A stretch of 63,773 bases of DNA, counting the filler, from Caldilineae bacterium (GTDB lineage: Bacteria > Chloroflexota > Anaerolineae > DTLA01): assembly GCA_037446815.1 (NCBI GenBank). It is 3 parts of 3 records of this genome, joined end to end, with 100 filler letters (N's around TTAATTAATTAA, not from the genome) between each part and the next. Parts side by side here need not be neighbours in the genome. Positions count along the whole stretch, not along the records: positions 22,697 to 45,229 come from JBBIHX010000038.1; 2 more parts are not named here. The stretch is one strand, 5' to 3'. The translations under genes were made by a program, and so were the position numbers. Shown piece by piece: positions 1 through 63,773 of the stretch. Numbering within the stretch: the first letter of the stretch is position 1; each line of letters starts with the position of its first letter. Under the pieces are notes generated by a model. The model had not been told where the DNA came from, did no database searches, and saw only the letters and a program-made list of their open reading frames with translations.

Positions 1-29
1 AAGCGTTACAGCACCTGAACATCATCCAC

Positions 30-185
30 AAAGTTCCACCGGTGAGGTGACCCTGTCCGAAAGGCTGGGCCGAACGGGGGAAGTCCGGTGCTCCGCCAAC
101 GCGGAAAGTCCGGCGCTGTCCCGCAACTGTAGGTCTGGGCGATGGCTGCATCCCCAGACAAGCCAGGATACCCGCCTCACCGCGA
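30..185 (+). ncRNA. Cobalamin (AdoCbl) riboswitch
   Basis: Conserved order AGGT...GGGAAgtcCGGTG...aagtCCGGcgCTGtcCCgcAACTGT...aaGCCAGgatacCCGCC directly upstream of a btuFCD-type operon; boundaries approximate. Confidence 0.93.
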
Positions 186-247
186 TTCCAAGTACCTTCG
201 CGAGAAAGGGGGCTGGAAGATGAAGACGAGAATCTGCATTTGAGTCG

Positions 248-282
248 TCCCCTTGTCCCAGCGGCAAGGGGATTTTTGTTTC
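248..282 (+). terminator. Intrinsic terminator, riboswitch expression platform
   Basis: Stem TCCCCTTG/CAAGGGGA followed by TTTTTGTTT, between the aptamer and the btuF start. Confidence 0.8.
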
Positions 283-336
283 TGTACGCTGGACTCGGAT
301 ACCCGCTCAATCCAATCTGACTCAGGAGACTCTGAC

Positions 337-1314
337 ATGAACAAGCGAACTCGCATTCTGGCAGGCGCCCTGGCCGTCCTGCTGTTGATTGTTCTGATCG
401 CGTACCTCGCGCCGCGGCTGGCGGGAACGCCGCAGCAAGCCGCGCCGACGGCCACGCCCGTGCCGCCGACCGCGACGCCCGTGCCGCCGACGCCCACGCC
501 GGAGCCGATACAGGTTACGGACGACCTGGGCAAGCAGTTGGTGTTGGACAAGGCGCCGCAGCGCATCGTGTCCCTGGCGCCCAGTGTAACCGAGATTCTG
601 TTCGCCATTGGCGCGGGTGACAAGGTGGTTGGCGTGCAGGACTTTAGCAACTACCCGCCCGAAGCCGCATCGCTGCCCAAGATCGGCGGGTTCCCGCTGA
701 ACTACGAACTCATCGCCTCGCTCCAGCCGGACCTGTGCATCGGCGCCGACATCACGAGCCCGGACGACATCGCCAAACTGGAGGGGCTGGGGCTGAAGGT
801 CATGGTCATCAACCGCACGGACCTGGAGGGGATTTTCACCAACATTGAGTTGGTGGGCAAGGCGGTGGGGATGCAGCCATCGGCCAATGCGTTGGCGGCA
901 TCCCTGCGCGCGGAACTCCAGGCGCTGCAAGAGCGGCTGAAAGCGGCGACGACGAAGCCGCGCGTCTTCGTGGAACTGGATGAGACGCTGTACACCGTGG
1001 GGCCGGGGTCGTTCATCCATCCGCTGGTGGAACTGGCGGGCGGTACGAATATCGCCGCCGATGCCGACAACCCGTACCCGCAACTGAGCGCGGAGCAGAT
1101 TATCGCCAAAGACCCGGAGGTCATCGTCCTGACCGACGCGGCCTACGGCGTTACGCCGGAGCAGGTGAAAGCGAGGGCCGGCTGGGAGCAGATCACCGCC
1201 GTGAAGACGGGGGCCGTCTATCCGATTGACGGGGACATCATCAGCCGCCCCGGGCCGCGCATCCTGGAAGGGCTGAAGGCGCTGGCGGCGCTGATTCACC
1301 CGGAATTGAAGTAG
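337..1314 (+). CDS. btuF: Cobalamin ABC transporter substrate-binding protein
   Basis: N-terminal anchor, PTATP linker, PQRIVSLAPSVTEILFAIG and RPGPR motifs; RBS AGGAG; behind B12 riboswitch. Confidence 0.9.
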   Translation: MNKRTRILAGALAVLLLIVLIAYLAPRLAGTPQQAAPTATPVPPTATPVPPTPTPEPIQVTDDLGKQLVLDKAPQRIVSLAPSVTEILFAIGAGDKVVGVQDFSNYPPEAASLPKIGGFPLNYELIASLQPDLCIGADITSPDDIAKLEGLGLKVMVINRTDLEGIFTNIELVGKAVGMQPSANALAASLRAELQALQERLKAATTKPRVFVELDETLYTVGPGSFIHPLVELAGGTNIAADADNPYPQLSAEQIIAKDPEVIVLTDAAYGVTPEQVKARAGWEQITAVKTGAVYPIDGDIISRPGPRILEGLKALAALIHPELK

Positions 1315-1339
1315 CGGCTCGGCCTGTTGCAGGAGGCGC

Positions 1340-2371
1340 ATGATGCGCGTGAACTGGAGGCGTAGGGCTATCGTGCTGCCGGTGCTGGGCGGCGTGCTGC
1401 TGGGGGCTGTGGTCCTGGCCACGGCCATCGGCTCGGTTTCGCTGCCGCTGGGCGAGGTGGTGCGGGCTCTCGCCTCCAGGCTTGTGGGGACGACGGGTGG
1501 AGGCGCTACCGACACCATCATCTGGCAGATCCGCGTGCCGCGCGTCCTCACTGCCGCGGTTGTGGGCGGGGCCCTGGGCACCGCGGGTGCCGTGTTCCAG
1601 GGCCTGCTGCGCAACCCCATGGCCGACCCGTACATCATTGGCACGTCGGGCGGGGCGGCGCTGGGCGCGACCGTCGCGCTCATGGTGCCGATTCAGGTTA
1701 GCCTGTTCGGGTTCACGTTCGTGTCTCTTGCGGCGTTCGCGGGCGCGCTTGGGGCCGTCCTGCTGGTGTACAATGTGGCCCGTGTTGGCCCGCGCGTTCC
1801 GGTAACTACGCTTCTGCTTACCGGCTTCGCCCTGAGTTCCATCTTGGCCGCCATCATGTCGTTTCTGATGTTCATCTCCAACAACGCGCTGCGGCGCATT
1901 ATCCTGTGGACCATGGGCGGGTTGTCGGGCGCGGGATGGTTGCAGTTGGCCGTCGTCATCCCTGCGATCCTCATCGCGCTGGGCCTCACGTACACCCTCG
2001 CGCCGGATTTGAACGCCTTTCTTCTGGGCGATGAGCAGGCGGCGTCGCTGGGGGTGCATGTGGAGCGGCGCAAGTTGACGCTGCTGGGGCTTGGCTCGTG
2101 GCTGACGGCGGCGGCTGTGTCGGTGAGCGGGCTGGTGGGATTCGTGGGGTTGGTGGTGCCCCATGTGGTGCGGCTGGTGCTGGGGCCGGACCATCGCCTG
2201 CTCCTGCCGGCGTCCACGCTGGTGGGGGGCGTGTTTCTGGTGCTGGCGGACTTGCTGGCGCGGTCGCTGATGCCGCCCGCCGAGTTGCCGGTGGGGATCA
2301 TCACGGCGTTGGTGGGCGGGCCCTTCTTCATCTACCTGCTCCGCAAGGCGCGCAGGGAGTACAGTTTCTAG
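1340..2371 (+). CDS. btuC: Cobalamin/iron-chelate ABC permease (FecCD/BtuC)
   Basis: RVPR, QGLLRNPMADPYIIG, GFVGLVVPH, LPVGIITALVGGPFF motifs. Confidence 0.9.
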   Translation: MMRVNWRRRAIVLPVLGGVLLGAVVLATAIGSVSLPLGEVVRALASRLVGTTGGGATDTIIWQIRVPRVLTAAVVGGALGTAGAVFQGLLRNPMADPYIIGTSGGAALGATVALMVPIQVSLFGFTFVSLAAFAGALGAVLLVYNVARVGPRVPVTTLLLTGFALSSILAAIMSFLMFISNNALRRIILWTMGGLSGAGWLQLAVVIPAILIALGLTYTLAPDLNAFLLGDEQAASLGVHVERRKLTLLGLGSWLTAAAVSVSGLVGFVGLVVPHVVRLVLGPDHRLLLPASTLVGGVFLVLADLLARSLMPPAELPVGIITALVGGPFFIYLLRKARREYSF

Positions 2372-2382
2372 GAGCGTGCAGC

Positions 2383-3177
2383 ATGATAGATACCCCGGTT
2401 GTCGCGGCGCAAGGTGTGGATTTCTCCTACTACAACGGGCTGGTGCTTCGGGACGTTACCCTGAGCCTGGCCCCGGGCGCTATGGTGAGCCTCATCGGGC
2501 CGAATGGCTCGGGGAAGACGACGCTGCTGAAGATTCTGTGCGGCCTGCTGAAGCCCAAGCGGGGTCAGGTGCTGCTGGGGGGACGGGACCTCGGCCGCCT
2601 GTCGCGGCGACAGGTCGCGCGCGAGGTGGCGCTGGTGCCGCAGGAACTGTCGGTGCCGTTTGATTTCACGGTGCGCGAGATGGTAACCCTGGGCCGCACG
2701 CCCTATGTGCGACACCTGCGCGGGATGACGGCCCAGGATCACGAGGTCGTGGAGCGCATGCTGGCGCTGACGAACACGGAGGCGCTGGCCCACCGGCCTT
2801 TCAACGAACTGTCCGGGGGCGAGCAGCAGCGCGTGATTATCGCCATGGCCCTGGCACAGGAGCCGCGGGTGCTCCTGCTGGACGAGCCTGTGGTGCACCT
2901 GGACGTGAATCATCAGATTGAGATTCTGGAACTCATTCGTCGCCTGAATCGGCAGGCCGGGCTGACCGTGCTTGCCACAATGCATGACTTGAACCTGGCC
3001 TCGCTGTACTTTGACCGCCTGATTCTCCTCAATGAGGGGCGCATCGTAGCCAGCGGCTCGCCGAGCGATGTGCTGCGCGAGGACACGATTCGCAGCGTGT
3101 TCCGCGCCGAAGTGCGCATCCAGCCGCATCCGGTGCGCCCGCGCCCGCAACTGGTGCTCCTGCCGCCGGGGGCGTAG
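2383..3177 (+). CDS. btuD: Cobalamin/iron-chelate ABC ATP-binding protein
   Basis: GPNGSGKT, LSGGEQQR, LLDEP, HDLNLA; start at MIDTP after GGAG. Confidence 0.88.
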   Translation: MIDTPVVAAQGVDFSYYNGLVLRDVTLSLAPGAMVSLIGPNGSGKTTLLKILCGLLKPKRGQVLLGGRDLGRLSRRQVAREVALVPQELSVPFDFTVREMVTLGRTPYVRHLRGMTAQDHEVVERMLALTNTEALAHRPFNELSGGEQQRVIIAMALAQEPRVLLLDEPVVHLDVNHQIEILELIRRLNRQAGLTVLATMHDLNLASLYFDRLILLNEGRIVASGSPSDVLREDTIRSVFRAEVRIQPHPVRPRPQLVLLPPGA

Positions 3178-3217
3178 GGCGGTTTATTCTTCCCTCACGA
3201 AATCGCCAGAAAAGCGC

Positions 3218-3246
3218 TTGACTTCACAACGAAAAACGTGTACAAT
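3218..3246 (+). promoter_or_regulatory. Sigma70-type promoter for the liv-type operon
   Basis: TTGACT-17 nt-TACAAT. Confidence 0.75.
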
Positions 3247-3601
3247 ACAGTTTGTAGATAACGAGTTCCGCATCGTGGTCGCGTCCAGGCTCAACATTCC
3301 ACCGAACCCGACGGAGCGACCGCCGAAGTCCATGTTCGCGCTGGGGCGAGGCCGTGTGGAGTCTAGTGTCAGAGGCGCGGCCGGGGCCCGATGCGATTGA
3401 CCTGTGGGCAAGAGATCCGTGGAGGGAACTGCACCGCCCTGCCGTGGGTCTTCGGCAAGGCTTCTTCGCCGACCGCAGGAAGGAACAGAGGGCATGCTCT
3501 GCATTCCGGAGAGGAGGTGAGACGGAGAGTTTTCCCCTAGCCATGTGGTTCCTCGCACGTTTTGCATGAACAGTGGATGTCAGCAAAAGGAGGAAACGGA
3601 G

Positions 3602-4945
3602 ATGACCAGAGCCTTTAGGTTGAGCCTTGTCCTGCTGATGTTGGCCGCGCTTGCGCTGAGCGGATGCGCCCAGGCCACGCCCACCCCGACGGCGACTCAG
3701 CCGCCCAAACCCACGTCGCCGCCAGCCGTCCAGCCCACGACCCCACCTACCCCGAAGCCCACGCCGGTAACCAAGACGGTCGTCATCGGCTTCACGTCGT
3801 CCAAGACCGGCTCCCAGGAAGTTCCATCTACGGGCCAGACACGCGGCCTGGAACTTTGGTTGGAGCAGGTGAACGCGACAGGGGTTACCTTGCCGGATGG
3901 CACCATCGTGAAGTTTGAGTTCAAGACCTACGATGACGAGAGCAACAAGGAGCGCGTGCAGCAACTGTATACCAAACTCATCAACGACGACAAGACGAAT
4001 TTTCTCATCAGCCCCTATTCCAGCGGGCTAACCGATGCCGCTGCGGTGATTGCCGAGCAGTACGGTCAGATCATGATCACCACCGGCGCGGCCTCGGATG
4101 CCACGTACCAGAAGGGGTACCAGTTGGTGTTCCAGTTGTACACGCCCGCCAGCCGCTACTTGACCGGCGCGGTGGATTTGTTGGCCAACCTTGACCCAAC
4201 CGCGAAGAAGATCGCCATCGTGCACGAGAACGACAAGTTCTCCACCGATGTGGTGAACGCCGCGAAGGCCTATGCCGAGGGCAAGGGGTACGAGATCGTG
4301 CTGTTTGAAGGGTACGACAGCGGCACGGCCGACTTTGCCCCCTTCATCAACAAGATCGTCGGCGTGGCGCCCGATGCCATCATGGGCGGCGGGCACTTCG
4401 CCGATGGCAGCACCTTCGCCAAGCAGATGTATGAGAAGCAGGTCAAGGCGAAATTCATCGCGTTGCTGGTAGCGCCGCCTGAACTGAAGTTTGCCGACAT
4501 CGGCGAGGCGGCCTTCGGCATCATTGGCCCAAGCCAGTGGGAACCGCAGGCGGCCTACTCGGAGGCCTCGGCCAAGGCAGCGGGGATTCCGTGGTACGGG
4601 CCGAGCGTGGCCGACTTCGTGAAGGCGTACAATGCCAAGTACGGCGAAGACCCAGCGTACCACGCCGCGGGCGGCTACGCAGCCGGCCTTATCCTGCAGA
4701 AGGCGATTGAGGACGCCGGCTCGCTGGACACCGACAAGGTGAAGGCCGCCCTTGATGCCATGGATGTGCTCACGTTCTACGGCCACGTCAAGTTTAACAC
4801 CAGCGCTGAAGCCCATGGCCTCCAGGTGGCCCATGAGATGGTCTACATCCAGTGGCAGAAGGATGCGTCGGGCAAACTGGTCAAGCAGGTAGTCTGGCCG
4901 GCCGAGGGCAAATCGGCCGACGCCATCTACCCGTTGAGCCGCTAG
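3602..4945 (+). CDS. livK: Branched-chain amino acid-type ABC substrate-binding lipoprotein
   Basis: Lipobox LSGC, Pro/Thr linker, YDDES and SPYSSGLT Peripla_BP_6 motifs; RBS AAGGAGG. Confidence 0.85.
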   Translation: MTRAFRLSLVLLMLAALALSGCAQATPTPTATQPPKPTSPPAVQPTTPPTPKPTPVTKTVVIGFTSSKTGSQEVPSTGQTRGLELWLEQVNATGVTLPDGTIVKFEFKTYDDESNKERVQQLYTKLINDDKTNFLISPYSSGLTDAAAVIAEQYGQIMITTGAASDATYQKGYQLVFQLYTPASRYLTGAVDLLANLDPTAKKIAIVHENDKFSTDVVNAAKAYAEGKGYEIVLFEGYDSGTADFAPFINKIVGVAPDAIMGGGHFADGSTFAKQMYEKQVKAKFIALLVAPPELKFADIGEAAFGIIGPSQWEPQAAYSEASAKAAGIPWYGPSVADFVKAYNAKYGEDPAYHAAGGYAAGLILQKAIEDAGSLDTDKVKAALDAMDVLTFYGHVKFNTSAEAHGLQVAHEMVYIQWQKDASGKLVKQVVWPAEGKSADAIYPLSR

Positions 4946-5036
4946 CCCGCGCTCGGCGACTCGCATGTGGGATCGGGGGGCAGGGTTCCGGCTCTGCCCT
5001 CCGGCCCGATGGCAACGCGGCAACCAGGGGGATTGC

Positions 5037-5894
5037 ATGACAGAACAACTTCTGGCTTCCCTTACGGATGGCTTGCTCCTGGGTTTCGTGTACGGCCTGG
5101 CGTCCATGGGCCTGTCGCTTATCTGGGGCGTGATGCGGGTCATCAACCTGGCACATGGCGCCACGATGGTGTTGGGGATGTTCGCCACGTATCTCCTGTT
5201 CAGCACTCTTGGCATTCACCCATACGTTGCCCTTCCGATTATCGTTGTGCTCAGCCTGCTCTTTGGCTTTCTCGTGTACACCACGGCTGTCCACCGCGTG
5301 ATCAATGCCCCGTATCTCTCAACCCTGCTGGCGACGTTCGCGGTGAACATGATGATCATCGGGATTGGGACTGCTGTGTTTACCACGACACCCCGAAACG
5401 TGGACATCGCGGTAGGGCGTTTCCAGGTGGGGCCGGTTACGCTCCTCAGCACGCGCCTGGTCGCCACGCTCATCGCCGTGGTGGTAACGGCCGGGCTGTA
5501 CCTTCTCCTGTACCGCACGCGGCCGGGCAAGGCGATTCGGGCCGTGGCGAACAACCGCGCGGCGGCTCGGCTGATGGGCATCTCGGCGTTCCGGACGCTG
5601 GCGCTGAGTTTCGGGCTGGGGACGATGCTCGCGGCGGCTGCGGGGGCCCTCATCGCCACCTTCTTCCCGTTTACCATCCTGTCGGGCGCGGGCTACCAGA
5701 CGAAGGGATTCGTCATCTGCGTTCTGGGGGGGCTGGGCAATCCTACCGGCGCGCTCATCGGCGGGTTGATTTTGGGGGCGTTGGAAGGCATCATCCCCGT
5801 GTTTATGGCGGTGAACTGGGTGCCCGTGATTGAGTTCGTGCTGTTCGTACTTATCCTGCTGGTCAAGCCCAGCGGACTCTTGGGAGCGCGCTAG
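5037..5894 (+). CDS. livH: BCAA-type ABC permease
   Basis: GLSLIWGVMRVINLAHG, GKAIRAVA, VLGGLGN motifs. Confidence 0.88.
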   Translation: MTEQLLASLTDGLLLGFVYGLASMGLSLIWGVMRVINLAHGATMVLGMFATYLLFSTLGIHPYVALPIIVVLSLLFGFLVYTTAVHRVINAPYLSTLLATFAVNMMIIGIGTAVFTTTPRNVDIAVGRFQVGPVTLLSTRLVATLIAVVVTAGLYLLLYRTRPGKAIRAVANNRAAARLMGISAFRTLALSFGLGTMLAAAAGALIATFFPFTILSGAGYQTKGFVICVLGGLGNPTGALIGGLILGALEGIIPVFMAVNWVPVIEFVLFVLILLVKPSGLLGAR

Positions 5895-6863
5895 ATGAGA
5901 GCCTGGCGATACCCTGCATTCTGGCTGACACTGGGGCTTGTGGCCGCCGTGGGTATAGTTGTGTTTGCTACTCGCTCCGCGACCCTGCGAGAGGAGATGT
6001 TCCTGCTTCTCATGTTCGTAACCCTCGCGTCCAGCCTCAACATTCTGCTCGGGTACACCGGGTACGTGAATTTCGGCCACATTGTGTTCTTCGGGCTGGG
6101 TGGATATGTGGGATTCTACCTGATGAGCCAACAGGGTTGGCCGCTGTGGTGGGCGACCCTGGCGGGAGGGTTGGCGTCGGGCCTGCTGGCGTGGGTGCTG
6201 GGCGCGGCGACGCTGCGCTTGCGGGGCGCTTACTTTGCGCTGGCGACCATCGGCGTGAATGAGGCCGTGCGCGCCTTCGTCAACAACTTCCGGCCCTTTG
6301 GCGGGCCCACGGGCATGTCGTTGAACTTCGCGGTCTATCGCCAGTACGGCGGCCCGGCCAACGCCCTGTGGTGGACCTTCGGCGCGATGTTCGGCCTCAC
6401 GCTGCTGGTCATCGTCATCAGTTACCTGGTCAAGTTTTCCCGCTTCGGCCTCGGCCTCATGTCCGTCCGCGAGGACGAGGACGCGGCCATGGTGATGGGT
6501 GTCCGAACGCCGAGCATGAAGACGTGGGCCTTCGTCCTTTCGGCGCTGTTCCCGGGCATGGTAGGCGTGCTGTTCTTCTTCAAGAATGGCAACGTGGAGC
6601 CTGGGGATGCGTTTCGCCTCCAGATGTCCATTGAGATTATCGTCATGGTGATGCTGGGCGGGTCGGGGACGGTGCTGGGGCCTGCCATCGGGTCAGCCGC
6701 CTACGAACGCCTGCGCGGCTACTTGCTCACCAGCCCTATCTTCAAGAACCTTCACCTGGCCTTTGCCGGGTTCCTGCTGCTCATCATCGTCCTGTTTGTT
6801 CCGGCGGGGCTTGTCGGGTGGCTGCGAGGCCGCGTGCCCAGGCTGAGGAGGGTGCTGGAATGA
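5895..6863 (+). CDS. livM: BCAA-type ABC permease
   Basis: LNILLGYTGYVNFGH, LRLRGAYFALAT, REDEDAA motifs. Confidence 0.88.
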   Translation: MRAWRYPAFWLTLGLVAAVGIVVFATRSATLREEMFLLLMFVTLASSLNILLGYTGYVNFGHIVFFGLGGYVGFYLMSQQGWPLWWATLAGGLASGLLAWVLGAATLRLRGAYFALATIGVNEAVRAFVNNFRPFGGPTGMSLNFAVYRQYGGPANALWWTFGAMFGLTLLVIVISYLVKFSRFGLGLMSVREDEDAAMVMGVRTPSMKTWAFVLSALFPGMVGVLFFFKNGNVEPGDAFRLQMSIEIIVMVMLGGSGTVLGPAIGSAAYERLRGYLLTSPIFKNLHLAFAGFLLLIIVLFVPAGLVGWLRGRVPRLRRVLE

Positions 6864-7630
6864 GTGAGCAGACACACCCAGAGACACTGCTCCGAGTACA
6901 AGGGGTCTCCAAGCGATTTGGCGGACTTCAAGCATTGTCCAATGTCTCCTTTGACCTGCCCGCGGGGCAAATTCTCGGCATTATTGGGCCGAACGGCGCG
7001 GGGAAGACGACCCTGTTCAATTGTATCAACGGGGTCTATCCCCCGGAGGAAGGCCGGATCATCTTCCGCGGGACGAACATTACCGGCTGGCAGTCCTACG
7101 ATGTGGCCCGGCTGGGCCTGGCGCGCACTCACCAGATTGTGCGTCCGCTGAATGAGTTGACCGTGCTGCAGAATGTGATGGCCGGGGCGTGCTTCGGCCA
7201 TGAGCGCCGCAATCTCGCCCAGGCGGAGAAGATCGCGGACGGAGTGCTGGAAGCCGTCGGCCTCGCCAAGTGGCGCAATGCATTGGCTGCTAGTCTCAAT
7301 GTGGCCCAGAAGAAGCGGCTGGAGTTGGCGCGCGCCCTGGCGGCCCGGCCCTATCTGCTTCTGCTGGACGAGGTGCTGGCCGGCCTCAATCCGACCGAGA
7401 TCGCGGAGATGGTGCAAGTGGTGCGGAGCCTTCGCGATCAGGGCATCACCATCCTCATCATTGAGCATGTGATGCACGCGCTCATGAATGTTTCGGATCG
7501 CGTGATTGTGTTGGACTACGGCGTCCAGATCGCCGAAGGGACGCCGGAGGAGGTAGCCCACAACCCCAAGGTCATTGAGGCTTACCTGGGCGACCCGAAA
7601 GTTGCGGAGCGGCTTCTGCTGGGCGATTGA
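6860..7630 (+). CDS. livG: BCAA-type ABC ATP-binding protein
   Basis: [29 protein letters not shown]. Confidence 0.9.
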
Positions 7631-7656
7631 GCGCAGACACCGGGCGGGGAGACAAT

Positions 7657-8367
7657 ATGGCCATTCTGGAAGTACAAAACATTGCATCGGGGTACGGCGA
7701 AGTTCAAATCCTCTGGGGCGTTTCGCTGCGCCTGGAGCGCGGGAAACTCACGGCCCTCGTTGGCTCCAACGGCGTGGGCAAGACGACCCTGCTGCGCACG
7801 GTGGCCGGGCTGATACGCCCCTGGCGAGGGACTATTCGCAGCGACGACAGGGATATTACCCGAATGTCTCCGGACGCCAAGGCGGCGCAGGGCATCGTCC
7901 TGGTGCCCGAAGGCCGCCAACTGTTCACCAACATGAGCGTGCTAGAGAACCTTGAGATGGGAGCGTTTACAAAGCGGGCGAGGCCCCATTTTCGCAAGAA
8001 TCTGGAGAAGGTGTATAGCCTGTTCCCGCGCCTCAAGGAGCGGAGCAATCAGAAAGCGGGCACCCTGTCCGGCGGCGAGCAGCAGATGCTGGCCGTGGCG
8101 CGCGGGTTGATGGCCCAGCCGGAGATCCTCATGTTTGACGAGTTGTCGCTGGGTCTGGCGCCTGTGCTGGTGCTGTCCCTGTTTGACATCCTTCGACAAT
8201 TGCGGGCAGAGGGGCTTACCATGCTCCTGGTGGAGCAAAATGTGCAGTTGGCGCTGGCCGTGAGCGACTACGCCTATGTGTTGGCGGACGGGCGCATTAC
8301 GCTGGAGGGGCCGTCGCGCGAGGTGGCGAAGAACGAGCACGTGCGCCGCGCCTACCTCGGCATCTGA
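7657..8367 (+). CDS. livF: BCAA-type ABC ATP-binding protein
   Basis: VPEGRQLF, AGTLSGGEQQMLA, SLGLAP, LVEQN. Confidence 0.9.
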   Translation: MAILEVQNIASGYGEVQILWGVSLRLERGKLTALVGSNGVGKTTLLRTVAGLIRPWRGTIRSDDRDITRMSPDAKAAQGIVLVPEGRQLFTNMSVLENLEMGAFTKRARPHFRKNLEKVYSLFPRLKERSNQKAGTLSGGEQQMLAVARGLMAQPEILMFDELSLGLAPVLVLSLFDILRQLRAEGLTMLLVEQNVQLALAVSDYAYVLADGRITLEGPSREVAKNEHVRRAYLGI

Positions 8368-8375
8368 CGCGCCAG

Positions 8376-8548
8376 GAGTCGGTTCCAATATCTGTTGGCA
8401 TTTACCGTCATTCTGAGCGGCGGAGAGCGAAGAATCTCGCCCTCACCCTAGCCCTCTCCCGAAGGGCGAGGGCGTATCGCCTTCGGCTCAGCATGACAGA
8501 GCGGGGAGGCGGCGTGCGGGGCAGGCCAACACAAGATGGAACCGAATC
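8376..8548. mobile_element. MITE copy 1 with perfect 8-bp TSD (CGCGCCAG)
   Basis: Ends GAGTCGGTTCCAATATCTGTTGG / CCAACACAAGATGGAACCGAATC; CGCGCCAG at 8368-8375 and 8549-8556; internal REP-like hairpin. Confidence 0.8.
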
Positions 8549-8603
8549 CGCGCCAGGCCCAAGTTTGCGGTTCGGCGGTTTTGTGCTATAATGCGCGCGT
8601 TCT

Positions 8604-8681
8604 CGGGGCGTAGCGCAGACCGGCTAGCGCGCAGCGTTCGGGACGCTGAGGTCGGTGGTTCAAGTCCACTCGCCCCGACCA
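8604..8681 (+). tRNA. tRNA-Pro(CGG)
   Basis: Acceptor CGGGGCG/CGCCCCG, anticodon arm CAGCG-TTCGGGA-CGCTG, TTCAA T-loop, 3' ACCA; TGcTATAAT upstream. Confidence 0.97.
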
Positions 8682-8687
8682 GATGCC

Positions 8688-8727
8688 AACGCCCGAGGGT
8701 CGCGAGATCCTCGGGCGCTGTTTTTTC
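8688..8727 (+). terminator. Intrinsic terminator after tRNA-Pro
   Basis: CGCCCGAGG/CCTCGGGCG stem followed by T-run. Confidence 0.75.
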
Positions 8728-8747
8728 CGCAGGCGCCGTCCGCAGCG

Positions 8748-9563
8748 TCAGGTTGCATGCCTGCGATTTCTGGCCCGCAGGATGCCCAGAATCTCCGACG
8801 CGATTTCCTCAATCGGCTTGTTGGTTACCTCTATGACGGACCACCCGCGATGGCTTCGGAACAGCATTTCGGCGTAGGCCAGTTCGCGCCGCACGAAGTC
8901 AAAGTCGGCATATGAGCCGGTGGCTCCGCCCAGGTGCTTGTGGCGCGCTCGCCGCAGTTCGGTGAGGTTCACGGCATCGGTGGTGAGGCAGAACACTTTG
9001 GACGGCGGCAACTGCTCCAGGATGGGCGGCAGCGGTACGTCCAGCGTAACCGGCACGTTGCCCACAAGCCACCCCCTGAAGGCGAGGTAGATGCTGAGCG
9101 GCGTCTTGAACGTGCGCGACACGCCCACGAGCACAATCTCCGCGGCGTCCAGTTCATGGGCGCGCTGGCCATCGTCGTGGCGCAGGGCGAACTCCACCGC
9201 CTCAATGCGGCGGAAGTATTCGCGGTTGAGTTCGCGGAACAGGCCCGGCTTCTCGGCAGGCGAGTGTTCCAGGTGCTGGGCCATCTGCGCCAGCAGCGGG
9301 CCCATGAGGTCTATGGTGGGGACGTTGTGAAGGCGCCCGTGCTCGGCCATGGCATTGCGAAGGCTCTGGGATACAATGGTGTGGACGATAAAGGCGCCGA
9401 GTCGCGCAGCATACTGGACGGCTTCCTCAATCTGCTCCTCGGTGCGGACTTCGGAGCGGCGCTCAATGGAGACTTCGGTATCGCCGAACTGGGTCAGGGC
9501 GGCGCGCACCGCCTGCTCAGCCGTGCCGCCCGTCCCGTCGGATACGATGAGGATGTGGCGCAT
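8748..9563 (-). CDS. ppsR: PEP synthase/PPDK regulatory kinase-pyrophosphorylase (DUF299)
   Basis: SDGTGGTAE, YFRRIEAVEFALRHDDG, GVSRTFKTPLSIYLA, KPIEE. Confidence 0.92.
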   Translation of the reverse strand: MRHILIVSDGTGGTAEQAVRAALTQFGDTEVSIERRSEVRTEEQIEEAVQYAARLGAFIVHTIVSQSLRNAMAEHGRLHNVPTIDLMGPLLAQMAQHLEHSPAEKPGLFRELNREYFRRIEAVEFALRHDDGQRAHELDAAEIVLVGVSRTFKTPLSIYLAFRGWLVGNVPVTLDVPLPPILEQLPPSKVFCLTTDAVNLTELRRARHKHLGGATGSYADFDFVRRELAYAEMLFRSHRGWSVIEVTNKPIEEIASEILGILRARNRRHAT

Positions 9564-9632
9564 GGCATCCCCTTCAGCACAAGGTGCTTTCCCGCACGGC
9601 CATTGTAGCAGGAAGCGGGAGGCCGTCAATCG

Positions 9633-10382
9633 CTACAGTTTCCATCCCTCCACCTGCACGCTGGCGGCGTGGATGCCTAGCCCCTCATCCACGGCGTACG
9701 GCGTCTCGCCCACGATGCACACATCCTGGAATCCGGCGGCGCGGATGGCGTCCAGATAGTCGGCTTTCAGGCTGGCCCCCGCCACGCACGCGACGTATGC
9801 TTCCAGCGACTGCCGCACGATGTCGGGCAGGGGGCGCAGCAGCACCACGTCGGACACGATGAGCCTGCCGCCGGGGCGAAGGACGCGGTATGCCTCGCGG
9901 AAGACGGCGGGCTTGTCCGGCGACAGGTTGATGACGCAATTGGAGATGACAACATCCACCGATGCGTCGGCCAGGGGCAGATGCTCAATCTCGCCCAGAC
10001 GGAACTCCACGTAGGTGTAGCCGCCCCTGCGGGCGTTCTCGCGGGCGCGGGCGATCATCTCCGGCGTCATGTCCACGCCGATGACACGGCCCTTCGGCCC
10101 CACCCGCTGGGCGGCGAGGAAGCAGTCAAACCCCGCGCCGCTGCCCAGGTCCAGCACGCTCTCCCCTTCGCGCAGCATGGCCAGCGCCACAGGGTTGCCG
10201 CAGCCCAGGCCCAGGTTCGCGCCTTCGGGCGCGGATTGCAGGTCGGCCGGGCTGTAGCCCATGGCGAGGCTGATGTCCTGCGGGGATGGGCTGCACCCGC
10301 ACCCCGACCCGCAGCACGACGTGCCGCTGACCGCCAGTTGCCCGTAACTCTCCCGCACGATTCGCTTGATGTCGTCGTTCAC
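9633..10382 (-). CDS. arsM: Arsenite S-adenosylmethionine methyltransferase
   Basis: [41 protein letters not shown] start after GGAGG. Confidence 0.92.
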
Positions 10383-10441
10383 CGCATTGCCTCCAAGCAA
10401 GAATGGAATTGCGCCACCGGGTCGCGCGGGCCGATTCTGCC

Positions 10442-10720
10442 CTACCGCACGATGCTCTGTATCACCGGCTGCAGCATCTCCCGCACCATGTCGGCCAGGT
10501 TTTCGGCGCGGATGAGCGACAGGCAGCAGACCTGGCCGTCTTTCTCCCATGTTACGAGGGCGAACTTGTCGCCCGGGCGAATGCCCGCCCGCTCGCGCAC
10601 GTCCTTGGGGATCACCATCTGCCCGCGCTCGTCCACGCTCACCACGGCTTGCACCGCGCAGCAGCCGCCTCCTTCGCCCTCCGGCGTGCAGCAGGCGTCG
10701 TCTCTCGCTCCCGTCGCCAT
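10442..10720 (-). CDS. AbrB/MazE-family DNA-binding protein with Cys pairs (HgcC-like)
   Basis: CCAVQAVVSVDERGQMVIPKDVRERAGIRPGDK...VCCLSLI; directly upstream of arsM. Confidence 0.8.
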   Translation of the reverse strand: MATGARDDACCTPEGEGGGCCAVQAVVSVDERGQMVIPKDVRERAGIRPGDKFALVTWEKDGQVCCLSLIRAENLADMVREMLQPVIQSIVR

Positions 10721-10772
10721 GGCTTTGCCTCCTGAAAATTCTGAATACTCTGCATTATCTGATTTCGCAGAG

Positions 10773-10801
10773 AGTGTACACCTTTCGGCGCCCATTGTCA
10801 A
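10773..10801 (-). promoter_or_regulatory. Sigma70 promoter of hgcC-like/arsM operon
   Basis: Minus strand TTGACA-17 nt-TACACT. Confidence 0.78.
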
Positions 10802-10894
10802 ATTCGGGGGAGCGGCGCAGGCGACCGTCGCGCGGACGCGGTGGAATCCATCTCTACGCGCGGGTTGGCGCGGCTGGCCCTGCGGTTAGGGAGG

Positions 10895-11314
10895 TCAGAC
10901 CTCGGTCTCGCGGGAATCGGCTTGGGGCGGGGAGCGCCGCACGACGGCACGGGTGGCGACCCGTCGGGCATAGGCGTAAGCGCCCAAGAGCGCGGCTGCG
11001 CTGTCCAGCGCCACATCCAGCGGGTTCCCCTTGCGGGTGGGGACGAAGGTCTGATGCCATTCGTCGCTCCCTGCATACACGGCGGCGAGGATTGCGGAGA
11101 CCGCCACTTGCCCCTTCCGCATGCCCACCGCGCGGGCCAGGAGCGCGCCGAAGATGGCATACTCGGCCACGTGGGCGGCCTTGCGCAGGACGAGTTCCAG
11201 CCACGGCTCGTCAATGCGCGGGAGGTCTGGACGCGACGAGAAAAAGTAGATGACGCCGGCCCATGCCAGCACCGGCCCCCATAGGAGCACAATGGTCTTG
11301 AGACGCGCTATCAT
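10895..11314 (-). CDS. VanZ family protein
   Basis: RKAAHVAEY, YAGSDEWHQTFVPTR motifs; start MIARLK overlaps upstream stop. Confidence 0.88.
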   Translation of the reverse strand: MIARLKTIVLLWGPVLAWAGVIYFFSSRPDLPRIDEPWLELVLRKAAHVAEYAIFGALLARAVGMRKGQVAVSAILAAVYAGSDEWHQTFVPTRKGNPLDVALDSAAALLGAYAYARRVATRAVVRRSPPQADSRETEV

Positions 11315-12546
11315 GTTGAATTCTCCGACTCGCTTGCAGATTGCCGCGCGGTGAGAGCGGCGGAGTAAGCCTGTTCCAGGCGGGCGGCCAGGACTGCCGG
11401 CGCGAAGTGGGCGGCGAAATGCGCCCGCGCCGCCTCGCGCATCATCTGTCGGCGGTTGCCGTCCCCGAGAAGGCTGATGACCGCCTCGGCGAAGGCGCGG
11501 GTGTCGCAGGGCCTGACGAGAACACCGGTCTCGCCGTCCACCACGTAGGACGCGCATTCGCCGACGGCGTGGGCCACCACCGGAACGCCGAGGGCCGTCA
11601 GATCGGCCAGGCGCGCCGGACATTTATACCGATTTCGGGGCGTGTCGGCAAATGGCAGGATGGCGACGCACGCCGCGCTCAATTCGGCAGCGAGGGTGTC
11701 TCCCGCCAGGTAGCCGCGCAGGGCAACCGTGTCGTCCAACGCCCGCGCACGTATCGCTTCGGCGAAGGCGCGCTCTTCGCCGCGCATCCCGACACCAACC
11801 ACGTGCAGAGTAGGGGCAGGTTTTGTGGGGGCAGGTCCTGCAGGGGCAGGTCTTGTAGGGGCAGGTCTCAGACCTGCCCCTACCGTGTTTCCAACAATGG
11901 CGGCCCAGATGTCGGTGGCGGCCTCGGGGGCGATGTCCAGAAACCGCGTGTACCAGACGACGCGGCCGGGAATCTCCGCCGCATCCGCTGGCCGAAAGTC
12001 GGAGGTGTTCGGCAGGTATACGGGGGGAGCGCCCCGCAGGCCCGCCACGTGCTGCTCCAGGGCGCGGCTGGCCACGGTAACGCCATCGGCGCGGGACAGC
12101 ACGAACCGCTCCTGGCGGGCGATGGCCACACGCTGCCACGCTGGGCGCGCAACGGCCCATGCGGCCTCCAGGTCGTCGGCGTCGGCCCAGATGAGGGGAC
12201 GGCGCGCCTTCCGCAGGCGAAGCATTGCCTCGGCGATGGCCCCGCTGAAGCCGATGGGCTTGAACACGTGCACCACGTCGGGCGCGCCGCGTTGGGCCTC
12301 CCGCAGCAGGCGGGCCAACAGCAGCGGCCATGCGAACCGCCCTAGTGGCGCAGGGAAGGCCACGCAGACCACGCTTGCATCCTCATCGCGCCATGCAAGG
12401 CCGGCGTCCTGCGGCCTGTCCCACGAGGGCACAAGGACGCGCACGGCATGCCCACGCGCCGCCAGCGCCCGCCCCAGCGGCAGGGCGCGCCAGCGGGTGG
12501 TGCCTTTGGGGGCCAGGCCGAAGGGCGCGACGAACGTGATGTTCAT
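11311..12546 (-). CDS. Glycosyltransferase family 4 (GT-B)
   Basis: PDVVHVFKP, ADGVTVAS, LGVPVVA...VVDGETGVLV; ATG 6 nt after TATAAT. Confidence 0.85.
   Translation of the reverse strand: MNITFVAPFGLAPKGTTRWRALPLGRALAARGHAVRVLVPSWDRPQDAGLAWRDEDASVVCVAFPAPLGRFAWPLLLARLLREAQRGAPDVVHVFKPIGFSGAIAEAMLRLRKARRPLIWADADDLEAAWAVARPAWQRVAIARQERFVLSRADGVTVASRALEQHVAGLRGAPPVYLPNTSDFRPADAAEIPGRVVWYTRFLDIAPEAATDIWAAIVGNTVGAGLRPAPTRPAPAGPAPTKPAPTLHVVGVGMRGEERAFAEAIRARALDDTVALRGYLAGDTLAAELSAACVAILPFADTPRNRYKCPARLADLTALGVPVVAHAVGECASYVVDGETGVLVRPCDTRAFAEAVISLLGDGNRRQMMREAARAHFAAHFAPAVLAARLEQAYSAALTARQSASESENST
11810..11883. repeat. GTAG-type REP-like palindrome plus 15-bp tandem half-copies inside the glycosyltransferase
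   Basis: GTAGGGGCAGGTCTCAGACCTGCCCCTAC preceded by three GNRGGGGCAGGT units at 15-bp period. Confidence 0.75.
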
Positions 12547-12679
12547 GGGGCGATTATAGCGGACACGCCGCGCTTTTACGAAATGGGGAAGGCGCACGGC
12601 GCTGCCTCCCTGTTGCGAGTGGGGCGGAGGGGTCTCCGGGGTTGTATCCACGGACAACGTGGATTGTACGGACCAGACT

Positions 12680-12940
12680 TGAGATTCTTCGGCGCTTCGC
12701 GCCTCGGAATGACAGTTGCAAAGCCGCGAATAACGCGAATGGGCGCGAATGGGAACGTGCGACGCACCTCCGAGGTGCGTCGCACGTTGACCTCACGTTT
12801 CATGATGAGCCGAAGGCGAAGCATCTCGGTCAGGGAGATTCTTCCGCGCTTCGCGCCTGAGGGCCGTAGCCGCGAATAACGCGAATCCACGCGAATAGGG
12901 CACGTGCGGGGCACCTCCGAGGCGCGGCGCGCGTTGCGCT
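12680..12940. repeat. Mosaic of REP-like palindromes
   Basis: Perfect 17-bp-arm inverted repeat at 12754-12788, degenerate copy at about 12901-12935; each preceded by GAGATTCTTC..CGCTTCGCGCCT and GCCGCGAATAACGCGAAT. Confidence 0.7.
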
Positions 12941-13055
12941 CCCAAACAGTGGGCGCCAACGGACTTGGGAGCCGTGTCCTCCACGGGCATCTCTTGCCGA
13001 CAGCGCGCGCGAGTGGTATACTTTTCACGACATTCCCATTGGAGGCACTGCACGC

Positions 13056-14108
13056 ATGGCTTTGACATCGGCCCGTATCGCCCTCATCGGCATCGGCAAC
13101 GTGGGGCGTCGGGTGCTGAGCATCCTGGACGAGAGGCGGGCACTCTATCGTGAGCGTTTCGGGTTGGAGTTCATCTTGACCGGCGTGGCCGACAGCCGCG
13201 GCGCCGCCTGGAGCGCCGACAGGCTGGACATCCGCAGGGTGATGGCGCTGAAAGAGGCGGGCGGCACTGCTGCGGACTATATCGGCGTGGGGCAGAAGGG
13301 CGCGTCGGGCCTGGACATGCTGCACAACGTCCACGCCGATGTCCTCATAGAGGCGTCGCCCGTGAACCTTGCCGATGGCGAGCCGGCGATGGGCCACGTG
13401 CGCCTGGCGCTGGAGCGGGGGATGCACGTGGTAACGGCGAACAAGGGCCCGCTGGCTTTGGCGTATCCCGAGGTGATGGCATTGGCGCGGGAGCGGGGCC
13501 GCCGCGTGCTGTTCAGCGCGACGGTAGGCGGGGGCCTGCCGGCAGTGAACATCGGCGTGCGGGACCTGTGTCATGCACGAGTGGATCGGATAGAGGGCGT
13601 CCTCAACCTCACCAGCCACTCCATTCTTGCCCGCATGGCGCAGGGGTACACGTACGCCGAGGCGCTGGAGATCGCCCAGCGGGATGGCCACGCCGAGGCC
13701 GACCCATCGCTGGATGTGGACGGGTGGGACGCGGCCAACAAACTGGTGATTCTCGTCAATGCGGTGCTGGGCTATCCTGCGCGCCTCTCCGAGGTGCGCA
13801 TTGCGGGCATTCGGGGAATCACGGTGAAGATGCTGCGGCACGCGCTTCAGCGGGGGAACGTGATCCTGCCCCTGGCTGTGGCCGAGCGGCACGGCGATGG
13901 GTATGCGTTGAGCGTGCAACCCACGGAGGTCGGCGCGGAGCATCCGCTAGCCCGCCTGACGCCTGTGCAAATGGGCGTCGTGTACCACACAGATACCAAT
14001 GGCGTCGTAACGGCGATTGTGGACGAAGTGGATCCCATCCCCACGGCAGGCGCGGTCGTCCGCGACCTCATCACCTTGTATCGCGAGGGCCTATGGAGCG
14101 GCATTTGA
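13056..14108 (+). CDS. hom: Homoserine dehydrogenase
   Basis: GIGNVG, HVVTANKGP, SATVGGGLP, AEADPSLDVDGWDAANK. Confidence 0.9.
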   Translation: MALTSARIALIGIGNVGRRVLSILDERRALYRERFGLEFILTGVADSRGAAWSADRLDIRRVMALKEAGGTAADYIGVGQKGASGLDMLHNVHADVLIEASPVNLADGEPAMGHVRLALERGMHVVTANKGPLALAYPEVMALARERGRRVLFSATVGGGLPAVNIGVRDLCHARVDRIEGVLNLTSHSILARMAQGYTYAEALEIAQRDGHAEADPSLDVDGWDAANKLVILVNAVLGYPARLSEVRIAGIRGITVKMLRHALQRGNVILPLAVAERHGDGYALSVQPTEVGAEHPLARLTPVQMGVVYHTDTNGVVTAIVDEVDPIPTAGAVVRDLITLYREGLWSGI

Positions 14109-14569
14109 GCGTGCTTCGGATTCTGTACGACGCGCTGGAGGCAGCAGGGGTCAACTGGGCCGTAACGGGGAGCCTGGGGCTGGCGCTACAAGGGGTGCCG
14201 CTGACGCCCCATGACATTGACATCCAGACCGACGCGGCAGGCGCATACCGCATGGCGGCGCTGTTCGCCGACCGGGTTGTGCAACCGGTGGCGCTGTCGG
14301 CCAAGGGCACCGTGCGCTCGCATTTCGGGGCGCTGCAGGTGGGTGGGATGAAGGTGGAGATCATGGGCGACGTGCAGCACCAACGGGAGGACGGGTCCTG
14401 GGAGCCCCCGCCGGACCTGTCGCGCATCAAGCGGTACGTGGATGTTGCGGGGATGCGCGTGCCGGTGCTGTCCCTGGAGCATGAGCGCGATGCCTACGCC
14501 AAGATGGGGCGGACGGCGCGCGTTTCGCAGATAACCCTTGCGATGGAGACCGGAAAGCCTGGGCGCTAA
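14093..14569 (+). CDS. Nucleotidyltransferase-superfamily protein
   Basis: WAVTGSLGLALQG...PHDIDIQTD (GS...DxD) motif; start MERHL overlapping hom. Confidence 0.75.
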   Translation: MERHLSVLRILYDALEAAGVNWAVTGSLGLALQGVPLTPHDIDIQTDAAGAYRMAALFADRVVQPVALSAKGTVRSHFGALQVGGMKVEIMGDVQHQREDGSWEPPPDLSRIKRYVDVAGMRVPVLSLEHERDAYAKMGRTARVSQITLAMETGKPGR

Positions 14570-14643
14570 CGGAGACGCACCGCTATCATGAACGCCGGGC
14601 GCGAGCCGAGACTCCGAGTTCTGTGAAAAAGAGGAGGTGGGCG

Positions 14644-15852
14644 ATGACGGAGGTTCGCGTAGTGCGCTGTCCCCAGTGTGGGGCCAAGTTGCCACCGGGG
14701 CGGGAGGTGGTATGCGAGTATTGCGGGACGCGGTGCGTTCTGGGCGAGCCGGCGGCGACGCCCAAGCCGCCCGAAGAGCAGCGCCCCTCGGGAACCCGGG
14801 AGCAAGCACAGGGCGCGCCCGGGCTGCGCCTGAAAACGGTGCAGTGCGTGGATCAGCAGGGCATCGGCATTGAGGCGTTCCGCATGCTCATCCCGACGGA
14901 CTGGGTGTTTGAGGGCGGCGTTCACTGGCTTCTCAACAACCCGGGAATGCCCGCGGTGATTGCCTTTCGCGCTCGGAATGCCGCCAACACGGAGGCGTTT
15001 GAGGTCTTCCCGAACATTTCGTTCTACTGGACGAACAACCCCATGGTGCACATGACCGTGCCGGTGGGCGGGCTCTACTTTGGGAGCGAGGTTCGCCCGC
15101 CCATGGGGGCCCAGCAGATGCTGCGGGAAATCGTCCTGCCGCGCTATCGGGGGAATGCGCCGGGGCTTCAGGTCGTGCGGGAGGAGCCTTTGCCCGACCT
15201 GGCGCGGCAGGTGGGGGCGGCCGCGCAATCGGCTCCGGGCGCGGTAACGTCCGCGGACGGCGCGCGGGTGCGGGTGCGCTACTCCGCCGGAGGGCAGGCG
15301 ACCGAGGAGGAAATCTACGGCGTCGTGGAGGTTACGCACGTGTCCATGCCGGCTCTGTTCGGCACGGTGGAACACATCTACTGGATGGCCGACTACCTGT
15401 TCTCGTTCCGCGCGCCGGAGGGGGCATTGGACCGCATGGCCGAGATGTTCTGGACGATGACGCGTTCGTTCCGCCTGAACCCCCAGTGGTACGGGCGCTA
15501 CATGCAGGTGAGCCAATACCTGATTCAGAATCAGATTCAGCAGATCCAGCATACCGGCCAGTTGAGCCGCATTATCAGCCAGACCAGCAGCCAAATCAGC
15601 GACATGATGATGGAGTCGTGGCAACAGCGCCAGGCGACCATGGATCGCATCTCGGAGAACTTCAGCCAGGCGATTCGGGGCGTGGACGAGTACTACAATC
15701 CGTTTGACGAGCGAGGCGTGGAGTTGCCAGGTGGACATAACTACGCATGGTGCAACGCGCTGGGCGAGTATATTCTGAGCGATGATCCGAACTTCAACCC
15801 GAACATCGGCTCCAATGTGAACTGGCAGCAGATGGAGCGGCGCGAGCCGTAG
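14644..15852 (+). CDS. Hypothetical protein with N-terminal zinc ribbon
   Basis: CPQCG...CEYCG at N-terminus; RBS GAGGAGG; Gln-rich helical C-terminal part. Confidence 0.8.
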   Translation: MTEVRVVRCPQCGAKLPPGREVVCEYCGTRCVLGEPAATPKPPEEQRPSGTREQAQGAPGLRLKTVQCVDQQGIGIEAFRMLIPTDWVFEGGVHWLLNNPGMPAVIAFRARNAANTEAFEVFPNISFYWTNNPMVHMTVPVGGLYFGSEVRPPMGAQQMLREIVLPRYRGNAPGLQVVREEPLPDLARQVGAAAQSAPGAVTSADGARVRVRYSAGGQATEEEIYGVVEVTHVSMPALFGTVEHIYWMADYLFSFRAPEGALDRMAEMFWTMTRSFRLNPQWYGRYMQVSQYLIQNQIQQIQHTGQLSRIISQTSSQISDMMMESWQQRQATMDRISENFSQAIRGVDEYYNPFDERGVELPGGHNYAWCNALGEYILSDDPNFNPNIGSNVNWQQMERREP

Positions 15853-15918
15853 CCTGTAGTGGACATACTCCGCCCGTTTCCGAATCCGAACGGTGCGATT
15901 GTGTGGGGAGGTGAGACT

Positions 15919-16512
15919 ATGACTATCAAGCGGAAGAGCGCGCTGATAATCGTGGACATGCAGAACGATTTTCTGCCCGGGGGCGCATTGGCCATCCCCC
16001 AGGGGGACGCCATCTTGCCCAAGGTCAACGCTTACATCGCGCTGTTTGAGAAGCGAGGGCTTCCCATCATCGCCACGCGCGACTGGCATCCGCCGGAGAC
16101 CACGCACTTTCAGGTGAAGGGCGGCGTGTGGCCGATTCACTGCGTGCAGGGGACGCCGGGCGCCGCGTTTCACCCGGACCTGACGCTGCCGCAGGGGGCG
16201 GTTATTGTCTCCAAGGGCATGGGCGCAGACGAGGATGCGTATTCCGCGTTCCAGGCGCGGGATGCCGAGGGCCGGGCGCTGCCCGATGTGTTGCGCGCCA
16301 TGGGCGTGCGGCACATATACATCGGCGGGCTGGCGCTGGACTACTGCGTGAAGTTCACCGGCCTGGATGCGGCCCGTGAGGGGTTCGGTTGCACGGTACT
16401 GCTGGATGCCACGCGCGCGGTGAATCTCCAGGTGCACGACGCGGAACTGGCGCTGGAGGAACTGGTGCGGGCAGGCGCGGAAATCGCGGTCTTTGAACGT
16501 TTGACCGAATGA
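15919..16512 (+). CDS. pncA: Nicotinamidase
   Basis: VDMQNDFLPGGAL, DWHP, WPIHCVQGT, YSAF, ALDYCV. Confidence 0.93.
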   Translation: MTIKRKSALIIVDMQNDFLPGGALAIPQGDAILPKVNAYIALFEKRGLPIIATRDWHPPETTHFQVKGGVWPIHCVQGTPGAAFHPDLTLPQGAVIVSKGMGADEDAYSAFQARDAEGRALPDVLRAMGVRHIYIGGLALDYCVKFTGLDAAREGFGCTVLLDATRAVNLQVHDAELALEELVRAGAEIAVFERLTE

Positions 16513-16523
16513 GAGGAGTCGCG

Positions 16524-17696
16524 ATGGAGGGCAAACGCAGGTTTCACATCGCCACCGAAGCCGAGCTGCGTGAGGGTCGGGTAACCGACGTGTATTTTGA
16601 GCGCGCCCGCGCGGCGATCCAGGCTCGGAACGCGGACAAAGTGGTCGTGGCCGAGGTGCGCGCCAAGAGCCTGCCCAACAAGTGGGAGTGGGCGGTGCTG
16701 GCGGGCGTGGAAGAGGTGGCCCGCCTGTTGGAAGGCGTGGACGTTCGCGTGTGGGCGCTGCCCGAGGGGTCGCTTTTCCACGCGGGTGAGCCGGTCTTGC
16801 TAATAGAGGGGCCTTACACAATCTTCGGACACCTGGAGACCGAGATTCTGGGGATGCTGTGCCAGGCGTCGGGTGTGGCGACGAAGGCGGCGCGGTGTCG
16901 CGTGGCCGCGGGGAGCCGCACGGTGTTGAGTTTCGGCGCGCGGCGGATGCATCCGGCGGTGGCGCCCATGATTGAGCGCGCGTGCTACATCGGGGGGTGC
17001 GATGGCGTGTCCACAGTCTTGGCGGCGGAGGTCATCGGCGTGCCGCCCAGCGGGACCATGCCCCACGCCCTTGTGCTGCTGCTGGGCGACACGGTAGAAG
17101 CGGCCTGGGCCTTTGACCAAGTGGCCGCTCCGGACGTGCGACGCATCGTGCTGATAGATACGTTTCTGGACGAGAAGTTTGAGGCGATTCGGGTGGCCGA
17201 GGCGCTCCGCGAACGCCTATATGGCATCCGGTTTGACACGCCCGCGTCGCGGCGGGGGGATTTGCGCCAACTCATGGAGGAGGTCCGCTGGGAACTGGAC
17301 TTGCGCGGGTTCCAGCATGTGAAACTGTTCGCCAGCGGCGGCCTGGACGAGTACAGCATCCTGGACCTGAACCCCGTGTGCGACGGGTACGGCGTGGGCA
17401 CCTCACTGGCGAACGCGCCCACCATCAACCTGGCGCTGGACATCGTTGAGGTCGGCGGCCAGTTGCTGGCCAAGCGCGGCAAGGAATCGGGCGGGAAGTT
17501 CGTGGCCGCGTGCCCCGCTTGCGGTTCCAGGCGTATCGTGTACTGGAAGCACGATCCAGGCATGTGCGGGTGTGGCCAGGCGCGCCGATTCCTCAACGAG
17601 TTGCTGGTGGATGGCGGGCGGCTGGCGCTGGAGTTGCCTTCGGCGACGGAGATTCGGCAGAGGGTGCTGGCGCAGTTGGGGGGAGTGAGCCTGTAG
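16524..17696 (+). CDS. pncB: Nicotinate phosphoribosyltransferase
   Basis: TDVYF, FGARRMHP, GTMPHAL, DTPASRRG, ASGGLDE, GVGT. Confidence 0.92.
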   Translation: MEGKRRFHIATEAELREGRVTDVYFERARAAIQARNADKVVVAEVRAKSLPNKWEWAVLAGVEEVARLLEGVDVRVWALPEGSLFHAGEPVLLIEGPYTIFGHLETEILGMLCQASGVATKAARCRVAAGSRTVLSFGARRMHPAVAPMIERACYIGGCDGVSTVLAAEVIGVPPSGTMPHALVLLLGDTVEAAWAFDQVAAPDVRRIVLIDTFLDEKFEAIRVAEALRERLYGIRFDTPASRRGDLRQLMEEVRWELDLRGFQHVKLFASGGLDEYSILDLNPVCDGYGVGTSLANAPTINLALDIVEVGGQLLAKRGKESGGKFVAACPACGSRRIVYWKHDPGMCGCGQARRFLNELLVDGGRLALELPSATEIRQRVLAQLGGVSL

Positions 17697-17935
17697 GGCG
17701 CAGCGCACACGGGACATCGGGGGCAGCGGCGGTTGGGCTTGCCCCCTTGGTGGCCGACAGTCGGGGAAGACGCGATTGGCGGGCGAGCGGACTGAACCCC
17801 GGCCCGGCTGTGCGAGATGAGCGTGGATTCCCCATATCCGCGTGGCCCCCCGTATCTTCATGCCCGCGGGGGCGTTTCAGTAGGTGGCCTCGCGCACTTG
17901 GGCGGAGGCCAGACTTTGCCTGGAGACGGGGTCTC

Positions 17936-18388
17936 ATGCGATTGTTCCGAAATCTGGTTTTGGCTACGTTGATTCTCGCGGTGGGCGCGGTGAGCGTGGC
18001 CGCGCTGCCGCCGCTGCCCAGCAGTTTCTGGGGCGTGATTACGATGAACGGGGCGCGCATCCCACAATCCGCCGAACTCACGGCCCATGTGGAGGGCGTG
18101 CTGTGCGGCAGGGCCACCATCTTCCTGTACATGGGCACCACCTATTACTCTATTTCCGTTGCAGGCGACGATCTCGAGACCCCCGAAAGGGAGGGTGGAC
18201 GGGAGGACGATCTGATTGAGTTTCGCCTGAATGGGGTTCCCCTTGCCACTACCGCGCGCTGGCATGGAGGCACCAACGTGCGGCTGGACATGGTGGAGTC
18301 GTCGGCCCATCGGCAGGGTGCGTCGCCGAGGGTAGTTCTACCCCTGGTCGCGGTGCAGTTCTGGCCGCGGGTGGGCGGCGCGCAGTAG
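17936..18388 (+). CDS. Small secreted hypothetical protein
   Basis: Signal peptide MRLFRNLVLATLILAVGAVSVAA; LPPLPSSFWG; C-terminal VVLPLVAV. Confidence 0.72.
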   Translation: MRLFRNLVLATLILAVGAVSVAALPPLPSSFWGVITMNGARIPQSAELTAHVEGVLCGRATIFLYMGTTYYSISVAGDDLETPEREGGREDDLIEFRLNGVPLATTARWHGGTNVRLDMVESSAHRQGASPRVVLPLVAVQFWPRVGGAQ

Positions 18389-18408
18389 CCTTTCCTGAGG
18401 CGTAACAC

Positions 18409-18441
18409 AGGCGGGAGTCGGGCATGCGGCTCCCGCTTTTT
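18409..18441 (+). terminator. Intrinsic terminator
   Basis: GCGGGAG/CTCCCGC stem followed by TTTTT. Confidence 0.75.
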
Positions 18442-18483
18442 GCATGCCCCGCGATGCGTTGGGCGCATGGTACCAAAAGGCCA

Positions 18484-18512
18484 TTGACCCTTCCCCCTGA
18501 GGCACGTATAGT
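18484..18512 (+). promoter_or_regulatory. Sigma70-type promoter
   Basis: TTGACC-17 nt-TATAGT. Confidence 0.65.
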
Positions 18513-18564
18513 GCGTAGTAGGACGCGCGTGCGTTGCATATCGTCATGGGCACGGGAGGGTGCT

Positions 18565-20646
18565 ATGGAAGTGATGGTTCTGAGGCGGCCCCGCTGGCTT
18601 GTGTGGGCGTTTGGCACGCTGTTTCTCCTGGCGTTGATGGCTTTGGGGGCCACGGATGCGCACGCTCAGGGACAACCTCAACTCCAATATGTCAGCCACG
18701 AGATCATCTACGACAGCATCAATCATGATGGCGTCGCCAATCCCGGCGAGTTTGTGTATCTGCAGGTGCGGATTCGCAACACCGGCGCGGTAACGGCCTA
18801 CAACGTCAGCGGTAGCCTTCGGACGGGCAACTGGGAAGCCACATGCTACGGCACCGGCGGCTACGGCGATGTGGGGATTGGCGAGGAGAAGGCGCAACAG
18901 TCCGGCGACCTGTATTTCTACCTCAGCCCACTCACGCCTGATGGCCGCGTGATTGAGTTTACGCTGGACTTGTTTGACCAGTTCGGCACCTACTACTCGC
19001 TGGGGCCTTTCCAGATTACCGTGGTGGACAACACGGGCCCGTACCTGCACGACAAGTCGGTAACGCCCAAGATCGCCAGTATATCCAGTTCTGTTACGCT
19101 GACCGCTACGCTGCAGGATGGCTCGGGTATCAACATGGTTACGGCTACCGTGCGCAGTTCGGACAACTCCATTGTTACGCAGTTCCCCATGTATGACGAC
19201 GGGGCGCACGGCGACGGGGCCGCGGGGGATGGCGAGTATGGCGCGGTGTGGACGACGCCATCGGTGGCGCACGACTTCATCGCCGGGTTCTCGGCGGTGG
19301 ACGGCCTGGGGAACGTGGCCGAGTATCCCGATGAGTTGGGGTTCACGACGCGCAGTTTCAGCCGCCATGCCAACATCCTTCTGGTCATTGACGACCTGAA
19401 TGAGCCGGGCCTGGACACATATTACACGAACGCGCTGGCTGCCAACAATTTCACCTACGATCTCTGGTACACCTTCTATCGAGGCTCGGTGCCCGATAGC
19501 GTGATTCTGAATTATGTGCCTTGCATCGTCATCTGGGCGGTGCCCGAGCGGGGGATGCTCAACGACCCGGAGACCCCGTCGGCGCGCAGCACGCTCATGA
19601 ACTACCTGGATCAGGGGGGCAAACTGTTCGTTACCGGACAGGATGTCGGCTACTATATCCACGATCATCCCTTTTATACAAGCTATCTCCACGCCGACTG
19701 GGTGCAGGACAACGTGGACATGTTCGCCATTCGGGGCATCTCGGGGGATGAGATTGGCGATGGGCTGGAGTTCACCATTGACGGGAGCGGCTCGGGCGCG
19801 GGCAACCAGCAGTGGCCCAGCGAGATCAACCCCATTTCGCCCGCGCAGCGCGTGTTTGAGTATTACACGCCCGCAGGCGCGGCGGCCCGACCGAAAACCG
19901 AAGCCACACGCGGCGCTCGCGGTTTTGGCGCAGGCGGACGGTCGCCGAAGCCGTCCGACGTGGAGCCGCAGGAGATTTTGCAGAGCGGGACGGCGGGCAT
20001 CCGCGTGGACACGGGCACGTACAAGGTCGTGTACTTCGCCTTCGGGTTTGAGGGGATTGACGACGAGGCCGACCGGAATGCCGTGATGTGCGCCGTCGTG
20101 GGCTGGCTCCATGGGCACTCCAACTTTGAGAAGAGCCTGGCCGTCGGGTGGAACCTGGTGTCGCTGCCGGTCATCCCGGAGAACACGGCGATCACGGAGG
20201 TGTTGTCGTCCATCGCGGGGAAGTACGCTCTGGTGGAGGCCTACGATGCGGAGCACGACACCTGGCGCATCTACGACCCGGCCATGCCACCCGCGGCCAA
20301 TACGCTTCTCACGCTGGACGAGGCCACCGCGTTCTGGATCAAGATGTGCGAACCGGCCACGCTTCAGGTGCCGGGCCTGCTGCCCATCTACACCGAACAG
20401 CGCCTGTTCGCGGGGTGGAATCTTGTCTCCTATCCGGCCTCGGAGCCGCGCACGGTGGCGGATGCCTTTTCGTCCATCGCCGGCAAGTACACGCAGGTCT
20501 TGCGCTACGAGCCGGGCGAGTCCACGGCCTGGAAACGTTACAATGTGGGCATCCCGCCCTGGGCGAACTCGCTGACCCAGATCACATCCGGCTGGGGCTA
20601 CTGGGTCTACGTTACGCAAGACTGCACGCTGGCTATCGTGAACTAA
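18565..20646 (+). CDS. Large secreted multi-domain protein (Ig-like/choice-of-anchor X-like domain, two GWNLVS repeats)
   Basis: Signal peptide ending AHA-Q; MYDDGAHGDGAAGDGEYG motif; two C-terminal GWNLVS...FW/YW repeats. Confidence 0.82.
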   Translation: MEVMVLRRPRWLVWAFGTLFLLALMALGATDAHAQGQPQLQYVSHEIIYDSINHDGVANPGEFVYLQVRIRNTGAVTAYNVSGSLRTGNWEATCYGTGGYGDVGIGEEKAQQSGDLYFYLSPLTPDGRVIEFTLDLFDQFGTYYSLGPFQITVVDNTGPYLHDKSVTPKIASISSSVTLTATLQDGSGINMVTATVRSSDNSIVTQFPMYDDGAHGDGAAGDGEYGAVWTTPSVAHDFIAGFSAVDGLGNVAEYPDELGFTTRSFSRHANILLVIDDLNEPGLDTYYTNALAANNFTYDLWYTFYRGSVPDSVILNYVPCIVIWAVPERGMLNDPETPSARSTLMNYLDQGGKLFVTGQDVGYYIHDHPFYTSYLHADWVQDNVDMFAIRGISGDEIGDGLEFTIDGSGSGAGNQQWPSEINPISPAQRVFEYYTPAGAAARPKTEATRGARGFGAGGRSPKPSDVEPQEILQSGTAGIRVDTGTYKVVYFAFGFEGIDDEADRNAVMCAVVGWLHGHSNFEKSLAVGWNLVSLPVIPENTAITEVLSSIAGKYALVEAYDAEHDTWRIYDPAMPPAANTLLTLDEATAFWIKMCEPATLQVPGLLPIYTEQRLFAGWNLVSYPASEPRTVADAFSSIAGKYTQVLRYEPGESTAWKRYNVGIPPWANSLTQITSGWGYWVYVTQDCTLAIVN

Positions 20647-20674
20647 TCTCCGCGGGGAACGGCCGCAGAATGCG

Positions 20675-20710
20675 CAGGCCAGGCGAGGAGACCTCCGCCT
20701 GGCCTGTTTG
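20675..20710 (+). terminator. Terminator between convergent genes
   Basis: CAGGCCAGGCG/CGCCTGGCCTG stem then TTTG. Confidence 0.65.
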
Positions 20711-20737
20711 TGTCATTTGGGGCGCGGCTGTGGAGAA

Positions 20738-21106
20738 TCAGCGAGACGGCCCGTTCGGCCTGCGTTTGTGCAGGCCCAGGACGCGGCTGACCGGTACGGC
20801 GAAGAGCAGGCCGGTGTGCGGCTCGTTGAGGTCGCCCACGACCTTCTCCGTGGCCTTGATGACGCGCTCCAAAGAGGCGTCGTCCTCCACGACGGTGAAC
20901 AATGTTCGGTGCTGGAACTCGCGGGTGGCGAAGAGGTCGCGGAGGGAGGGTATAAGGGGAAGGTCGTCGCTGACAATGCCGCGCAGCCGCCCCAGGCCGC
21001 TACTCTCCAGGATGGTAACGCCTCCGACGCCTGCCTGCTCCCATGCGTCCAGCACGGCTGGGCATTGCTCCAGGTTGTCCAACACGAGTATGACTACATA
21101 TGCCAT
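20738..21106 (-). CDS. P-II-like (GlnB-fold) small protein
   Basis: GVGGVTILESSGLG...GDLNEPHTGLLFAVPV pattern; follows the antiporter gene. Confidence 0.7.
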   Translation of the reverse strand: MAYVVILVLDNLEQCPAVLDAWEQAGVGGVTILESSGLGRLRGIVSDDLPLIPSLRDLFATREFQHRTLFTVVEDDASLERVIKATEKVVGDLNEPHTGLLFAVPVSRVLGLHKRRPNGPSR

Positions 21107-21129
21107 ACGGCTGCCTCCTGCGCGATTGT

Positions 21130-22356
21130 TCAGGGTTGCCGGGCTTCAGAGGCCGGCTCGGGCCGTTCTGCCGCTTTCGGTTGCCTGGGATACAGAGCCC
21201 GCAATGCGATGGGCGTAACCAGAGTGGTTACCAGAACTATCAATACAACGCTGGCGAAGATGGCGTCGGTGATGAGCCCGCCGGTAAGGCCCACCGAAGC
21301 CACGATGAGGCCCACCTCGCCGCGGGATGTCATCCCCACGCCCAGGCGCAGCGCCTCGCCTGGCGTGCAGCCGGCGACGATGGCGCCTGTCCCGCACCCG
21401 ATGACTTTGGAGAACACGGCCACGGCCAGGATGGCAAGGGCAAGCGGGATGCCGGCTGCCCCGAGCGTGCGGATGTTCGCCTCCAGCCCGATGCTGACGA
21501 AGAAGATGGGCACCAGCCACGAGTAGGCGATGGCGTGCGCCTTTGACTCAATGGTCTTGTGGGCGGGTGTGCGGGCGAACAGAACGCCGGCCAGGAATGC
21601 GCCGGTGATGGCCGCGACGCCTCCCAATACCTCCGCGGCCCAGGCATACGCGAAAGTAACGACCACCACGAGGCTTATCAGACCCTCGCTGATGGGCAGG
21701 CGGCTCACCACGGCGGTAAGCCGCGGGATGAACCGGTAGCCCAGCAACAAGCCTAGGCCCAGGAACAGGATCATCTTGGCAAGCACCCACAGGATGCCCA
21801 GCACGCCACCATTGCCCCCGGTCAAGGCGATGAATACGGACAGCAGAAGGATGACGAGCACGTCATCCACCACGGCTGCGCCGAGGAGCGCCATCCCCAC
21901 ACGGCTCCGAAGCACGCCCAGCTCCATGAGCGTCTGAGCCGAGATGCTCACGCTTGTGGCCGCCAGCACCAGACCGATGAACGCGCTATGCGCCAGGTCA
22001 AAGCCGAAGGGCAGCGCCACGAGGGCCCCCAGGACGACCGGCGTGATGACGCCGCTCACGCCGGAGAGCACGGCAATGCGCCCGCTCTGGGCCATAGTGC
22101 CCAAATCCACCTCCAGGCCGGCCACGAACATCAGGAAGATGACGCCGATGTGAGCCAGCACGGAGATTACAGGTTCCAGTTCCCCGCCGAAGACGGGCCA
22201 GTGGAGCATGTTCAGCAGCGAAGGCCCCAGCAACAGGCCGACCATCAACTCGCCCAACACGGCGGGCTGGCCAAGCCGCACGCTGAGGTAGCCCGATGCC
22301 TTCGCGGCCAGAATCATGATGGCAAGCGCCAGCAATGTCTGCAACAAGATGTCCAT
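21130..22356 (-). CDS. Cation:proton antiporter (CPA2/NapA family)
   Basis: QPAVLGEL, AATSVSISAQTL, AVVDD, PIFFVSIG, SRGEVGLI. Confidence 0.9.
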   Translation of the reverse strand: MDILLQTLLALAIMILAAKASGYLSVRLGQPAVLGELMVGLLLGPSLLNMLHWPVFGGELEPVISVLAHIGVIFLMFVAGLEVDLGTMAQSGRIAVLSGVSGVITPVVLGALVALPFGFDLAHSAFIGLVLAATSVSISAQTLMELGVLRSRVGMALLGAAVVDDVLVILLLSVFIALTGGNGGVLGILWVLAKMILFLGLGLLLGYRFIPRLTAVVSRLPISEGLISLVVVVTFAYAWAAEVLGGVAAITGAFLAGVLFARTPAHKTIESKAHAIAYSWLVPIFFVSIGLEANIRTLGAAGIPLALAILAVAVFSKVIGCGTGAIVAGCTPGEALRLGVGMTSRGEVGLIVASVGLTGGLITDAIFASVVLIVLVTTLVTPIALRALYPRQPKAAERPEPASEARQP

Positions 22357-22450
22357 AAAAGCGACTCCCGTAGCGGTGATGCATGCATTGAAAGGCAGCA
22401 AGGCGGATTATACCGGCGCTTTGCGGTCAAGGCAAAACGGCGCGGACGTG

Positions 22451-22596
22451 GAGTCGGTTTCATCTTGTGTTGGTGAGACGCATGGGCACTCTCCTCGTGT
22501 GTCGTTGCGAGCGAAGCGAAGCAACCTCACGCTCCAGAGATTGCTTCGGGCGCTCCGCGCCCTCGCAATGACAAATAGCAACAGACTTTGGAACCG
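22451..22596. mobile_element. MITE copy 2 (runs into scaffold end)
   Basis: GAGTCGGTTTCATCTTGTGTTGG...AACAGACTTTGGAACCG. Confidence 0.78.
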
Positions 22597-22696
22597 NNNN
22601 NNNNNNNNNNNNNNNNNNNNNNNNNNNNNNNNNNNNNNNNTTAATTAATTAANNNNNNNNNNNNNNNNNNNNNNNNNNNNNNNNNNNNNNNNNNNN
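22597..22696. other. Artificial scaffold linker
   Basis: N-run with TTAATTAATTAA (stops in six frames) at 22641-22652. Confidence 0.95.
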
Positions 22697-22765
22697 TCGC
22701 TTCGCTCGCAACGACACACAAGGAGAGTGTCCATGCGTTTCACCAACACAAGATGAAACCGACTC
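22697..22765. mobile_element. MITE copy 3 (partial, scaffold start)
   Basis: ...CACCAACACAAGATGAAACCGACTC end. Confidence 0.72.
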
Positions 22766-22777
22766 CCCCCGCCGCGA

Positions 22778-22806
22778 TTGACAGAACCGTGCCCCCGCCG
22801 TATAAT
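22778..22806 (+). promoter_or_regulatory. Consensus sigma70 promoter of tRNA-Val
   Basis: TTGACA-17 nt-TATAAT. Confidence 0.88.
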
Positions 22807-22817
22807 ACATGCGCTGC

Positions 22818-22891
22818 GGGCGAATAGCTCAGTTGGGATGAGCGCCTCGCTTACACCGAGGAGGTCACAGGTTCGAGCCCTGTTTCGCCCA
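22818..22891 (+). tRNA. tRNA-Val(TAC)
   Basis: Acceptor GGGCGAA/TTCGCCC, anticodon arm CCTCG-CTTACAC-CGAGG, GGTTCGA; CCA not encoded. Confidence 0.96.
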
Positions 22892-22901
22892 CCTGTACAC
22901 G

Positions 22902-22934
22902 AGGCCGCCGCCCTGACGAGGCGGCCTTTGTTTT
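22902..22934 (+). terminator. Terminator after tRNA-Val
   Basis: AGGCCGCC/GGCGGCCT stem plus TTGTTTT. Confidence 0.75.
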
Positions 22935-22970
22935 CCTGGGGTTCACCGCGGAGATTCACCGCGGGGACAC

Positions 22971-23120
22971 GATTCGGTTCCAAAGTCTGTTGGTGGCCGT
23001 CATTGCGAGGGCGCGGAGCGCCCGAAGCAATCCCTGGGGCGTGAGGTTGCTTCGCTTCGCTCGCAACGACACACGAGGAGAGTGCCCATGCGTTCCACCA
23101 ACACAAGATGAAACCGAATC
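22971..23120. mobile_element. MITE copy 4, inserted into a CACCGCGGAGAC repeat
   Basis: GATTCGGTTCCAAAGTCTGTTGG...CCAACACAAGATGAAACCGAATC; flanks GGGGACAC/GGAGACAC (7/8). Confidence 0.8.
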
Positions 23121-23214
23121 GGAGACACAGTGCACGCAGAGAAAAAATCAAAACTCCTCTGCGCCCGCTGTGCCTCTGCGGTGGAGTAGGATCGGATTTG
23201 CAGGCGAGGATCCT

Positions 23215-23892
23215 GTGGCAGAACGCATCCTTGTGGTAGAAGACGACGCGAAGATCGCCGACCTCCTGCGGCGCGGCCTGGTCTTTGAGGGCTACGCCGT
23301 GGACGTGGCGGCCGACGGCGAGACCGCCCTGGCGCTGGCGCGCGACCGCGAGCCGGACATCGTCATCCTGGACCTGATGCTTCCGGGCATCAGCGGGCTG
23401 GAAGTCTGTCGCCGCTTGCGCGCCGCCAGCGACGTGCCCATCCTCATCCTCACCGCCAAGGGCGCCGTCGCCGACCGCGTCCAGGGCCTGGACAGCGGCG
23501 CGGATGATTATCTCGTCAAGCCCTTCGCCTTTGAGGAACTCCTCGCCCGCATCCGCGCCCTCCTCCGTCGCCGTCAGCGCGCCGAGCAGGAGGAAATCCT
23601 CCGCTTTGCCGACCTGACCATGAACACCTCCACGCGCAGGGTAACGCGCGGCGACCGCGTCATTGAACTCACCGCCAAGGAGTTTGACCTGTTGGAGTTG
23701 TTCCTGCTCCACCCGCGCCAGGTCCTCACCCGCGACACCATCTACGACCGCATCTGGGGCTATGATTTCGGCGGCGAGTCCAACATCCTGGAGGTGTACA
23801 TCCGCTACCTGCGCGCCAAACTGGAGGCGGGCGGCGAGCCTCGGCTCATCCACACCGTGCGCGGCGTCGGCTACGCCCTGCGCGAGGAGTAG
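23215..23892 (+). CDS. OmpR/MprA-family response regulator
   Basis: [24 protein letters not shown], winged helix ending TVRGVGY. Confidence 0.92.
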
Positions 23893-23896
23893 CCCC

Positions 23897-25269
23897 ATGC
23901 CCATCCGCACCCGTCTCACCTTCTGGTACGTGGCGTTGCTGGCGCTGGTGCTGGTTATCTTTGACGTGGCCGTGTACGCGGTTCTGTCGTACCGCACCTA
24001 CGCCGAGGTGGATCGCAGCGTCCAAACCCTGGCCGACCAAATCACCATGTCCATTCGGGCCGAAAACAACCCGCTGTCGGTGTTGGTCTCGGGGCGGGTG
24101 CGCCTGCCGTCGGTGGACGCCTTCTCTACGCCCGACACGTACTGGCAGGTGGTTCGTGCCGATGGGATCATTGCCGCCCGCTCGGCCAACCTGGGCGAGC
24201 AGAGCCTTCCGCTGGACGCCGAGGTGCTCCAGCGGACGCTCCAGGGCGAGAGCGTCCTGGCGACGGCGCGGGCAGGCGACACGCGCGTGCGCATCTACAG
24301 CGCGCCGCTCATTGTGCTGCGCAACATCGTGGGCACGGTGCAGGTGGGGGCCTCGCTGCGGGGGGTGGACGCGACGCTGCGGCGCGTGGCAGGGCTGTTG
24401 GCCGCGGGTACGCTGCTGGCCATCGCCGTTGCCGGCGCTGTGGGGTTCGCGCTGGCGCGGGCGGCCCTGCGCCCCATTGACGAAGTAACCCGGGCGGCGC
24501 TGAACATCACCCGCGCCGAGGACTTGAGCCGCCGCCTGGCCGAACCATCGGTGCAGGATGAGGTCGGCCGCCTTACCGCAACCTTCAACGAGATGCTGGC
24601 GCGGCTGGATGACCTGTTCCGCGCCCAGCAACACCTGGTGGCCGACGTGTCCCACGAACTGCGCACGCCGCTCACCACCATCCAGGGCAATCTGGACCTG
24701 CTCCGCCGCGGCGCGCTGGACGACCCCGACGCACGCCGCGAGGCCATCCGCGCCATTGAGGCCGAGGTCAGCGCCATGTCCCGCCTGGTGGCCGACCTGC
24801 TCCTGCTGGCCCAGGCCGACGCGGGCGTCAAGTTGGAGTTCCGCCCCGTGGAACTGGACACGCTCCTGCTGGACGTGTACCGCCAGGCGCAGACGCTATC
24901 GCGCGGCGTGAAGGTGAAACTGGGCGAGGAAGATCAGGCCCTGGTCATGGGCGACCCCGACCGGCTCCGCCAGTTGTTGCTGAACCTGGTGGACAATGCC
25001 CTGAAGTACACGCCCGCGGGCGGCGAGGTAACGCTCTCCCTCCAGCGGGAGCCGGGCTGGGTCTGCATCTCCGTGTCCGACACGGGCATCGGCATCCCGC
25101 CCGAGGACATCCCGCACATCTTTGAGCGGTTCTACCGCTCGGACAAGGGGCGCACGCGGGGCAAGGGCGGGACGGGCCTCGGCCTCGCCATCGCCAAGTG
25201 GATTGCCGAGGCCCACAATGGCCGCATCACCGTGGAAAGCGCGGTGAACAAGGGCAGCACGTTCACGGT
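23897..25269 (+). CDS. HAMP sensor histidine kinase (3' end in assembly gap)
   Basis: Two TM segments, HAMP, SHELRTPLT, NLVDNALKY, DTGIGI, GTGLGL. Confidence 0.9.
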
Positions 25270-25370
25270 NNNNNNNNNNNNNNNNNNNNNNNNNNNNNNN
25301 NNNNNNNNNNNNNNNNNNNNNNNNNNNNNNNNNNNNNNNNNNNNNNNNNNNNNNNNNNNNNNNNNNNNNT

Positions 25371-25640
25371 GGGCCCTCACCCCAGCCCTCTCCCGGTGGG
25401 CGAGGGTGCATGGCCGCGCGGGGCTGAGGCCGCTGCGGTGAGGGCGGGCTCTTGGGGGACGCGGCCCGGACCTGTCACCCTGAGCGGAGCGAAGGGTCTC
25501 GGTTCGCGAGATTCTTCGCCGCTTCGCGGCTCAGAATGACGGATTGTCGCGGGCGAGGGAGCTGGGCCCTCACCCCAGCCCTCTCCCGGTGGGCGAGGGT
25601 GCATGGCCGCGCGGGGCTGAAGCCGCCGCGCTGAGGGCAC
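25371..25640. repeat. Direct repeats of CCCTCACCCCAGCCCTCTCCC..GAGGG unit flanking a REP-like hairpin
   Basis: About 57-bp unit repeated at 25371 and 25565; GTCACCCTGAGC...GCTCAGAATGAC between them. Confidence 0.7.
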
Positions 25641-25752
25641 GCGCATAGGGCGTAGGGCAAGTTGGCAACTTGCCCTACGGGGGCGAGGATGTGAGCGCAT
25701 GGCCGCATGGGGCCACAGCCGCCGCGCTGAGGGTGCCGGGCAGGGGTGGACC

Positions 25753-27309
25753 TCAGAACCGCCCCATTCCCTCTGCGCTCTCTGGGTCTCGGCGGTGAAT
25801 ATGGGGTACACCGCGCACCAGGATGCTCCCGCCGTACCCCCAGCCGCCCTCGTCCAGGACCACGCACAGCGCCGCGCTGATGAGGAGGTCGTCATGACCT
25901 GCCGCTTCGGGCACGCACCAACGGATGCGCTGGCCCGGGCCGGGCAGGTACTCCACCTCCGCCGCCTCCACCTGCTCCCAGAAGAGACGGCGCAGCGCGT
26001 CCAGCGGCGCGGCCTGCGGATCGCCCGCGCATGGGCCGTGATCCCGAAACCGCCCCGCGTCGCAAGCGGCCATGAATCGCCAGCCGATTTCGGACTTGCG
26101 GGCCGCCGTGAACACGACGGGAATCACCCGCTCGTCCAGCGCCGACCGCAGCAGGTCGGTGATGCCCGCGCCCACGCCGGTGGCGTCGGCGACGATGGCC
26201 GCGGGATTCCACGCCTCGGCCAGCGCCCGAATCTGCCCATACAGCGTGCGGTGGTCCACGCTTGTCCATGCCCTGCGGTGCACCACGCGGTACACGGGCA
26301 GGCTCACGGCATCGTCGGCGTCAATTGCGACGATGGTGAGGGCCGTGGCGTCGTGATCGGCCGGACGAGGCGCGCCCCCCGTCGGCGGGTATCCATCCTC
26401 GGCATCCTCACGTGGCGCGGGCGCGGCGGGGCCGCCGAAATCCAGCAGGAAGGCGTAGGCGCAGTCGGCCTGGGGCGACAGATGGGGCTGGTGATTGCCC
26501 TGCATCAGGGCGCGGCGCTGGGGCGGGAACATCCCCGCGCCCGCGTCCAGTTCCTCCAGGAAGTACTGCGTGCGGATGAGGGGATGCTGGCGGCCCATGC
26601 GCGCCACTTCTTTCTCCAGGTGCGCGGCGTAGGCGGGGACTTCGGCGGCGACCACGTCGGCGGGAACCAGAAAGACGCGCCGAACGCCGTCGCGGGCCTC
26701 CTGCGCGCGGAGTTCGCGGATCACCCGCGCCAGGAGCGTGTTGCGCGTCCAGGCCGTACCGTAGAACACGGTGGTAACATTGGCCGACGCGCCCATGGGG
26801 GCGAAGTCCTTGTCCCATTTGTCGGGGTCCACGTCTTGGGCCTCGTCGCATTCCAGGAGGATGCTGGCCGTCTGGCCGACGACGTTGGCCTCCGGGTGGG
26901 CGCTGAGGAAGACGGCGCGCGCCTTGCCTACCGTGAGGACGTTGCCATGCTCGCGGGCAATGCGGCCCTTCGTCAGCGGATTCTCCAGCAGCGCGGCGAG
27001 GCGCTCCATGCTGACGACGGCCTGCGGCGCGAAGGTGGGCGCCGCCTTGACCAGCGTCCCCCCGACGCGCGAGTGCAGCGCCAACAGGTACGCCTCCACC
27101 TGGGCCGAGAGTTCGTTCTTGCCCGCCTGTCGGCTCATCATCACGGCGAAGGTCAGCCCGCGCCCGCGCAGGACGCTGTCCACGATGGCCTGGGCGGGCG
27201 CCAATTGATAGGCGCGCAGGGGCCGCGCCAGAATGTGGCGGCTGAACAGGTCTATGCGGCGCAGGATGTGGGTCAGCGCGCGCAGGCGCAAGGTGCGTCG
27301 GTCGGGCAT
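25753..27309 (-). CDS. Phage terminase large subunit-like protein (ATPase plus RNase H-like nuclease)
   Basis: LRAYQ Q-motif, Walker A SRQAGKN, Walker B LECDEAQ, YGTAW coupling motif, nuclease LLDFGG / DATGVG / HDDLLISAAL; RBS GAGGAG. Confidence 0.82.
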   Translation of the reverse strand: MPDRRTLRLRALTHILRRIDLFSRHILARPLRAYQLAPAQAIVDSVLRGRGLTFAVMMSRQAGKNELSAQVEAYLLALHSRVGGTLVKAAPTFAPQAVVSMERLAALLENPLTKGRIAREHGNVLTVGKARAVFLSAHPEANVVGQTASILLECDEAQDVDPDKWDKDFAPMGASANVTTVFYGTAWTRNTLLARVIRELRAQEARDGVRRVFLVPADVVAAEVPAYAAHLEKEVARMGRQHPLIRTQYFLEELDAGAGMFPPQRRALMQGNHQPHLSPQADCAYAFLLDFGGPAAPAPREDAEDGYPPTGGAPRPADHDATALTIVAIDADDAVSLPVYRVVHRRAWTSVDHRTLYGQIRALAEAWNPAAIVADATGVGAGITDLLRSALDERVIPVVFTAARKSEIGWRFMAACDAGRFRDHGPCAGDPQAAPLDALRRLFWEQVEAAEVEYLPGPGQRIRWCVPEAAGHDDLLISAALCVVLDEGGWGYGGSILVRGVPHIHRRDPESAEGMGRF

Positions 27310-27388
27310 GGTCATCTCCTCGTGCTGGGGCGGCGTTTGTCTGTGGGCCCGCTAATCCCTTGTTTCGCACAGGCTATCGGCCCATGCT

Positions 27389-27401
27389 GCGTTGATAAGG
27401 G
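27389..27401 (-). promoter_or_regulatory. Upstream motif CCCTTATCAACGC (copy A, terminase leader)
   Basis: Identical to 33968-33980 and in the same orientation relative to the downstream gene. Confidence 0.55.
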
Positions 27402-27507
27402 TGAACATGCGCGGCTTGCCCGCCAGGCGGCCCTGCGCTACAATCCATCCGAAACGGGCTGCCACCCATGGCACCATCTGTGGCACTAACCCCAGGAGGT
27501 GAGGATC

Positions 27508-30500
27508 ATGAGCCGATCCGGGTCTTCATCCCAACTCGGCGACGCCGACTACAGGGCGCTGTTTGATGGCCTGCCCGTCGGCGTGTACCGCACGACGCCC
27601 GATGGCCGGGTCCTGATGGCCAACCCCGCGCTCGCCCGCATGTTGGGCTACGCCTCGCCCGAAGAACTGATGCGGCTCAATTTGGAGAAAGAGAGCCTAG
27701 GCGACGAGTACTCCCGCGCCGAGTTCAAGAAGCGCATGGAGCGCGACGGCTTCATCGTGGGCTGGGAGACATCGTGGGTGCGCCGCGACGGGAGCCGTGT
27801 CTTCGTGCGCGAATCGGCCCGGGCCATCCGCGACGACAGCGGCAAGATTTTGTATTACGAGGGCGTTGTGGAGGACATCTCCGAGCGCAAGCAGGCCGAG
27901 GAGGCGCTGAGGGCGTCGGAAGAGCGGCTGCGCATCCTGTTTGAGTACGCGCCCGACGCTTACTATCTCAGCGACCTGAAGGGCGTGTTCGTGGACGGCA
28001 ACCGCGCGGCCGAGGAGATGGTGGGCTACAAACGGGAGGAACTCATCGGCGGGAGTTTTCTGAAGTTGAAACTCCTCTCGCCGTCGCAGATCCCGCGGGC
28101 GGCGGCGCTCCTGGCCCGCAATCTCCTGGGGCAGCCCACCGGCCCCGATGAGTTCATCCTCACCCGCAAGGACGGCTCCAAGGTCGTAGCGGAGATTCGC
28201 ACATACCCCGTCAAGATTCACGGGCAGTCGCTGGTGTTGGGCATCGCCCGCGACGTAACCGCGCGCAAGGAAGCGGAGCGGCAGATCGCCGAGCGTCGGC
28301 TGTACCTGGAGGCGGTGCTGGCCGCCGCGCCCGACGCCATCATCACGCTGGACGCGCAGCACCGCGTGGCGGAGTGGAACGCGGGGGCCGAGCGCCTGTT
28401 CGGCTACACCCGCGACGAGGCTGTCGGCAAGAACCTGGACGACCTCATCGCTACGGCTCATGCTCGCTCCGAGGCCACCGCCCTCACTACGCAGGTGATG
28501 AGCGGCGAGGCCGTCCCGCCCACCGAGGTCATCCGCTATCGCAAGGACGGCTCGCCGGTGAATGTCATCGTCGCAGCGTCGCCTGTGCTCGTGGAGGGGC
28601 ACTTCATCGGCGCGGTGGCCGTGTACGCCGACATCACCGAGCGCAAACGGGCCGAAGAGGCCCTGCGAGAGAGCCAGGAGCGACTTCAAGACTTCCTGGA
28701 CAACGCCACAGACCTGATTCAGATGGTGGACATGCAGGGGCGGTTCTTGTACGTCAATCGCGCGTGGCGCAAGGCCCTGGGGTATTCCGAGGCCGAGGTC
28801 CCCGGCCTGACCCTGCCGGACATCATCCACCCTGACTCCATGGATCACTGCATGCGGCTGTTCGGGGACATGGCCGCAGGGCAGTGCAATGTGGTGAACG
28901 TGGAGGCGACGTTCATCACCAAGGATGGCCGGCCGATTCAGGTGGAAGGGAACGTATCCTGTCGCATGGAGAACGGCAAGCCCATCTCCACGCGGGGCAT
29001 CTTCCGCGACATCACCGAGCGCAAACGGGCCGAAGAGGCCCTGCGAGAGAGCGAGGCCCGCTACCGCGCCCTGTTTGACAACATCCCCATTGGCCTGTAC
29101 CGCACCGCGCCCGACGGGCGCATCCTGGACGCGAATCCGGCCCTGCTGGAGATGCTGGGGTACGCAAGCCTGGAGGAATTGCAGCGCGTCAGCGCCGGCG
29201 ACGTGTACCTGAACCCCGCCGACCGCGCGCGCCAACAGGAGATTTTGGAGCGCGACGGAGTGGCGCGCGCCTTTGAGCAGCAGATGCGTCGCAAGGATGG
29301 CTCGGTCATCTGGGTCCTGGATAACGTCCGCGCCATCCGCGATGCCGACGGCCGCATCGTCTGGTACGAGGGCAGCCTGGAGGATATCACCGAGCGCAAG
29401 CGGGTGCAGGAGGAACTCCGCAAGGCAAAGGAAGCCGCCGAGGCCGCCAATCGCGCCAAGAGCGAGTTCCTGGCCAACATCAGCCACGAAATCCGCACCC
29501 CCATGAACGGTATTATCGGCATGACCGAACTCGCCCTGGATACCGAACTCACGCCCGAACAGCGCGAGTATCTCACCATGGCGCGCAACTCCGCCGAATC
29601 GCTCCTGCGCATCCTCAACGACATCCTGGACTTCTCCAAGATTGAGGCAGGCAAACTGGACATGGAATCCGTCCCGTTCAGCCTGCGCGACTGCCTGGGC
29701 GACACGATGAAGGCGCTGGCGGTGCGCGCGCACAACAAGGGCCTGGAACTGGCCATGGACATCCCGCCCCATGTCCCAGATGCCCTGGTGGGGGATCCCG
29801 GACGGCTTCGCCAGATCGTGGCCAACCTGGTGGGCAACGCCATCAAGTTCACCGAGATGGGCGAGGTGGTGCTGTTCGTGGAGTGCGCCGAGGAGACGGA
29901 CGAGGAAGCGGTCTTGCAGTTCGCCGTGGCCGACACGGGCATCGGCATCCCGAAGGAGCGCCAGCAAGCCATCTTTGAGGCGTTCACGCAGGCCGACAGT
30001 TCTACCACACGCCAGTACGGGGGTACCGGCCTGGGTCTGACCATCTCGTCGCGGCTGGTGCAGATGATGGGCGGCAAACTGTGGGTTGAGAGCGAAGTGG
30101 GCGTCGGCAGCACGTTCTACTTCACGGCCCGATTCGGCATCCAGAAGGGCGTGAGTGTCTGGCCCACGGCGGAACTGGGCGACCTGCGCGGCCTGCCCGT
30201 CCTGGTGGTGGATGACAACGAGACCAATCGGCGCATCTTGCAGGCTATGCTGACCTCGTGGGGATGCCGGCCGGTGCCCGCGGCGAGTGGCCGCGAGGCG
30301 CTGGCCCTGGCGCGGGATGCTGCCAAGAAGGGCCGCCCCTTCCCGCTGCTCCTCACCGACGTGCGCATGCCCGAGATGGACGGCTTCATGCTGGTGGAGC
30401 AGGTTCATGGGGACGCAGCGCTGGCCGATGTGCGGGTCATCGTCCTCTCGTCGGCGGGCATGGTGGGCGACGCGGCGCGCTGCCGGGAATTGAACGTGTG

Positions 30501-31389
30501 CGCATACCTCATCAAGCCGGTCAAGCAATCCGAATTGCTGAACGCCATCCTGACGGTGATGGCTCCCAAGGAGGCCGAGGTCGCCCCGCCGCCCTTGGTT
30601 ACGCGCCACACGCTGCGCGAGATGCGCAGCCGCGTGCGCGTGCTCCTGGCCGAGGACAACCCGGTGAACCAGCGCCTGGCAGTGCGACTCCTGGAGAAGC
30701 GCGGCCACCTCGTTACCGTCGCAAACAACGGGCAGGAGGCGCTGGCAGCGCTGGAACGCGAAACGTTTGATGTGGTGCTCATGGATGTGGAGATGCCGGT
30801 CATGGATGGATTCGCGGCGACGGCCGAAATCCGCAAGCGCGAACAGGAGACCGGCCGGCATATCCCCATCGTGGCGATGACCGCCCATGCGATGAAGGGC
30901 GACCGCGAGCGGTGCCTGGCGGCCGGCATGGACGACTACGTGCCCAAGCCCCTGCGCGTAGAGCAACTGATGGCGGTCATAGATCGCCTGACTTCCGGCC
31001 GCAGCGAGGCGCCAGCGCCTGCCCAGGCGGAGGCGGCGGTGGGAGCAGAACCGGCGTTTCGCATGGACGTGGCGCTGGAGCGCGTGGGCGGCGATGAAGA
31101 CCTGCTGCGCGAAATCGCGGGCATGTTCCTGGAGGAGTCGCAGGGACTGCTGGAGCAGGTGCAGCAGGCCATCGCCGAGGGGGACGCTACCCTGCTCAGG
31201 CGGGCAGGCCACACGCTGAAGGGCCTGGCGCGGAACTTCGGGGCGGAGGAGGCGGCGCAGGCGGCGCTGGCGGTGGAGCAAATCGGCGATGAGGGCCGCA
31301 TGGACGAGGCACCAGCGGCGGCGACGCGATTGCGGGCCGAGGTGGACCGGCTCTGCCAGGCCCTGCGCGAGTTCTTGGGAACGCAATAG
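27508..31389 (+). CDS. Cytoplasmic hybrid histidine kinase (5 PAS, HisKA, HATPase, 2 REC, Hpt)
   Basis: Five PAS/PAC modules ending D(I/V)(T/S)x[20 protein letters not shown], two receivers, HTLKG Hpt. Confidence 0.93.
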
Positions 31390-31456
31390 GATTCACCGCG
31401 GAGACGGAGAGCACGCAGAGAAAAATCAGAATTCCTCCGCGCCCTCTCCGTCTCTG

Positions 31457-31606
31457 CATTCGGTTCCATCTTGTGTTGGTGAACCGTAGGCATACTCTCC
31501 TCGTGTGTCATTGCGAGCGAAGCGAGGCAATCCCACGCCCCGGAGGTTGCTTCGGGCGCTCTGCGCCCTCGCAATGACAGCCACCAACAGACTTTGGAAT
31601 CGCCTC
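31457..31606. mobile_element. MITE copy 5, inserted into a CACCGCGGAGAC repeat
   Basis: Same termini; flanks CGTCTCTG/CGTCCCTG (7/8). Confidence 0.78.
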
Positions 31607-31655
31607 CGTCCCTGCGGTGCAGTCAGCGTTCTCCGCGGTGAATCCAGCCGCAGGG

Positions 31656-32723
31656 CTACCCGCCGCTCTCCGCCAGCCGGCGCTTCACGTGGCCGATGTT
31701 GGCGATGCGTGTCGGGTCCTCGCCGTTCAGCAGCGCCAGATAGTAACTCACCCAGTCGCCGAAGTGCACCAGGCTCAGCACCTCGGCCAGGCGACTCCCC
31801 CCTCTGGGACGCACCGCTTCCCACGCGATGCCGTTCCTGTCCAGCACCTCGCCCGTGATGTCGCAGCGCAGGGCGTTGCGCGGGTGGTAGCGCTCGGACC
31901 GCAGGATGAACACGGTGAGCGGCGCGCCAACACCGTCGGGATGGCCGAACCCCTCCACGACGTTATGGCATAGTTCCGGCAGGATGGCGTGCCCCGCGAA
32001 GTTCTTGGCGTTCTCGTTGAACTGGCCTTGCCACCGCGCGGCGACCTGGGCCAGGTGCTCCGCGCCGTAGGCGAAGGGGATGCGGCCGCGCAGCCGCAGC
32101 GCCATCTGCTTGGCGGCGTTTTCCTCGGCGGGCACGCGCGGGGCCAGTTCCGCGCCCCAGTGTTCCACGACGGCAGCAGCATCGGATACGTCGGCGCTCT
32201 TGTCGGCCACCCAGCCCAACTTCTGCGCGATGGCGAGCAGCGGGATGAGGGAATATCCCAGCGCCGCGCGGGGTTGGCCCTTGAACGGAATCGTGTACGT
32301 GGGCGCGCCCCACTCTTTGGCCAGGCGCAGGAGTTCGCCGCCCGACGCCAGGGCGATGATGCGCGCGCCGCGCTCGCGGGCCTGCCGCGCCGCCGACAGC
32401 GTCTCCTCGGTGTTGCCCGAATACGACGAGGCGATGACCAGCGTCCGCTCGTCCACGAAGGCGGGCAGGTCATAGTCGCGGCTGATGACGAGGGGCACAG
32501 GGCACTCCCCGGCGATAATGCCCTGCAGCAGCGCCCCGCCGATGGCCGACCCGCCCATGCCGGCGATGACGGCATTCTCGGCCAGGGCGTAGTCCGGCGG
32601 CAAGGCCAACTCGCGCGCCGCCGCCCATGCCTCGCGGCAGTGCCGGGGCAGGTCGGCAATGGCCTCGCCCATGCCCGACGGGTCCAGTTTCCGCATCGCG
32701 TCCACATCGTCTAGAAGTTCCAC
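31656..32723 (-). CDS. Bifunctional phosphoglucose/phosphomannose isomerase
   Basis: GMGGSAIGG, SYSGNTEETL, QPRAA, FNENAK, PELCHN, DWVSYYLA. Confidence 0.92.
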   Translation of the reverse strand: MELLDDVDAMRKLDPSGMGEAIADLPRHCREAWAAARELALPPDYALAENAVIAGMGGSAIGGALLQGIIAGECPVPLVISRDYDLPAFVDERTLVIASSYSGNTEETLSAARQARERGARIIALASGGELLRLAKEWGAPTYTIPFKGQPRAALGYSLIPLLAIAQKLGWVADKSADVSDAAAVVEHWGAELAPRVPAEENAAKQMALRLRGRIPFAYGAEHLAQVAARWQGQFNENAKNFAGHAILPELCHNVVEGFGHPDGVGAPLTVFILRSERYHPRNALRCDITGEVLDRNGIAWEAVRPRGGSRLAEVLSLVHFGDWVSYYLALLNGEDPTRIANIGHVKRRLAESGG

Positions 32724-32751
32724 ATGTCCTCCCGTGTTTCACCGCATGGAC

Positions 32752-33633
32752 TCACCGCCGGGGCGCGGAGGACGCGGAGGAAGCGCCCGATTCTCCCTGT
32801 GCGTCCTGCGCCTCCCCGGCGATCTGTCGCGTCATTGAGTAGAGCAGGCGTTTGCGCCAGCCGGAGCGGGCGGCTACGTCCGCCGCGGCGTCGCGCACGC
32901 TCCAGCCCGCGGCCAGACGCTGGGCCAGCGCCGCCCGCACCTGCTCCTCGCTCCACGCCTGCGGCTCGGCGGCGCCGCCGATGACGAGCGTGAACTCGCC
33001 GCGCGGCGCATGCTCGGCGAAGTGCGCCCGCGCGCCGGATACCGTCCCCCGCCACATCTCCTCGTGCACCTTGGTCAACTCGCGGGCGATGGCCACGGGG
33101 CGGTCGCCCAGCGTGTCCAGGATGTCGGCTAGGGTATCCAGGAGGCGGTGCGGGGCTTCGTACAGCACCAGGGTTCGCCGCTCCCCGCGCAATGCCTCAA
33201 GCGCCCTGCGCCGCTCGCCGGCCTTGCGCGGCAGGAAGCCGACGTAGACGAAAGCGTCCGTCGGCAGGCCCGATGCGGCCAGCGCCGCGACGATGGCCGA
33301 GGGCCCTGGCACCGGCACCACCGGGAAGCCGCGCTCCAGCGCCGCCCGCACCAGTTCGTAGCCCGGGTCGGAGATGCCTGGCATCCCCGCGTCCGACACC
33401 AGGGCCACGTCGCCCGTCTCCAGCGCCGCCAAGATGGCGTCCAATTTGGCGAGTTTGTTGTGTTCAAAGTAACTGGTGGTGGGCGTGTGGATGTCGTAGC
33501 GCGCCAGCAGCGTGCGCGTGTGGCGCGTGTCCTCGGCGGCGATGAGGGAGACCTCGCGCAGGATGCGCAGCGCCCGCAGAGTGATGTCCTCCAGATTGCC
33601 GATGGGTGTCCCCACCAGATACAGCGTGCCCAC
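32752..33633 (-). CDS. rsmI: 16S rRNA (cytidine1402-2'-O)-methyltransferase
   Basis: GTPIGNLEDITLRAL, AAEDTR, SDAGMPGISDPG, YEAPHRL, RELTKVHEE. Confidence 0.95.
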   Translation of the reverse strand: MGTLYLVGTPIGNLEDITLRALRILREVSLIAAEDTRHTRTLLARYDIHTPTTSYFEHNKLAKLDAILAALETGDVALVSDAGMPGISDPGYELVRAALERGFPVVPVPGPSAIVAALAASGLPTDAFVYVGFLPRKAGERRRALEALRGERRTLVLYEAPHRLLDTLADILDTLGDRPVAIARELTKVHEEMWRGTVSGARAHFAEHAPRGEFTLVIGGAAEPQAWSEEQVRAALAQRLAAGWSVRDAAADVAARSGWRKRLLYSMTRQIAGEAQDAQGESGASSASSAPRR

Positions 33634-33716
33634 CGTTCCCTCCTTGAGCGCCCGCATTATAGTCCGATGGGCGCGGTGTGTCCATTTTGCGCGGGGCGCG
33701 GCTGGGGGATGAGATG

Positions 33717-33900
33717 CACCACGGAGAGCGCGGAGGGCGCGGAGCATGCAGAGAAAAATCAAAATCCCTCTGCGCCCTCTCCGTCTCCGCGGTGCAGTAA
33801 GCGTTCACCGCGGAGATGCAAGACGCCGAGACAACCCGGAGGGCGCGGAGAAACCTAAGAAAAACCCTGCGTCCTTTGCGCTCCCCGCGCGTTCACCCCC
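33717..33900. repeat. Tandem CACCGCGGAGA..GCAGAG/CTCTGC..CCGCGGTG hairpin repeats
   Basis: Two adjacent imperfect palindromes; same family near 22944, 31394, 32754 and 40667-40980. Confidence 0.65.
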
Positions 33901-33967
33901 AGAGGATGAAAACGGTGCTGCCGATTTTCGGATCGGGGCATGCGGAACGTCGCCATACCCCTGCCTG

Positions 33968-33980
33968 CCCTTATCAACGC
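33968..33980 (+). promoter_or_regulatory. Upstream motif CCCTTATCAACGC (copy B, connector/tail leader)
   Basis: Exact match to the motif upstream of the terminase gene. Confidence 0.55.
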
Positions 33981-34030
33981 GGGCCACGCGTGTTACAACA
34001 GGGCCAACGACCTGCAATGGGAGGTTCGCC

Positions 34031-34476
34031 ATGCCCTTCGCCAATCGCAGCGAATTCCTTGCCGCCATCGCCCGCGACCTGGGCGACCCCGACGGCGCTA
34101 CCTGGACGTCGGACGACCTGTCCCGCGCCCTGGATCATGCGCTCAGCGACCTGGCCGATGCCATCGGCGCGCCGGCCTCGGTGGATGTCCCCGCCGATGG
34201 CTCCGACACCTACGACCTGGCCGCCCATCCGGACANNNNNNNNNNNNNNNNNNNNNNNNNNNNNNNNNNNNNNNNNNNNNNNNNNNNNNNNNNNNNNNNN
34301 NNNNNNNNNNNNNNNNNNNNNNNNNNNNNNNNNNNTGGGTGTCGCGCCGCTACGAACTCCAGGGCCAGCGGCTCCAGGCGCAGTTCCGCGACGCGCTGGC
34401 CGAACTGCGCCAGGCCCGCGAAGATGTGCCGTACTGCCCAGGCCAGACCCCTGCGTGGTACGATGCCGACGAGTAG
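34031..34476 (+). CDS. Putative phage head-tail connector/adaptor-like protein (interrupted by 100-N gap)
   Basis: N-terminus ARDLGDPDGATWTSDDLSRALDHAL resembles gp15/gp6-type adaptor starts; RBS GGAGG; helical C-terminus after the gap. Confidence 0.55.
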
Positions 34477-34526
34477 CATCGCCGCCCCGAGCGTGAGCGA
34501 CTGACATCTTGCCGCGGAGGTGCGGG

Positions 34527-36449
34527 ATGATTCCCATGTCCGAAACCTTGCAGGCGGCGGTGAAGTCGGAGCGGCGGGTCCCATGCGCCCGCCTCTCCAT
34601 CCGCGACCGGCAACTGCGCTGGTCGGCGATCCATGGGGACGGGGACGAGAGCGCGCTCCAGACGGCGCTGGCGGTGGCGTCCGGCGGGGCGTGGGTGCGG
34701 GCGCGGCTTGGGGCGGGAGGCGCGTTCCAGGTTCAGCGCATCGCCGACCCCGAAGACCCCGACGATTGGGAAGCCTGGGACACGTTGCTCTCCTCGGGCG
34801 CGGCCAACGATGTCGCCATCGCCGCCGAGGGCAACCTCGCGCGCGCCTTCTGCATCGTGGCCGAGAGCGGCGCGTGGCGGGTCAAGGTGTGGGTCTCCGG
34901 CGACGGCGGCGCGACGTGGGCGGGGCCGGCCGTCGCCTGCGAGTCCTCCGCGGCCATCACCAGCGTTGCCAGCCCCGCGCCCGACGCCATCGCCTGGACG
35001 TCCGGCGGCATCCTGCGCCTGTCGCTATGGGATGGCGCGGCGTGGGGCGAGGCGGCGGCGTGGAGCGCGGGCGCCGTCCTGGCCGATTACGGCATCGCGT
35101 GCGCGCGGCGCGATGGCGTGTACCGCTTCCTCCAGGCCGGGCTTCTCGCCGACGGCGCGTACCTGCGGGCCGTGTCGTGGGATGGCGTGGCCTGGTCCGA
35201 GCCGTGCGCGGTCGTCCCCACAGGCATCCCCGCCGATACGCTCATCCCCCGCTGGCCGTCGCTGGCATGGATTGGCGATCGCCATCTCGCGGCCTACCTG
35301 GACACCTTCGCCGGCAGCCTGACCTACCAGACGCCCACCGTGCGTTTCTCCTGGGACTTTGAGCACTGGTCCTATCCGTGCGCCCTCAACCTCAACTCGG
35401 ACGGGCCGACGCGGGCCAACATCGCCCTGGACGCGGATCGGGCCGTGGCCGTCATGGAGAACTCGGCGCTGGCGGCTTCGCTGGGGCGCTCGCTGGAAGG
35501 ATTCGCCGGCATCTTGCGGGCGGAACGGGTAGAGGCCGAGGGCTATGGCTCGCTGCGAATGCTGCTGCACGGCGACGCCGCGCTGGAGTGCGCGCCCCTG
35601 TTGCCCTACGCGGAGGCGGTGCTGAGCCTGGGGTATCGCACCCAGGCGGGGTGGGAAAGCGTTGAGGCCGCGCCCATGTACATCGCCTCGGTGCACCGCG
35701 CCCGCGGCGAATCGCGGCCCGGAGCCGAGGTGCTCGTGCACGCCCGTGATGGCTGGGGCCTTCTGGTCGAATGGCAGGCGCTGACGACCGAGGCGTGGGA
35801 GAACGTCTCGCTGGGCTGGCTGCTGGCGGAAATCCTGATGCGGGCGGCGGGGTTGCGCCTGCGAACGGACAACGCGCCCGCGTGGGAGGCCACGGTGGCC
35901 CGGTTCGCCATTCCGCGCGGCGCGCACGGTCATGCCGTCGTTCGCCAACTGCTGCGCCACGCCGGGGCGCGTGCGCGGTGGGACGCAGACGGCTCCCTGT
36001 ACGCCTTCCTGCCGGCCGCCCAGCCGTGGGCCTGCGACTGGGCATTTGACGCCGAGGTTGCGCGGGCGAGGCATGGCGTGGCCAGCGCGGGCGTTACGCT
36101 GGCGCGGGTCGCGGGGCTGTACCCGGCCATGGGCCAAGCGCAGGACGCGTGCGCCGCCCAGCAGCAAGGCCGGACCCTGGGCGCGGTGGCGGATGACGGG
36201 TACCTGACCACGTCCGCGCAGTGCGCCGAGGCCGCGGCGGCCCTGGTGGCCCAGGGGACGGCCCGCGCGCTGAGGGGCAGTCTCACCACGGCCATCGTCC
36301 CGGGGCTGCAGGTGCTGGACCGGGTTACGGTGGACGACCCCGCCCTCGGCCTTGTCGCCGCCGAACGCCGCGTGGTCGCCATTCGCACGGTGTGCGACGC
36401 CCTGCGCGGGGTCTGGCAGCAGACGGTGGACGTGGAGGGCCTCGCGTAG
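34527..36449 (+). CDS. Putative phage tail/baseplate-hub-like protein with N-terminal beta-propeller
   Basis: Asp-box SGDGGATW, Trp-rich beta region; C-terminal ...AEAAAALVAQ...GSLTTAIVPGLQVLDRVTVDD...RRVVAI typical of tail hub proteins. Confidence 0.6.
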   Translation: MIPMSETLQAAVKSERRVPCARLSIRDRQLRWSAIHGDGDESALQTALAVASGGAWVRARLGAGGAFQVQRIADPEDPDDWEAWDTLLSSGAANDVAIAAEGNLARAFCIVAESGAWRVKVWVSGDGGATWAGPAVACESSAAITSVASPAPDAIAWTSGGILRLSLWDGAAWGEAAAWSAGAVLADYGIACARRDGVYRFLQAGLLADGAYLRAVSWDGVAWSEPCAVVPTGIPADTLIPRWPSLAWIGDRHLAAYLDTFAGSLTYQTPTVRFSWDFEHWSYPCALNLNSDGPTRANIALDADRAVAVMENSALAASLGRSLEGFAGILRAERVEAEGYGSLRMLLHGDAALECAPLLPYAEAVLSLGYRTQAGWESVEAAPMYIASVHRARGESRPGAEVLVHARDGWGLLVEWQALTTEAWENVSLGWLLAEILMRAAGLRLRTDNAPAWEATVARFAIPRGAHGHAVVRQLLRHAGARARWDADGSLYAFLPAAQPWACDWAFDAEVARARHGVASAGVTLARVAGLYPAMGQAQDACAAQQQGRTLGAVADDGYLTTSAQCAEAAAALVAQGTARALRGSLTTAIVPGLQVLDRVTVDDPALGLVAAERRVVAIRTVCDALRGVWQQTVDVEGLA

Positions 36450-36667
36450 CGGCGCGATTCAATTGCGCCCCACGTTTTGCGTTCACGCCCTGGGCGCGTG
36501 CGGGGCCGGGACATCATGCGCCGATTGCCACAAACCCCGGCAGAACAGCGCACATGAATTCCCCCATCGCGACACTAGTTGTCGCGCACGTGCGTTATCT
36601 TTATGGGTAGGAAGCGGCATAAAACGGTCGCTGCTCGCTGTGCCGAGGGTTGTGCATGGCGCAACGC

Positions 36668-36696
36668 TTGACAGGGGAGAGAATTCCGTGTATCAT
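36668..36696 (+). promoter_or_regulatory. Sigma70-type promoter
   Basis: TTGACA-17 nt-TATCAT. Confidence 0.72.
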
Positions 36697-36720
36697 GTAT
36701 ACGCTAGTACGGAGGCTAGC

Positions 36721-39201
36721 ATGGTGGATGCCTTAGCGCTCACCGCCCTGGACCTTGCTGCGGACCTCCTGGAACCCGTGCTGCCAAACCAGGCCCAAGC
36801 CGCCACCCTGGCCCGATTGGACGCCGCGGGGTTTCGTGCTGCGTGCCTGCGGCTCGGCGTCGGCATGCTGCATTGGGCTTGCGACGAAGCCCATCTGTCC
36901 CCGCGCGTCCTGTCCGATCTCCGCCAGCGCGACCGTGATCTCGTGGGGGGCTCGCTGTCCCTGCCCATCGCGCGCGCGTTCCCCTTTGCCGGCGCATTGA
37001 TCTCCCTCGCGGGTGGCTACTACGAGCAGCCTGCCCTGGGGGAGCGCGGAGCGCCGCACGTCGGCAGCGACACAGGCCCCGCCCTTCTCCTGGACGCCCT
37101 AGGGGTGGGCGCGCCCGCGGTCTACGCGCCTGTGGCGCACCGCAGCCAGGTGTTGGGCCTGCTCCTCATCTGGGGCGACGCCATCACGCAGGATTCGGTA
37201 GGACCTGCCGAACGCCTGGGGGCCATCCTGGGCGCGGCCATTGCACGAGCCGCAAGCAACGGGCCTCTCGTTAGGGCATCCGACCCGTGCGGAGAGGCGC
37301 TCCACATCCTGCAATCGGTTATCGCCACGCTGAGCCTGGATCAACCTCTTGAACAGTCGCTGGCGCAAATCCGGGATACCCTTCCGAAACTCATGCCTGA
37401 CTGGCTCCCGCCGCTGTTCGCCGTGCGCGACGCTGAGTCGGGCCAATGGATTTGGCGGCCGTTCCTGCCCGAGGGGGTCGCGCGTTTCCTGGAACAGCGC
37501 ACCGGGGTGTCGCTGGACGCCATCGCCGCGCCCGTCGGCCAATCGCAGGCGTGGCGCATCCTATCCCAGGGGCAGGCCATCTTCACCCAGGATTCTGCGG
37601 AATTGGTGGGCCATCTGATAGAGCCGGAGTTGGCGCGGGCCATGCAGCAGGCGCTGGGGATCGGTTCCACGTCGGCCATCCCGCTCTATCGCAATGGCGA
37701 GGTGCTGGGCCTGATGTTCGCGACGTCGCGGCGCGATGAGTGGACCCAGGAGGAGAAAGACTTGCTGCAGGCGTGCGCGGCGAACATCGCCCTCGCCCTT
37801 CACAACGCGCGCCTCCATCAACGAGCGCAGCGGCTGCTGGACCGTGTGCGGACAGTGTTGGAACACGCTGACCGCTTTCTCCTTCCCACGGCCGGTCATC
37901 AGCGGCTTCAGGCGATTGTGGACGAGGCGGTGGGCCTGTTGGACGCCGACGCCGGTGCGCTCTACGTGCTCCAGCCCGATGGCAGCGTCGCCGCCCCCGC
38001 CTATCGCGGTATCTCCGAGCAATACCTTCAGATGGTGCGCGAGAACTTCCCGAACCTTCGCATCAGCCGCGTGATGGCCGTCCGTGCACCCGCGCACATC
38101 CCCGATATGGCCAATGATCCGAACATCACCGGTCCGGTGCTTCGGGCCGTGGTGGAAGAGGGGCTGCGCTCCATGATTGCCCTGCCGCTGATGACCACGG
38201 GCCCACTGCGCGCTGTCTTGGTTCTGTACCGCAGGCGGCCCATGCCGTTCTCCGAGGAGACGATCCTGGGCGCCCATGCCTTCGCCGTGCTGAGCGCCAT
38301 TGGGTACGAGAGCCTCATGCAAAGCCAGCGGGCCGAGCGGCAGATGGCGCAAATCGGCGCGCTCATGAGGATTCTGAAAGAAGTCGCTCTGCTGGAACGG
38401 CCCGACGAGTCGCTGTACAACCTCGTGCTGGAACACGCCTGCTGCCTGACCGATGCGCAGCACGCTAAATTGTACCTGTGGGACCCGGTTCGGGCTGTGC
38501 TGGTGGAGCAAGCCAGCATCGTCAGTGGCCAGCGCCTGGACCAGGGGTTTGTCCTCAAGCCGGGCGATGGCCTCGCGGGCAATGTGTTCCTGCGCGGCGC
38601 GCCTATCGTCTTGGACGACTACATGACTTGGGACGAGCGATTGGAGACGGTCAGCAACGACGCCATCGGCCCGGCTATGGGGGTTCCCGTGCGCCTGGGC
38701 GAGGAGATCATCGGGGCCATGGTGCTGGGTCGCAGCTTCCCCGCCCCGGGGTTTGATGACGAAGACGTGGATTTGGCCGCTGCCCTGGCCGACGAGGTGG
38801 CCATCTACCTGGCCCGCGTGCGCGCAGAGGAAGAGCGCGATCGCCAAGCCCAGTTCGCACAGCGCATCCTGGACGCCATGCGGTGCATCGTGGTGGTCGC
38901 CGACCTGCTCACCACGTGCACCACGCACGCGAACCGGTACCTGCTGGACAAGACCGGCTGGAGCCGCGAGGAGGTCATCGGCAAGCCGTGGGTGGACACG
39001 TTCGTGCCCGCCGCGTGGCGCGACCGCGTGAGGGAGGTGGCGCGACGCCTGCACGATCAGGTCGGTGGCTGGCGCTTCGCCAACCCCATCATCACCAAAG
39101 ACGGGCGCGAGTTGTTTGTGGAGTGGTACAACAACGTCGTGCGCGATGGGGAGGGGAAGGCAGTTTACATCATCGCCACGGGCGTCGTCGCGGATTCGTA
39201 G
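36721..39201 (+). CDS. Multi-GAF plus PAS sensor protein lacking an output domain
   Basis: GAF motifs (IPLYRNGEVLG, ALALHNARLH, GVPVRLGEEIIG), C-terminal PAS (GWSREEVIGKPW, IITKDG). Confidence 0.85.
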   Translation: MVDALALTALDLAADLLEPVLPNQAQAATLARLDAAGFRAACLRLGVGMLHWACDEAHLSPRVLSDLRQRDRDLVGGSLSLPIARAFPFAGALISLAGGYYEQPALGERGAPHVGSDTGPALLLDALGVGAPAVYAPVAHRSQVLGLLLIWGDAITQDSVGPAERLGAILGAAIARAASNGPLVRASDPCGEALHILQSVIATLSLDQPLEQSLAQIRDTLPKLMPDWLPPLFAVRDAESGQWIWRPFLPEGVARFLEQRTGVSLDAIAAPVGQSQAWRILSQGQAIFTQDSAELVGHLIEPELARAMQQALGIGSTSAIPLYRNGEVLGLMFATSRRDEWTQEEKDLLQACAANIALALHNARLHQRAQRLLDRVRTVLEHADRFLLPTAGHQRLQAIVDEAVGLLDADAGALYVLQPDGSVAAPAYRGISEQYLQMVRENFPNLRISRVMAVRAPAHIPDMANDPNITGPVLRAVVEEGLRSMIALPLMTTGPLRAVLVLYRRRPMPFSEETILGAHAFAVLSAIGYESLMQSQRAERQMAQIGALMRILKEVALLERPDESLYNLVLEHACCLTDAQHAKLYLWDPVRAVLVEQASIVSGQRLDQGFVLKPGDGLAGNVFLRGAPIVLDDYMTWDERLETVSNDAIGPAMGVPVRLGEEIIGAMVLGRSFPAPGFDDEDVDLAAALADEVAIYLARVRAEEERDRQAQFAQRILDAMRCIVVVADLLTTCTTHANRYLLDKTGWSREEVIGKPWVDTFVPAAWRDRVREVARRLHDQVGGWRFANPIITKDGRELFVEWYNNVVRDGEGKAVYIIATGVVADS

Positions 39202-39206
39202 GGACG

Positions 39207-39354
39207 GGGTCGGTTTCATCTTGTGTTGGTGAACCGCATGTACACTCTCCTCGTGTCGTTGCGAGCGAAGCGAAGCAACCCCACGCCTCGGAGATTGCTT
39301 CGGGCGCTCCGCGCCCTCGCAATGACAAATACCAACAGGCTTTGGAACCGCGTC
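39207..39354. mobile_element. MITE copy 6 (no TSD visible)
   Basis: CGGTTTCATCTTGTGTTGG...CCAACAGGCTTTGGAACCG. Confidence 0.76.
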
Positions 39355-39370
39355 CGTCACCCCCATCCTA

Positions 39371-39398
39371 TTGACCCTCCGCGGCCCAGGCGTATAAT
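39371..39398 (+). promoter_or_regulatory. Promoter for a probably leaderless transcript
   Basis: TTGACC-16 nt-TATAAT, ATG 6 nt downstream, no SD. Confidence 0.72.
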
Positions 39399-39404
39399 AC
39401 AGGC

Positions 39405-39833
39405 ATGGACAAGGGCGTGTACCTTCTCGTGCTCCAACTCCCCGCGGCGCGCCTGCTGAACGTTGGCGCGCTGGGGCGGTGGGATTTCCCCGCGGGGTGG
39501 TACCTGTACGTCGGCTCGGCGCACGGCCCCGGCGGTTTGCGCGCCCGCCTGCGCCGCCACCTGTCGCAGCAGAAGGCCGCGCGCTGGCACGTGGACTACC
39601 TGCGCACCGCGGCCGACTGGGTGGAGGCGTGGGTTGCGCCGCTGCCGCCCGAGTGGGAATGCGCGTGGGCGAGGCACCTGGCGCAATGGCCCGACGCCCA
39701 CATCCCAGTGCCCCGCTTTGGCGCATCCGACTGCCGCTGCCCCAGCCACCTGGTGCGACTGGACACCCGCCCCGATGCCGATTTCCTGCGCGCGCTGACG
39801 GACGGCGCGGCGACGCGCTGGGAGGGAGCCTAG
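39405..39833 (+). CDS. DUF123 GIY-YIG-superfamily nuclease
   Basis: KGVYLL, YLYVGSA, WHVDYL, FGASDCRCPSHL. Confidence 0.9.
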   Translation: MDKGVYLLVLQLPAARLLNVGALGRWDFPAGWYLYVGSAHGPGGLRARLRRHLSQQKAARWHVDYLRTAADWVEAWVAPLPPEWECAWARHLAQWPDAHIPVPRFGASDCRCPSHLVRLDTRPDADFLRALTDGAATRWEGA

Positions 39834-39836
39834 CCC

Positions 39837-40727
39837 ATGCGCGTGGTCATCTCGGCGTCGCGCCGCACCGATTTGCCGCGCTGCTACCCCGAGTGGCTGG
39901 CGCAGGTGATTCGCGAGGGCGAAGTGGACGTGCCTCTGCCCTACGGCCGTGGCTCGCGACACGTTTCCCTCCGGCCCGAGGATGTCCACACGGTTGTCCT
40001 GTGGTCCAAGGACTTCGGCCCTCTCCTGGAGAACCGCGGCGGCCTGCGCGATGCCCTGGCGCGCTACGAGCAGTGCTACGCCCTGTTCACCATCACGGGC
40101 TTGGGCGCTTCGCCGCTGGAGCCTTCGGTGCCGCCCTGGCAGGATGCGATCCGCCAGTTGGGCGCGCTGGTGGATTTCGTGGGTGACGCGCGGCGTGTGG
40201 CCGTGCGGTTTGACCCCATCGTTCACTGGACAGAAGCGGGCGCCGTGCGGAACAACATGCCCTACGCCGAGGCGATTTTCCGCGCTGCCGCCGAGCACGG
40301 CATCCCCCGCATCATCTCGTCGTTCGCCCAGATGTACGACAAGGTGCGGCGGCGCGACTGGCCCTGGCACGACCCGCCCGCCGAGGAGAAGGTGGCCATC
40401 GGGCGGCAACTGCTGGCCCTGGCGCGGGCCTGTGGCCTGTCGCTGCGGGCCTGCTGCGACCCGTTCCTGCTGGCGGCGGGCGCGGAGCAGTCCCACTGCA
40501 TAGATGCCGCGCTGCTGACGGAACTGCACCCGCGCGGCCTGGTTGCCGACCCGCGCCCCGACAAGGGCCAACGTGCCGGATGCGGCTGCACCGTCAGCGT
40601 GGACATCGGCTCGTACAGGCAGCGCTGCCCGAACGGGTGCCTGTACTGCTACGCTAATCCGTATTCACCGCGGAGAAACGGAGAACGCAGAGAAAAACCC
40701 AGAATTCCCTCTGCGTCTCCACGGTGA
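39837..40727 (+). CDS. DUF1848 family protein
   Basis: ISASRRTDLP, RFDPI, GQRAGCGC, DIGSY...CPNGCLYCYAN. Confidence 0.9.
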   Translation: MRVVISASRRTDLPRCYPEWLAQVIREGEVDVPLPYGRGSRHVSLRPEDVHTVVLWSKDFGPLLENRGGLRDALARYEQCYALFTITGLGASPLEPSVPPWQDAIRQLGALVDFVGDARRVAVRFDPIVHWTEAGAVRNNMPYAEAIFRAAAEHGIPRIISSFAQMYDKVRRRDWPWHDPPAEEKVAIGRQLLALARACGLSLRACCDPFLLAAGAEQSHCIDAALLTELHPRGLVADPRPDKGQRAGCGCTVSVDIGSYRQRCPNGCLYCYANPYSPRRNGERREKPRIPSASPR

Positions 40728-40980
40728 AACCCACTGCACCGCNNNNNNNNNNNNNNNNNNNNNNNNNNNNNNNNNNNNNNNNNNNNNNNNNNNNNNNNNN
40801 NNNNNNNNNNNNNNNNNNNNNNNNNNNNNNNNNNNNNNNNNNCAGAGAAAAACCCAGAATTCCCTCTGCGTCTCCACGGTGAAACCCACTGCACCGCGGA
40901 GAAACGAAGAACGCAGAGGGGAAAAACCAGAATCCCCTCTGCGCCCTCTGTGTCTCGGCGGTGAATTTCCTCCGCGGTGA
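40667..40980. repeat. Tandem CACCGCGGAGA hairpin repeats (collapsed at gap 40743-40842)
   Basis: Identical CAGAGAAAAACCCAGAATTCCCTCTGCGTCTCCACGGTG on both sides of the gap. Confidence 0.65.
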
Positions 40981-40994
40981 ATCCCCCGAAGCCG

Positions 40995-42452
40995 CTACCG
41001 CCGCCTCGCTAGCAGCCGCATCACGTGCCCGCGCTCATCGGCCTCGGGGAACCGCGCCGCCCACAGCAGCAGCGGGAACGCGGCCACCAACCCGGCGCGC
41101 GCCGCGACCCTCGCCCCCAGCGGCAGCGATCCCAGCGCCAGCACCGACGCCGCCCAGAGCGCCGCGCCCAGCCCCACCATCAGGCCCAAGCGCCGATACT
41201 CCCATCGGATCGGATACACGCGCTGGCCCGCGATGAACGTAATGGCCGCCAGCGCCACGTAGCCCACCACCTTGCTCCACGCCGCGGCCCCGATCCCGTA
41301 CCGCGGGATGAGTCCCACGTTCAGCGCGATGTTGAGGACAGCCGCGGAGCCGGTGAGAAACGGCAGATACGCCGTCTTCCGCCGATAGAACAGCGCGAAC
41401 ACGGCCGGATAGTAGAACCCCTGCGCCAGGTGGGCCAGGGTAACCACGGGCACCCACTGCGCCGCGGCGTGGTACGCGGGGTTCGCCACGATGCGAATCA
41501 CGTCCCCGCCCAGCGTGGCCAGGCCCAGCGCCGCAAAGGTCGCAATCCCCAGGTAGTAGGTGAAAAAGCGGGCCAGTTTCCGCTCCGCGTCCGGCTCCGA
41601 CGCCACGCGGTAGAAGAACGGCATCCAGGCCGTGTTCAGCGCCTGCATGATGAGGCTCAGGGCGATGCTCACCTGGTAGGCCAGCGTGTACACGCCCAGT
41701 TGCTCCAGCGGCACGAGGTGGTTCAGAATGCTGCGGTCGGAGAGGGTCAGCGCCCAGTGGGCCAGCAGATGGGGCACGACGGGAAGCCCATACACGAAGC
41801 CCTCGGCCACCCACCGCCGCCGGAACGCCAAGGCCGCATGGCGAAACGTCGTGAGCACGTAGAGCACCGCCATGATGCCCGAAGCGATCATCACTCCGCG
41901 CAGGTTGCCCAGCGCCCCCTCCCGCCGCCCCACCACGTAGTACAGGATGGCCGCGGTGGTCAGCAGGAACGCGCCGACCGTGTAGGCCACGTAGCAGCGC
42001 GGGCGCTCTTGCACGCGGAAGATCACCAACGGAATCACCGAAGCATTGGCGAAACACGCCGTCCACAACAGCGTCGTAACGTAGGGCGAAAACGGGATGT
42101 CCCGCACCGCAGCGCCAAAGAGGGCGGGGCCTAGCGGCGTCGCGACGAGAATTAGGGTGAGGGCCGCGCCGAGGAAGAGCACGGCTAGGGCCAGCGTCCC
42201 CAGCAGTTCGCGGCGCGCCGCCTCGTCGGGCACGTCGTAGTAGAACCGCATGGCCGCCGCGTTCAGGCCCAGCGGGTACACAATCCCCAGCACGGCAGTC
42301 AGGCTGCTCGCCACGCCCAGGATGCCATAGTCGGCGGGCGACAGGTAGCGCGTGTACACGGGAATCAGCAGGAAGGCGATGGCCTTCGTGAGCAGGTCGC
42401 CCAGCCCGTAGGTTGCCGATTGCACCACCAGGCTCTGGAGTTGGCTGAACAA
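40995..42452 (-). CDS. Polysaccharide flippase (Wzx/MOP family)
   Basis: FLLIPVYTRYLSPADYG, many TM helices, LNVGLIPRYGIGAAA; TTG start after GAGG. Confidence 0.87.
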   Translation of the reverse strand: MFSQLQSLVVQSATYGLGDLLTKAIAFLLIPVYTRYLSPADYGILGVASSLTAVLGIVYPLGLNAAAMRFYYDVPDEAARRELLGTLALAVLFLGAALTLILVATPLGPALFGAAVRDIPFSPYVTTLLWTACFANASVIPLVIFRVQERPRCYVAYTVGAFLLTTAAILYYVVGRREGALGNLRGVMIASGIMAVLYVLTTFRHAALAFRRRWVAEGFVYGLPVVPHLLAHWALTLSDRSILNHLVPLEQLGVYTLAYQVSIALSLIMQALNTAWMPFFYRVASEPDAERKLARFFTYYLGIATFAALGLATLGGDVIRIVANPAYHAAAQWVPVVTLAHLAQGFYYPAVFALFYRRKTAYLPFLTGSAAVLNIALNVGLIPRYGIGAAAWSKVVGYVALAAITFIAGQRVYPIRWEYRRLGLMVGLGAALWAASVLALGSLPLGARVAARAGLVAAFPLLLWAARFPEADERGHVMRLLARRR

Positions 42453-42462
42453 GATGACCTCG

Positions 42463-43560
42463 CTATTCGCCCGCGTTGGGCGGTGGGGGCGTGCGCAACA
42501 GCACTTTGTCAAACGTCAGGATTTCGTCGGCGTCCACATCTGCCAGCGCCGTGCCGCCCACGACGTAGTCGTACAGCGTCGGTGGGATGCCGGTGCCAGG
42601 GCGCTTGCACACCACGTCGTCGGCGGCGATGGTCTGGCCCTGGCGAATCGGGCGGGCTGCCACCAGGCTGCGGCGGGCGTGGGCGCGGGCCACCTCCTCC
42701 GACGGCAAGTAGCGCTTCTCGTCGCTCCCGAACAGCGTCTCGGCGAACCGCACGCGCTCCACAAATCGCGCCAGGTCGTTGGCGTCCATGGCGTGGTAGT
42801 GATCGTTGCCGGGGAGCGTCTTGTCGTGGGTGTAGTGCTTCTCCAGAACCTGCGCGCCCAGGAGCCACGCCAGAAGCAGCACCTCATCCATGCGGTCGGC
42901 GGGCGTGTGGTCCGAGTAGCCGATGATGTGATCGGGGAAGACGCGGCGCATGTGGGCGATCATCCCCAAGTTCGCATCGGCGTAGGCCGTCGGGTAATTC
43001 AGCACGCAGTGGAGAAGGGCCACCTGCTCATTTCCCTCCGCGCGGATGATCTCCAGCGCGCGGTGGATTTCCGACACGGTGGACGCGCCGGTGGACAGGA
43101 GAATCGGCTTGCTCTTCTGAGCGATGCGGCGCAGGAGCGGCACGTTCGTGATGTCGGCCGACGCGATCTTGTACGCCGGCATCAGCGGCTCCAGCATGTC
43201 CACTGCCCGCAGGTCAAACGGCGTGGACAGGAAGTCTATGCCGCACTCCGCCGCGACCTGAGCCAGCCGCTCGTACTCCCTGTCGCCAAAACGGTCGTAC
43301 TTCTTGAACAGTTCGTATTGACTGCGTGTCGGCTCCTTGGTGGTGTCCCAGTACGAAGGCGAGTGGCGCGATGCCAGCGTCTCGGCCTTGTACGTCTGGA
43401 ACTTGATGGCGTCGGCCCCTGCCCGCGCGGCGCGGCGCACCATCTCCACGGCCACCTCCAGGCTGCCCTCGTGGTTCACGCCCGCCTCGGCGATGATGTA
43501 GGGGCGCTGGAATCGCCCGCGCGCCAGGGTTCGCTTGCCGATGGTCATCTCATTGGGCAT
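42463..43560 (-). CDS. N-acetylneuraminate/nonulosonate synthase family (NeuB-like) with SAF domain
   Basis: IIAEAGVNHEG, KFQTY, STPFD, KIAS, GYSDHT, EKHYT, ARRSLVA, KRPGTGI. Confidence 0.92.
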   Translation of the reverse strand: MPNEMTIGKRTLARGRFQRPYIIAEAGVNHEGSLEVAVEMVRRAARAGADAIKFQTYKAETLASRHSPSYWDTTKEPTRSQYELFKKYDRFGDREYERLAQVAAECGIDFLSTPFDLRAVDMLEPLMPAYKIASADITNVPLLRRIAQKSKPILLSTGASTVSEIHRALEIIRAEGNEQVALLHCVLNYPTAYADANLGMIAHMRRVFPDHIIGYSDHTPADRMDEVLLLAWLLGAQVLEKHYTHDKTLPGNDHYHAMDANDLARFVERVRFAETLFGSDEKRYLPSEEVARAHARRSLVAARPIRQGQTIAADDVVCKRPGTGIPPTLYDYVVGGTALADVDADEILTFDKVLLRTPPPPNAGE

Positions 43561-45220
43561 TCCTCCATCTCCAATACGCGCTCTGGATTTCGCCGACGAC
43601 GCGGTTCAACCCGCCGCGGAGGTCGGTTTGCAGCAGGGCCTCGCGCATGGCGCGGCGCGTCTCCGGTTGGGTGAGGATCTCCACCAGCGCTGCCCGCGCC
43701 TGCTCCGGCGTTTGGGGCGAGGCCATGCCCAGGTATCGCACGCCCTTGCTGTAACGCGCGAACAGGTGCAGCGTCTCGCGGTCGTTCTGCGAGATGCTGA
43801 TGGTGGGCACGCCCATGGCCGCCAACTCGTACACGGTGCGCCCGTTGGACGTAACGGCCACATCGGCCTGGCGCATGACCTTCGCCATGTTCTGGACGCT
43901 GCGCTGCACATCCACCTTCTCCGCGACGGCCCGCGGCAGGCTAGCCAGCGTCTGCGCCAGGTCCGCGTCGTGCCCATACCCGGGGCCCACCACAACCTGC
44001 ACGGCCTCCAGCGGCGCGCGCTCCAGCACCTGGGGGAGCACCTCCAGCACGCGGCACGTGAGGTTGTTCTGGTCCACGCCGCCAAAGGTGATGAGCAGAA
44101 CCCGCGGCGGGTCGCGGAACTCGGCGGGCGGCACGTAGGCGAAATGCTCCGGCAGGCAGAAGTACGTATGGCCGAAGCGGTGCGTCTCCCTGGGGTGGCT
44201 GTTCTCGTACAGGGCGTTGAACACCAGATGCGCCTCGTCGGCCCCGCTCCCGAGGTCCTCAAAACTCACGACGAACGCGCCCAGTTCGCGCTGGCGGCGC
44301 ACGTAGTCGGCGCGGGTGTCCAGGATATCGTTGATGATGAGATCGGGCCGAAGCGCGGCCAGGTGATCCAGAATCTCATCCCAGCCCGCGTCTACCACCC
44401 GATACCCTCGTGCCTGGATGAGGGCGCGGGCCTGGGGATTCGCATCCACCGCGACGAAAGTTACATCGTGCCCCAGGAACGCGTCGGCGACGGTCAGCAT
44501 GCGGTACAGGTGCCCCATGCCAAACGCCGCGTTGGCCGCGACAACGACGGCCATCCGCAGTTTGCGCATCAGCGCCTCGGCCACAAGCCAGTCGGTCTTG
44601 GTGTCAATGTCCAGGCCCTCGTCTTCGGGCAACTCCATGATGGACACGCGCGGGCCGATGCCGTCGCTCGCAACAATCCACTCGGGCCGGGTGATGAAGA
44701 AGGCGCCCGACTCGCGGAAGCGCCGCGGCAACTGCTGGCGATTCACCCGCGCGGGGTAGTCGGGCACGGGGCGGCCATCCTCCTCGCGCCACATCAGGTG
44801 CGTGGCGTCCGTCGCGGCCAGGAGCGTATCCACGTCCTGGACCAGGAACGCCTCAATGGCGCGGTCCAGCGTTTCGGGCCGCAGCAGCGGGCAGGTGGGT
44901 TGAAGCCGCACCACCAGGGAGTACGGCCCGCGCTCCTGTGCGGCCCACTCCAGCGCATCCCGCACCACTGGGGCCAGCGGCACATGGTCTTCGGCCAGCG
45001 CGGGCGGGCGCCGTCGCAGGAGGACGCCGAACTGCGCGCCGTAGGCGAGGATGTCCTCGTCCTCGGACGTGAGGACGACGTCGGTAATGCGCTGTGAAGC
45101 GAAAGCCGTCTTGAGGGCGTAGTAGAGCAGCGGGCGGCCGTTGAGCAGGCGCAGGTTCTTGCGGGGCACGCCTTTGGAGCCGCCGCGGGCAGGGATGATG
45201 GCAAGGATTCGGTCGGACAC
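43550..45220 (-). CDS. CMP-nonulosonate cytidylyltransferase fused to PseG/SpsG-like GT-B domain
   Basis: IPARGGSKGVPRKN, QPTCPL, DIDT; then GMGHLYR, ITFGGVD, GRTVYELAAMGVP. Confidence 0.88.
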   Translation of the reverse strand: MSDRILAIIPARGGSKGVPRKNLRLLNGRPLLYYALKTAFASQRITDVVLTSEDEDILAYGAQFGVLLRRRPPALAEDHVPLAPVVRDALEWAAQERGPYSLVVRLQPTCPLLRPETLDRAIEAFLVQDVDTLLAATDATHLMWREEDGRPVPDYPARVNRQQLPRRFRESGAFFITRPEWIVASDGIGPRVSIMELPEDEGLDIDTKTDWLVAEALMRKLRMAVVVAANAAFGMGHLYRMLTVADAFLGHDVTFVAVDANPQARALIQARGYRVVDAGWDEILDHLAALRPDLIINDILDTRADYVRRQRELGAFVVSFEDLGSGADEAHLVFNALYENSHPRETHRFGHTYFCLPEHFAYVPPAEFRDPPRVLLITFGGVDQNNLTCRVLEVLPQVLERAPLEAVQVVVGPGYGHDADLAQTLASLPRAVAEKVDVQRSVQNMAKVMRQADVAVTSNGRTVYELAAMGVPTISISQNDRETLHLFARYSKGVRYLGMASPQTPEQARAALVEILTQPETRRAMREALLQTDLRGGLNRVVGEIQSAYWRWRNAQ

Positions 45221-45229
45221 GGAGCCTCC

Positions 45230-45329
45230 NNNNNNNNNNNNNNNNNNNNNNNNNNNNNNNNNNNNNNNNNNNNTTAATTAATTAANNNNNNNNNNNNNNN
45301 NNNNNNNNNNNNNNNNNNNNNNNNNNNNN
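45230..45329. other. Artificial scaffold linker
   Basis: N-run with TTAATTAATTAA at 45274-45285. Confidence 0.95.
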
Positions 45330-45500
45330 TTTCGTTTCATGCCATGATTATACACCAATTCTGAACCCTTTTGAAACACGCTCTAAGCCCTCTCCCGAAG
45401 GGCGAAGGCGCATCGCCTTCGGCTCGGCGTGACAACGGAATGGAAAGGCCGCGCGGTGGATCAGCGCAGGGTGGAGCCGAGCCGCCCTTTCCGCACTTGA

Positions 45501-45560
45501 CGAATTTGACAATGGGTGTACGATATGCATAGTTACGAATATTCAGGAATACGCATATAA
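45501..45560 (+). promoter_or_regulatory. Promoter/operator upstream of arsR-like gene
   Basis: TTGACA at 45506-45511; inverted repeat ATATGC...GAATATTC...GCATAT. Confidence 0.6.
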
Positions 45561-45628
45561 GGGCTTTCGTGGAGGGCGCGTTGCCTTTGAACGATACCGA
45601 GTCTGGTCGCAAGGGGAGAAAACCAAGG

Positions 45629-46003
45629 ATGCACGCGGCTTATCAAGGCTGCTCCGACCTGGTGTGCCTCCTAGCGCATCCGGTGAGGCTTCATATCCTC
45701 ACGCTCCTGGCGCGCAAGCCCGCCACGGTGTCCGAGATCGTCGCTGCCACGGGGCGTCGCCATCCCAATGTTTCGCAGCAACTGGCCATTCTGCGAACGG
45801 GTGGCCTCATCGTCGGCGAAAGGATAGGCAGGCAAATCGTTTACCGAGTTACCTCAGCCGACCTTCAAGGCCTGCTCGACTCCATCCGGCACCTGGCGGC
45901 GCACGATTCGGAACGGCACGAGCAAGCGGCGGGCACGGATGTCGGTGTGGCCCAAGCCTGGTTCCACGAGGCGCTGCGCGCTCACATCGCCTGGCCCCCG
46001 TAG
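45629..46003 (+). CDS. ArsR/SmtB family transcriptional regulator (5' part of a probable ArsR-ferredoxin fusion)
   Basis: LAHPVRLHIL, VSQQLAILR..GLI...R.G..I.Y HTH pattern. Confidence 0.75.
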   Translation: MHAAYQGCSDLVCLLAHPVRLHILTLLARKPATVSEIVAATGRRHPNVSQQLAILRTGGLIVGERIGRQIVYRVTSADLQGLLDSIRHLAAHDSERHEQAAGTDVGVAQAWFHEALRAHIAWPP

Positions 46004-46287
46004 TGGACATAAGCCTCTGCGACGGTTGTGGCATTTGCGTCTTGGTCTGTGTGCAGGGGGTGTATGCCTTTGATCCTGAGCGGCGGAAGCCAACTCTCGT
46101 GGCGCCCGATGCGTGCAACGTCGGATGCAGCACCTGCGCGACGTTGTGCCCCCCAGGCCCCATCGCCCTTCCGCCTCGCGAGACGGCGTTGTCTGCCGTA
46201 ACCGGCGGCGTTCTGGCTCGCGTCGCGGCGATGCTGCGAGAACGCCCTGGAGAACGCCAAGTAGGAGTGGGCCGCGAGGCTGCGTGA
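45960..46287 (+). pseudogene. 2[4Fe-4S] ferredoxin domain, frameshifted from the ArsR ORF
   Basis: CDGCGICVLVC...CNVGCSTCATLCP in a shifted frame with no own RBS; its N-terminal WFH...IAWPP lies in the ArsR frame. Confidence 0.62.
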
Positions 46288-46388
46288 AGGGCACGACCGG
46301 GGCTCTAGGTCCACCCGTCCCCAAGGGAAGCACGCCTTGCGTTAGGGCGTACTGAGATACCACATGAACAACAAACGGAGGGAGCAAA

Positions 46389-46751
46389 ATGGACGAGAAA
46401 CCGAGATTCATCATGTGCTACTGCACGGGCGAGTGCCCAGGGTTCCAGACTCTCACCCTGTGGCAACTGGTCAACCGCGTGCGGAGGGAACTGGATGTGG
46501 AGTATGCCATTGTCCACCCGCAACTCCGTGTAGATGACGGAGATCGCTTCTGGCGCGACTACGTCAAGGATTCCGCCACCTATGTTGTGGGAGGGTGCGA
46601 CCCTCGCATGCAGCAGAAGATGTTCAAAGACACCATCGGGGAGATGGGGGGCAACTTTGAGAAGCAGATCATCCCCCTTGACCTGCGCAACATGTCCACC
46701 GATGATGCCTACAACAAGGTGGCGGAGGCAGTGGCGCGCCTGAAGCGATGA
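46389..46751 (+). CDS. Small Cys-rich protein resembling the HdrA N-terminal-like domain
   Basis: CYCTGECP, HPQL, VVGGCDP, LDLRNM; RBS GGAGGGAG. Confidence 0.6.
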   Translation: MDEKPRFIMCYCTGECPGFQTLTLWQLVNRVRRELDVEYAIVHPQLRVDDGDRFWRDYVKDSATYVVGGCDPRMQQKMFKDTIGEMGGNFEKQIIPLDLRNMSTDDAYNKVAEAVARLKR

Positions 46752-46943
46752 AATCGGCGTTCACCGTCGCTCACCGCGGAGCGGCGATGACGAGCACTGG
46801 GGGCAGGGTTGCTCCTGCCCCCAGTTCCTCTGTGCGCTAGGTGGGCACGGTCTCGCCGCTTGCGAGGCCGCTCCTTGAAAGCGCGCTGTGTGTTTGACCT
46901 GCGCGGCAGGGAGTGGTACGATTGAAAACAGGGAGGCTATCGT

Positions 46944-47219
46944 ATGCCCGACGGAATTGCACGAGAAGAAATCCCATGGTACCCCAGGGTCAACTATGAC
47001 ACGTGCGTAGGGTGCCAGGGGTGCATGAACTTCTGCGCGAACGGCGTCTACGAGTGGGATGGCAATGACCATCATCCCATTGTCAGAAACCCATACAACT
47101 GTGTTGTGGGCTGCACTGCGTGCGCCAAACTGTGCCCCATGGAGGCCATCTCCTTCCCGTCGCGCGAGGAACTGGTAAACCTGATGCGCGAACTGCGGAG
47201 GGCGCGCCAGCAGGCGTGA
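46944..47219 (+). CDS. 2[4Fe-4S] ferredoxin family protein
   Basis: IPWYPRVNYDTCVGCQGCMNFC...CVVGCTACAKLCP; promoter TTGACC-17-TACGAT at 46894-46922. Confidence 0.9.
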   Translation: MPDGIAREEIPWYPRVNYDTCVGCQGCMNFCANGVYEWDGNDHHPIVRNPYNCVVGCTACAKLCPMEAISFPSREELVNLMRELRRARQQA

Positions 47220-47348
47220 TGTGGATCGTGTGGGCTGGGTGCGCGTTCGGGGCGGTGGAGCGCTGCAGGCGCTCCTGAAAGCCAAGGAGGTGGCGGCTGG
47301 GCTTTTCCTGCCTGCGGCTAGTAGCATTGCATTCGTGGAAGGTGCAAT

Positions 47349-48206
47349 ATGAACCGGTCCAAGCCCCGTATTGCCGTCGTTACCGACAGCGCCGCATGTG
47401 TCCCCGCGCACCTGGTGGAGGAGTACGGCATCCACGTGGTGCCGTTTGAATTGGTGTGGGACGGCCAGAGTTATCGCGACGGCGTGGACATAACGCCGGC
47501 GCAGGTGTATCGCCGCCTGGCCGAGGGGAAGTCGTTGCCGACGACGTCGCAGCCGTCGCTGGGGGACTTCGCCACCCTGTACCTCCGCCTGGCCGAGGAG
47601 GCAGAAGGGATCGTTTCCATCCATGTCCCCGACGAAGTCAGCGGCACCCTTCAGGCGGCGCGCCTCGCGGCCGAACAGGTTGCGTCTGTGCCGGTGCGAG
47701 TGATTGATTCTCGGACTGCGGCCGCCGCTGAAGGGTTTGTGGTACTGGCCGCGGCTCGTGCGGCTGCCGCCGGGGGCAGTCTGGAAGAAGTTGCTGCGGC
47801 AGCGGAAAGGACCATTCCTCGCGTCGGCCTCTTTGCCACCTTGAAGACGCTGGAGTACCTGCGCCGGGGCGGACGCATCGGTGAGGCTGCGGCACTCCTG
47901 GGCTCTCAACTGCACATCCATCCCATTGTCTATCTGGCTGAGGGGCGGGTGAAGGTGGCGGGGGTGGCACGCAGCCTGCGCAATGCGCTGGAGCGGATCG
48001 TGGAACTGATGGCTGCGCGCGTGGGCGAACACCCGATGTGCGTCTCCGTCTTCCACGCGGATGCTCACCCGGAGGCAGAGTGGCTCCAGGAGAAGGTTTG
48101 CACGCGGTTCAATTGCCAGGAGTTCTACATCACCGAGTTTACGCCTGTGATGGGCGCTCATACCGGCCCCGGAACCGTGGGTCTGGCGTTCTGCAGCAAG
48201 GAGTGA
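47349..48206 (+). CDS. DegV family fatty-acid-binding protein
   Basis: VVTDS, PTTSQPS, SGT, IDSR, LEYLRRGGRIG, AHTGPG. Confidence 0.92.
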   Translation: MNRSKPRIAVVTDSAACVPAHLVEEYGIHVVPFELVWDGQSYRDGVDITPAQVYRRLAEGKSLPTTSQPSLGDFATLYLRLAEEAEGIVSIHVPDEVSGTLQAARLAAEQVASVPVRVIDSRTAAAAEGFVVLAAARAAAAGGSLEEVAAAAERTIPRVGLFATLKTLEYLRRGGRIGEAAALLGSQLHIHPIVYLAEGRVKVAGVARSLRNALERIVELMAARVGEHPMCVSVFHADAHPEAEWLQEKVCTRFNCQEFYITEFTPVMGAHTGPGTVGLAFCSKE

Positions 48207-48211
48207 TGGAC

Positions 48212-48883
48212 ATGGGAAACTTGCTTGCCGCTGCGCTTGCGGTTGTCGGAGGCTATCTCCTAGGCTCCATTCCCACCGCTTACCTCGCCGGCCGGTGGCT
48301 CAAGCACATTGACCTGCGTCGCTACGGCAGCGGGACGGTGAGCGGCACGGGGGTCTACTATCACGTATCGCGGCCCGCTGTGGTGGCCGTGGGGCTGTTT
48401 GACATGGGCAAGGCTTCGCTGCCCACCTGGCTGGCCCTACGGTGGGGGCTCGGGCTTGGGGTCGCAATGGCGGCTGGACTTGCCGCTATGATCGGCCACA
48501 ACTGGCCCCTGTACCTGAACTTCCAGGGAGGGCGCGGGCATAGCGCCATCCTGGGAATCTTGCTCGTGGTGTTCCCGTGGGGGTTCCCGTGGATGCTCGC
48601 CTTTATGGCGGTGGGGCGGCTTGCGCGGTCAACGGCGCTGTTTTCATTGCTGGGCGTGGCGCTGTTGCCCTTGCTGACCGCGCTGACCGGTCAGCCTGCG
48701 GAGGTCTCCTGGGCCGCCGTCGCGATGCTGGTCATTACGATTGCCAAGCGGCTTGAGGCCAATCGGCTGCCCCTTCCGGCGTCAGGCCCGGAGCGGCGCA
48801 GGGTGCTGTTGCGCCGCCTTCTGCTGGACAGAGACGTCAAGGCGCGCGAGGAGTGGGTGGAAAGGAGGCCGACCGAAGGGTAA
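48212..48883 (+). CDS. plsY: Glycerol-3-phosphate acyltransferase
   Basis: YLLGSIP, DLRRYGSG, DMGK, GHNWPLYLNFQGGRG. Confidence 0.85.
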   Translation: MGNLLAAALAVVGGYLLGSIPTAYLAGRWLKHIDLRRYGSGTVSGTGVYYHVSRPAVVAVGLFDMGKASLPTWLALRWGLGLGVAMAAGLAAMIGHNWPLYLNFQGGRGHSAILGILLVVFPWGFPWMLAFMAVGRLARSTALFSLLGVALLPLLTALTGQPAEVSWAAVAMLVITIAKRLEANRLPLPASGPERRRVLLRRLLLDRDVKAREEWVERRPTEG

Positions 48884-49148
48884 ACACACAGGTGGCGGTG
48901 GATTTGGTGGGATTAGACGACAGACGGAGATTGACGAATTCAATGCGCTGCGTATGCGGGTTCAGAACCAGCCGCTTATCGCAGGCTGCGATGCTGTCCT
49001 GACCGTGCTGAAGGGGTATCTCGCCGAGGTCGCGCAGGACTTGAGCAACGCGATTGGATTGGACTACTTCACGTTGGCCTTGGCGGAGTAGGGGAAGATT
49101 GGCGCAGACGTTTCGTTCTGGAAGGGGAACATGAGCTAAGACTATCCC

Positions 49149-49316
49149 ATGTTGAGCGTGGAGGAAGCGCTAGGGCGCGTGTTGGCCGCCTTCCAGCCGC
49201 TTCCTCCAGAGCGAGTGCCTGTGCTTGAGACGCTGGGGCGCGTGTTGGCCGAGGATGTGTACGCGGATATGGACATCCCGCCTCTGGCGAATACCGCCAT
49301 GGACGGCTACGCGGTG
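49149..49316 (+). pseudogene. moeA: 5' fragment of molybdopterin molybdenumtransferase
   Basis: MLSVEEAL...LGRVLAEDV.A..DIPP..NTAMDGYAV, then similarity ends abruptly. Confidence 0.82.
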
Positions 49317-49617
49317 GGCGCTGCTGGGGTGTCTGGTGGTGGCGGGGAGCGGCATGGGGCTGATTCAGTCGCCCTCGGCAACGGTGGCCATTGAGGCGGT
49401 TCGGCCAGAGCAGGTGGGCGTCGCGACCGGCGTGTTCCACATGGGGCGGTTTCTAAGCGGGTCGCTGGGCAGCACGGTGTTCGGGCTGGTTCTCCAGGGG
49501 GATGCCGGAGGGGTTGTGGGTGGGTTCCGATTCAGCGTGATGTTGCTGGTGGTGATGGCGTCCTTGGCCGTGTTCGCCGCTCGCCGCTTGGATGCTCGCG
49601 GGCAAACGGCTTCGTGA
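49315..49617 (+). pseudogene. 3' fragment of an MFS transporter
   Basis: GSGMGLIQSP...AVRPEQVGVATGVFHMGRFLSGSLGSTVFG, final helices only, no start. Confidence 0.75.
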
Positions 49618-49644
49618 TTACATTCCAGACGGAGTGTCGCCTCC

Positions 49645-49820
49645 GACTCGGTTTCGTCTTGTGTTGTTTGGCCCGCGCAGACTCTCCATGCTCCGTTGTT
49701 ATGGCGAGCCGGAGGCGGCACGCCGTCGCCTTTCGGCACAGGGCTGGGGTGAGGGGTGAGATTCTTGGCCGCTGCACGGCTCAGGATGACGGTGGGCAGC
49801 AATAGACCCTGGAGTCAAAT
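49645..49820. mobile_element. MITE copy 7 (degenerate)
   Basis: GACTCGGTTTCGTCTTGTGTTG start, internal REP-like hairpin as in copy 1, eroded right end. Confidence 0.55.
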
Positions 49821-49836
49821 GTTACACCGTCGCATA

Positions 49837-49864
49837 TTGACACACACATGTGTATGTGTATAAT
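49837..49864 (+). promoter_or_regulatory. vapBC promoter with overlapping operator
   Basis: TTGACA-16 nt-TATAAT with palindrome ACACATGTGT in the spacer. Confidence 0.78.
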
Positions 49865-49881
49865 CATCGTGGAGGTAGAGC

Positions 49882-50190
49882 ATGAATCAAAGTTTGGAGC
49901 GGATGCAAATCCTGATGGCTCACCGGCAGAGACAGCGGTTGATGGAATTGGCGGGTGCTCAAAAACGCAGCGTCTCTGACCTCATCCGTGAGGCGGTAGA
50001 TCGCTACCTTGAGCAGGAGGAGACACGGCGCGTGCAGGCAAGACGGGCCATTCACCAGATGAAGGCGGTGCGGGAATCCCTGCTTCGCTCTCGTAGCGGT
50101 CAACCGATGGAAATAGATGCGGCGGAGTTCATCCGTCAAATGCGAGAGGAGCGTACCGATGAGCTCGGTCGCCGAGTTCTTGATTATTGA
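49882..50190 (+). CDS. vapB: Ribbon-helix-helix (CopG-type) antitoxin
   Basis: RMQI...RSVSDLIREAVDRYL; overlaps the PIN gene. Confidence 0.8.
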   Translation: MNQSLERMQILMAHRQRQRLMELAGAQKRSVSDLIREAVDRYLEQEETRRVQARRAIHQMKAVRESLLRSRSGQPMEIDAAEFIRQMREERTDELGRRVLDY

Positions 50191-50599
50191 TGCCAGTTTC
50201 ACCGTGCGCGGTGTGTTGCCGCTCCGCGACAGTGGAAAGGTTGCTGATCGGCTGGAGGAATGGTTTGAGGCCGGGACGAAGATAGCCGTTCCCAGTTTGT
50301 GGCTGCTGGAAGTAACCTCAAGCATCCATCGGCTCATGATGCAGCGTCAGATGGATCGCGAAGAGGCAGAAGCCGCCTTGGACGCTCTGCTGGGGCTTCC
50401 GGTGCAGGTTTTCAATGAGGATGTAGATCTCTGCCGCAGCGCTTTCGCATGGGCAAGCCGTCTAGGGCAATTTGCCATCTACGATAGCATATATCTTGCT
50501 CTGGCGGAACGGCTGAATGCGGTTTTCTACACCGCAGACAAGAAACTGTTGACCCGTTGCCAGGAGATTGGAGTGGGGTTCGTCAGAGTGGCGGAGTGA
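50159..50599 (+). CDS. vapC: PIN-domain toxin
   Basis: IIDAS, VPSLWLLEV, IYDSIYLALA, FYTADKKL. Confidence 0.9.
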   Translation: MSSVAEFLIIDASFTVRGVLPLRDSGKVADRLEEWFEAGTKIAVPSLWLLEVTSSIHRLMMQRQMDREEAEAALDALLGLPVQVFNEDVDLCRSAFAWASRLGQFAIYDSIYLALAERLNAVFYTADKKLLTRCQEIGVGFVRVAE

Positions 50600-50796
50600 A
50601 TTGATTTGCCTGCAGCGCGGCACACGGTCGGCTAGGCGCCGGTTTTACCCGAGGACGGCGCCCGTATCTGGGCCGAGTCCGTGTAGCCTCTGGTCACGGT
50701 CTTGCCGCCTCAGCGACTTGTGCCCGCATTCGGGCGGGCATGCCAAACCCAATCGCGCAGGGCGCCCGATGCAATTCCCCCGGGACGGCGGGCACG

Positions 50797-50880
50797 TCAG
50801 AGCAACTGATCCAGCAGGTCCAGCATTTCCTTGTCGCCGCCGGCAGGGGGAGTCCAATCCACTTGGACGACCTCAACCCC
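50797..50880 (-). CDS. FdrA C-terminal-domain small protein (5' end in gap)
   Basis: VVQVDWTPPAGGD..MLDLL motif of fdrA/YlbE loci. Confidence 0.65.
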   Translation of the reverse strand, partial: GVEVVQVDWTPPAGGDKEMLDLLDQLL

Positions 50881-50980
50881 NNNNNNNNNNNNNNNNNNNN
50901 NNNNNNNNNNNNNNNNNNNNNNNNNNNNNNNNNNNNNNNNNNNNNNNNNNNNNNNNNNNNNNNNNNNNNNNNNNNNNNNN

Positions 50981-52513
50981 CAGCAGTTCGCAGCAGAAGG
51001 CCGCCGCCCTTGCGGCGCTCGGAAACGTGATGACCCCCACCTCGCGCAGCATTTGGGTCTGCAGGCGCAGATCCTGAGGGTCGCCCTCCGTTCCGCAGAT
51101 GGATGCCACGACGGTGAGGTGGCCGCCGCGCTTCTGTGCGGCCCGCTTGGCCTCAAGGATTCCGTCCAGAAGTTCGCCGACGGGATCCGTTGAGGCGTTG
51201 TACCCCAGGATGAAATCCAAGAGGAGTACGGCGACCTGCGGGTCGCGGGCTTCGGCCCGAATGCGCTGCAGGCGCATCGTTCCGTCTATCATCGGGTGCG
51301 GCTTGCCCAGGGTGTAGTAATCGTCGCCCATGTCCACGACGGTGTGCTCGCGGCTGCGGTCGGGATCGGCGAGGGCGTCCTTTGCGTCAAGCGGGGCGTT
51401 GGAATGTACCCGAATGCCCGCCTGCCGGAAGATGTGCTGAGCCTGATAGCAGAAGGTGCCTCCGGCGAAGAGTCCTCGCAGGTACTTCTGTTCGGAGGAC
51501 CAAGCGGCCCTTTCGCGGGCAAGCCATTCCCGTTCCTCCGACGACAGCGGGGGACGGGGCGCAGGTGGCTGGCCGCTCGCCTTGGCAATGGCGAGGCGAA
51601 CCGCGTCGTCAATCACGCTGGCCGTTTGGAAAGCGGCCCCCGAAGTCTCAGGCTCAAGGTGCGCGCCCAGGAAACAGCCGATAACCGGCTTCTTGCTCGC
51701 CTGGAGGCGCGCCACAAGGCGCTCCAGCGTCCTGCTGCCCGGCGGTTTGGAAATCACCGCGATCACCTGCGTGCGAGGGTCTGCCTCAAGCGCATCCAGC
51801 GCGGCAAAGGTGGTCAGCCCCCCGACCTTATCCGAAAGGTCATGGCTGCCTGTGCCGATGGCGTGGGAGATGCCCCATCCTGCGTTGTGTACCTGGGTGG
51901 TGAATTCCTGCAATCCCGTGCCGGACGGGCCGACGGCTCCGATGGGGCCTTGCCGGACGACGTTCGCGAATCCAATTCCCACCCCGCCGATGAGGCTGGT
52001 GCCGCAATCCGGACCCATGACGAGCAGCCCCTTTTCCACGGCGAGTCGCTTGAGCGCCAGTTCGTCGTCAATGGGAACGTTGCTGCTGAATATGAAGAGA
52101 TGCAGGCCGGCGGCAAGGGCCTTGTGCGCCTCGCGGGCAACGTGCTCCCCGGGGATAGACAGCACCGCCAAATTGGCCGCGGGTTTCTGCGCCAGCCCTT
52201 CCTCAAAGGTGTGCAGCCTTGAGGGCTGTGAAGTCTCGGCTACGGCGTTCAATGCCTCATCAATTCGCCCGAGCGTTGCGTTGACGGCTTCGGGAGTGTC
52301 TGCGATGACGGCGACGATGAGGTCATTGGGCTGGGCGGCGTCAATCTGTGGATCGTGAATGCCCATTCGGGTCAGAATCTCTTTGTTCCTGTCGCTGCCC
52401 ATCAGAACGGCTGTCTGTTGCACGCCTGGGAATCCCGAGAGGCGCTTGTTGACGCCCATCAAGAACACAGAGTCGTAATACTGGTTCTTGCGGATGACAA
52501 ATCCGGATGCCAT
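50981..52513 (-). CDS. fdrA: Acyl-CoA synthetase FdrA (3' end in gap)
   Basis: YYDSVFLM, MGPDCGT, SGTGLQE, ISKPP, GGTFC, GKPHPMID, GTEGDPQ. Confidence 0.92.
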
Positions 52514-52523
52514 GGTTACCCCC

Positions 52524-53771
52524 TTAACTTGCGCTGTACTTTCTCCCGAAAGCGATGAGCGCCTTCTTGAAGCATTCCAGCGGGGCGCGCACCAACCCTG
52601 CGCCGATTTTGGGATGACCTGGGTTCTTGTGCGCGATCGCCGTGTCTATGATAGGCGTGATGCCTGTCTGGACAACCTTGCGAATGTCAATGCCGATGGG
52701 CGCACCGATGAAGCCTAGGGCGGGCATGCGGTACGTTGGGTGCGCGGCAACCGTGATCTTCTTCATTTCGCGCGAATAGCCTAAAGCCTCTTCGGGGGTG
52801 CCGCCGACGAGGGTCAGAATCCCCGGCGCGCCGCCGATGACAAACCCACCCCAGCCAACGGTTTCTGTAATCGCCGAATCTCCCATGTCAAGGCCGGCAT
52901 CCGCCGCCGAGTAGCCGGGCACGTAGAGTCCGTCTACCACCGGCGCGGGCGCGGTGAACCACTCGTCGCCAAGCCCGCTGACGCGAATGCCGAATTCCAC
53001 TCCGTTGCGGCACATGGCCGTTACCACGGTGCTGTACTCGATGCCCATGGCCGGGTCGGCGATGGCCTTGCCGCAGGCCATCGCCAGGCCCAGGAAGATC
53101 AGGTCATGGTTGGTGATGTACTTGAGGGTGCCGATCAACATATCTTTCGGTAATTCAGTCTGCGCCATTGCCACTGCCATCGCGTTGGCGAACAGGCTGG
53201 ACGACGCGGAGTGCCGGTTGTGAAGTTCGTCGCCCATCTGGAGCGCTTTGGTGATGATGGGCTTCAAGTCCAACTCCCCGATGGTGTGGAGCGCCTTGCG
53301 CAAGGTGGGCGCCCAAACGTCGCGCCAAAGGCGAAGCCCTTGCAGCGCCTGGTCGCTGTAGTCGCCGAATTGCTGCATGCCTTCCACCTGGCGGCAGAAG
53401 GCGCGGTTGCCAAAGGCTTTGTTCTCCACGACCCAGACAGGGGAAGAGGGCGAAATCGTCCCGGCCATCGGCCCCACGGCCTGATGGTGGTGGTTGGGTT
53501 CCAGGCGGATTGCGCCTTTGTCCAATAGCGCCCTGGCCTCATCGGCGGATTTGGCCCACCCTTCGTACACGACCTGGGCGATGATGGCGCCTTGTTGCGC
53601 TCCACACATGTGTTTCCACTCAATGGGCGGCCCGGCATGCGTGATCATCTTGTCCTGCATGCCTGGAATCACCTCATGGGCGGGCGCGATGTCCACGAGC
53701 ACGGGTTCTCCCATCATAAGGCGACGGACTGCCTCTTCGTTGGCTTTCTCAATCTTCTGCTTGATGTCCAT
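52524..53771 (-). CDS. DUF1116 (YlbE/YahG-like) protein
   Basis: HAGPPI, AVGPMAG, MGDELHNR, DMGDSAITE, IAHKNPG..IGAG. Confidence 0.9.
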   Translation of the reverse strand: MDIKQKIEKANEEAVRRLMMGEPVLVDIAPAHEVIPGMQDKMITHAGPPIEWKHMCGAQQGAIIAQVVYEGWAKSADEARALLDKGAIRLEPNHHHQAVGPMAGTISPSSPVWVVENKAFGNRAFCRQVEGMQQFGDYSDQALQGLRLWRDVWAPTLRKALHTIGELDLKPIITKALQMGDELHNRHSASSSLFANAMAVAMAQTELPKDMLIGTLKYITNHDLIFLGLAMACGKAIADPAMGIEYSTVVTAMCRNGVEFGIRVSGLGDEWFTAPAPVVDGLYVPGYSAADAGLDMGDSAITETVGWGGFVIGGAPGILTLVGGTPEEALGYSREMKKITVAAHPTYRMPALGFIGAPIGIDIRKVVQTGITPIIDTAIAHKNPGHPKIGAGLVRAPLECFKKALIAFGRKYSAS

Positions 53772-53784
53772 TGGAGTTCCTCCA

Positions 53785-54717
53785 CTATGTTCTGACGCTC
53801 CCGGCCTCGGGGGCCGTGAGCAAGCCGGCGAGTAGTCCCGCAAGCATGTCCCAGCCTGTGGAGTGCCCGACTTGCGTCAGTTGCAGGATGGCGGGACGAA
53901 GGCTTGCAGTGGACTCCCCACAAAGAATGCCGTTGATGATGTGATGGAGCGGCGCGATACCATGACCGTTGGCGAGATCATCTAGTAGGACAAGACTGAT
54001 GGGATGAGTTCGCGTGCGATGATGTTCAGACGGGATCGCCAGATCGAGGAAGCGAACGCCCGGATATGCGGCACGAAGGGCTTTGAGGCCGAACAGCAAG
54101 CCGCCAAGGAAGTCGTCGCCAGAAGGCGTCAGGCCGCTGCCCAGGCCGATGAGAGCATCTGCGCAGTGGGCAACGCGGCGCATGTCCTGGCGGCGACAGG
54201 CATCGGCAATATCCAAAACGATGGGCCTTGCATGGGCGAGCACCGGGTCGTCCGTCGCGGCGGCGAAGCCCGGCTCACGCTGCAGGATGGCTGGGATGAA
54301 ACGCCCGAATCCTTGGGCCTGCGAGAAATCCAATTCTGCGGCAAGGGCCCGAACGCTCCTGCCGATCTCGCCCATAGCAACGGCGCGCCCTCGGTCTATC
54401 TGCGGTGGCTGCCACACGGAGGCTGTGGCGCTGTCAAAGGCAAGGCCCCCATCAATCCGCAGGCAGCGGTCGCTCACAGAGAACGACGCGCCTGCGGCCG
54501 GGCGCGGAAAGGGCGCCGTCGTTTTCACGCAACGGCGATGCAAGGGCGCGCCGTCGGACGCCAGCCACAGGAGTTCGCGGGAGTCGGTGAGCAAGTATGT
54601 CGCGTTGGACAACGCGGCCAGCACCGTACCGCGCTGACCCGGCGTGAGATGCGCGTGAGCCGCTGCGCCCATGTGCGTGATATGGGATTGCGTTTCGCTA
54701 CGTGTTGGGTTTGTCAT
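53785..54717 (-). CDS. DUF2877 (YlbF-like) protein
   Basis: LIGLGSGLTPSGDDFLGG, VGHSTGWDMLAG. Confidence 0.88.
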   Translation of the reverse strand: MTNPTRSETQSHITHMGAAAHAHLTPGQRGTVLAALSNATYLLTDSRELLWLASDGAPLHRRCVKTTAPFPRPAAGASFSVSDRCLRIDGGLAFDSATASVWQPPQIDRGRAVAMGEIGRSVRALAAELDFSQAQGFGRFIPAILQREPGFAAATDDPVLAHARPIVLDIADACRRQDMRRVAHCADALIGLGSGLTPSGDDFLGGLLFGLKALRAAYPGVRFLDLAIPSEHHRTRTHPISLVLLDDLANGHGIAPLHHIINGILCGESTASLRPAILQLTQVGHSTGWDMLAGLLAGLLTAPEAGSVRT

Positions 54718-54847
54718 CGGCTGGGTCCTCCGGCCCTCCGAGGTCCGCCAGAGACCCCGGAGGGCCGATGGGTATCCGTTTCAAGCCATGTGCCCGGGAG
54801 CATTGCCGTATCGCTGGCGACGCTCCATACGGACGGGATGCGCAAGT

Positions 54848-56041
54848 CTACTTGGGGCTGCCGATCATGCCCTCTACCAGCCAATCCACCGAGCTCATCA
54901 AGTCATCTGTGAGCACAGAGCCCTCTGGGACCTTGATGTTGCCCGCCTGATCTTTGATGGGGCCTTTGAAGACGACGATTTTCCCGGCCTCCAGGTCGGC
55001 CTTTGTCTGCATGACCAGGTCCTGCACTTCCTTGGGCACTTTCGGCCCGAACGGGGCCAGGGCCATACAGCCATCGGCCAAGCCGCAGCGTAGGAAGATG
55101 GGCTTCCAGGTCTTGTCCAGCACCGTGGAGGTGAGCCAGGTCAGTTTGCCCCCCAGGGTGTAGCCTGTGCCGCAGATCCAGTACTGGGGCGCGAACTGCT
55201 GGGCGGCCAGGGACTGGAACCCGATGGAGTAGACGCCGCGCGATTCTGCCGTTGAAATCACCGTCGCGGGCGAGTCAACATGCATGGTGATGACGTCTAC
55301 GCCCTGGTTGATGAGCGAGTTGGTCGTGTCCGCTTCCTTCGCGCGATCGCCCCAGGAGAAGGTGTAGGCAATGATGGTTTGTACGTTCGGATTGACCGAC
55401 CGGGCTCCCAGGTGGAAAGCGTTGGCGAAGGTCAGCGTCCAGCCCAGCGGGAAGGCGGCGACAAACCCCAACTTGTTGGACTTCGTCATCTTTCCGGCTG
55501 CGACGCCCATCATGTACCAGGTGTCGGGGGGTTTGCCGAAGAAGTTGGCAAAATTCGGCCCCATTTCCCATCCGCCGGCGTGCTCAAAGATGACGTCGGG
55601 GTACTTCTTGGAGAGGCCCAGGGCGGGGTACTGATGGTTGAACGCGGTGGCGATAATCATCTTCGCGCCCTGCTGAATCATGCTCTCCATAGTGGCGGTT
55701 GCTCCCGCCTCGTCGGGCACGTTCTCGGCCTCGATGATCTTGACGCAAGGGATGTTCTTCTTGATTTCCATCACACTGTCGTGCATGGCCTGGTTGTAGC
55801 CTGCGTCCGTGATAGGCCCGCCGTAGAGCGCGCCGATGATGAGGCACGGCTCGGCCTGGGTTGGGACCGCCGTCGGCGCGGGGGTTGGAGCGGCAGTGGG
55901 AGCGGCGGTTGGGGCCTTGGTGGGAGCGGCGACCGGTGGGGCAGTCGTTGGCGTGGGTGTCGCTGCCGGCCCGCAGGCGGACAACAAGAGCATCACGCAC
56001 AGAGTGATGGCTGTAATGGCGTTACGTGTCTTGCCTTTCAT
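54848..56041 (-). CDS. BMP-family nucleoside/purine ABC substrate-binding lipoprotein
   Basis: Lipobox LSAC, Pro/Thr linker, DAGYNQA, AGKMTKSNKLG, FKGPIKDQ. Confidence 0.88.
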   Translation of the reverse strand: MKGKTRNAITAITLCVMLLLSACGPAATPTPTTAPPVAAPTKAPTAAPTAAPTPAPTAVPTQAEPCLIIGALYGGPITDAGYNQAMHDSVMEIKKNIPCVKIIEAENVPDEAGATATMESMIQQGAKMIIATAFNHQYPALGLSKKYPDVIFEHAGGWEMGPNFANFFGKPPDTWYMMGVAAGKMTKSNKLGFVAAFPLGWTLTFANAFHLGARSVNPNVQTIIAYTFSWGDRAKEADTTNSLINQGVDVITMHVDSPATVISTAESRGVYSIGFQSLAAQQFAPQYWICGTGYTLGGKLTWLTSTVLDKTWKPIFLRCGLADGCMALAPFGPKVPKEVQDLVMQTKADLEAGKIVVFKGPIKDQAGNIKVPEGSVLTDDLMSSVDWLVEGMIGSPK

Positions 56042-56135
56042 CTCCGTCTCCTCTCATTGGGATTCTGCATGAAGTGAACGGTATGGTTGATCCATTGACC
56101 TGTAGGTTGCTCTCAACACCTCCTTTCTTCGGTCT

Positions 56136-57053
56136 CTACTCAGTGCCATGATAGACGCGCCCCAGGCTGGCAGGCGCGGAATGCCTGCGCGTGCCCCCCC
56201 AGATTATCAGCACGATGATGGTTACAAGATACGGGATGATGTCCAGCAGGAAGGGCGAAACCCGCACGCCGCTGGATTGCAGCAGGAGTTGGAAGGCGAC
56301 CGCGCCGCTGAACAGCAATGCGCCAGCGATGGCCCGCAGCGGGTGCCACTTGGAGAAGATCACGAGGGCCACAGCAATGAAGCCGCGGCCAGCGGTCATG
56401 TATTCGGCCCAGGTCATGGTGTAGGCGATGGACAAGTGGGCGGCGCCGATGCCGGCCAGAAGCCCGCCCACGAAGAGGGCTTGATAGCGAATCGCGCGCG
56501 GGTTGCGACCCGAGGCGAAGGCCGTATCCGCATTCTCGCCCACCGCGCGAAGCCCGAGTCCCCAGCGTGTGCGGAACAACAGCCACCAGACCAAGACGGC
56601 GGTGGGGAGGACTAGGTAGATCAAGGGGTCAAAACTGAACAGCGACGTATACAGTTTCGGGAGGTGGGCAAGTCCAGGCAGGGGAATTCGGGGTAGGCTG
56701 ACGATTTTCATGCCCACATACGGCTTGCCGATGAGGGCGCTCAGGCCAAAGCCAAAGAACATGAGCGCCAGTCCGCTGGCCAACTGGTTCGCCTGACGAT
56801 GAATCACCAGGTACCCCAGGATCATGTTCAGCAACCCGCTGACAAGCGCTGCCACAAGCACGCCGAGGTAGGGGTTGCCCAGCAAAACCGTTACCGCAAA
56901 GCCGCTGGAAGCGCTGACCAGCAGCACGCCTTCCAGGCCAAGGTTCACGATGCCCGACCGCTCGGTAGTAACTTCGCCGAGAGTTACGTAGAGAAGCGAT
57001 GTACCCGAGAAGATGGCGCTGGAGAGAACCCCAAGGATGGACAACAGGCTCAT
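56136..57053 (-). CDS. Nucleoside ABC permease
   Basis: ERSGIVNLGLEG, LRAVGEN, TAGRGFIAVALV, PYLVTI. Confidence 0.88.
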   Translation of the reverse strand: MSLLSILGVLSSAIFSGTSLLYVTLGEVTTERSGIVNLGLEGVLLVSASSGFAVTVLLGNPYLGVLVAALVSGLLNMILGYLVIHRQANQLASGLALMFFGFGLSALIGKPYVGMKIVSLPRIPLPGLAHLPKLYTSLFSFDPLIYLVLPTAVLVWWLLFRTRWGLGLRAVGENADTAFASGRNPRAIRYQALFVGGLLAGIGAAHLSIAYTMTWAEYMTAGRGFIAVALVIFSKWHPLRAIAGALLFSGAVAFQLLLQSSGVRVSPFLLDIIPYLVTIIVLIIWGGTRRHSAPASLGRVYHGTE

Positions 57054-58105
57054 GCTTGCCTCCCTTTGAAGAAGGTGGGGCGGGCAAGGACGACGAACAA
57101 CGCGAAGGCTAGCAGGATGTGGATCACGGCATAGGGCACGTCGCGCGTCAACTGCAGTTGATTGCCTCCGGTGGTGATGATGGCAACCACGAAAGACAGC
57201 AGGAGGATGCCGCCCGGACTGCCACCTGCGAGCCAGCAGATGAGAAAGCCCATGAAACCGAGGCCCATGGAGAAATTCAGCAGAAGCACACCGTAGAAGC
57301 CGGATACTTGCGCCATCCCGGCCAACCCCGCGATGGCGCCGCCGACGCACATCAGCGTGATCCAGTAGGCCTTGACAGGGATTCCGTTGCGCTTCGCGGC
57401 CTGGGGGTTTCCCCAAATGGCGTACATCTCCAGCCCCCAGCGGGTCTTCTTCATGAGGAACCAGAACAGCGCCAGCAGAACCAGACCGAAAACGAAACCC
57501 AAATGGATGCGCGTGCCGAAGAAGGTCGGGAGGCGCGCCGCTTGGACAAAGTTGGCGGTCTTGACGGTATCCATGGGCGAGTGCCAGAAGCCGAAAATCA
57601 GAAAGCCGACGATCTTGGGAGCCACGGAGTTCAACAACAAGGTCGTGATGGTCTCATTAACGAGGCCAACGGCCTTGAGGTACCCGGGGATGAAGGCCCA
57701 CAGGGCGCCGCCGAGCGCGCCCAAGAGCATCATCAACGGCAGCAACGCCCACGCCGGCCATGTTGTGAACGTCAGCGCGCCCCAGGTTGCGAATGCCGCG
57801 CCGATGTACAGTTGCCCTTCGCCTCCCACGTTGATGAGCCCTGCCCTGGAGGGCAAGGCGACTGCGAGGGCAGTGATGAGCATGGGGATCATCGCCACGA
57901 TGACCTCAGAGAAGCCGTATCCGCTTCCCAGGGTGAAGGAGAAGATGTCCCCGTAGGATTTCACGGGGTCTTCGCCCGTAATCAGCAAAACGAGCCCGAA
58001 CAACAGCAGGGCCAGCGCGATCGTCAACAGATAGCGCCCCAGAGTATTCGCTATCTTCTGAATGAGCAATCTGGAGCGGGTGCGAGAATCAGGCTTTTGC
58101 GGCAT
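57050..58105 (-). CDS. Nucleoside ABC permease
   Basis: GLINVGGEGQ, NETITTLLLN, GNPQAA. Confidence 0.88.
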   Translation of the reverse strand: MPQKPDSRTRSRLLIQKIANTLGRYLLTIALALLLFGLVLLITGEDPVKSYGDIFSFTLGSGYGFSEVIVAMIPMLITALAVALPSRAGLINVGGEGQLYIGAAFATWGALTFTTWPAWALLPLMMLLGALGGALWAFIPGYLKAVGLVNETITTLLLNSVAPKIVGFLIFGFWHSPMDTVKTANFVQAARLPTFFGTRIHLGFVFGLVLLALFWFLMKKTRWGLEMYAIWGNPQAAKRNGIPVKAYWITLMCVGGAIAGLAGMAQVSGFYGVLLLNFSMGLGFMGFLICWLAGGSPGGILLLSFVVAIITTGGNQLQLTRDVPYAVIHILLAFALFVVLARPTFFKGRQA

Positions 58106-59648
58106 GTTGAACCTCAGAACCCGTCATGAGATGGCCAACGGTGTATGGGTCCGTTTCATTCGGCCTGAACGAGCCGACGATTCTCCCGCCATACAGGACG
58201 ATCAGGCGGTCGCTGAGCGTGAACAGTTCCTCAAGGTCTTCCGAAATGAGCAGTATGCCCGCGCCCTCTTCGCGCGCCTGTAGCAAAGCCTGGCGGGCGG
58301 CAATGGCAGTTCGCACATCCAAGCCGCGCGTGAGATACGAAGCGATGATCAGGCGCGGGCCGTGCGTCATTTCGCGCACGACGACCAGGCGCTGCAAGTT
58401 CCCGCCCGAAAGCGCCCTGACCGGCGTGTACAGAGGCAGCGACACCCCCAGTTTGCTCGCGGTCTCTTCAAAGTCGGCCTTGACAGAACGCCAATCTATC
58501 GCTAATCCGCCCAGGCGGGCGTAGCGCCACATTTTCGTCACCGCCATGTTTTGCAGCCCCGTCATGTAGGGCGTTACCGCCATCGTCAGGGGATTCTCCG
58601 GAATGAAAGCGACCCCGCTCCTGCGCACCTTGCCCACGGAGTAGTCCGTGGCGTCCTTTCCAAAGAGAATCTTTCTTCCTTTGGCGCACCGGATCATCCC
58701 CAGGATGACATCTCCCAATTCGCGTTGCCCGTTGCCGGAGACCCCGGCGACGCCGACGATCTCGCCAGGGTAGATGGCTAGGTCAATTGCCTTTAGGCTG
58801 GTCTCGGCCCCTACTCCCCTCGTCTCAACTCCGCGCAGTTCCAAGAGTGGCTGCGCGGCCTCGGACCGATCCCGTTGGCGGGTTACGCGCAACCCGGCCA
58901 GCCTCTTCCCAAACATCATGGATACCAGTTTTTCTTCCGTGGCCTCGGCGCGCAGCAATGTTCCCGCAAGGCGTCCGCCACGCAGAACGGTGATGCGATC
59001 GGCGTATTCCAGCACCTCGCTCATCTTGTGGGTGATGAGGACGATGGCATAGCCCTCTTTGCGCAGGCTGTCCAGAATGCGGAACAGCGCCTCCACCTCG
59101 TGAGGGGCCAGCACGCGGGTTGGCTCGTCCAGGATGAGCAGGCGCGCATCGGCAAGGAGCAGTTTCAGTATCTCCACCTTCTGCTGCTCGCCGATGGAGA
59201 GTTGGGATACCATCGCGTTCGGGTTCACCCCCAGGTGGTACCGCTCGGAGTAATCTCGGATGCGGCGATGCACCTCCTGAGTGTTTACAATGGCCTTCAG
59301 GTCGGGGAGGAATAGAGCGATGTTCTCCGCCACGGTGAAGGCCGGGATGAGGGTGAAGTCCTGGAACACCATGCCGATGCGGGCTGCTCGCGCATCGTGG
59401 GGCGACTGGATGGAGATGGGCTTTCCGTCGTGCAGAATCTGGCCTGCGTCGGCGCGGTAGAAGCCGTAGAGGATCTTCATCAGCGTGCTTTTGCCTGCGC
59501 CGTTCTCCCCGAGCAGGGCGTGAACCTCGTGCCCGTAGATATCCAGGTCTATGTGGTCATTCGCCAAAACGCCGGGGAAGGATTTGGTGATTCCTCGCAG
59601 GGAGAATAAGGGGGTCGGTTTCGTTTCTGTCTGGGCCGATTGATTCAT
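58089..59648 (-). CDS. Nucleoside ABC ATP-binding protein (duplicated ATPase)
   Basis: GENGAGKSTL, LILDEPT, GVSGNGQREL, LSGGNLQ, ISEDLEE. Confidence 0.9.
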   Translation of the reverse strand: MNQSAQTETKPTPLFSLRGITKSFPGVLANDHIDLDIYGHEVHALLGENGAGKSTLMKILYGFYRADAGQILHDGKPISIQSPHDARAARIGMVFQDFTLIPAFTVAENIALFLPDLKAIVNTQEVHRRIRDYSERYHLGVNPNAMVSQLSIGEQQKVEILKLLLADARLLILDEPTRVLAPHEVEALFRILDSLRKEGYAIVLITHKMSEVLEYADRITVLRGGRLAGTLLRAEATEEKLVSMMFGKRLAGLRVTRQRDRSEAAQPLLELRGVETRGVGAETSLKAIDLAIYPGEIVGVAGVSGNGQRELGDVILGMIRCAKGRKILFGKDATDYSVGKVRRSGVAFIPENPLTMAVTPYMTGLQNMAVTKMWRYARLGGLAIDWRSVKADFEETASKLGVSLPLYTPVRALSGGNLQRLVVVREMTHGPRLIIASYLTRGLDVRTAIAARQALLQAREEGAGILLISEDLEELFTLSDRLIVLYGGRIVGSFRPNETDPYTVGHLMTGSEVQHAAKA

Positions 59649-59872
59649 CGGTTTCCTCTTGGCATTTGGACATCTTCGTCGTACGGGTAAACCCATCTGC
59701 CGGCGAACATGGGCGCATTCAGGGACGTCGCGGGCATATGCTCTGCCTCTACTTTACTATCTTACGGGAGCAAAGGCGCGTGCACAAGCGTAGAAAATTG
59801 GGGATTTTTGTGCCTGGCGGGCGCGTAGTTTATACGCGATTCACCCCGTAGAAACCACGAGGACGCGCACGG

Positions 59873-59976
59873 GATTCGGTTCCAAAGTCTGTTGGGGTTT
59901 GTCATTGCGAGGGCGCTCGCAAGGACATACGGGGAGGGTGTACATGCGGTTCACCAGCACAAGATGAAGCCGACTC
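59873..59976. mobile_element. MITE copy 8 (internally deleted)
   Basis: Both termini kept; flanks GCGCACGG/GTGCACGG (7/8). Confidence 0.76.
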
Positions 59977-60073
59977 GTGCACGGAAAGGGGCCGGTTCAG
60001 CAGGGCCAAGCCGCGCGGGGGCGAACAGCGGGCGGCCCGCTGCGTTCGGGGCAATGATGGTGAGGAGCACGCC

Positions 60074-60712
60074 TCACTCAATCAATCCATGTTCTCGCGC
60101 GTAGCGCACGAGTTCCACGCGGCTGTGCAGTCCCAGTTTTGCCAGGATATTGGCGCGGTGTCCCTCAACCGTGCGCACGCTGATATTCAGCGCTTCGCCA
60201 ATCTGCCGGTTGGTGTAACCCTCCACGATGAGCCGCAGGACTTCGGTCTCGCGCGGGGTGAGGGTTTCTGATGTTTCCGGTTGGGCCGGCGCCGGTTTGT
60301 CCGGTTCGCTCAGCAAAGCGCGCACCATGGAGGGGTCCACGTACACATCGCCTCGCATGATGATGTGGATGGCGGAGATCAACTCGGCCTCCGCCGCGCG
60401 CTTGAGAATGTAGCCCGAGGCCCCCGCCTTGATGGCCTCGCGGATCAGGGCCACGTCCGCATGAATAGTAAGAATCAGGATGCGAATATGAGGGGACAGG
60501 GGCTTTATCTTCTTCGTAACCGCGATTCCATCCAGGTCGGGCATGCTCAGGTCCAACACTAGGACATCGGGCCTGGTCTTCTCCACCAAGTCAATGGCTT
60601 CGTACCCGCCGGTAGCCTCGCCCACCAGTTCCATGGACGGCTCGGCTTTCAAGAGCGTGCGCAAGCCCGTGCGCACAATGGCGTGGTCATCGGCGATCAC
60701 GACCCTAATCAT
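60074..60712 (-). CDS. NarL/LuxR-family response regulator
   Basis: IADDH, LDLSMP, LTPRETEVL, ISVRTVEGHR. Confidence 0.93.
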   Translation of the reverse strand: MIRVVIADDHAIVRTGLRTLLKAEPSMELVGEATGGYEAIDLVEKTRPDVLVLDLSMPDLDGIAVTKKIKPLSPHIRILILTIHADVALIREAIKAGASGYILKRAAEAELISAIHIIMRGDVYVDPSMVRALLSEPDKPAPAQPETSETLTPRETEVLRLIVEGYTNRQIGEALNISVRTVEGHRANILAKLGLHSRVELVRYAREHGLIE

Positions 60713-62804
60713 TGCAGGGGACCTCGGCCCTTACTGTGGTGCCTCTTCCAGGGGAACTCTCTATGGTGAACCTTCCCCCCAGCATTTCAACTCGCTCCCG
60801 CATCCCGAAGAGGCCCAGGCCATCCTCCGTAACCGGAGGGGAAGGGGTGAAGCCCACGCCATCGTCTTCAATCATGGCGACAACGTGCTTATCGCGCAGG
60901 CTGATCAGCACATCCACGCGACTGGCGTGGGCGTGCAGCGCCACATTGGTAAGCGATTCCTGAACGATGCGGAACAGAGCCGTCTCTATTTCTATGGGCA
61001 GACGCTTCCCTTCCATGCCGACGGCCTCAAAGTCCGTCTTGATGTGATACTGCTGCCCGAATTCATCCACATACTGGCGTAAGGTGGTTACCAGCCCCAG
61101 GTGATCCAGGCTGGCGGGCCGTAGATTGACGGCCAGGTGATGGAGGTTGTCCTGGACTTCGTTGACAACGCGCTTCAGTTCGGCGATCCGTCGGTTGAGA
61201 ATCTCAGGATCGCCGGCGTCGCGCTCCAGCAGGCCGAGTTGCATCGTCAGACCTGCCAGGAGCTGGCTGGATTCGTCGTGCAGTTCGCGCGAAAGGTGCA
61301 GGCGCTCTTCTTCCTGCGCTTTCATCAGGCGCTGAGAGAGGGCGTGCAGCTGTTTGTTGCTCTTGCGCAATTCCTCAAATAGCCAGGCGTTCTGAACGGC
61401 GACAGCGGCCAGGTTGGCGAACGACTGGATGAGGAGTTTCTGCTCTTCTGTAAAGAAGGCTTCGCTCTTGCTCAACATGTGAAGCGCGCCGATGGGGCGC
61501 CCGCTGAAGATGGAGGGCAACACCGCGTAGGAACGAAATGTCGGATTCGCCTCGCGCGACGAAGGGGGCAGATCGTCCAGCGTTCTCACGAGGATGGATT
61601 GGCCCATCGGCAGCGACAGGTTCTGCGCCCATTGCGCCTTCAGAGCAGGCACCGCTTCGGCAGCGATTCCATAGACCGCAAGCGGGGGCGCGTTCGGATC
61701 GTCGCAGTCGGCTCTTTCAATCCAGGTGGCGTCTACGCCCAAACGGGTAACGGCCGTTTCGCAAATGGTGTGCGCGAGGGCCGTGATGTCAAAGGCATCC
61801 AGGAAAGTCCTGGAGGCATCGTTCAGGGCTGCCAGGTCGTCAACTCGCTGTCGCAGCGTGTTCATCGCCTTGCGCCGCTCAATGGTCGCGGCAGCCAGGA
61901 TGAGAGAGGTGAGAGAGACCACGGCCATGAAGGTTTGAAGGAACACGAGGCTGTCGTTCTTGGATTCAAACGAGAACGGCCCTCTGCCCGCCGCGGTGCT
62001 CCAAATGGTGATTGCCGAAACGAGGAGGGTGGCAGATGTGGCTCCGTGTTGCCCCAGGCGCAGGGCGGCCCATATCATGAATGGGAAGATGACGTAGACC
62101 ATGGCCCGATGGAAGACTCCCACCGGGGGCTGATTGCTGAAGACGTACCAGGTGATGGAGGCCAGCAGCAGCAACAATACGCCGCCCTCTATATATCGGC
62201 CCTTCTGCGCCTCTGGGTAGGGTTGGGTTCGCCAAACCAGCAGCGCCGGCGCGACGACCAGCGCCCCCAATAGGTTCCCAATCCACCACGTTGTCCAGAC
62301 CCCACTAGATGCCTGCCAGCCCACGCGCCCGGTGAGAACGAGGGTGGTCGTACCGACCGTCGCGCTGATGGCCGTGCTGGCGATGGAGACCAGCGACAGT
62401 CCAACGACATCCTGAATCCGGTCAATGGCATTGTGGAAGCCGACGAATCGCTTCAGGCAATAGGCTCCGACCAGCGCCTCCAGTGTATTCCCCAGCGCCA
62501 TGCCCAGCGCCACGGCTGGAGGCGCGCCCTGGGGCAATGAGCCAAACAGCACGCCCAGGGCCACACCGGGCCAGAGATCGTAACCAAAGAGGAGGAGGGT
62601 GGCGAGCGCAATGCCGGTGGGGGGCCAGACCGGAGAGGTGTTGATCTGCACGTAGGCCATCTTCAGCCCCAGCCGCGCGGCGAGGTGGTAGACCAACGCA
62701 AACAGGGCGACCTTGAGGAGATAGACGGCAACGGCCCTGGTACGAGATTGCGGTGCTCTCGGTTCCGCTCTCATCTTCTCATCCGCTCCGGGGGGATCGT
62801 TCAC
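60705..62804 (-). CDS. MASE1-GAF-HisKA_3 sensor histidine kinase
   Basis: SPVWPPTGIA MASE1 domain, GAF, EERLHLSRELHD, RIVQESLTNV, DDGVGF, GLFGMRER; start could be 62774. Confidence 0.9.
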   Translation of the reverse strand: MNDPPGADEKMRAEPRAPQSRTRAVAVYLLKVALFALVYHLAARLGLKMAYVQINTSPVWPPTGIALATLLLFGYDLWPGVALGVLFGSLPQGAPPAVALGMALGNTLEALVGAYCLKRFVGFHNAIDRIQDVVGLSLVSIASTAISATVGTTTLVLTGRVGWQASSGVWTTWWIGNLLGALVVAPALLVWRTQPYPEAQKGRYIEGGVLLLLLASITWYVFSNQPPVGVFHRAMVYVIFPFMIWAALRLGQHGATSATLLVSAITIWSTAAGRGPFSFESKNDSLVFLQTFMAVVSLTSLILAAATIERRKAMNTLRQRVDDLAALNDASRTFLDAFDITALAHTICETAVTRLGVDATWIERADCDDPNAPPLAVYGIAAEAVPALKAQWAQNLSLPMGQSILVRTLDDLPPSSREANPTFRSYAVLPSIFSGRPIGALHMLSKSEAFFTEEQKLLIQSFANLAAVAVQNAWLFEELRKSNKQLHALSQRLMKAQEEERLHLSRELHDESSQLLAGLTMQLGLLERDAGDPEILNRRIAELKRVVNEVQDNLHHLAVNLRPASLDHLGLVTTLRQYVDEFGQQYHIKTDFEAVGMEGKRLPIEIETALFRIVQESLTNVALHAHASRVDVLISLRDKHVVAMIEDDGVGFTPSPPVTEDGLGLFGMRERVEMLGGRFTIESSPGRGTTVRAEVPCND

Positions 62805-62813
62805 CGGAACATA

Positions 62814-63619
62814 TTATACATCGGCTGGTGCGCGTTGGACAAGGTACGGTGCGCGCGCGGGGCGTCCGCGGCTACGGGCGAGATGGCGGCACCGGCATTC
62901 GGTGCCCTCGCGGCAGGGGTTCCGCACTCGCGGGCGGCGATGCGTGCCGGGGTCAGCCCGCGCCGTTCCCATCCGGCCTCTGATGCGCAACGCTCCGCTG
63001 CGGCAGACCGATGCGCACGGGCCACACGAGCGGCAGAAGGCGCGGTCGCGCGCCATGCGCTTGGCATCCATGCGCAGGGCCCCTTGGCGTAGACGGTAAC
63101 ACACCGATAGCACTCGGTGCACGCCCTCGGGTCAAAGGCGAAGTCCAAAGGGCGCGCATCTTCGGCGGGGCGAAGCGATGGCAGGGCGGCGCGCTGGACC
63201 TCCGCAACCGAGGCGATGCCATGGGCATCTAGCCATTCGTTCAGGCGCTTCAGCGTCTTCCCGATCCAGCCGATGCCGGCCAGGAGGGGGGCGGTGTGCG
63301 CCTGAACGGCAGTCGCCCCGGCCATTGTCATCTCCACGATGTCTTCCGCTTTTGAAATGCCTCCCACGCCCAGGATTGACACGTCCCACCGCAGCGCAAT
63401 CTCCGCCACGACGCGGACGGCAATGGGCTTGATGGCCGCGCCCGACAGCCAGGCGAATCCCCACGGGCCTTCCAGGCGGGGCTGCGGAGTCTCTATGTCT
63501 GTGGCGAGGGCGGGGCCGATGGAATCAGTGGCGGTGATGCCATCCGCGCCGGCCCGAAGGCAGTCGTCCACGGTGTCCATGAGATTGGGCCAGTTGGCGC
63601 TGACCTCACATTGGCGCAA
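62814..63619 (-). pseudogene. Truncated, frameshifted dihydropyrimidine/dihydroorotate dehydrogenase (PreA-like)
   Basis: GADGITATDS, WLSGAAIKP, GVGGI, AGATAVQ; N-terminal half missing; C-terminal ferredoxin split by a frameshift near 63080. Confidence 0.75.
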
Positions 63620-63683
63620 CCTGGCCGAAGTGTCGGGATCGCAGCGGCATTGAACTCCCTTGCTTCAGCAGCGTGCGTGGGCC

Positions 63684-63734
63684 TTGACAAACGTTTGCCA
63701 TTGTGGTATAATGGCAATACAAACGTTTGTATTG
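63684..63734 (+). promoter_or_regulatory. Consensus promoter with two LacI-type operators
   Basis: TTGACA-17-TATAAT; CAAACGTTTG overlapping -35; perfect 20-bp palindrome CAATACAAACGTTTGTATTG at 63715-63734. Confidence 0.85.
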
Positions 63735-63751
63735 GCGTCGGAGGCGGGGAG

Positions 63752-63773
63752 ATGGCTGCGTCCATCAAGGATA
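63752..63773 (+). CDS. Start of probable LacI-family regulator (runs off window)
   Basis: MAASIKD(I) matches the LacI xTIKDIA start; LacI-type operators upstream. Confidence 0.6.

Follow-up and report, generated by a model that had tools for sequence, protein, structure and literature searches.

A probable domesticated, gene transfer agent-like set of phage head-and-neck genes dispersed over five promoter-tagged units in an Anaerolineae order

In this work we analyzed a stretch of 63,773 nucleotides, filler included (the window), from the genome of a Caldilineae bacterium (Chloroflexota; Anaerolineae; assembly GCA_037446815.1). Its large terminase (TerL), head-tail adaptor and tail hub genes belong to a domesticated phage head-and-neck set of seven genes. 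In the four genomes of the window's order this set is laid out in five transcription units: TerL; adaptor and hub; portal; a fusion of prohead protease and major capsid protein; and a small membrane protein with the protein c1. For the window's own genome, the portal and the capsid are inferred from its relatives. Based on the evidence below, it is probable that these domesticated genes, dispersed as five promoter-tagged units, act as a gene transfer agent (GTA). The features of the window are collected in Table 1.

Table 1. Features of the window, in coordinates of the whole stretch
Feature	Position	Strand	Evidence and remarks
Histidine kinase	23663-25441		flanks TerL; runs into N gap
TerL, 520 aa	25753..27315	(-)	Pfam, PHROG, AF2/Foldseek, motifs, dN/dS 0.13-0.24
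Promoter-like element, TerL unit	27371..27401	(-)	CCCTTATCAAC at 27401-27391, 14 nt, TAGCCT; 86-92 nt upstream of start codon
Hybrid kinase	27499-31389		flanks TerL on other side
pgi	31656-32723		beyond hybrid kinase
rsmI	32752-33762		next after pgi, before adaptor
Promoter-like element, adaptor-hub unit	33968..33999	(+)	CCCTTATCAAC at 33968-33978, 15 nt, TACAAC 33994-33999; 63 nt upstream of ATG 34031
Head-tail adaptor gene, N-terminal 68 codons	34031..34235	(+)	runs into gap; 87% identical to L002 orthologue
Head-tail adaptor gene, C-terminal 46 codons and stop	34336..34476	(+)	past gap; 77% identical to L002 orthologue
Tail hub protein, 640 aa	34527..36449	(+)	AF2, Foldseek PDB and BFVD, dN/dS 0.18-0.20

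Analysis of the TerL frame by Pfam, fold and motifs indicates that it is a true large terminase. It is matched by Pfam Terminase_6C (PF17289; E 1e-7, 32.5 bits vs a cut-off of 22.6) and by the PHROG large-terminase families, and the best PDB matches of its AF2 model (pLDDT 87) in Foldseek are all large terminases (T4 gp17, HK97, D6E and Sf6), with 3cpe (T4 gp17) at 2.8e-15, 6z6d (HK97) and 5oe8 (D6E, TM 0.58) among the top matches. The model has the two-domain terminase fold of an N-terminal ASCE ATPase and a C-terminal RNase-H-like nuclease, and separate matches to the ATPase and nuclease domains reach TM values of 0.69-0.78. In 25 TerL homologues the Walker-A-like RQAGKNE (R62 to E68), the Walker B motif LLExDEAQD with its catalytic Glu (L153-L-E-x-D-E-A-Q160) and the acidic nuclease residues (D292, D377 and H474-D-D-L-L478) are invariant; the residues were assigned to ATPase and nuclease motifs by analogy with T4 gp17. 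The initial annotation of an intact terminase with both sets of motifs is thus borne out by Pfam, PHROG, fold and invariance. A profile search of TerL against PDB sequences gave no matches. The start codon is probably the better-spaced ATG at 27309, which results in a protein of 518 aa.

The second unit of the window had been described as a two-gene unit of a head-tail-adaptor-like protein and a 640-aa propeller or tail-hub-like protein. Foldseek matches agree with the hub identity, as with that of the terminase, and family matches make the adaptor identity likely. The start of the small gene had to be moved: the position 33746 was rejected, and the true start is the ATG in the table, which is preceded by GGAGG. 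A 100-N scaffold gap (34236-34335) cuts the adaptor gene in two, so that 68 and 46 codons are visible, compared with the 204 aa of the L002 orthologue; in the C-terminal fragment the GC by codon position is consistent with a coding frame. One of three scanned members of the adaptor family (c4) passes Pfam SU10_adaptor (PF24175; 32.4 bits vs a cut-off of 27), and so does the related cluster c15 (36.8 bits). The two gap-cut fragments of the window gave no match in the Pfam scan, nor did an adaptor profile find any match among PDB sequences. A complex prediction for the G002 portal and adaptor, run without controls, scored 0.00 and is not read either way.

The hub protein matches neither Pfam nor PHROG families, and a word-based homologue search with it returned 20 proteins only. 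Its AF2 model (pLDDT 89.2) shows a predicted sialidase-like β-propeller with an Asp-box SGDGGATW in the N-terminal part and, in the C-terminal half, a fold of the gp27/Mu gp44/VgrG type according to Foldseek. The PDB matches are 7aef_q (2.3e-17), 1wru (Mu gp44; 1.2e-15, target TM 0.69), 9ki1_G and VgrG chains, and the BFVD matches are named 'tail protein', 'Phage protein D' and '43 kDa tail protein'. A T7 gp12-like nozzle was also considered for this protein and was dropped, as the fold search gave a gp27-type hub.

The surroundings of both units are cellular. TerL stands alone between two signalling genes, as first noticed, and Pfam confirms these as a histidine kinase and a hybrid kinase. 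Pfam on 47 ORFs detected no integrase, replication, lysis or further phage genes in the window, and tblastn of the window with phage-module proteins of relatives gave no additional genes, which agrees with the initial reading; nor are integrase or att site, replication, lysis and structural genes found together there, as they would be in a contiguous prophage. The host-like composition described earlier was also seen, with GC3 and synonymous codon use of TerL and hub inside the range of host genes.

The remaining units were found elsewhere in related genomes of the order. A lack of capsid and portal genes in complete related genomes had been named at the outset as a refutation; both portal and protease-capsid genes do occur in the related genomes. 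The GTDB order of the window holds four genomes (G001-G004), all of them MAGs that may be incomplete. TerL is present in all four as a single copy, a property whose test had been proposed, and each genome also has one portal gene, on a contig other than that of TerL. The pair of the small membrane protein (c76) and c1 occurs in four of four genomes, the protease-capsid gene in three (it was not found in the MAG G002) and the adaptor-hub pair likewise in three (not found in the MAG G001). The gene caller that was used misses or merges some genes; the portal was uncalled in L107, and adaptor and hub were merged in L109. In these four genomes the units sit on different contigs amid ordinary cellular genes, with permeases, ABC transporters, glycosyltransferases, Fe-S proteins and kinases in their flanks and no integrase, replication or lysis genes there. 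The portal family matches phrog_10963 (1e-33 and 5e-25), and the capsid family matches phrog_4523, 'major head and protease protein', and Pfam Phage_capsid_4 (up to 2e-39). c76 is a holin-like membrane protein of 94-97 aa, and c1 is a zinc-ribbon-like protein of 140 aa whose gene immediately precedes TerL in most relatives, a gene position which makes it a candidate small terminase. Neither c1 nor c76 has a family match, and the roles proposed for them follow from gene position and hydropathy. No tail fibre or endolysin was identified in the set.

All five unit types in the four genomes carry the same promoter-like element, composed of the 11-mer CCCTTATCAAC, a distance of 15 nt (14 at the window TerL) and a -10-like TAnnnn. 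An upstream motif common to the two window units had been suggested initially; it is confirmed here, and is found also at the portal, the capsid and the fifth unit. When the window was searched with up to one mismatch, two copies of CCCTTATCAAC were found, each correctly oriented upstream of one unit, where 0.35 were expected by chance (two or more occurred in 4 of 100 shuffles). Exact matches number 15 over the four genomes (3.2-3.7 Mb each) vs 3 for the reversed control, and all 15, like both window matches, lie 58-103 nt upstream of a unit start codon. Outside the loci of G001-G004 only one exact match was seen, inside a TerL gene (L069), and neither CCCTTATCAAC nor another common motif was convincing in the distant genomes G077, G150 and L043. 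From its letters, the element reads as a sigma-70-like promoter with a -35 TTATCA, a 17-nt spacer and a -10, plus a special extension. pdxS shows an equally spaced CTTGTCAAC...TATAGAAT, and since the -35 part thus resembles a housekeeping promoter, co-regulation of the units by a special factor is only a candidate. A search for a dedicated regulator in the four genomes with c5, a sigma-like protein of relatives, found no orthologue in the order and only region-4 matches to ordinary sigma factors.

Relaxed selection had been named at the outset as a finding that would refute the initial reading. Using our own Nei-Gojobori script we obtained dN/dS values of 0.13-0.24 for TerL, 0.18-0.20 for the hub, 0.16-0.24 for the adaptor, 0.09-0.15 for the portal and 0.18 for the capsid, compared with 0.16-0.18 for the hybrid kinase, 0.17 for pgi and 0.15 for rsmI. 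dS ranges over 0.10-0.68, and every gene, of units and host neighbours alike, ranks the genomes in the same way. The units are therefore under purifying selection with host-like dS, which contradicts relaxed selection. Reading frames are open in every copy seen (the window adaptor being visible only either side of its gap). TerL and capsid distances are correlated in the unlinked cases (r 0.74, 15 genomes; none of 2000 permutations was as high). These are vertically inherited chromosomal structural and packaging genes under purifying selection, as those of a GTA are.

In wider relatives the same genes are found close together. In 80 related loci TerL lies within c1-TerL-portal-capsid-...-adaptor-hub modules, and the family is present on 236 IMG/VR contigs. 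TerL of the compact modules and IMG/VR contigs is 42-57% identical to that of the window; there is no close viral relative, as no IMG/VR match exceeds 57%. The family occurs in 42 of 200 sampled Anaerolineae genomes. The patchiness that was named at the start as an argument against the reading is absent in the window's order, where the genes are scattered and TerL and portal occur in every genome, and is real at the level of the class, where many homologues belong to compact phage-like modules or are found on IMG/VR contigs. Two near-complete genomes of other Anaerolineae are split as well, with TerL 44 kb (G150) and 128 kb (G077) away from portal-capsid-adaptor-hub genes. The dispersed set appears to descend from the compact phage-like modules.

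Because distant relatives carry such modules and the family is found on IMG/VR contigs, we read the set as what remains of a short-tailed phage, domesticated and probably co-regulated, and most likely GTA-like. The initial reading as a domesticated DNA-packaging system and not a prophage is supported by the dispersal, the single copy, the selection and the motif; a particle and DNA transfer are putative. One possible mechanism is that a single signal or regulator turns on all five promoters together, and the protease-capsid protein would then assemble upon portal rings. TerL, aided by c1, would pack DNA by the headful, and adaptor and hub would seal the portal and make a stub tail. The sialidase-like propeller of the hub may attach to a surface glycan, and the c76 membrane protein may aid the release of the particle. 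Since its genes are scattered, such a particle would probably be unable to carry its own genome, which would make it a GTA rather than a virus. A more specific proposal, which we put forward tentatively as somewhat short of an even chance, is a Chloroflexota GTA that evolved independently from a short-tailed, hub-tipped phage whose genome was split into the five promoter-tagged units, with the related splits marking an old and widespread Anaerolineae clade.

Another hypothesis, unlikely though to be taken seriously, is that the set is domesticated and co-regulated for something other than gene transfer. It might interfere with phages akin to the ancestral one when these infect the cell, by decoy packaging or by capsid hijack as in capsid-forming satellites, or it might release DNA for biofilm matrix or repair, or form a killing or adhesion particle. 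Selection, dispersal and the common promoter fit such a role equally well, related phages that have the same module are frequent in Anaerolineae, so that a defence would have a target, and tail fibre and endolysin were not found. However, the portal, the protease-capsid gene and the neck are retained along with a TerL that has both its ATPase and its nuclease motifs, which points to filled heads, and in a killing particle or an adhesin TerL and the capsid would be superfluous.

It is very improbable that the genes are the functionless, rearranged and decaying remains of one or several old prophages. Their phage origin is clear, the set looks incomplete in single MAGs (the capsid of G002, the adaptor-hub pair of G001) and the gene order near the pieces varies among genomes. 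Yet neutral decay would have erased the open frames and the exact promoter element, whereas the frames are open at dS 0.26-0.68, dN/dS over all units (0.09-0.24) equals that of pgi, rsmI and the hybrid kinase, and the 11 nt of CCCTTATCAAC are exact at 15 sites. Even less credit is due to the dispersal being a MAG assembly, binning or scaffolding artefact of a contiguous prophage: the window is scaffolded with 100-N gaps, one within the adaptor gene and another 383 nt from TerL, but TerL, portal and capsid each lie 8-20 kb or more inside contigs with cellular flanks in several independent MAGs, and the 44- and 128-kb separations are on contigs of 3.3 and 2.8 Mb. Because the rsmI/adaptor and hub/GAF-PAS junctions are both within contigs and not across scaffold gaps, and because G004:C10 independently has the same order (pgi-rsmI-adaptor-hub-GAF/PAS), the window arrangement is real.

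If the GTA reading of the promoter-tagged set is true, virus domestication would have had a further, separate origin here, the most atomised described, in which a virus was converted into a host regulon that is predicted as a whole by the 11-mer. Sediments, digesters and hot springs are rich in Anaerolineae, which are difficult to culture, and a DNA-exchange particle of their own would matter for their evolution. GTAs are known from only a few lineages, and those studied best have the head genes clustered; among the papers listed by a literature search, none reports by title or abstract a GTA of Anaerolineae or Chloroflexi. In Rhodobacter capsulatus, RcGTA has terminase, portal, protease, capsid and tail genes in one ~15-kb cluster and a long non-contractile tail. 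In contrast, the core head genes here are split into single-gene units, the tail is adaptor and hub only and the host phylum is Chloroflexota; our set is known from genes alone and was compared with RcGTA by description. As described in PMC5026251, RcGTA comprises at least 24 genes in five loci and is co-expressed, and the set resembles it in that phage-derived head and tail genes are kept by the host over several loci.

Three other systems can be compared. Capsid-forming phage-inducible chromosomal islands (cf-PICIs) are chromosomal and have terminase, portal, capsid and connector genes of their own but no full tail, a content much like that found here; however, they are contiguous, integrase-bearing and mobile, whereas the present set is scattered among housekeeping genes. 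The compact Anaerolineae and IMG/VR modules share its protein families and their order and are likely the ancestral phage type, but they are contiguous, sometimes present in several copies per MAG, contain extra small genes and do not have the exact CCCTTATCAAC element. The Caudovirales-derived head-tail loci of Thaumarchaeota, in the account of PMC6563490, are virion morphogenesis modules without att sites or replication genes, whose conservation was interpreted as evidence of domestication and which were proposed to be GTA-like. These loci are contiguous and archaeal, whereas the present set is dispersed over five units with a common promoter and a measured selection.

The stretch is a chromosomal scaffold of 65% G+C, and Pfam analysis of 47 ORFs shows ordinary cellular genes across it (transporters, homoserine dehydrogenase, NAD salvage, kinases, pgi, rsmI and a NeuB-type sugar cluster). 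The large terminase (TerL) is the only phage-related match among these ORFs, which agrees with the initial annotation that no integrase, replication or lysis gene accompanies it. Three ORFs lacking a Pfam match have coding-like GC3. There are also two pairs of 44-N blocks, with 12 bases between the members, that are unlike the 100-N scaffold gaps and may be masked or withheld stretches.

Coordinates of features in the window and of the c1-TerL-c5 loci of relatives
Feature	Position	Strand	Remarks
TerL	25753-27315	-	Pfam Terminase_6C above threshold; PHROG terminase families
Adaptor (c4)	34031 into gap, resuming 34336-34476	+	start behind GGAGG
Hub (c7)	34527-36449	+	640 aa
ORFs without Pfam match	2368-3183; 14485-15852; 18406-20646		271; 455; 746 aa
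Nonulosonic-acid-type sugar cluster	40995-45277
100-N scaffold gaps	25270-25369; 34236-34335; 40743-40842; 50881-50980
44-N blocks, first pair	22597-22640; 22653-22696
44-N blocks, second pair	45230-45273; 45286-45329
c1-TerL-c5 loci	around 10000 in most of the 18 loci		L005, L009, L011, L019, L020, L023, L032, L034, L036, L037, L040, L043, L044, L053, L056, L057, L064, L069

TerL has at least 1442 homologues, every named one being a 'hypothetical protein' from an Anaerolineae or Chloroflexi MAG. The Walker-A-like RQAGKNE, LLExDEAQD and acidic nuclease residues do not vary across an alignment of 25 sequences, and both domains of the AF2 model (pLDDT 87) match the terminases of T4 gp17, HK97, D6E and Sf6. 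Together with the profile matches, this bears out the earlier description of an intact terminase. For the small head-tail adaptor, one of three scanned members of its family (c4) reaches Pfam SU10_adaptor, as does the related cluster c15. The 640-aa protein had been called tail-hub-like with a beta-propeller, and its model (pLDDT 89.2) predicts just such a fold: an N-terminal sialidase/pseudaminidase-like propeller with an Asp-box, followed by ~340 C-terminal residues with the predicted fold of Mu gp44, gp27, VgrG and CIS hubs. The sugar cluster, 4.5 kb downstream of the hub gene, encodes a Polysacc_synt flippase, NeuB plus SAF, and a cytidylyltransferase-glycosyltransferase. The resemblance of the propeller to sialidase/pseudaminidase structures, with this cluster nearby, suggests a nonulosonic-acid-type sugar as a possible receptor.

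The window's GTDB family and order hold four related genomes (G001-G004), and each carries exactly one TerL and one portal, on different contigs. The protease-capsid lies on yet another contig in G001, G003 and G004 and was not found in G002; the adaptor-hub pair is present in G002, G003 and G004 and was not found in G001. The scattered packaging and structural genes and the single-copy terminase that the initial annotation proposed to look for are both seen in the relatives. Stop codons flagged in TerL and portal of G001 are simply the normal ends of these genes. The units are flanked by permeases, ABC transporters, glycosyltransferases, threonine-pathway enzymes, Fe-S proteins and kinases, and no integrase, replication or lysis genes were found near the units in these relatives. 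In a close relative (L002, TerL 85% identical) the order is DUF1848, GAF/PAS, rsmI, pgi, hybrid kinase, TerL, adaptor and hub, whereas in the window the adaptor-hub pair is inverted and lies between rsmI and GAF/PAS. The two novel junctions fall within contigs, and the window's order recurs in G004 (C10).

Alignment of the upstream regions of TerL, adaptor, portal and capsid shows a common element, CCCTTATCAAC followed by 15 nt (14 nt at the window TerL) and TAnnnn. Within the window this 11-mer occurs, at one mismatch or fewer, only at the terminase and adaptor-hub units (0.35 sites expected), and exact copies number 15 in G001-G004 as against 3 for the reversed control, so the upstream motif that the two units were said to share is real. 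Each of the 15 precedes a start codon with GGAGG by 58-103 nt. Two of them lacked a known unit and, with a third site in G003, revealed a fifth unit, present in all four genomes: c76 (94-97 aa, two or three hydrophobic helices) and then c1. A looser pattern gives 25 sites (5 for the control), adding three unit sites (TerL of G003, one change away from the 11-mer; TerL of G004, two changes away; and c76 of G002), four sites without explanation and, in three genomes, the promoter of pdxS. As the looser pattern also picks up pdxS, the element is probably a promoter of sigma-70 type that carries a special extension; in its exact form the element marks the phage-derived set. The promoter of pdxS (PLP synthase) has CTTGTCAAC, then 14 nt and TATAGAAT (G004:C74:14730, G003:C28:1921, G002:C98:174) and may offer a view of the housekeeping consensus in this order; the phage-set promoter differs from it mainly in TTATCA and the CCC extension. 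In another Anaerolineae genome, G077, a compact six-gene cluster (L104) has small ORFs between capsid and adaptor and between adaptor and hub (8362-8595 and 9415-9675; 86 and 77 aa, the 77-aa one hydrophobic), which may be functional counterparts of c76.

The most economical inference is that the set would build DNA-filled particles that move host DNA, because TerL appears from its sequence to keep both activities and the portal, protease-capsid, adaptor and hub are all retained. That the phage-derived set serves defence or another role is a live rival. Neutrally decaying remnants or recent arrivals are excluded, since dN/dS (Nei-Gojobori, custom script) of TerL (0.13-0.24), hub (0.18-0.20), adaptor (0.16 and 0.24), portal (0.09-0.15) and capsid (0.18) is like that of the host hybrid kinase (0.16-0.18), pgi (0.17) and rsmI (0.15), dS (0.10-0.68) ranks the genomes alike whether the genes are phage-derived or of the host, every frame is open, and TerL and hub have a codon use inside the host range. 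Vertical inheritance and host-like composition, both proposed earlier, therefore stand, and these phage head-and-neck genes are a vertically inherited, selected and promoter-linked set.

Of 294 TerL-family loci in the genome collection, 80 were fetched, their genes called and the neighbours clustered. A recurrent module emerges, in the order c1 (about 150 aa), TerL, portal, a 670-aa protease/major-capsid fusion, small proteins, adaptor and hub, with portal and capsid identified from PHROG and Pfam (81 sources: c1 45, portal 28, capsid 24, adaptor 18, hub 11). The family also occurs on 236 IMG/VR contigs, all with at most 57% identity to the window TerL. From this compact module and these contigs, the ancestor is read as a phage of Anaerolineae, probably with a short, hub-tipped tail. 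Three loci (L029, L038, L067) show a variant order, c31, hub, c32, TerL and c33, the hub being upstream of TerL and adjoining a long kinase gene; c31 (326 aa) weakly matches a replication-initiator PHROG and c33 (500 aa) matches no family. Two tandem adaptor copies share one 433-aa frame in G105 (C2; L111, L112). An in-frame TGA lies inside the portal match of G105 and inside TerL matches of G117 (C5), G066 and one G177 copy. As many as six TerL matches occur in G177, a MAG that supplied four of the TerL-family loci. Instead of the domesticated form, these four lineages may harbour phages that are active or decaying.

Among 200 sampled Anaerolineae genomes, TerL is found in 42, capsid in 45 and both in 33, with a TerL-capsid spacing of 2-4 kb in nine. 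Elsewhere 44 kb of sequence with cellular genes separates TerL from the portal, capsid, adaptor and hub genes (G150, 3.3-Mb contig); in G077 TerL is 128 kb from the head-neck genes, and in G105 some 150 kb lie between TerL plus portal and the capsid, adaptor and hub genes. Distances for TerL and for capsid correlate at 0.91 where clustered and at r 0.74 where unlinked or on different contigs, a few of which are short (15 genomes; 0 of 2000 permutations as high). In 18 of the 80 loci c1, TerL and c5 stand alone among cellular genes, with head genes not nearby. In a quick TerL tree 17 of these 18 fall in one clade (SH-aLRT 100), and the window's clade (support 100) joins the remaining one (95). 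The c5 protein (~235 aa) has a sigma-70 region-4-like C-terminus that matches a PHROG sigma-factor family, and its N-terminus matches the N-terminal part of the capsid-fusion profile (217-aa ORF adjoining TerL in G059). This protein may be the regulator of a split system in such lineages.

A literature search of titles and abstracts found no gene transfer agent described in Anaerolineae or Chloroflexi. The head genes of RcGTA stay together, whereas those of the window's order lie in separate units. RcGTA as a whole comprises at least 24 genes in five loci, according to one account (PMC5026251). The head-tail loci of Thaumarchaeota, proposed as domesticated in another (PMC6563490), are contiguous, in contrast to the dispersed units of the window's order.

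Follow-up and report, generated by a model that had tools for sequence, protein, structure and literature searches.

A predicted private promoter class ahead of dispersed phage-like units in an Anaerolineae genus

The window analysed here, a stretch of 63,773 nucleotides made of three contigs of a Caldilineae metagenome-assembled genome (MAG; G000, 3.19 Mb) joined by N, contains two phage-like transcription units in separate places, each preceded by the same 13-bp sequence. Does this sequence co-ordinate the two units, and does it reach further particle genes elsewhere in the genome? Both exact copies lie where a preliminary description had reported them, each pointing to its gene, and no third exact copy is present in the window. 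The end of the motif and the ATG are separated by 80 nt at the terminase (ATG at 27309, with a second in-frame ATG at 27315) and by 51 nt at the adaptor, whose ATG is at 34031 and not, as first given, at 34032. A consensus scan of the gene's strand found no TTGACA/TATAAT-type match in either leader, in agreement with the earlier description. The features are:

25370..25752, no strand assigned: tandem REP/MITE-like repeats (families D3 and D7), from the terL stop to a scaffold gap (context)
25753..27309, minus: large terminase gene (terL), a single-gene unit
27371..27376, minus: -10-like hexamer TAGCCT of the terL promoter, 16 nt after TTATCA (sequence reading)
27389..27401, minus: motif copy 1 (exact match), predicted extended -35 region CCCTTATCAACGC of the terL promoter, with TTATCA at 27398-27393
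27499..31389, plus: hybrid histidine kinase gene (Pfam: five PAS, HisKA, HATPase, two receiver and Hpt domains), divergent from terL (context)
33968..33980, plus: motif copy 2 (exact match), predicted extended -35 region of the adaptor-hub promoter
33994..33999, plus: -10-like hexamer TACAAC of the adaptor promoter, 17 nt after TTATCA (sequence reading)
34031..34476, plus: head-to-tail adaptor gene, in pieces 34031-34235 and 34336-34476
34527..36449, plus: tail hub protein gene (640 aa) in the adaptor's unit, assigned with AlphaFold and Foldseek

Distribution and architecture of the motif

A repeated 13-mer within 64 kb is not unusual by itself. Simple arithmetic on base composition predicts about 200 chance pairs of 13-mers for a window like this one, and a scan allowing two mismatches found 3 matches against 1.23 expected, a number reached by 13 of 100 shuffles. 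The significance of the motif therefore comes from its position and from genome-wide and cross-species checks, not from the repeat alone. Across 29 sites in five species the conserved core is the 10-mer CCCTTATCAA, or CCCTTATCAA(C), while the terminal CGC of the 13-mer is kept in only 10 of the 29. Exact CCCTTATCAA occurs seven times in G000, against one copy of a reversed control. This number alone is not unusual (7.7% of same-composition 10-mers reach it), but all seven copies stand in front of a phage-like unit, 58-92 nt from a start codon that has a GGAGG-type ribosome site, whereas only 3.9% of the copies of same-composition 10-mers fall 40-130 nt upstream of a called start. Gene calls were made with our own GC3-based caller, on genomes that are all MAGs; by the automatic calls four of the seven copies have a start 40-130 nt downstream, and the other three were placed by reading the sequence. 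A position-weight scan separated the motif sites from everything else in G000, the sole other high scorer with a -10 being one LexA-box promoter.

The same arrangement is found in four sister species of the genus (G001-G004), where exact CCCTTATCAA occurs 18 times against 3 for the control, always upstream of unit orthologues (18/18). The other four orthologous units carry variants with one or two mismatches in the same place, so that the motif precedes all 22 orthologous units found in these species. The terL leader has the same 10-mer in G003 and G004 and variants with one or two mismatches in G002 and G001; the 13-mer before the adaptor is identical in G001, G002 and G003. Spacers and flanks have diverged between species while the motif has been kept.

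What follows the motif is equally regular. In 28 of the 29 sites the TA of a -10-like TAnnnN hexamer follows TTATCA after 17 nt, and in the remaining one, the G000 terL promoter, after 16 nt. TAGCCT/TAGGCT is present in 5/5 terL promoters, and TACAAC, which in the window has TGT directly 5′ and is extended -10-like, is unchanged in 4/4 adaptor promoters. A further 26-71 nt separate the promoter from the ribosome site and start codon. The -35 region differs from TTGACA, the housekeeping -35 of this genome, in which intergenic TTGACA-N17-TAnnnT occurs 133 times and the TTATCA version 3 times. On this sequence evidence we predict a private promoter class, of which the 13-mer would be the extended -35 region; its consensus is (t)cgCCCTTATCAAc, with TAnnnN 17 nt after TTATCA. 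The earlier suggestion of a site at which a dedicated activator or alternative sigma factor would co-ordinate the scattered particle genes is thereby supported, with the factor itself putative, by the 22 of 22 sister units, the fixed -10 spacing and the non-housekeeping -35; hits placed at random with respect to phage-like genes and absent upstream of orthologues, which that description had named as speaking against it, are clearly not what we observed. The other proposal, a small RNA element in which the leading CCCT pairs with AGGG in a loose GGGCC..TGT..AACA(A)GGG continuation, found no support: the continuation is not conserved, and an AGGG partner lies within 60 nt in just 3 of the 29 sites. 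Moreover, the motif lies upstream of the predicted -10 and so would not be transcribed, which leaves an RNA hairpin unsupported.

Genes behind the motif and their genomic setting

The motif had been proposed as a means of finding the rest of the regulon. Used in this way, it led to five more units, all on other contigs, among them the portal and a protease-capsid fusion. This lineage of uncultured Anaerolineae, which ranks at the level of an order, has six dispersed motif-headed transcription units, and G000 has seven: large terminase; adaptor and hub; protease-capsid fusion; portal; a 301-aa protein (p301, two copies); and a membrane protein with a zinc-finger protein. The terminase matches Pfam Terminase_6C (1e-7) and the PHROG terminase large subunit (3.7e-7); its family alignment conserves the Walker A-like RQAGKN, Walker B LLECDEAQ and the nuclease acidic residues, and orthologues are present in 4/4 sister genomes (dN/dS 0.18-0.20). 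The fusion, of a prohead protease with the major capsid protein, matches Pfam Phage_capsid_4 (1.3e-38), phrog_4523 (4e-47) and NCBIfam scaf_prot_MCP2 (2e-52), and the portal matches phrog_10963 (1.2e-25). The adaptor reading frame is interrupted by a 100-N scaffold gap (34236-34335), and its N-terminal 68 aa match Pfam SU10_adaptor weakly, below the cut-off (1.6e-3); three of eight aligned family members match this profile (best 1.9e-7), and a full-length orthologue of 204 aa is found in G003 (L038:10594-11205).

The AlphaFold model of the hub protein (mean pLDDT 78.4) matched, in a Foldseek search of the PDB, baseplate hubs and central spikes (7aef_q, 4.4e-16; 1wru, 5.8e-16; 3cdd, 2e-15) and also the sialidases 2w38 and 1wcq. 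The model thus suggests an N-terminal sialidase-like beta-propeller and a C-terminal Mu gp44/gp27/VgrG-like hub. The protein has 16 homologues, none with a name, and a dN/dS of 0.18-0.20. p301 resembles a spike or receptor-binding protein; the small membrane protein is weakly holin-like (matches at E 0.03-0.09 for the holin and zinc-finger calls), and the zinc-finger protein occupies the position in which relatives would have a small terminase. We found neither tail tube nor tape measure, nor an endolysin or a clear small terminase, and the major capsid protein (MCP) was not found in G003 (a 98% complete MAG) nor the hub in G004 (95% complete), so that the complete set is not seen in every species.

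The units are indeed scattered through host DNA. In G000, host genes stand on either side of every one of them (CitMHS transporter, DnaJ, GAF and histidine kinases, metallophosphatase, rubrerythrin, RsmI, PGI). Unit-bearing contigs reach 60-73 kb, and the surrounding genes have ordinary G000 genes as orthologues; in G004 single units lie inside contigs of 60-62 kb, and MCP and p301 are 29 kb apart on one contig. Unit arrangement varies between species, the adaptor promoter in G003 standing directly after terL. In the window, the kinase has a promoter-like TTGCCC-N17-TACAAT (27416-27444) whose predicted -35 is 15 bp from the terL motif, and it is the divergent neighbour of terL also in G003 and G004, the two sister neighbourhoods covered. 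Repeats similar to those behind terL also precede the adaptor promoter (33742-33837) and the units on C56, C145 and C171. The unit genes are under purifying selection and diverge in step with their host neighbours, with dN/dS of 0.05-0.25 and dS of 0.34-0.76 against 0.15-0.23 and 0.38-0.60 for the neighbouring kinase, PGI and RsmI genes. Their identities are within the range of flanking genes, and their GC3 (0.85-0.90) is the same as that of neighbouring genes.

Relatives in other families and competing explanations

Other Anaerolineae families carry a homologous set, usually one copy per genome, with terL at 43-55% identity, portal at 33-46% and protease-MCP at 25-32%, plus adaptor, hub and the p301 N-terminal domain; the portal family is present in 70 of 301 genomes and 50 of 176 genera. 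Unlike the dispersed units described here, the genes of the contiguous relatives (for example G037:C132, G036:C162, G020:C15 and G134:C4) are clustered or at two loci. G037 has contiguous terL-portal-MCP-adaptor-hub-p301-like genes behind TTGACA-N17-TATGGT, and in G036, G020, G134, G105 and G207 the element is headed by a consensus promoter with a TAGAAC-N4-GTTCTA box. Among the eight upstream regions of relatives that we read, five have a TTGACA-type promoter with a LexA box, one has the same without the box and two have no clear promoter; CCCTTATCAA was in promoter position in none of five relatives' loci scanned.

We consider it likely that the units form the regulon of a domesticated, gene-transfer-agent (GTA)-like particle, with a private promoter run by a putative dedicated sigma factor or activator. 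The set looks like an undescribed, fully fragmented GTA-like system, in G000 and four sister species. An ancestral SOS-driven cluster would have been broken up, each fragment keeping or gaining one copy of the special promoter, and the units would jointly encode a minimal phage-like particle, the product being a DNA-packaging viriform. TTATCA is without the G found in the housekeeping TTGACA, and at least ten bases are invariant; from this we infer that the promoter is read only when a dedicated trans-acting factor is present. It could be an alternative sigma factor, or else a -35-bound activator or sigma-remodelling protein; with either, all units would be turned on together.

Three readings compete with such a regulon. 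The motif may, although this is unlikely, be a repressor operator over a weak housekeeping -35 (TTATCA); the primary sigma factor would then transcribe the units, but only once the repressor has gone. The -10-like TAnnnN at 17 nt and the frequent preceding TGn suit the primary sigma factor, the related elements are repressor-controlled, with LexA boxes, and the terL promoters of G001 and G002 have TTGTCA, closer to the housekeeping -35, which the housekeeping enzyme would read. Yet the site is not palindromic, and in 28 of 29 cases it keeps one spacing to the -10, as a core promoter element would, whereas operators are often variably placed. The units have no LexA box (all 12 intergenic GAAC-N4-GTTC sites of G000 are elsewhere), and TTATCA is almost unused by the housekeeping promoters counted above.

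Rather less probable is an origin in decay or artefact: the units would be what is left of an old, degenerating prophage, or a real phage genome wrongly assembled or binned, and the motif just that phage's late promoter, of no use to the cell today. In G000 the contigs with the motif are short, with their breaks in repeats, and this reading would also accommodate the failure to find tube, tape-measure and lysin genes, and MCP or hub in one sister genome each. It has to contend with intact units in five independently assembled species, the low dN/dS at host-like dS, the conserved catalytic motifs of the terminase, the position of units inside contigs of 60-73 kb, between genes with ordinary G000 genes as orthologues, and GC3 equal to that of the neighbours. 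We give least credence, and very little, to a recombination or insertion footprint (a MITE or IS end, or a cassette site) that moved the units and looks like a promoter incidentally. REP/MITE-like repeats do lie directly upstream of three of the seven G000 sites, and around both window sites, and the promoter-adaptor-hub block is placed differently in G003 than in G000 and G001; but the upstream repeats are lineage-specific and absent from the orthologous sites of sister species, different units share no sequence beyond about 13 nt, and the strict 17-nt register with the TA hexamer and the 26-71 nt leader are requirements of a promoter and not of a recombination site.

Candidate factors and known systems

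For the putative dedicated factor of the favoured regulon we have three leads. One is any of the nine sigma-70-family genes of G000; the motif was found upstream of none of them, and an element-type sigma profile matches seven about equally. Another is a genus-restricted, LexA-box-controlled, Cys-rich protein of 172 aa (contig C137), whose structural model was too poor to use (pLDDT 52.5) and which has no homologue in the distant elements, and the third is the zinc-finger protein p147. Related elements of three other families have an ECF-like sigma gene within 3-4 kb of their head genes; in G059 and G105 it directly follows the portal, and G131 has a relative.

In T4 middle promoters (MotA box, with AsiA 'sigma appropriation'), and in alternative sigma promoters of phage or ECF type, a conserved non-canonical element replaces the -35 and is combined with a good TAnnnT-type -10, and reading depends on the presence of a dedicated protein; their likeness to the motif promoter is an analogy of mechanism only. 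ECF promoters usually have an AAC-containing -35 and a CGT-type -10, a pattern not seen in the 29 motif sites.

Among GTAs, that of Rhodobacter capsulatus (RcGTA) is described as 24 genes at five chromosomal loci (PMC5026251), activated by GafA, which is reported to bind near the -10/-35 of GTA promoters and to act through RNA polymerase (PMC9638019). The units here share with it phage-derived particle genes at several host-chromosomal loci, a joint switch-on by a dedicated factor (inferred here) and evolution with the host under selection. In RcGTA, however, a single cluster of roughly 15 kb contains the head, packaging and tail genes, and what lies elsewhere is accessory (head spikes, fibres, lysis, regulator), whereas here terminase, portal, capsid and adaptor-hub are each separate with their own promoter copy, in the phylum Chloroflexota and with a predicted particle. 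The GTA of Caulobacter crescentus (CcGTA) is likewise described as a silent, domesticated prophage-like cluster turned on by a dedicated activator, GafYZ (PMC11150451, PMC9632790); it is one long operon read through by anti-termination, in contrast to the many short units found here, each with its own promoter.

Motif copies and the units they head

The window joins contigs C37, C38 and C49 of the MAG G000 (3.19 Mb in 265 contigs, 65.6% G+C, 93.6% completeness, 2.9% contamination) by runs of N. Among the sources recorded for close homologues are 'Anaerolineales bacterium' and 'Anaerolineae bacterium', in line with an Anaerolineae (Chloroflexota) host. Both copies of the motif lie on scaffold C38 (window 22697-45229), which has 100-N gaps at 25270-25369, 34236-34335 (interrupting the adaptor gene) and 40743-40842. 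The preliminary description had reported two exact copies of a 13-mer, one before each phage-like gene; both are real and lie where they were claimed to be, with no third exact match within the window:

27389-27401 (-), CCCTTATCAACGC, end 80 nt from the terminase ATG at 27309
33968-33980 (+), CCCTTATCAACGC, end 51 nt from the adaptor ATG at 34031

Taken alone, this pair is weak evidence. With two mismatches allowed, the window holds 3 copies of the 13-mer versus 1.23 expected, a count equalled in 13 of 100 shuffles, and by our own arithmetic about 200 chance pairs of 13-mers are expected per such window. The entire MAG contains the exact 13-mer three times and its 10-mer core, CCCTTATCAA, seven times (reversed control, once). 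Since 10-mers of the same composition have on average 2.06 copies in G000 and 7.7% of them reach seven, the copy number of the motif is not decisive. As for position, only 3.9% of the copies of same-composition 10-mers have a called start 40-130 nt ahead of them on their own strand; all seven core copies lie 58-92 nt ahead of a start codon with a GGAGG-type site. The automatic gene caller placed four of these seven. Of the remaining three, which were assigned from the sequence directly, one heads a gene interrupted by a gap, one a gene that runs off its contig, and one an ORF open at the contig start. In a position-weight scan of G000 the seven sites scored 21.5-27.2 bits. Beyond them, a single site above 20 bits, on contig C137, had a TA hexamer at the right distance, and the next-best sites (20.1 and 19.1 bits) were coding-like and had no TA hexamer in register. 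The MAG-wide search for the motif before phage-like genes, proposed in the preliminary description, returned all seven core copies at the heads of phage-like units.

Genes of the motif-headed units in G000
C38, (-): large terminase (terL); Pfam Terminase_6C 1e-7, PHROG 3.7e-7; the family as a whole keeps the ATPase and nuclease motifs
C38, (+), first gene: adaptor; 3 of 8 family members match SU10_adaptor (best 1.9e-7), the G000 N-terminus alone at 1.6e-3
C38, (+), second gene: 640-aa protein (hub); predicted sialidase-like propeller followed by a Mu gp44 / gp27 / VgrG-type hub
C171: 619-aa fusion of prohead protease and major capsid protein (MCP); Phage_capsid_4 1.3e-38, phrog_4523 4.4e-47
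C208: 387-aa portal; phrog_10963 1.2e-25
C56: 301-aa spike-like protein (p301); no family assigned
C259: start of a second, diverged p301 gene
C145, first gene: 97-aa membrane protein; three hydrophobic stretches, strong in one case and mild in two, and a match to a holin PHROG at E 0.09
C145, second gene: 147-aa protein (p147); conserved N-terminal C-x4/5-C...C-x2-H, remainder helical

Units comprise one or two genes each, and the genes next to them, in convergent or divergent orientation, belong to the host (CitMHS transporter, DnaJ, GAF and hybrid kinases, metallophosphatase, rubrerythrin, RsmI, PGI). The hub assignment comes from a structural model of the 640-aa protein (pLDDT 78.4) with Foldseek hub matches at 4e-16 to 2e-15, and the 619-aa fusion also matches NCBIfam fusion-protein models at 2e-52, under their cut-offs. 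Homologues of p147 lie immediately upstream of terL in three genomes of other Anaerolineae families (G036, G105 and G059), the usual position of a small terminase. Profiles of the adaptor and of p147 found nothing among PDB sequences at E up to 1. For p301 there was no family match in Pfam, PHROG or NCBIfam, and its Atlas matches were confined to viral hypothetical clusters (0.83). In relatives, its N-terminal domain turns up next to an adaptor or hub gene. Larger phage-like ORFs of the sister species G002 (L057 on G002:C253 and L058 on G002:C115) contain the C-terminal domain of p301 at 39-47% identity, and a receptor-binding domain may be passing between p301 and resident prophages. Directly upstream of the second p301 promoter lie genes for a DNA methyltransferase and a restriction endonuclease of the TdeIII type (C259:86-2168 (-), locus L005). 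In each of the four sister species, too, the p301 promoter comes after the end of this endonuclease gene. The gene on contig C203, located after the portal in both G001 and G002, was considered as a further member of the regulon and set aside, as in G000 it has a TTGACG-N17-TACACT promoter of its own.

A probable private promoter and its conservation in sister species

The GTDB order of G000 consists of five species of a single genus, and we examined the four sister species, G001-G004. The core CCCTTATCAA occurs 5, 5, 4 and 4 times in G001, G002, G003 and G004, respectively (control total, 3), and all 18 copies are upstream of orthologues of G000 units. These exact copies were retrieved via the pattern itself; the independent test is whether there are orthologous units lacking the motif, or stray copies. 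Protein searches found 22 orthologous units in the four genomes, as follows.

Orthologous units in the sister species, and variants of the motif
terL: 4/4 genomes; variants CCCTTGTCAA (G002) and CACTTGTCAA (G001)
p301: 4/4 genomes; variant CACTTATCAA (G004)
hub: 3/4 genomes (not found in G004)
MCP: 3/4 genomes (not found in G003)
portal: 4/4 genomes
p147: 4/4 genomes; variant CTCTTATCAA (G003, before p102, the membrane-protein gene of this unit)

The motif stands before every one of the 22, four of them having, instead of the exact 10-mer, a variant that occupies its position and keeps the -10 in register. In the sister species, no orthologous unit was without the motif and no copy lay away from a unit, and the expectation that it would be present upstream of orthologues is borne out. 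Because spacers, upstream flanks and leader lengths have diverged between the species around the retained motif, the pattern is that of a phylogenetic footprint.

The 29 compiled sites (7 from G000 and 22 from the sister species) all have a TA-initial hexamer after TTATCA, 28 of them with a spacer of 17 nt and one with 16 nt. In spacing and initial TA this agrees with sigma-70-type promoters, whose hexamers are separated by 16-18 nt and whose transcripts begin 5-9 nt beyond the -10. The final base of the -10-like hexamer is T in 16 of the 29, and its end lies 26-71 nt from the start codon. In intergenic DNA of G000 the arrangement TTGACA-N17-TAnnnT occurs 133 times, and TTATCA in place of TTGACA three times. 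Given the 17-nt register and TTGACA-N17-TAnnnT as the housekeeping form, the motif fills the place of the -35 element without the G of TTGACA; the housekeeping hexamer itself is not matched, A replacing G in 27 of the 29 sites. The conserved bases, ten or eleven in total, reach beyond the -35 hexamer (CCC before it and AC after it).

Several known kinds of signal were weighed against this layout. Promoters of ECF sigma factors typically have an AAC-containing -35 and a CGT-type -10, and the sigma gene is usually autoregulated from the same promoter. Most of our sites contain CAAC, yet their -10 is TAnnnN and not CGT, and an ECF promoter was rejected; the motif is upstream of none of the nine sigma-70-family genes of G000. 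An SOS (LexA) box as the signal of the G000 units was likewise discarded, since none of the 12 intergenic LexA boxes (palindromic GAAC-N4-GTTC) in G000 is at any unit. The preliminary description had also offered a small RNA element in which the leading CCCT pairs with AGGG. This was rejected, because the motif is upstream of the -10, the AGGG partner is present in only 3 of the 29 sites, and Rfam at the gathering threshold gave no match in either leader of the window. The other reading in that description, a site for a dedicated regulator, is consistent with both the MAG-wide scan and the search before orthologues, and so passes at the level of sequence the tests proposed for it.

Dispersal of the units and their relatives in other families

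Six or seven units are found on separate contigs, the genomes being fragmented MAGs. In G004, MCP and terL each lie within contigs of 60-62 kb, between orthologues of ordinary G000 genes, and MCP is 29 kb from p301 on one contig. The dispersal of the units is not due to assembly. The map varies by species: in G003 the adaptor promoter, with adaptor and hub behind it, comes directly after terL; the adaptor-hub block of G000 is 6.5 kb from terL on the opposite strand, and in both G000 and G001 it sits between RsmI and a GAF-PAS gene; the portal is 1.3 kb from the p102 unit in G002, and MCP is 9.6 kb from it in G001. No integrase or replication gene was seen adjoining any unit. Compared with G000, the unit genes have dS of 0.34-0.76 and dN/dS of 0.05-0.25 (lowest for the portal, 0.05-0.08); the neighbouring kinase, PGI and RsmI have dS of 0.38-0.60 and dN/dS of 0.15-0.23. 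The amino-acid identity of the units (73-96%) is inside the range of flanking genes, and their GC3 is like that of the host. Chromosomal residence with vertical inheritance under purifying selection, one mark of a gene transfer agent (GTA) or viriform, a domesticated phage particle, was found for the units, which are present in all five species. By definition, a GTA also has particle genes too scattered, or too long for the head, to travel together, lacks replication, integration and lysogeny modules, and makes particles that take up host DNA at random and carry it to other cells.

Intergenic DNA around the units is dense in REP/MITE-like repeats, to which we attribute the contig breaks. Palindromic families are at window 22697-23180, 25370-25750, 31391-31610, 33742-33837, 39206-39358 and 40663-40981, as well as upstream of the C56, C145 and C171 units; ...CATTGCGAGCGAAGCGAAGCAATC... 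and CACCGCGGAGA...GCAGAGAAAAA are two examples. Contig ends and scaffold gaps fall where these repeats are. The window also has a cobalamin riboswitch at the start of C37 (28-193 (+), 63 bits) and two tRNA genes (8604-8678 (+) and 22818-22891 (+)).

Of the 301 Anaerolineae genomes sampled, 70 have the portal family, almost always in single copy; by genus, it is found in 50 of 176. We inspected 13 portal-family loci, read the upstream regions of 8 and scanned five for the motif. G037 has terL, portal, MCP, adaptor, hub and a p301-like gene in a single 9-kb block, G036 combines p147-like, terL, p102-like, portal, an 82-aa gene and MCP, and G020 and G077 have blocks running from portal to hub. 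In the closed genome G150 unrelated-looking genes separate MCP from the adaptor, and in G105 the element is at two loci 145 kb apart. Upstream, G036, G020, G134, G105 and G207 have a TTGACA/TGGACA-N17-TATAAT-type promoter followed by a LexA-type box, TAGAAC-N4-GTTCTA; G037 has a consensus promoter without this box, and the upstream regions read in G150 and G077 showed no clear promoter. In none of the five scanned loci was CCCTTATCAA found in promoter position with up to two mismatches, which marks the motif as a novelty of this genus. As read from these upstream regions, the private motif substitutes, one unit after another, for the single SOS-controlled promoter of the relatives. No common motif was recognised by eye in the half-split elements of G150, G077 and G105.

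The 82-aa gene between portal and capsid in G036 encodes a protein 35% identical to an 82-aa protein of G000 (C88:1992-2240 (+)). The latter was rejected as a member of the regulon, for it has no motif and sits in an imuA-imuB-dnaE2-like cassette; from our reading of the ORFs, this neighbourhood, with the 82-aa gene between the imuB-like and dnaE2-like genes, is a putative SOS mutagenesis cassette. The elements of G020, G134 and G105 also contain spacers of 100-450 nt built from short tandem repeats (TTCGAC, CAGCGGT/CAGCAAT and CTCAGGATGC), located at L065:7140-7560 (-), at L125:15070-15535 and 16170-16480 (+), and in the leaders of L153.

Proposed regulon and candidate readers of the motif

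Most likely, a private promoter class co-ordinates a dispersed, selected set of phage-derived particle genes, which would be a GTA-like system of a new and extreme architecture in the Chloroflexota. The motif, its register, exclusivity and conservation, the selection on the units and the comparative series are established from sequence only, and from them we infer transcription, a dedicated factor, a particle and DNA packaging. A look for RNA runs covering the capsid locus gave none. To our knowledge, GTAs have been described from few lineages, where a single cluster contains the head and packaging genes. In a search outside subscription journals and supplements, none of the papers listed on gene transfer agents in Chloroflexota or Anaerolineae, or on scattered or domesticated head genes, dealt with such a system. 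The closest described system is the five-locus RcGTA with its activator GafA (PMC5026251, PMC9638019).

A fuller scheme, an atomised phage turned GTA-like particle, is offered tentatively and is as a whole rather unlikely to hold in every part. Each core gene (terminase, portal, capsid, adaptor-hub, spike, and membrane/zinc-finger pair) would be an independent chromosomal transcription unit, and all units would fire together from the private promoter through a dedicated sigma-type or sigma-remodelling factor. The SOS response would release this factor, for example via a LexA-controlled, eight-cysteine protein of 172 aa encoded on C137. The genus would then stand last in a series of successive break-ups that can be traced in Anaerolineae: first clusters that are contiguous and SOS-driven, next two-locus forms with their own ECF-like sigma factor, and finally the atomised form.

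If this is true, Chloroflexota would be a second phylum with a widespread phage-derived element, and in one lineage that element would have been dismantled gene by gene and joined solely by a common promoter. Such an arrangement would be a clear genomic mark of domestication, since the parts could not be transferred as one element any more, and the series would be a natural record of how a prophage turns into a host organ. The regulon would be compact and testable (one 10-mer, six or seven units), and a 30-bp probe could serve to retrieve the sigma factor or activator that reads this orphan promoter class. Lone terminase or capsid genes in MAGs are usually dismissed as prophage debris; lone head genes together with a private promoter would give a rule for finding such systems in MAGs.

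Relatives of the element carry sigma factors of their own. The gene immediately after the portal is ECF-sigma-like in G059 (L129:8385-9332 (-); Pfam Sigma70_r2 1.3e-7, r4_2 9e-7) and in G105 (L126:10748-11314 (+); weaker matches), genomes of two other Anaerolineae families, the two proteins being 33% identical, and a related sigma gene is 3-4 kb from MCP in G131 (L127:2723-3382 (-)), of a third family. This suggests that element-encoded sigma factors exist in this phage-like family. No orthologue of this type stood out in G000-G004: a profile of the three element sigmas matched seven sigma genes of G000 at 9e-13 to 4e-5, none standing out, and an element-type ECF sigma was set aside.

The C137 protein is another candidate:

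C137:3316-3831 (-), locus L062, promoter at about 3840-3925: 172-aa protein with eight invariant Cys and one invariant His

It is present in all four sister genomes (83-88% identity, dN/dS 0.17-0.20) and, bar one weak match, was not found in the 36 genomes of other families that were searched. Throughout the five species the gene has a good housekeeping-type promoter carrying a LexA-type box, TAGAACAAA[C/T]GTTC; in G000 this is one of the 12 intergenic LexA-type boxes, three of which are at two lexA-like genes. With its LexA-box promoter and restricted distribution, the protein is predicted to be SOS-induced and is genus-restricted, as a relay from SOS to the regulon should be, and the gene is a candidate new SOS gene. 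As reader of the motif it is a lead only, genus-restriction being common among genes. The protein had no Pfam, PHROG or NCBIfam match and no homologue in the distant elements; its predicted model is unusable (pLDDT 52.5), and its Atlas matches scored at most 0.84. The C137 promoter was also considered as an eighth motif site and rejected, the likeness being limited to G000; the sister species have CGCTTGTCAAAATC or CCCTTGTCAAAATC with TATAAT/TACAAT and the LexA box, which marks it as an ordinary SOS promoter.

Divergent from terL, with back-to-back promoters, is the gene for a hybrid histidine kinase:

27499-31389 (+): 1296-aa hybrid histidine kinase (5 PAS, HisKA, HATPase, 2 receiver and Hpt domains)

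The pairing is kept in G003 and G004, which with G000 are the three neighbourhoods examined. RcGTA is under CckA-ChpT-CtrA control, which this Hpt kinase adjoining terL recalls; here the likeness is one of synteny. A further hybrid kinase, a multi-GAF protein of 1628 aa, is encoded convergently with the p102/p147 unit in G000, G001, G002 and G004.
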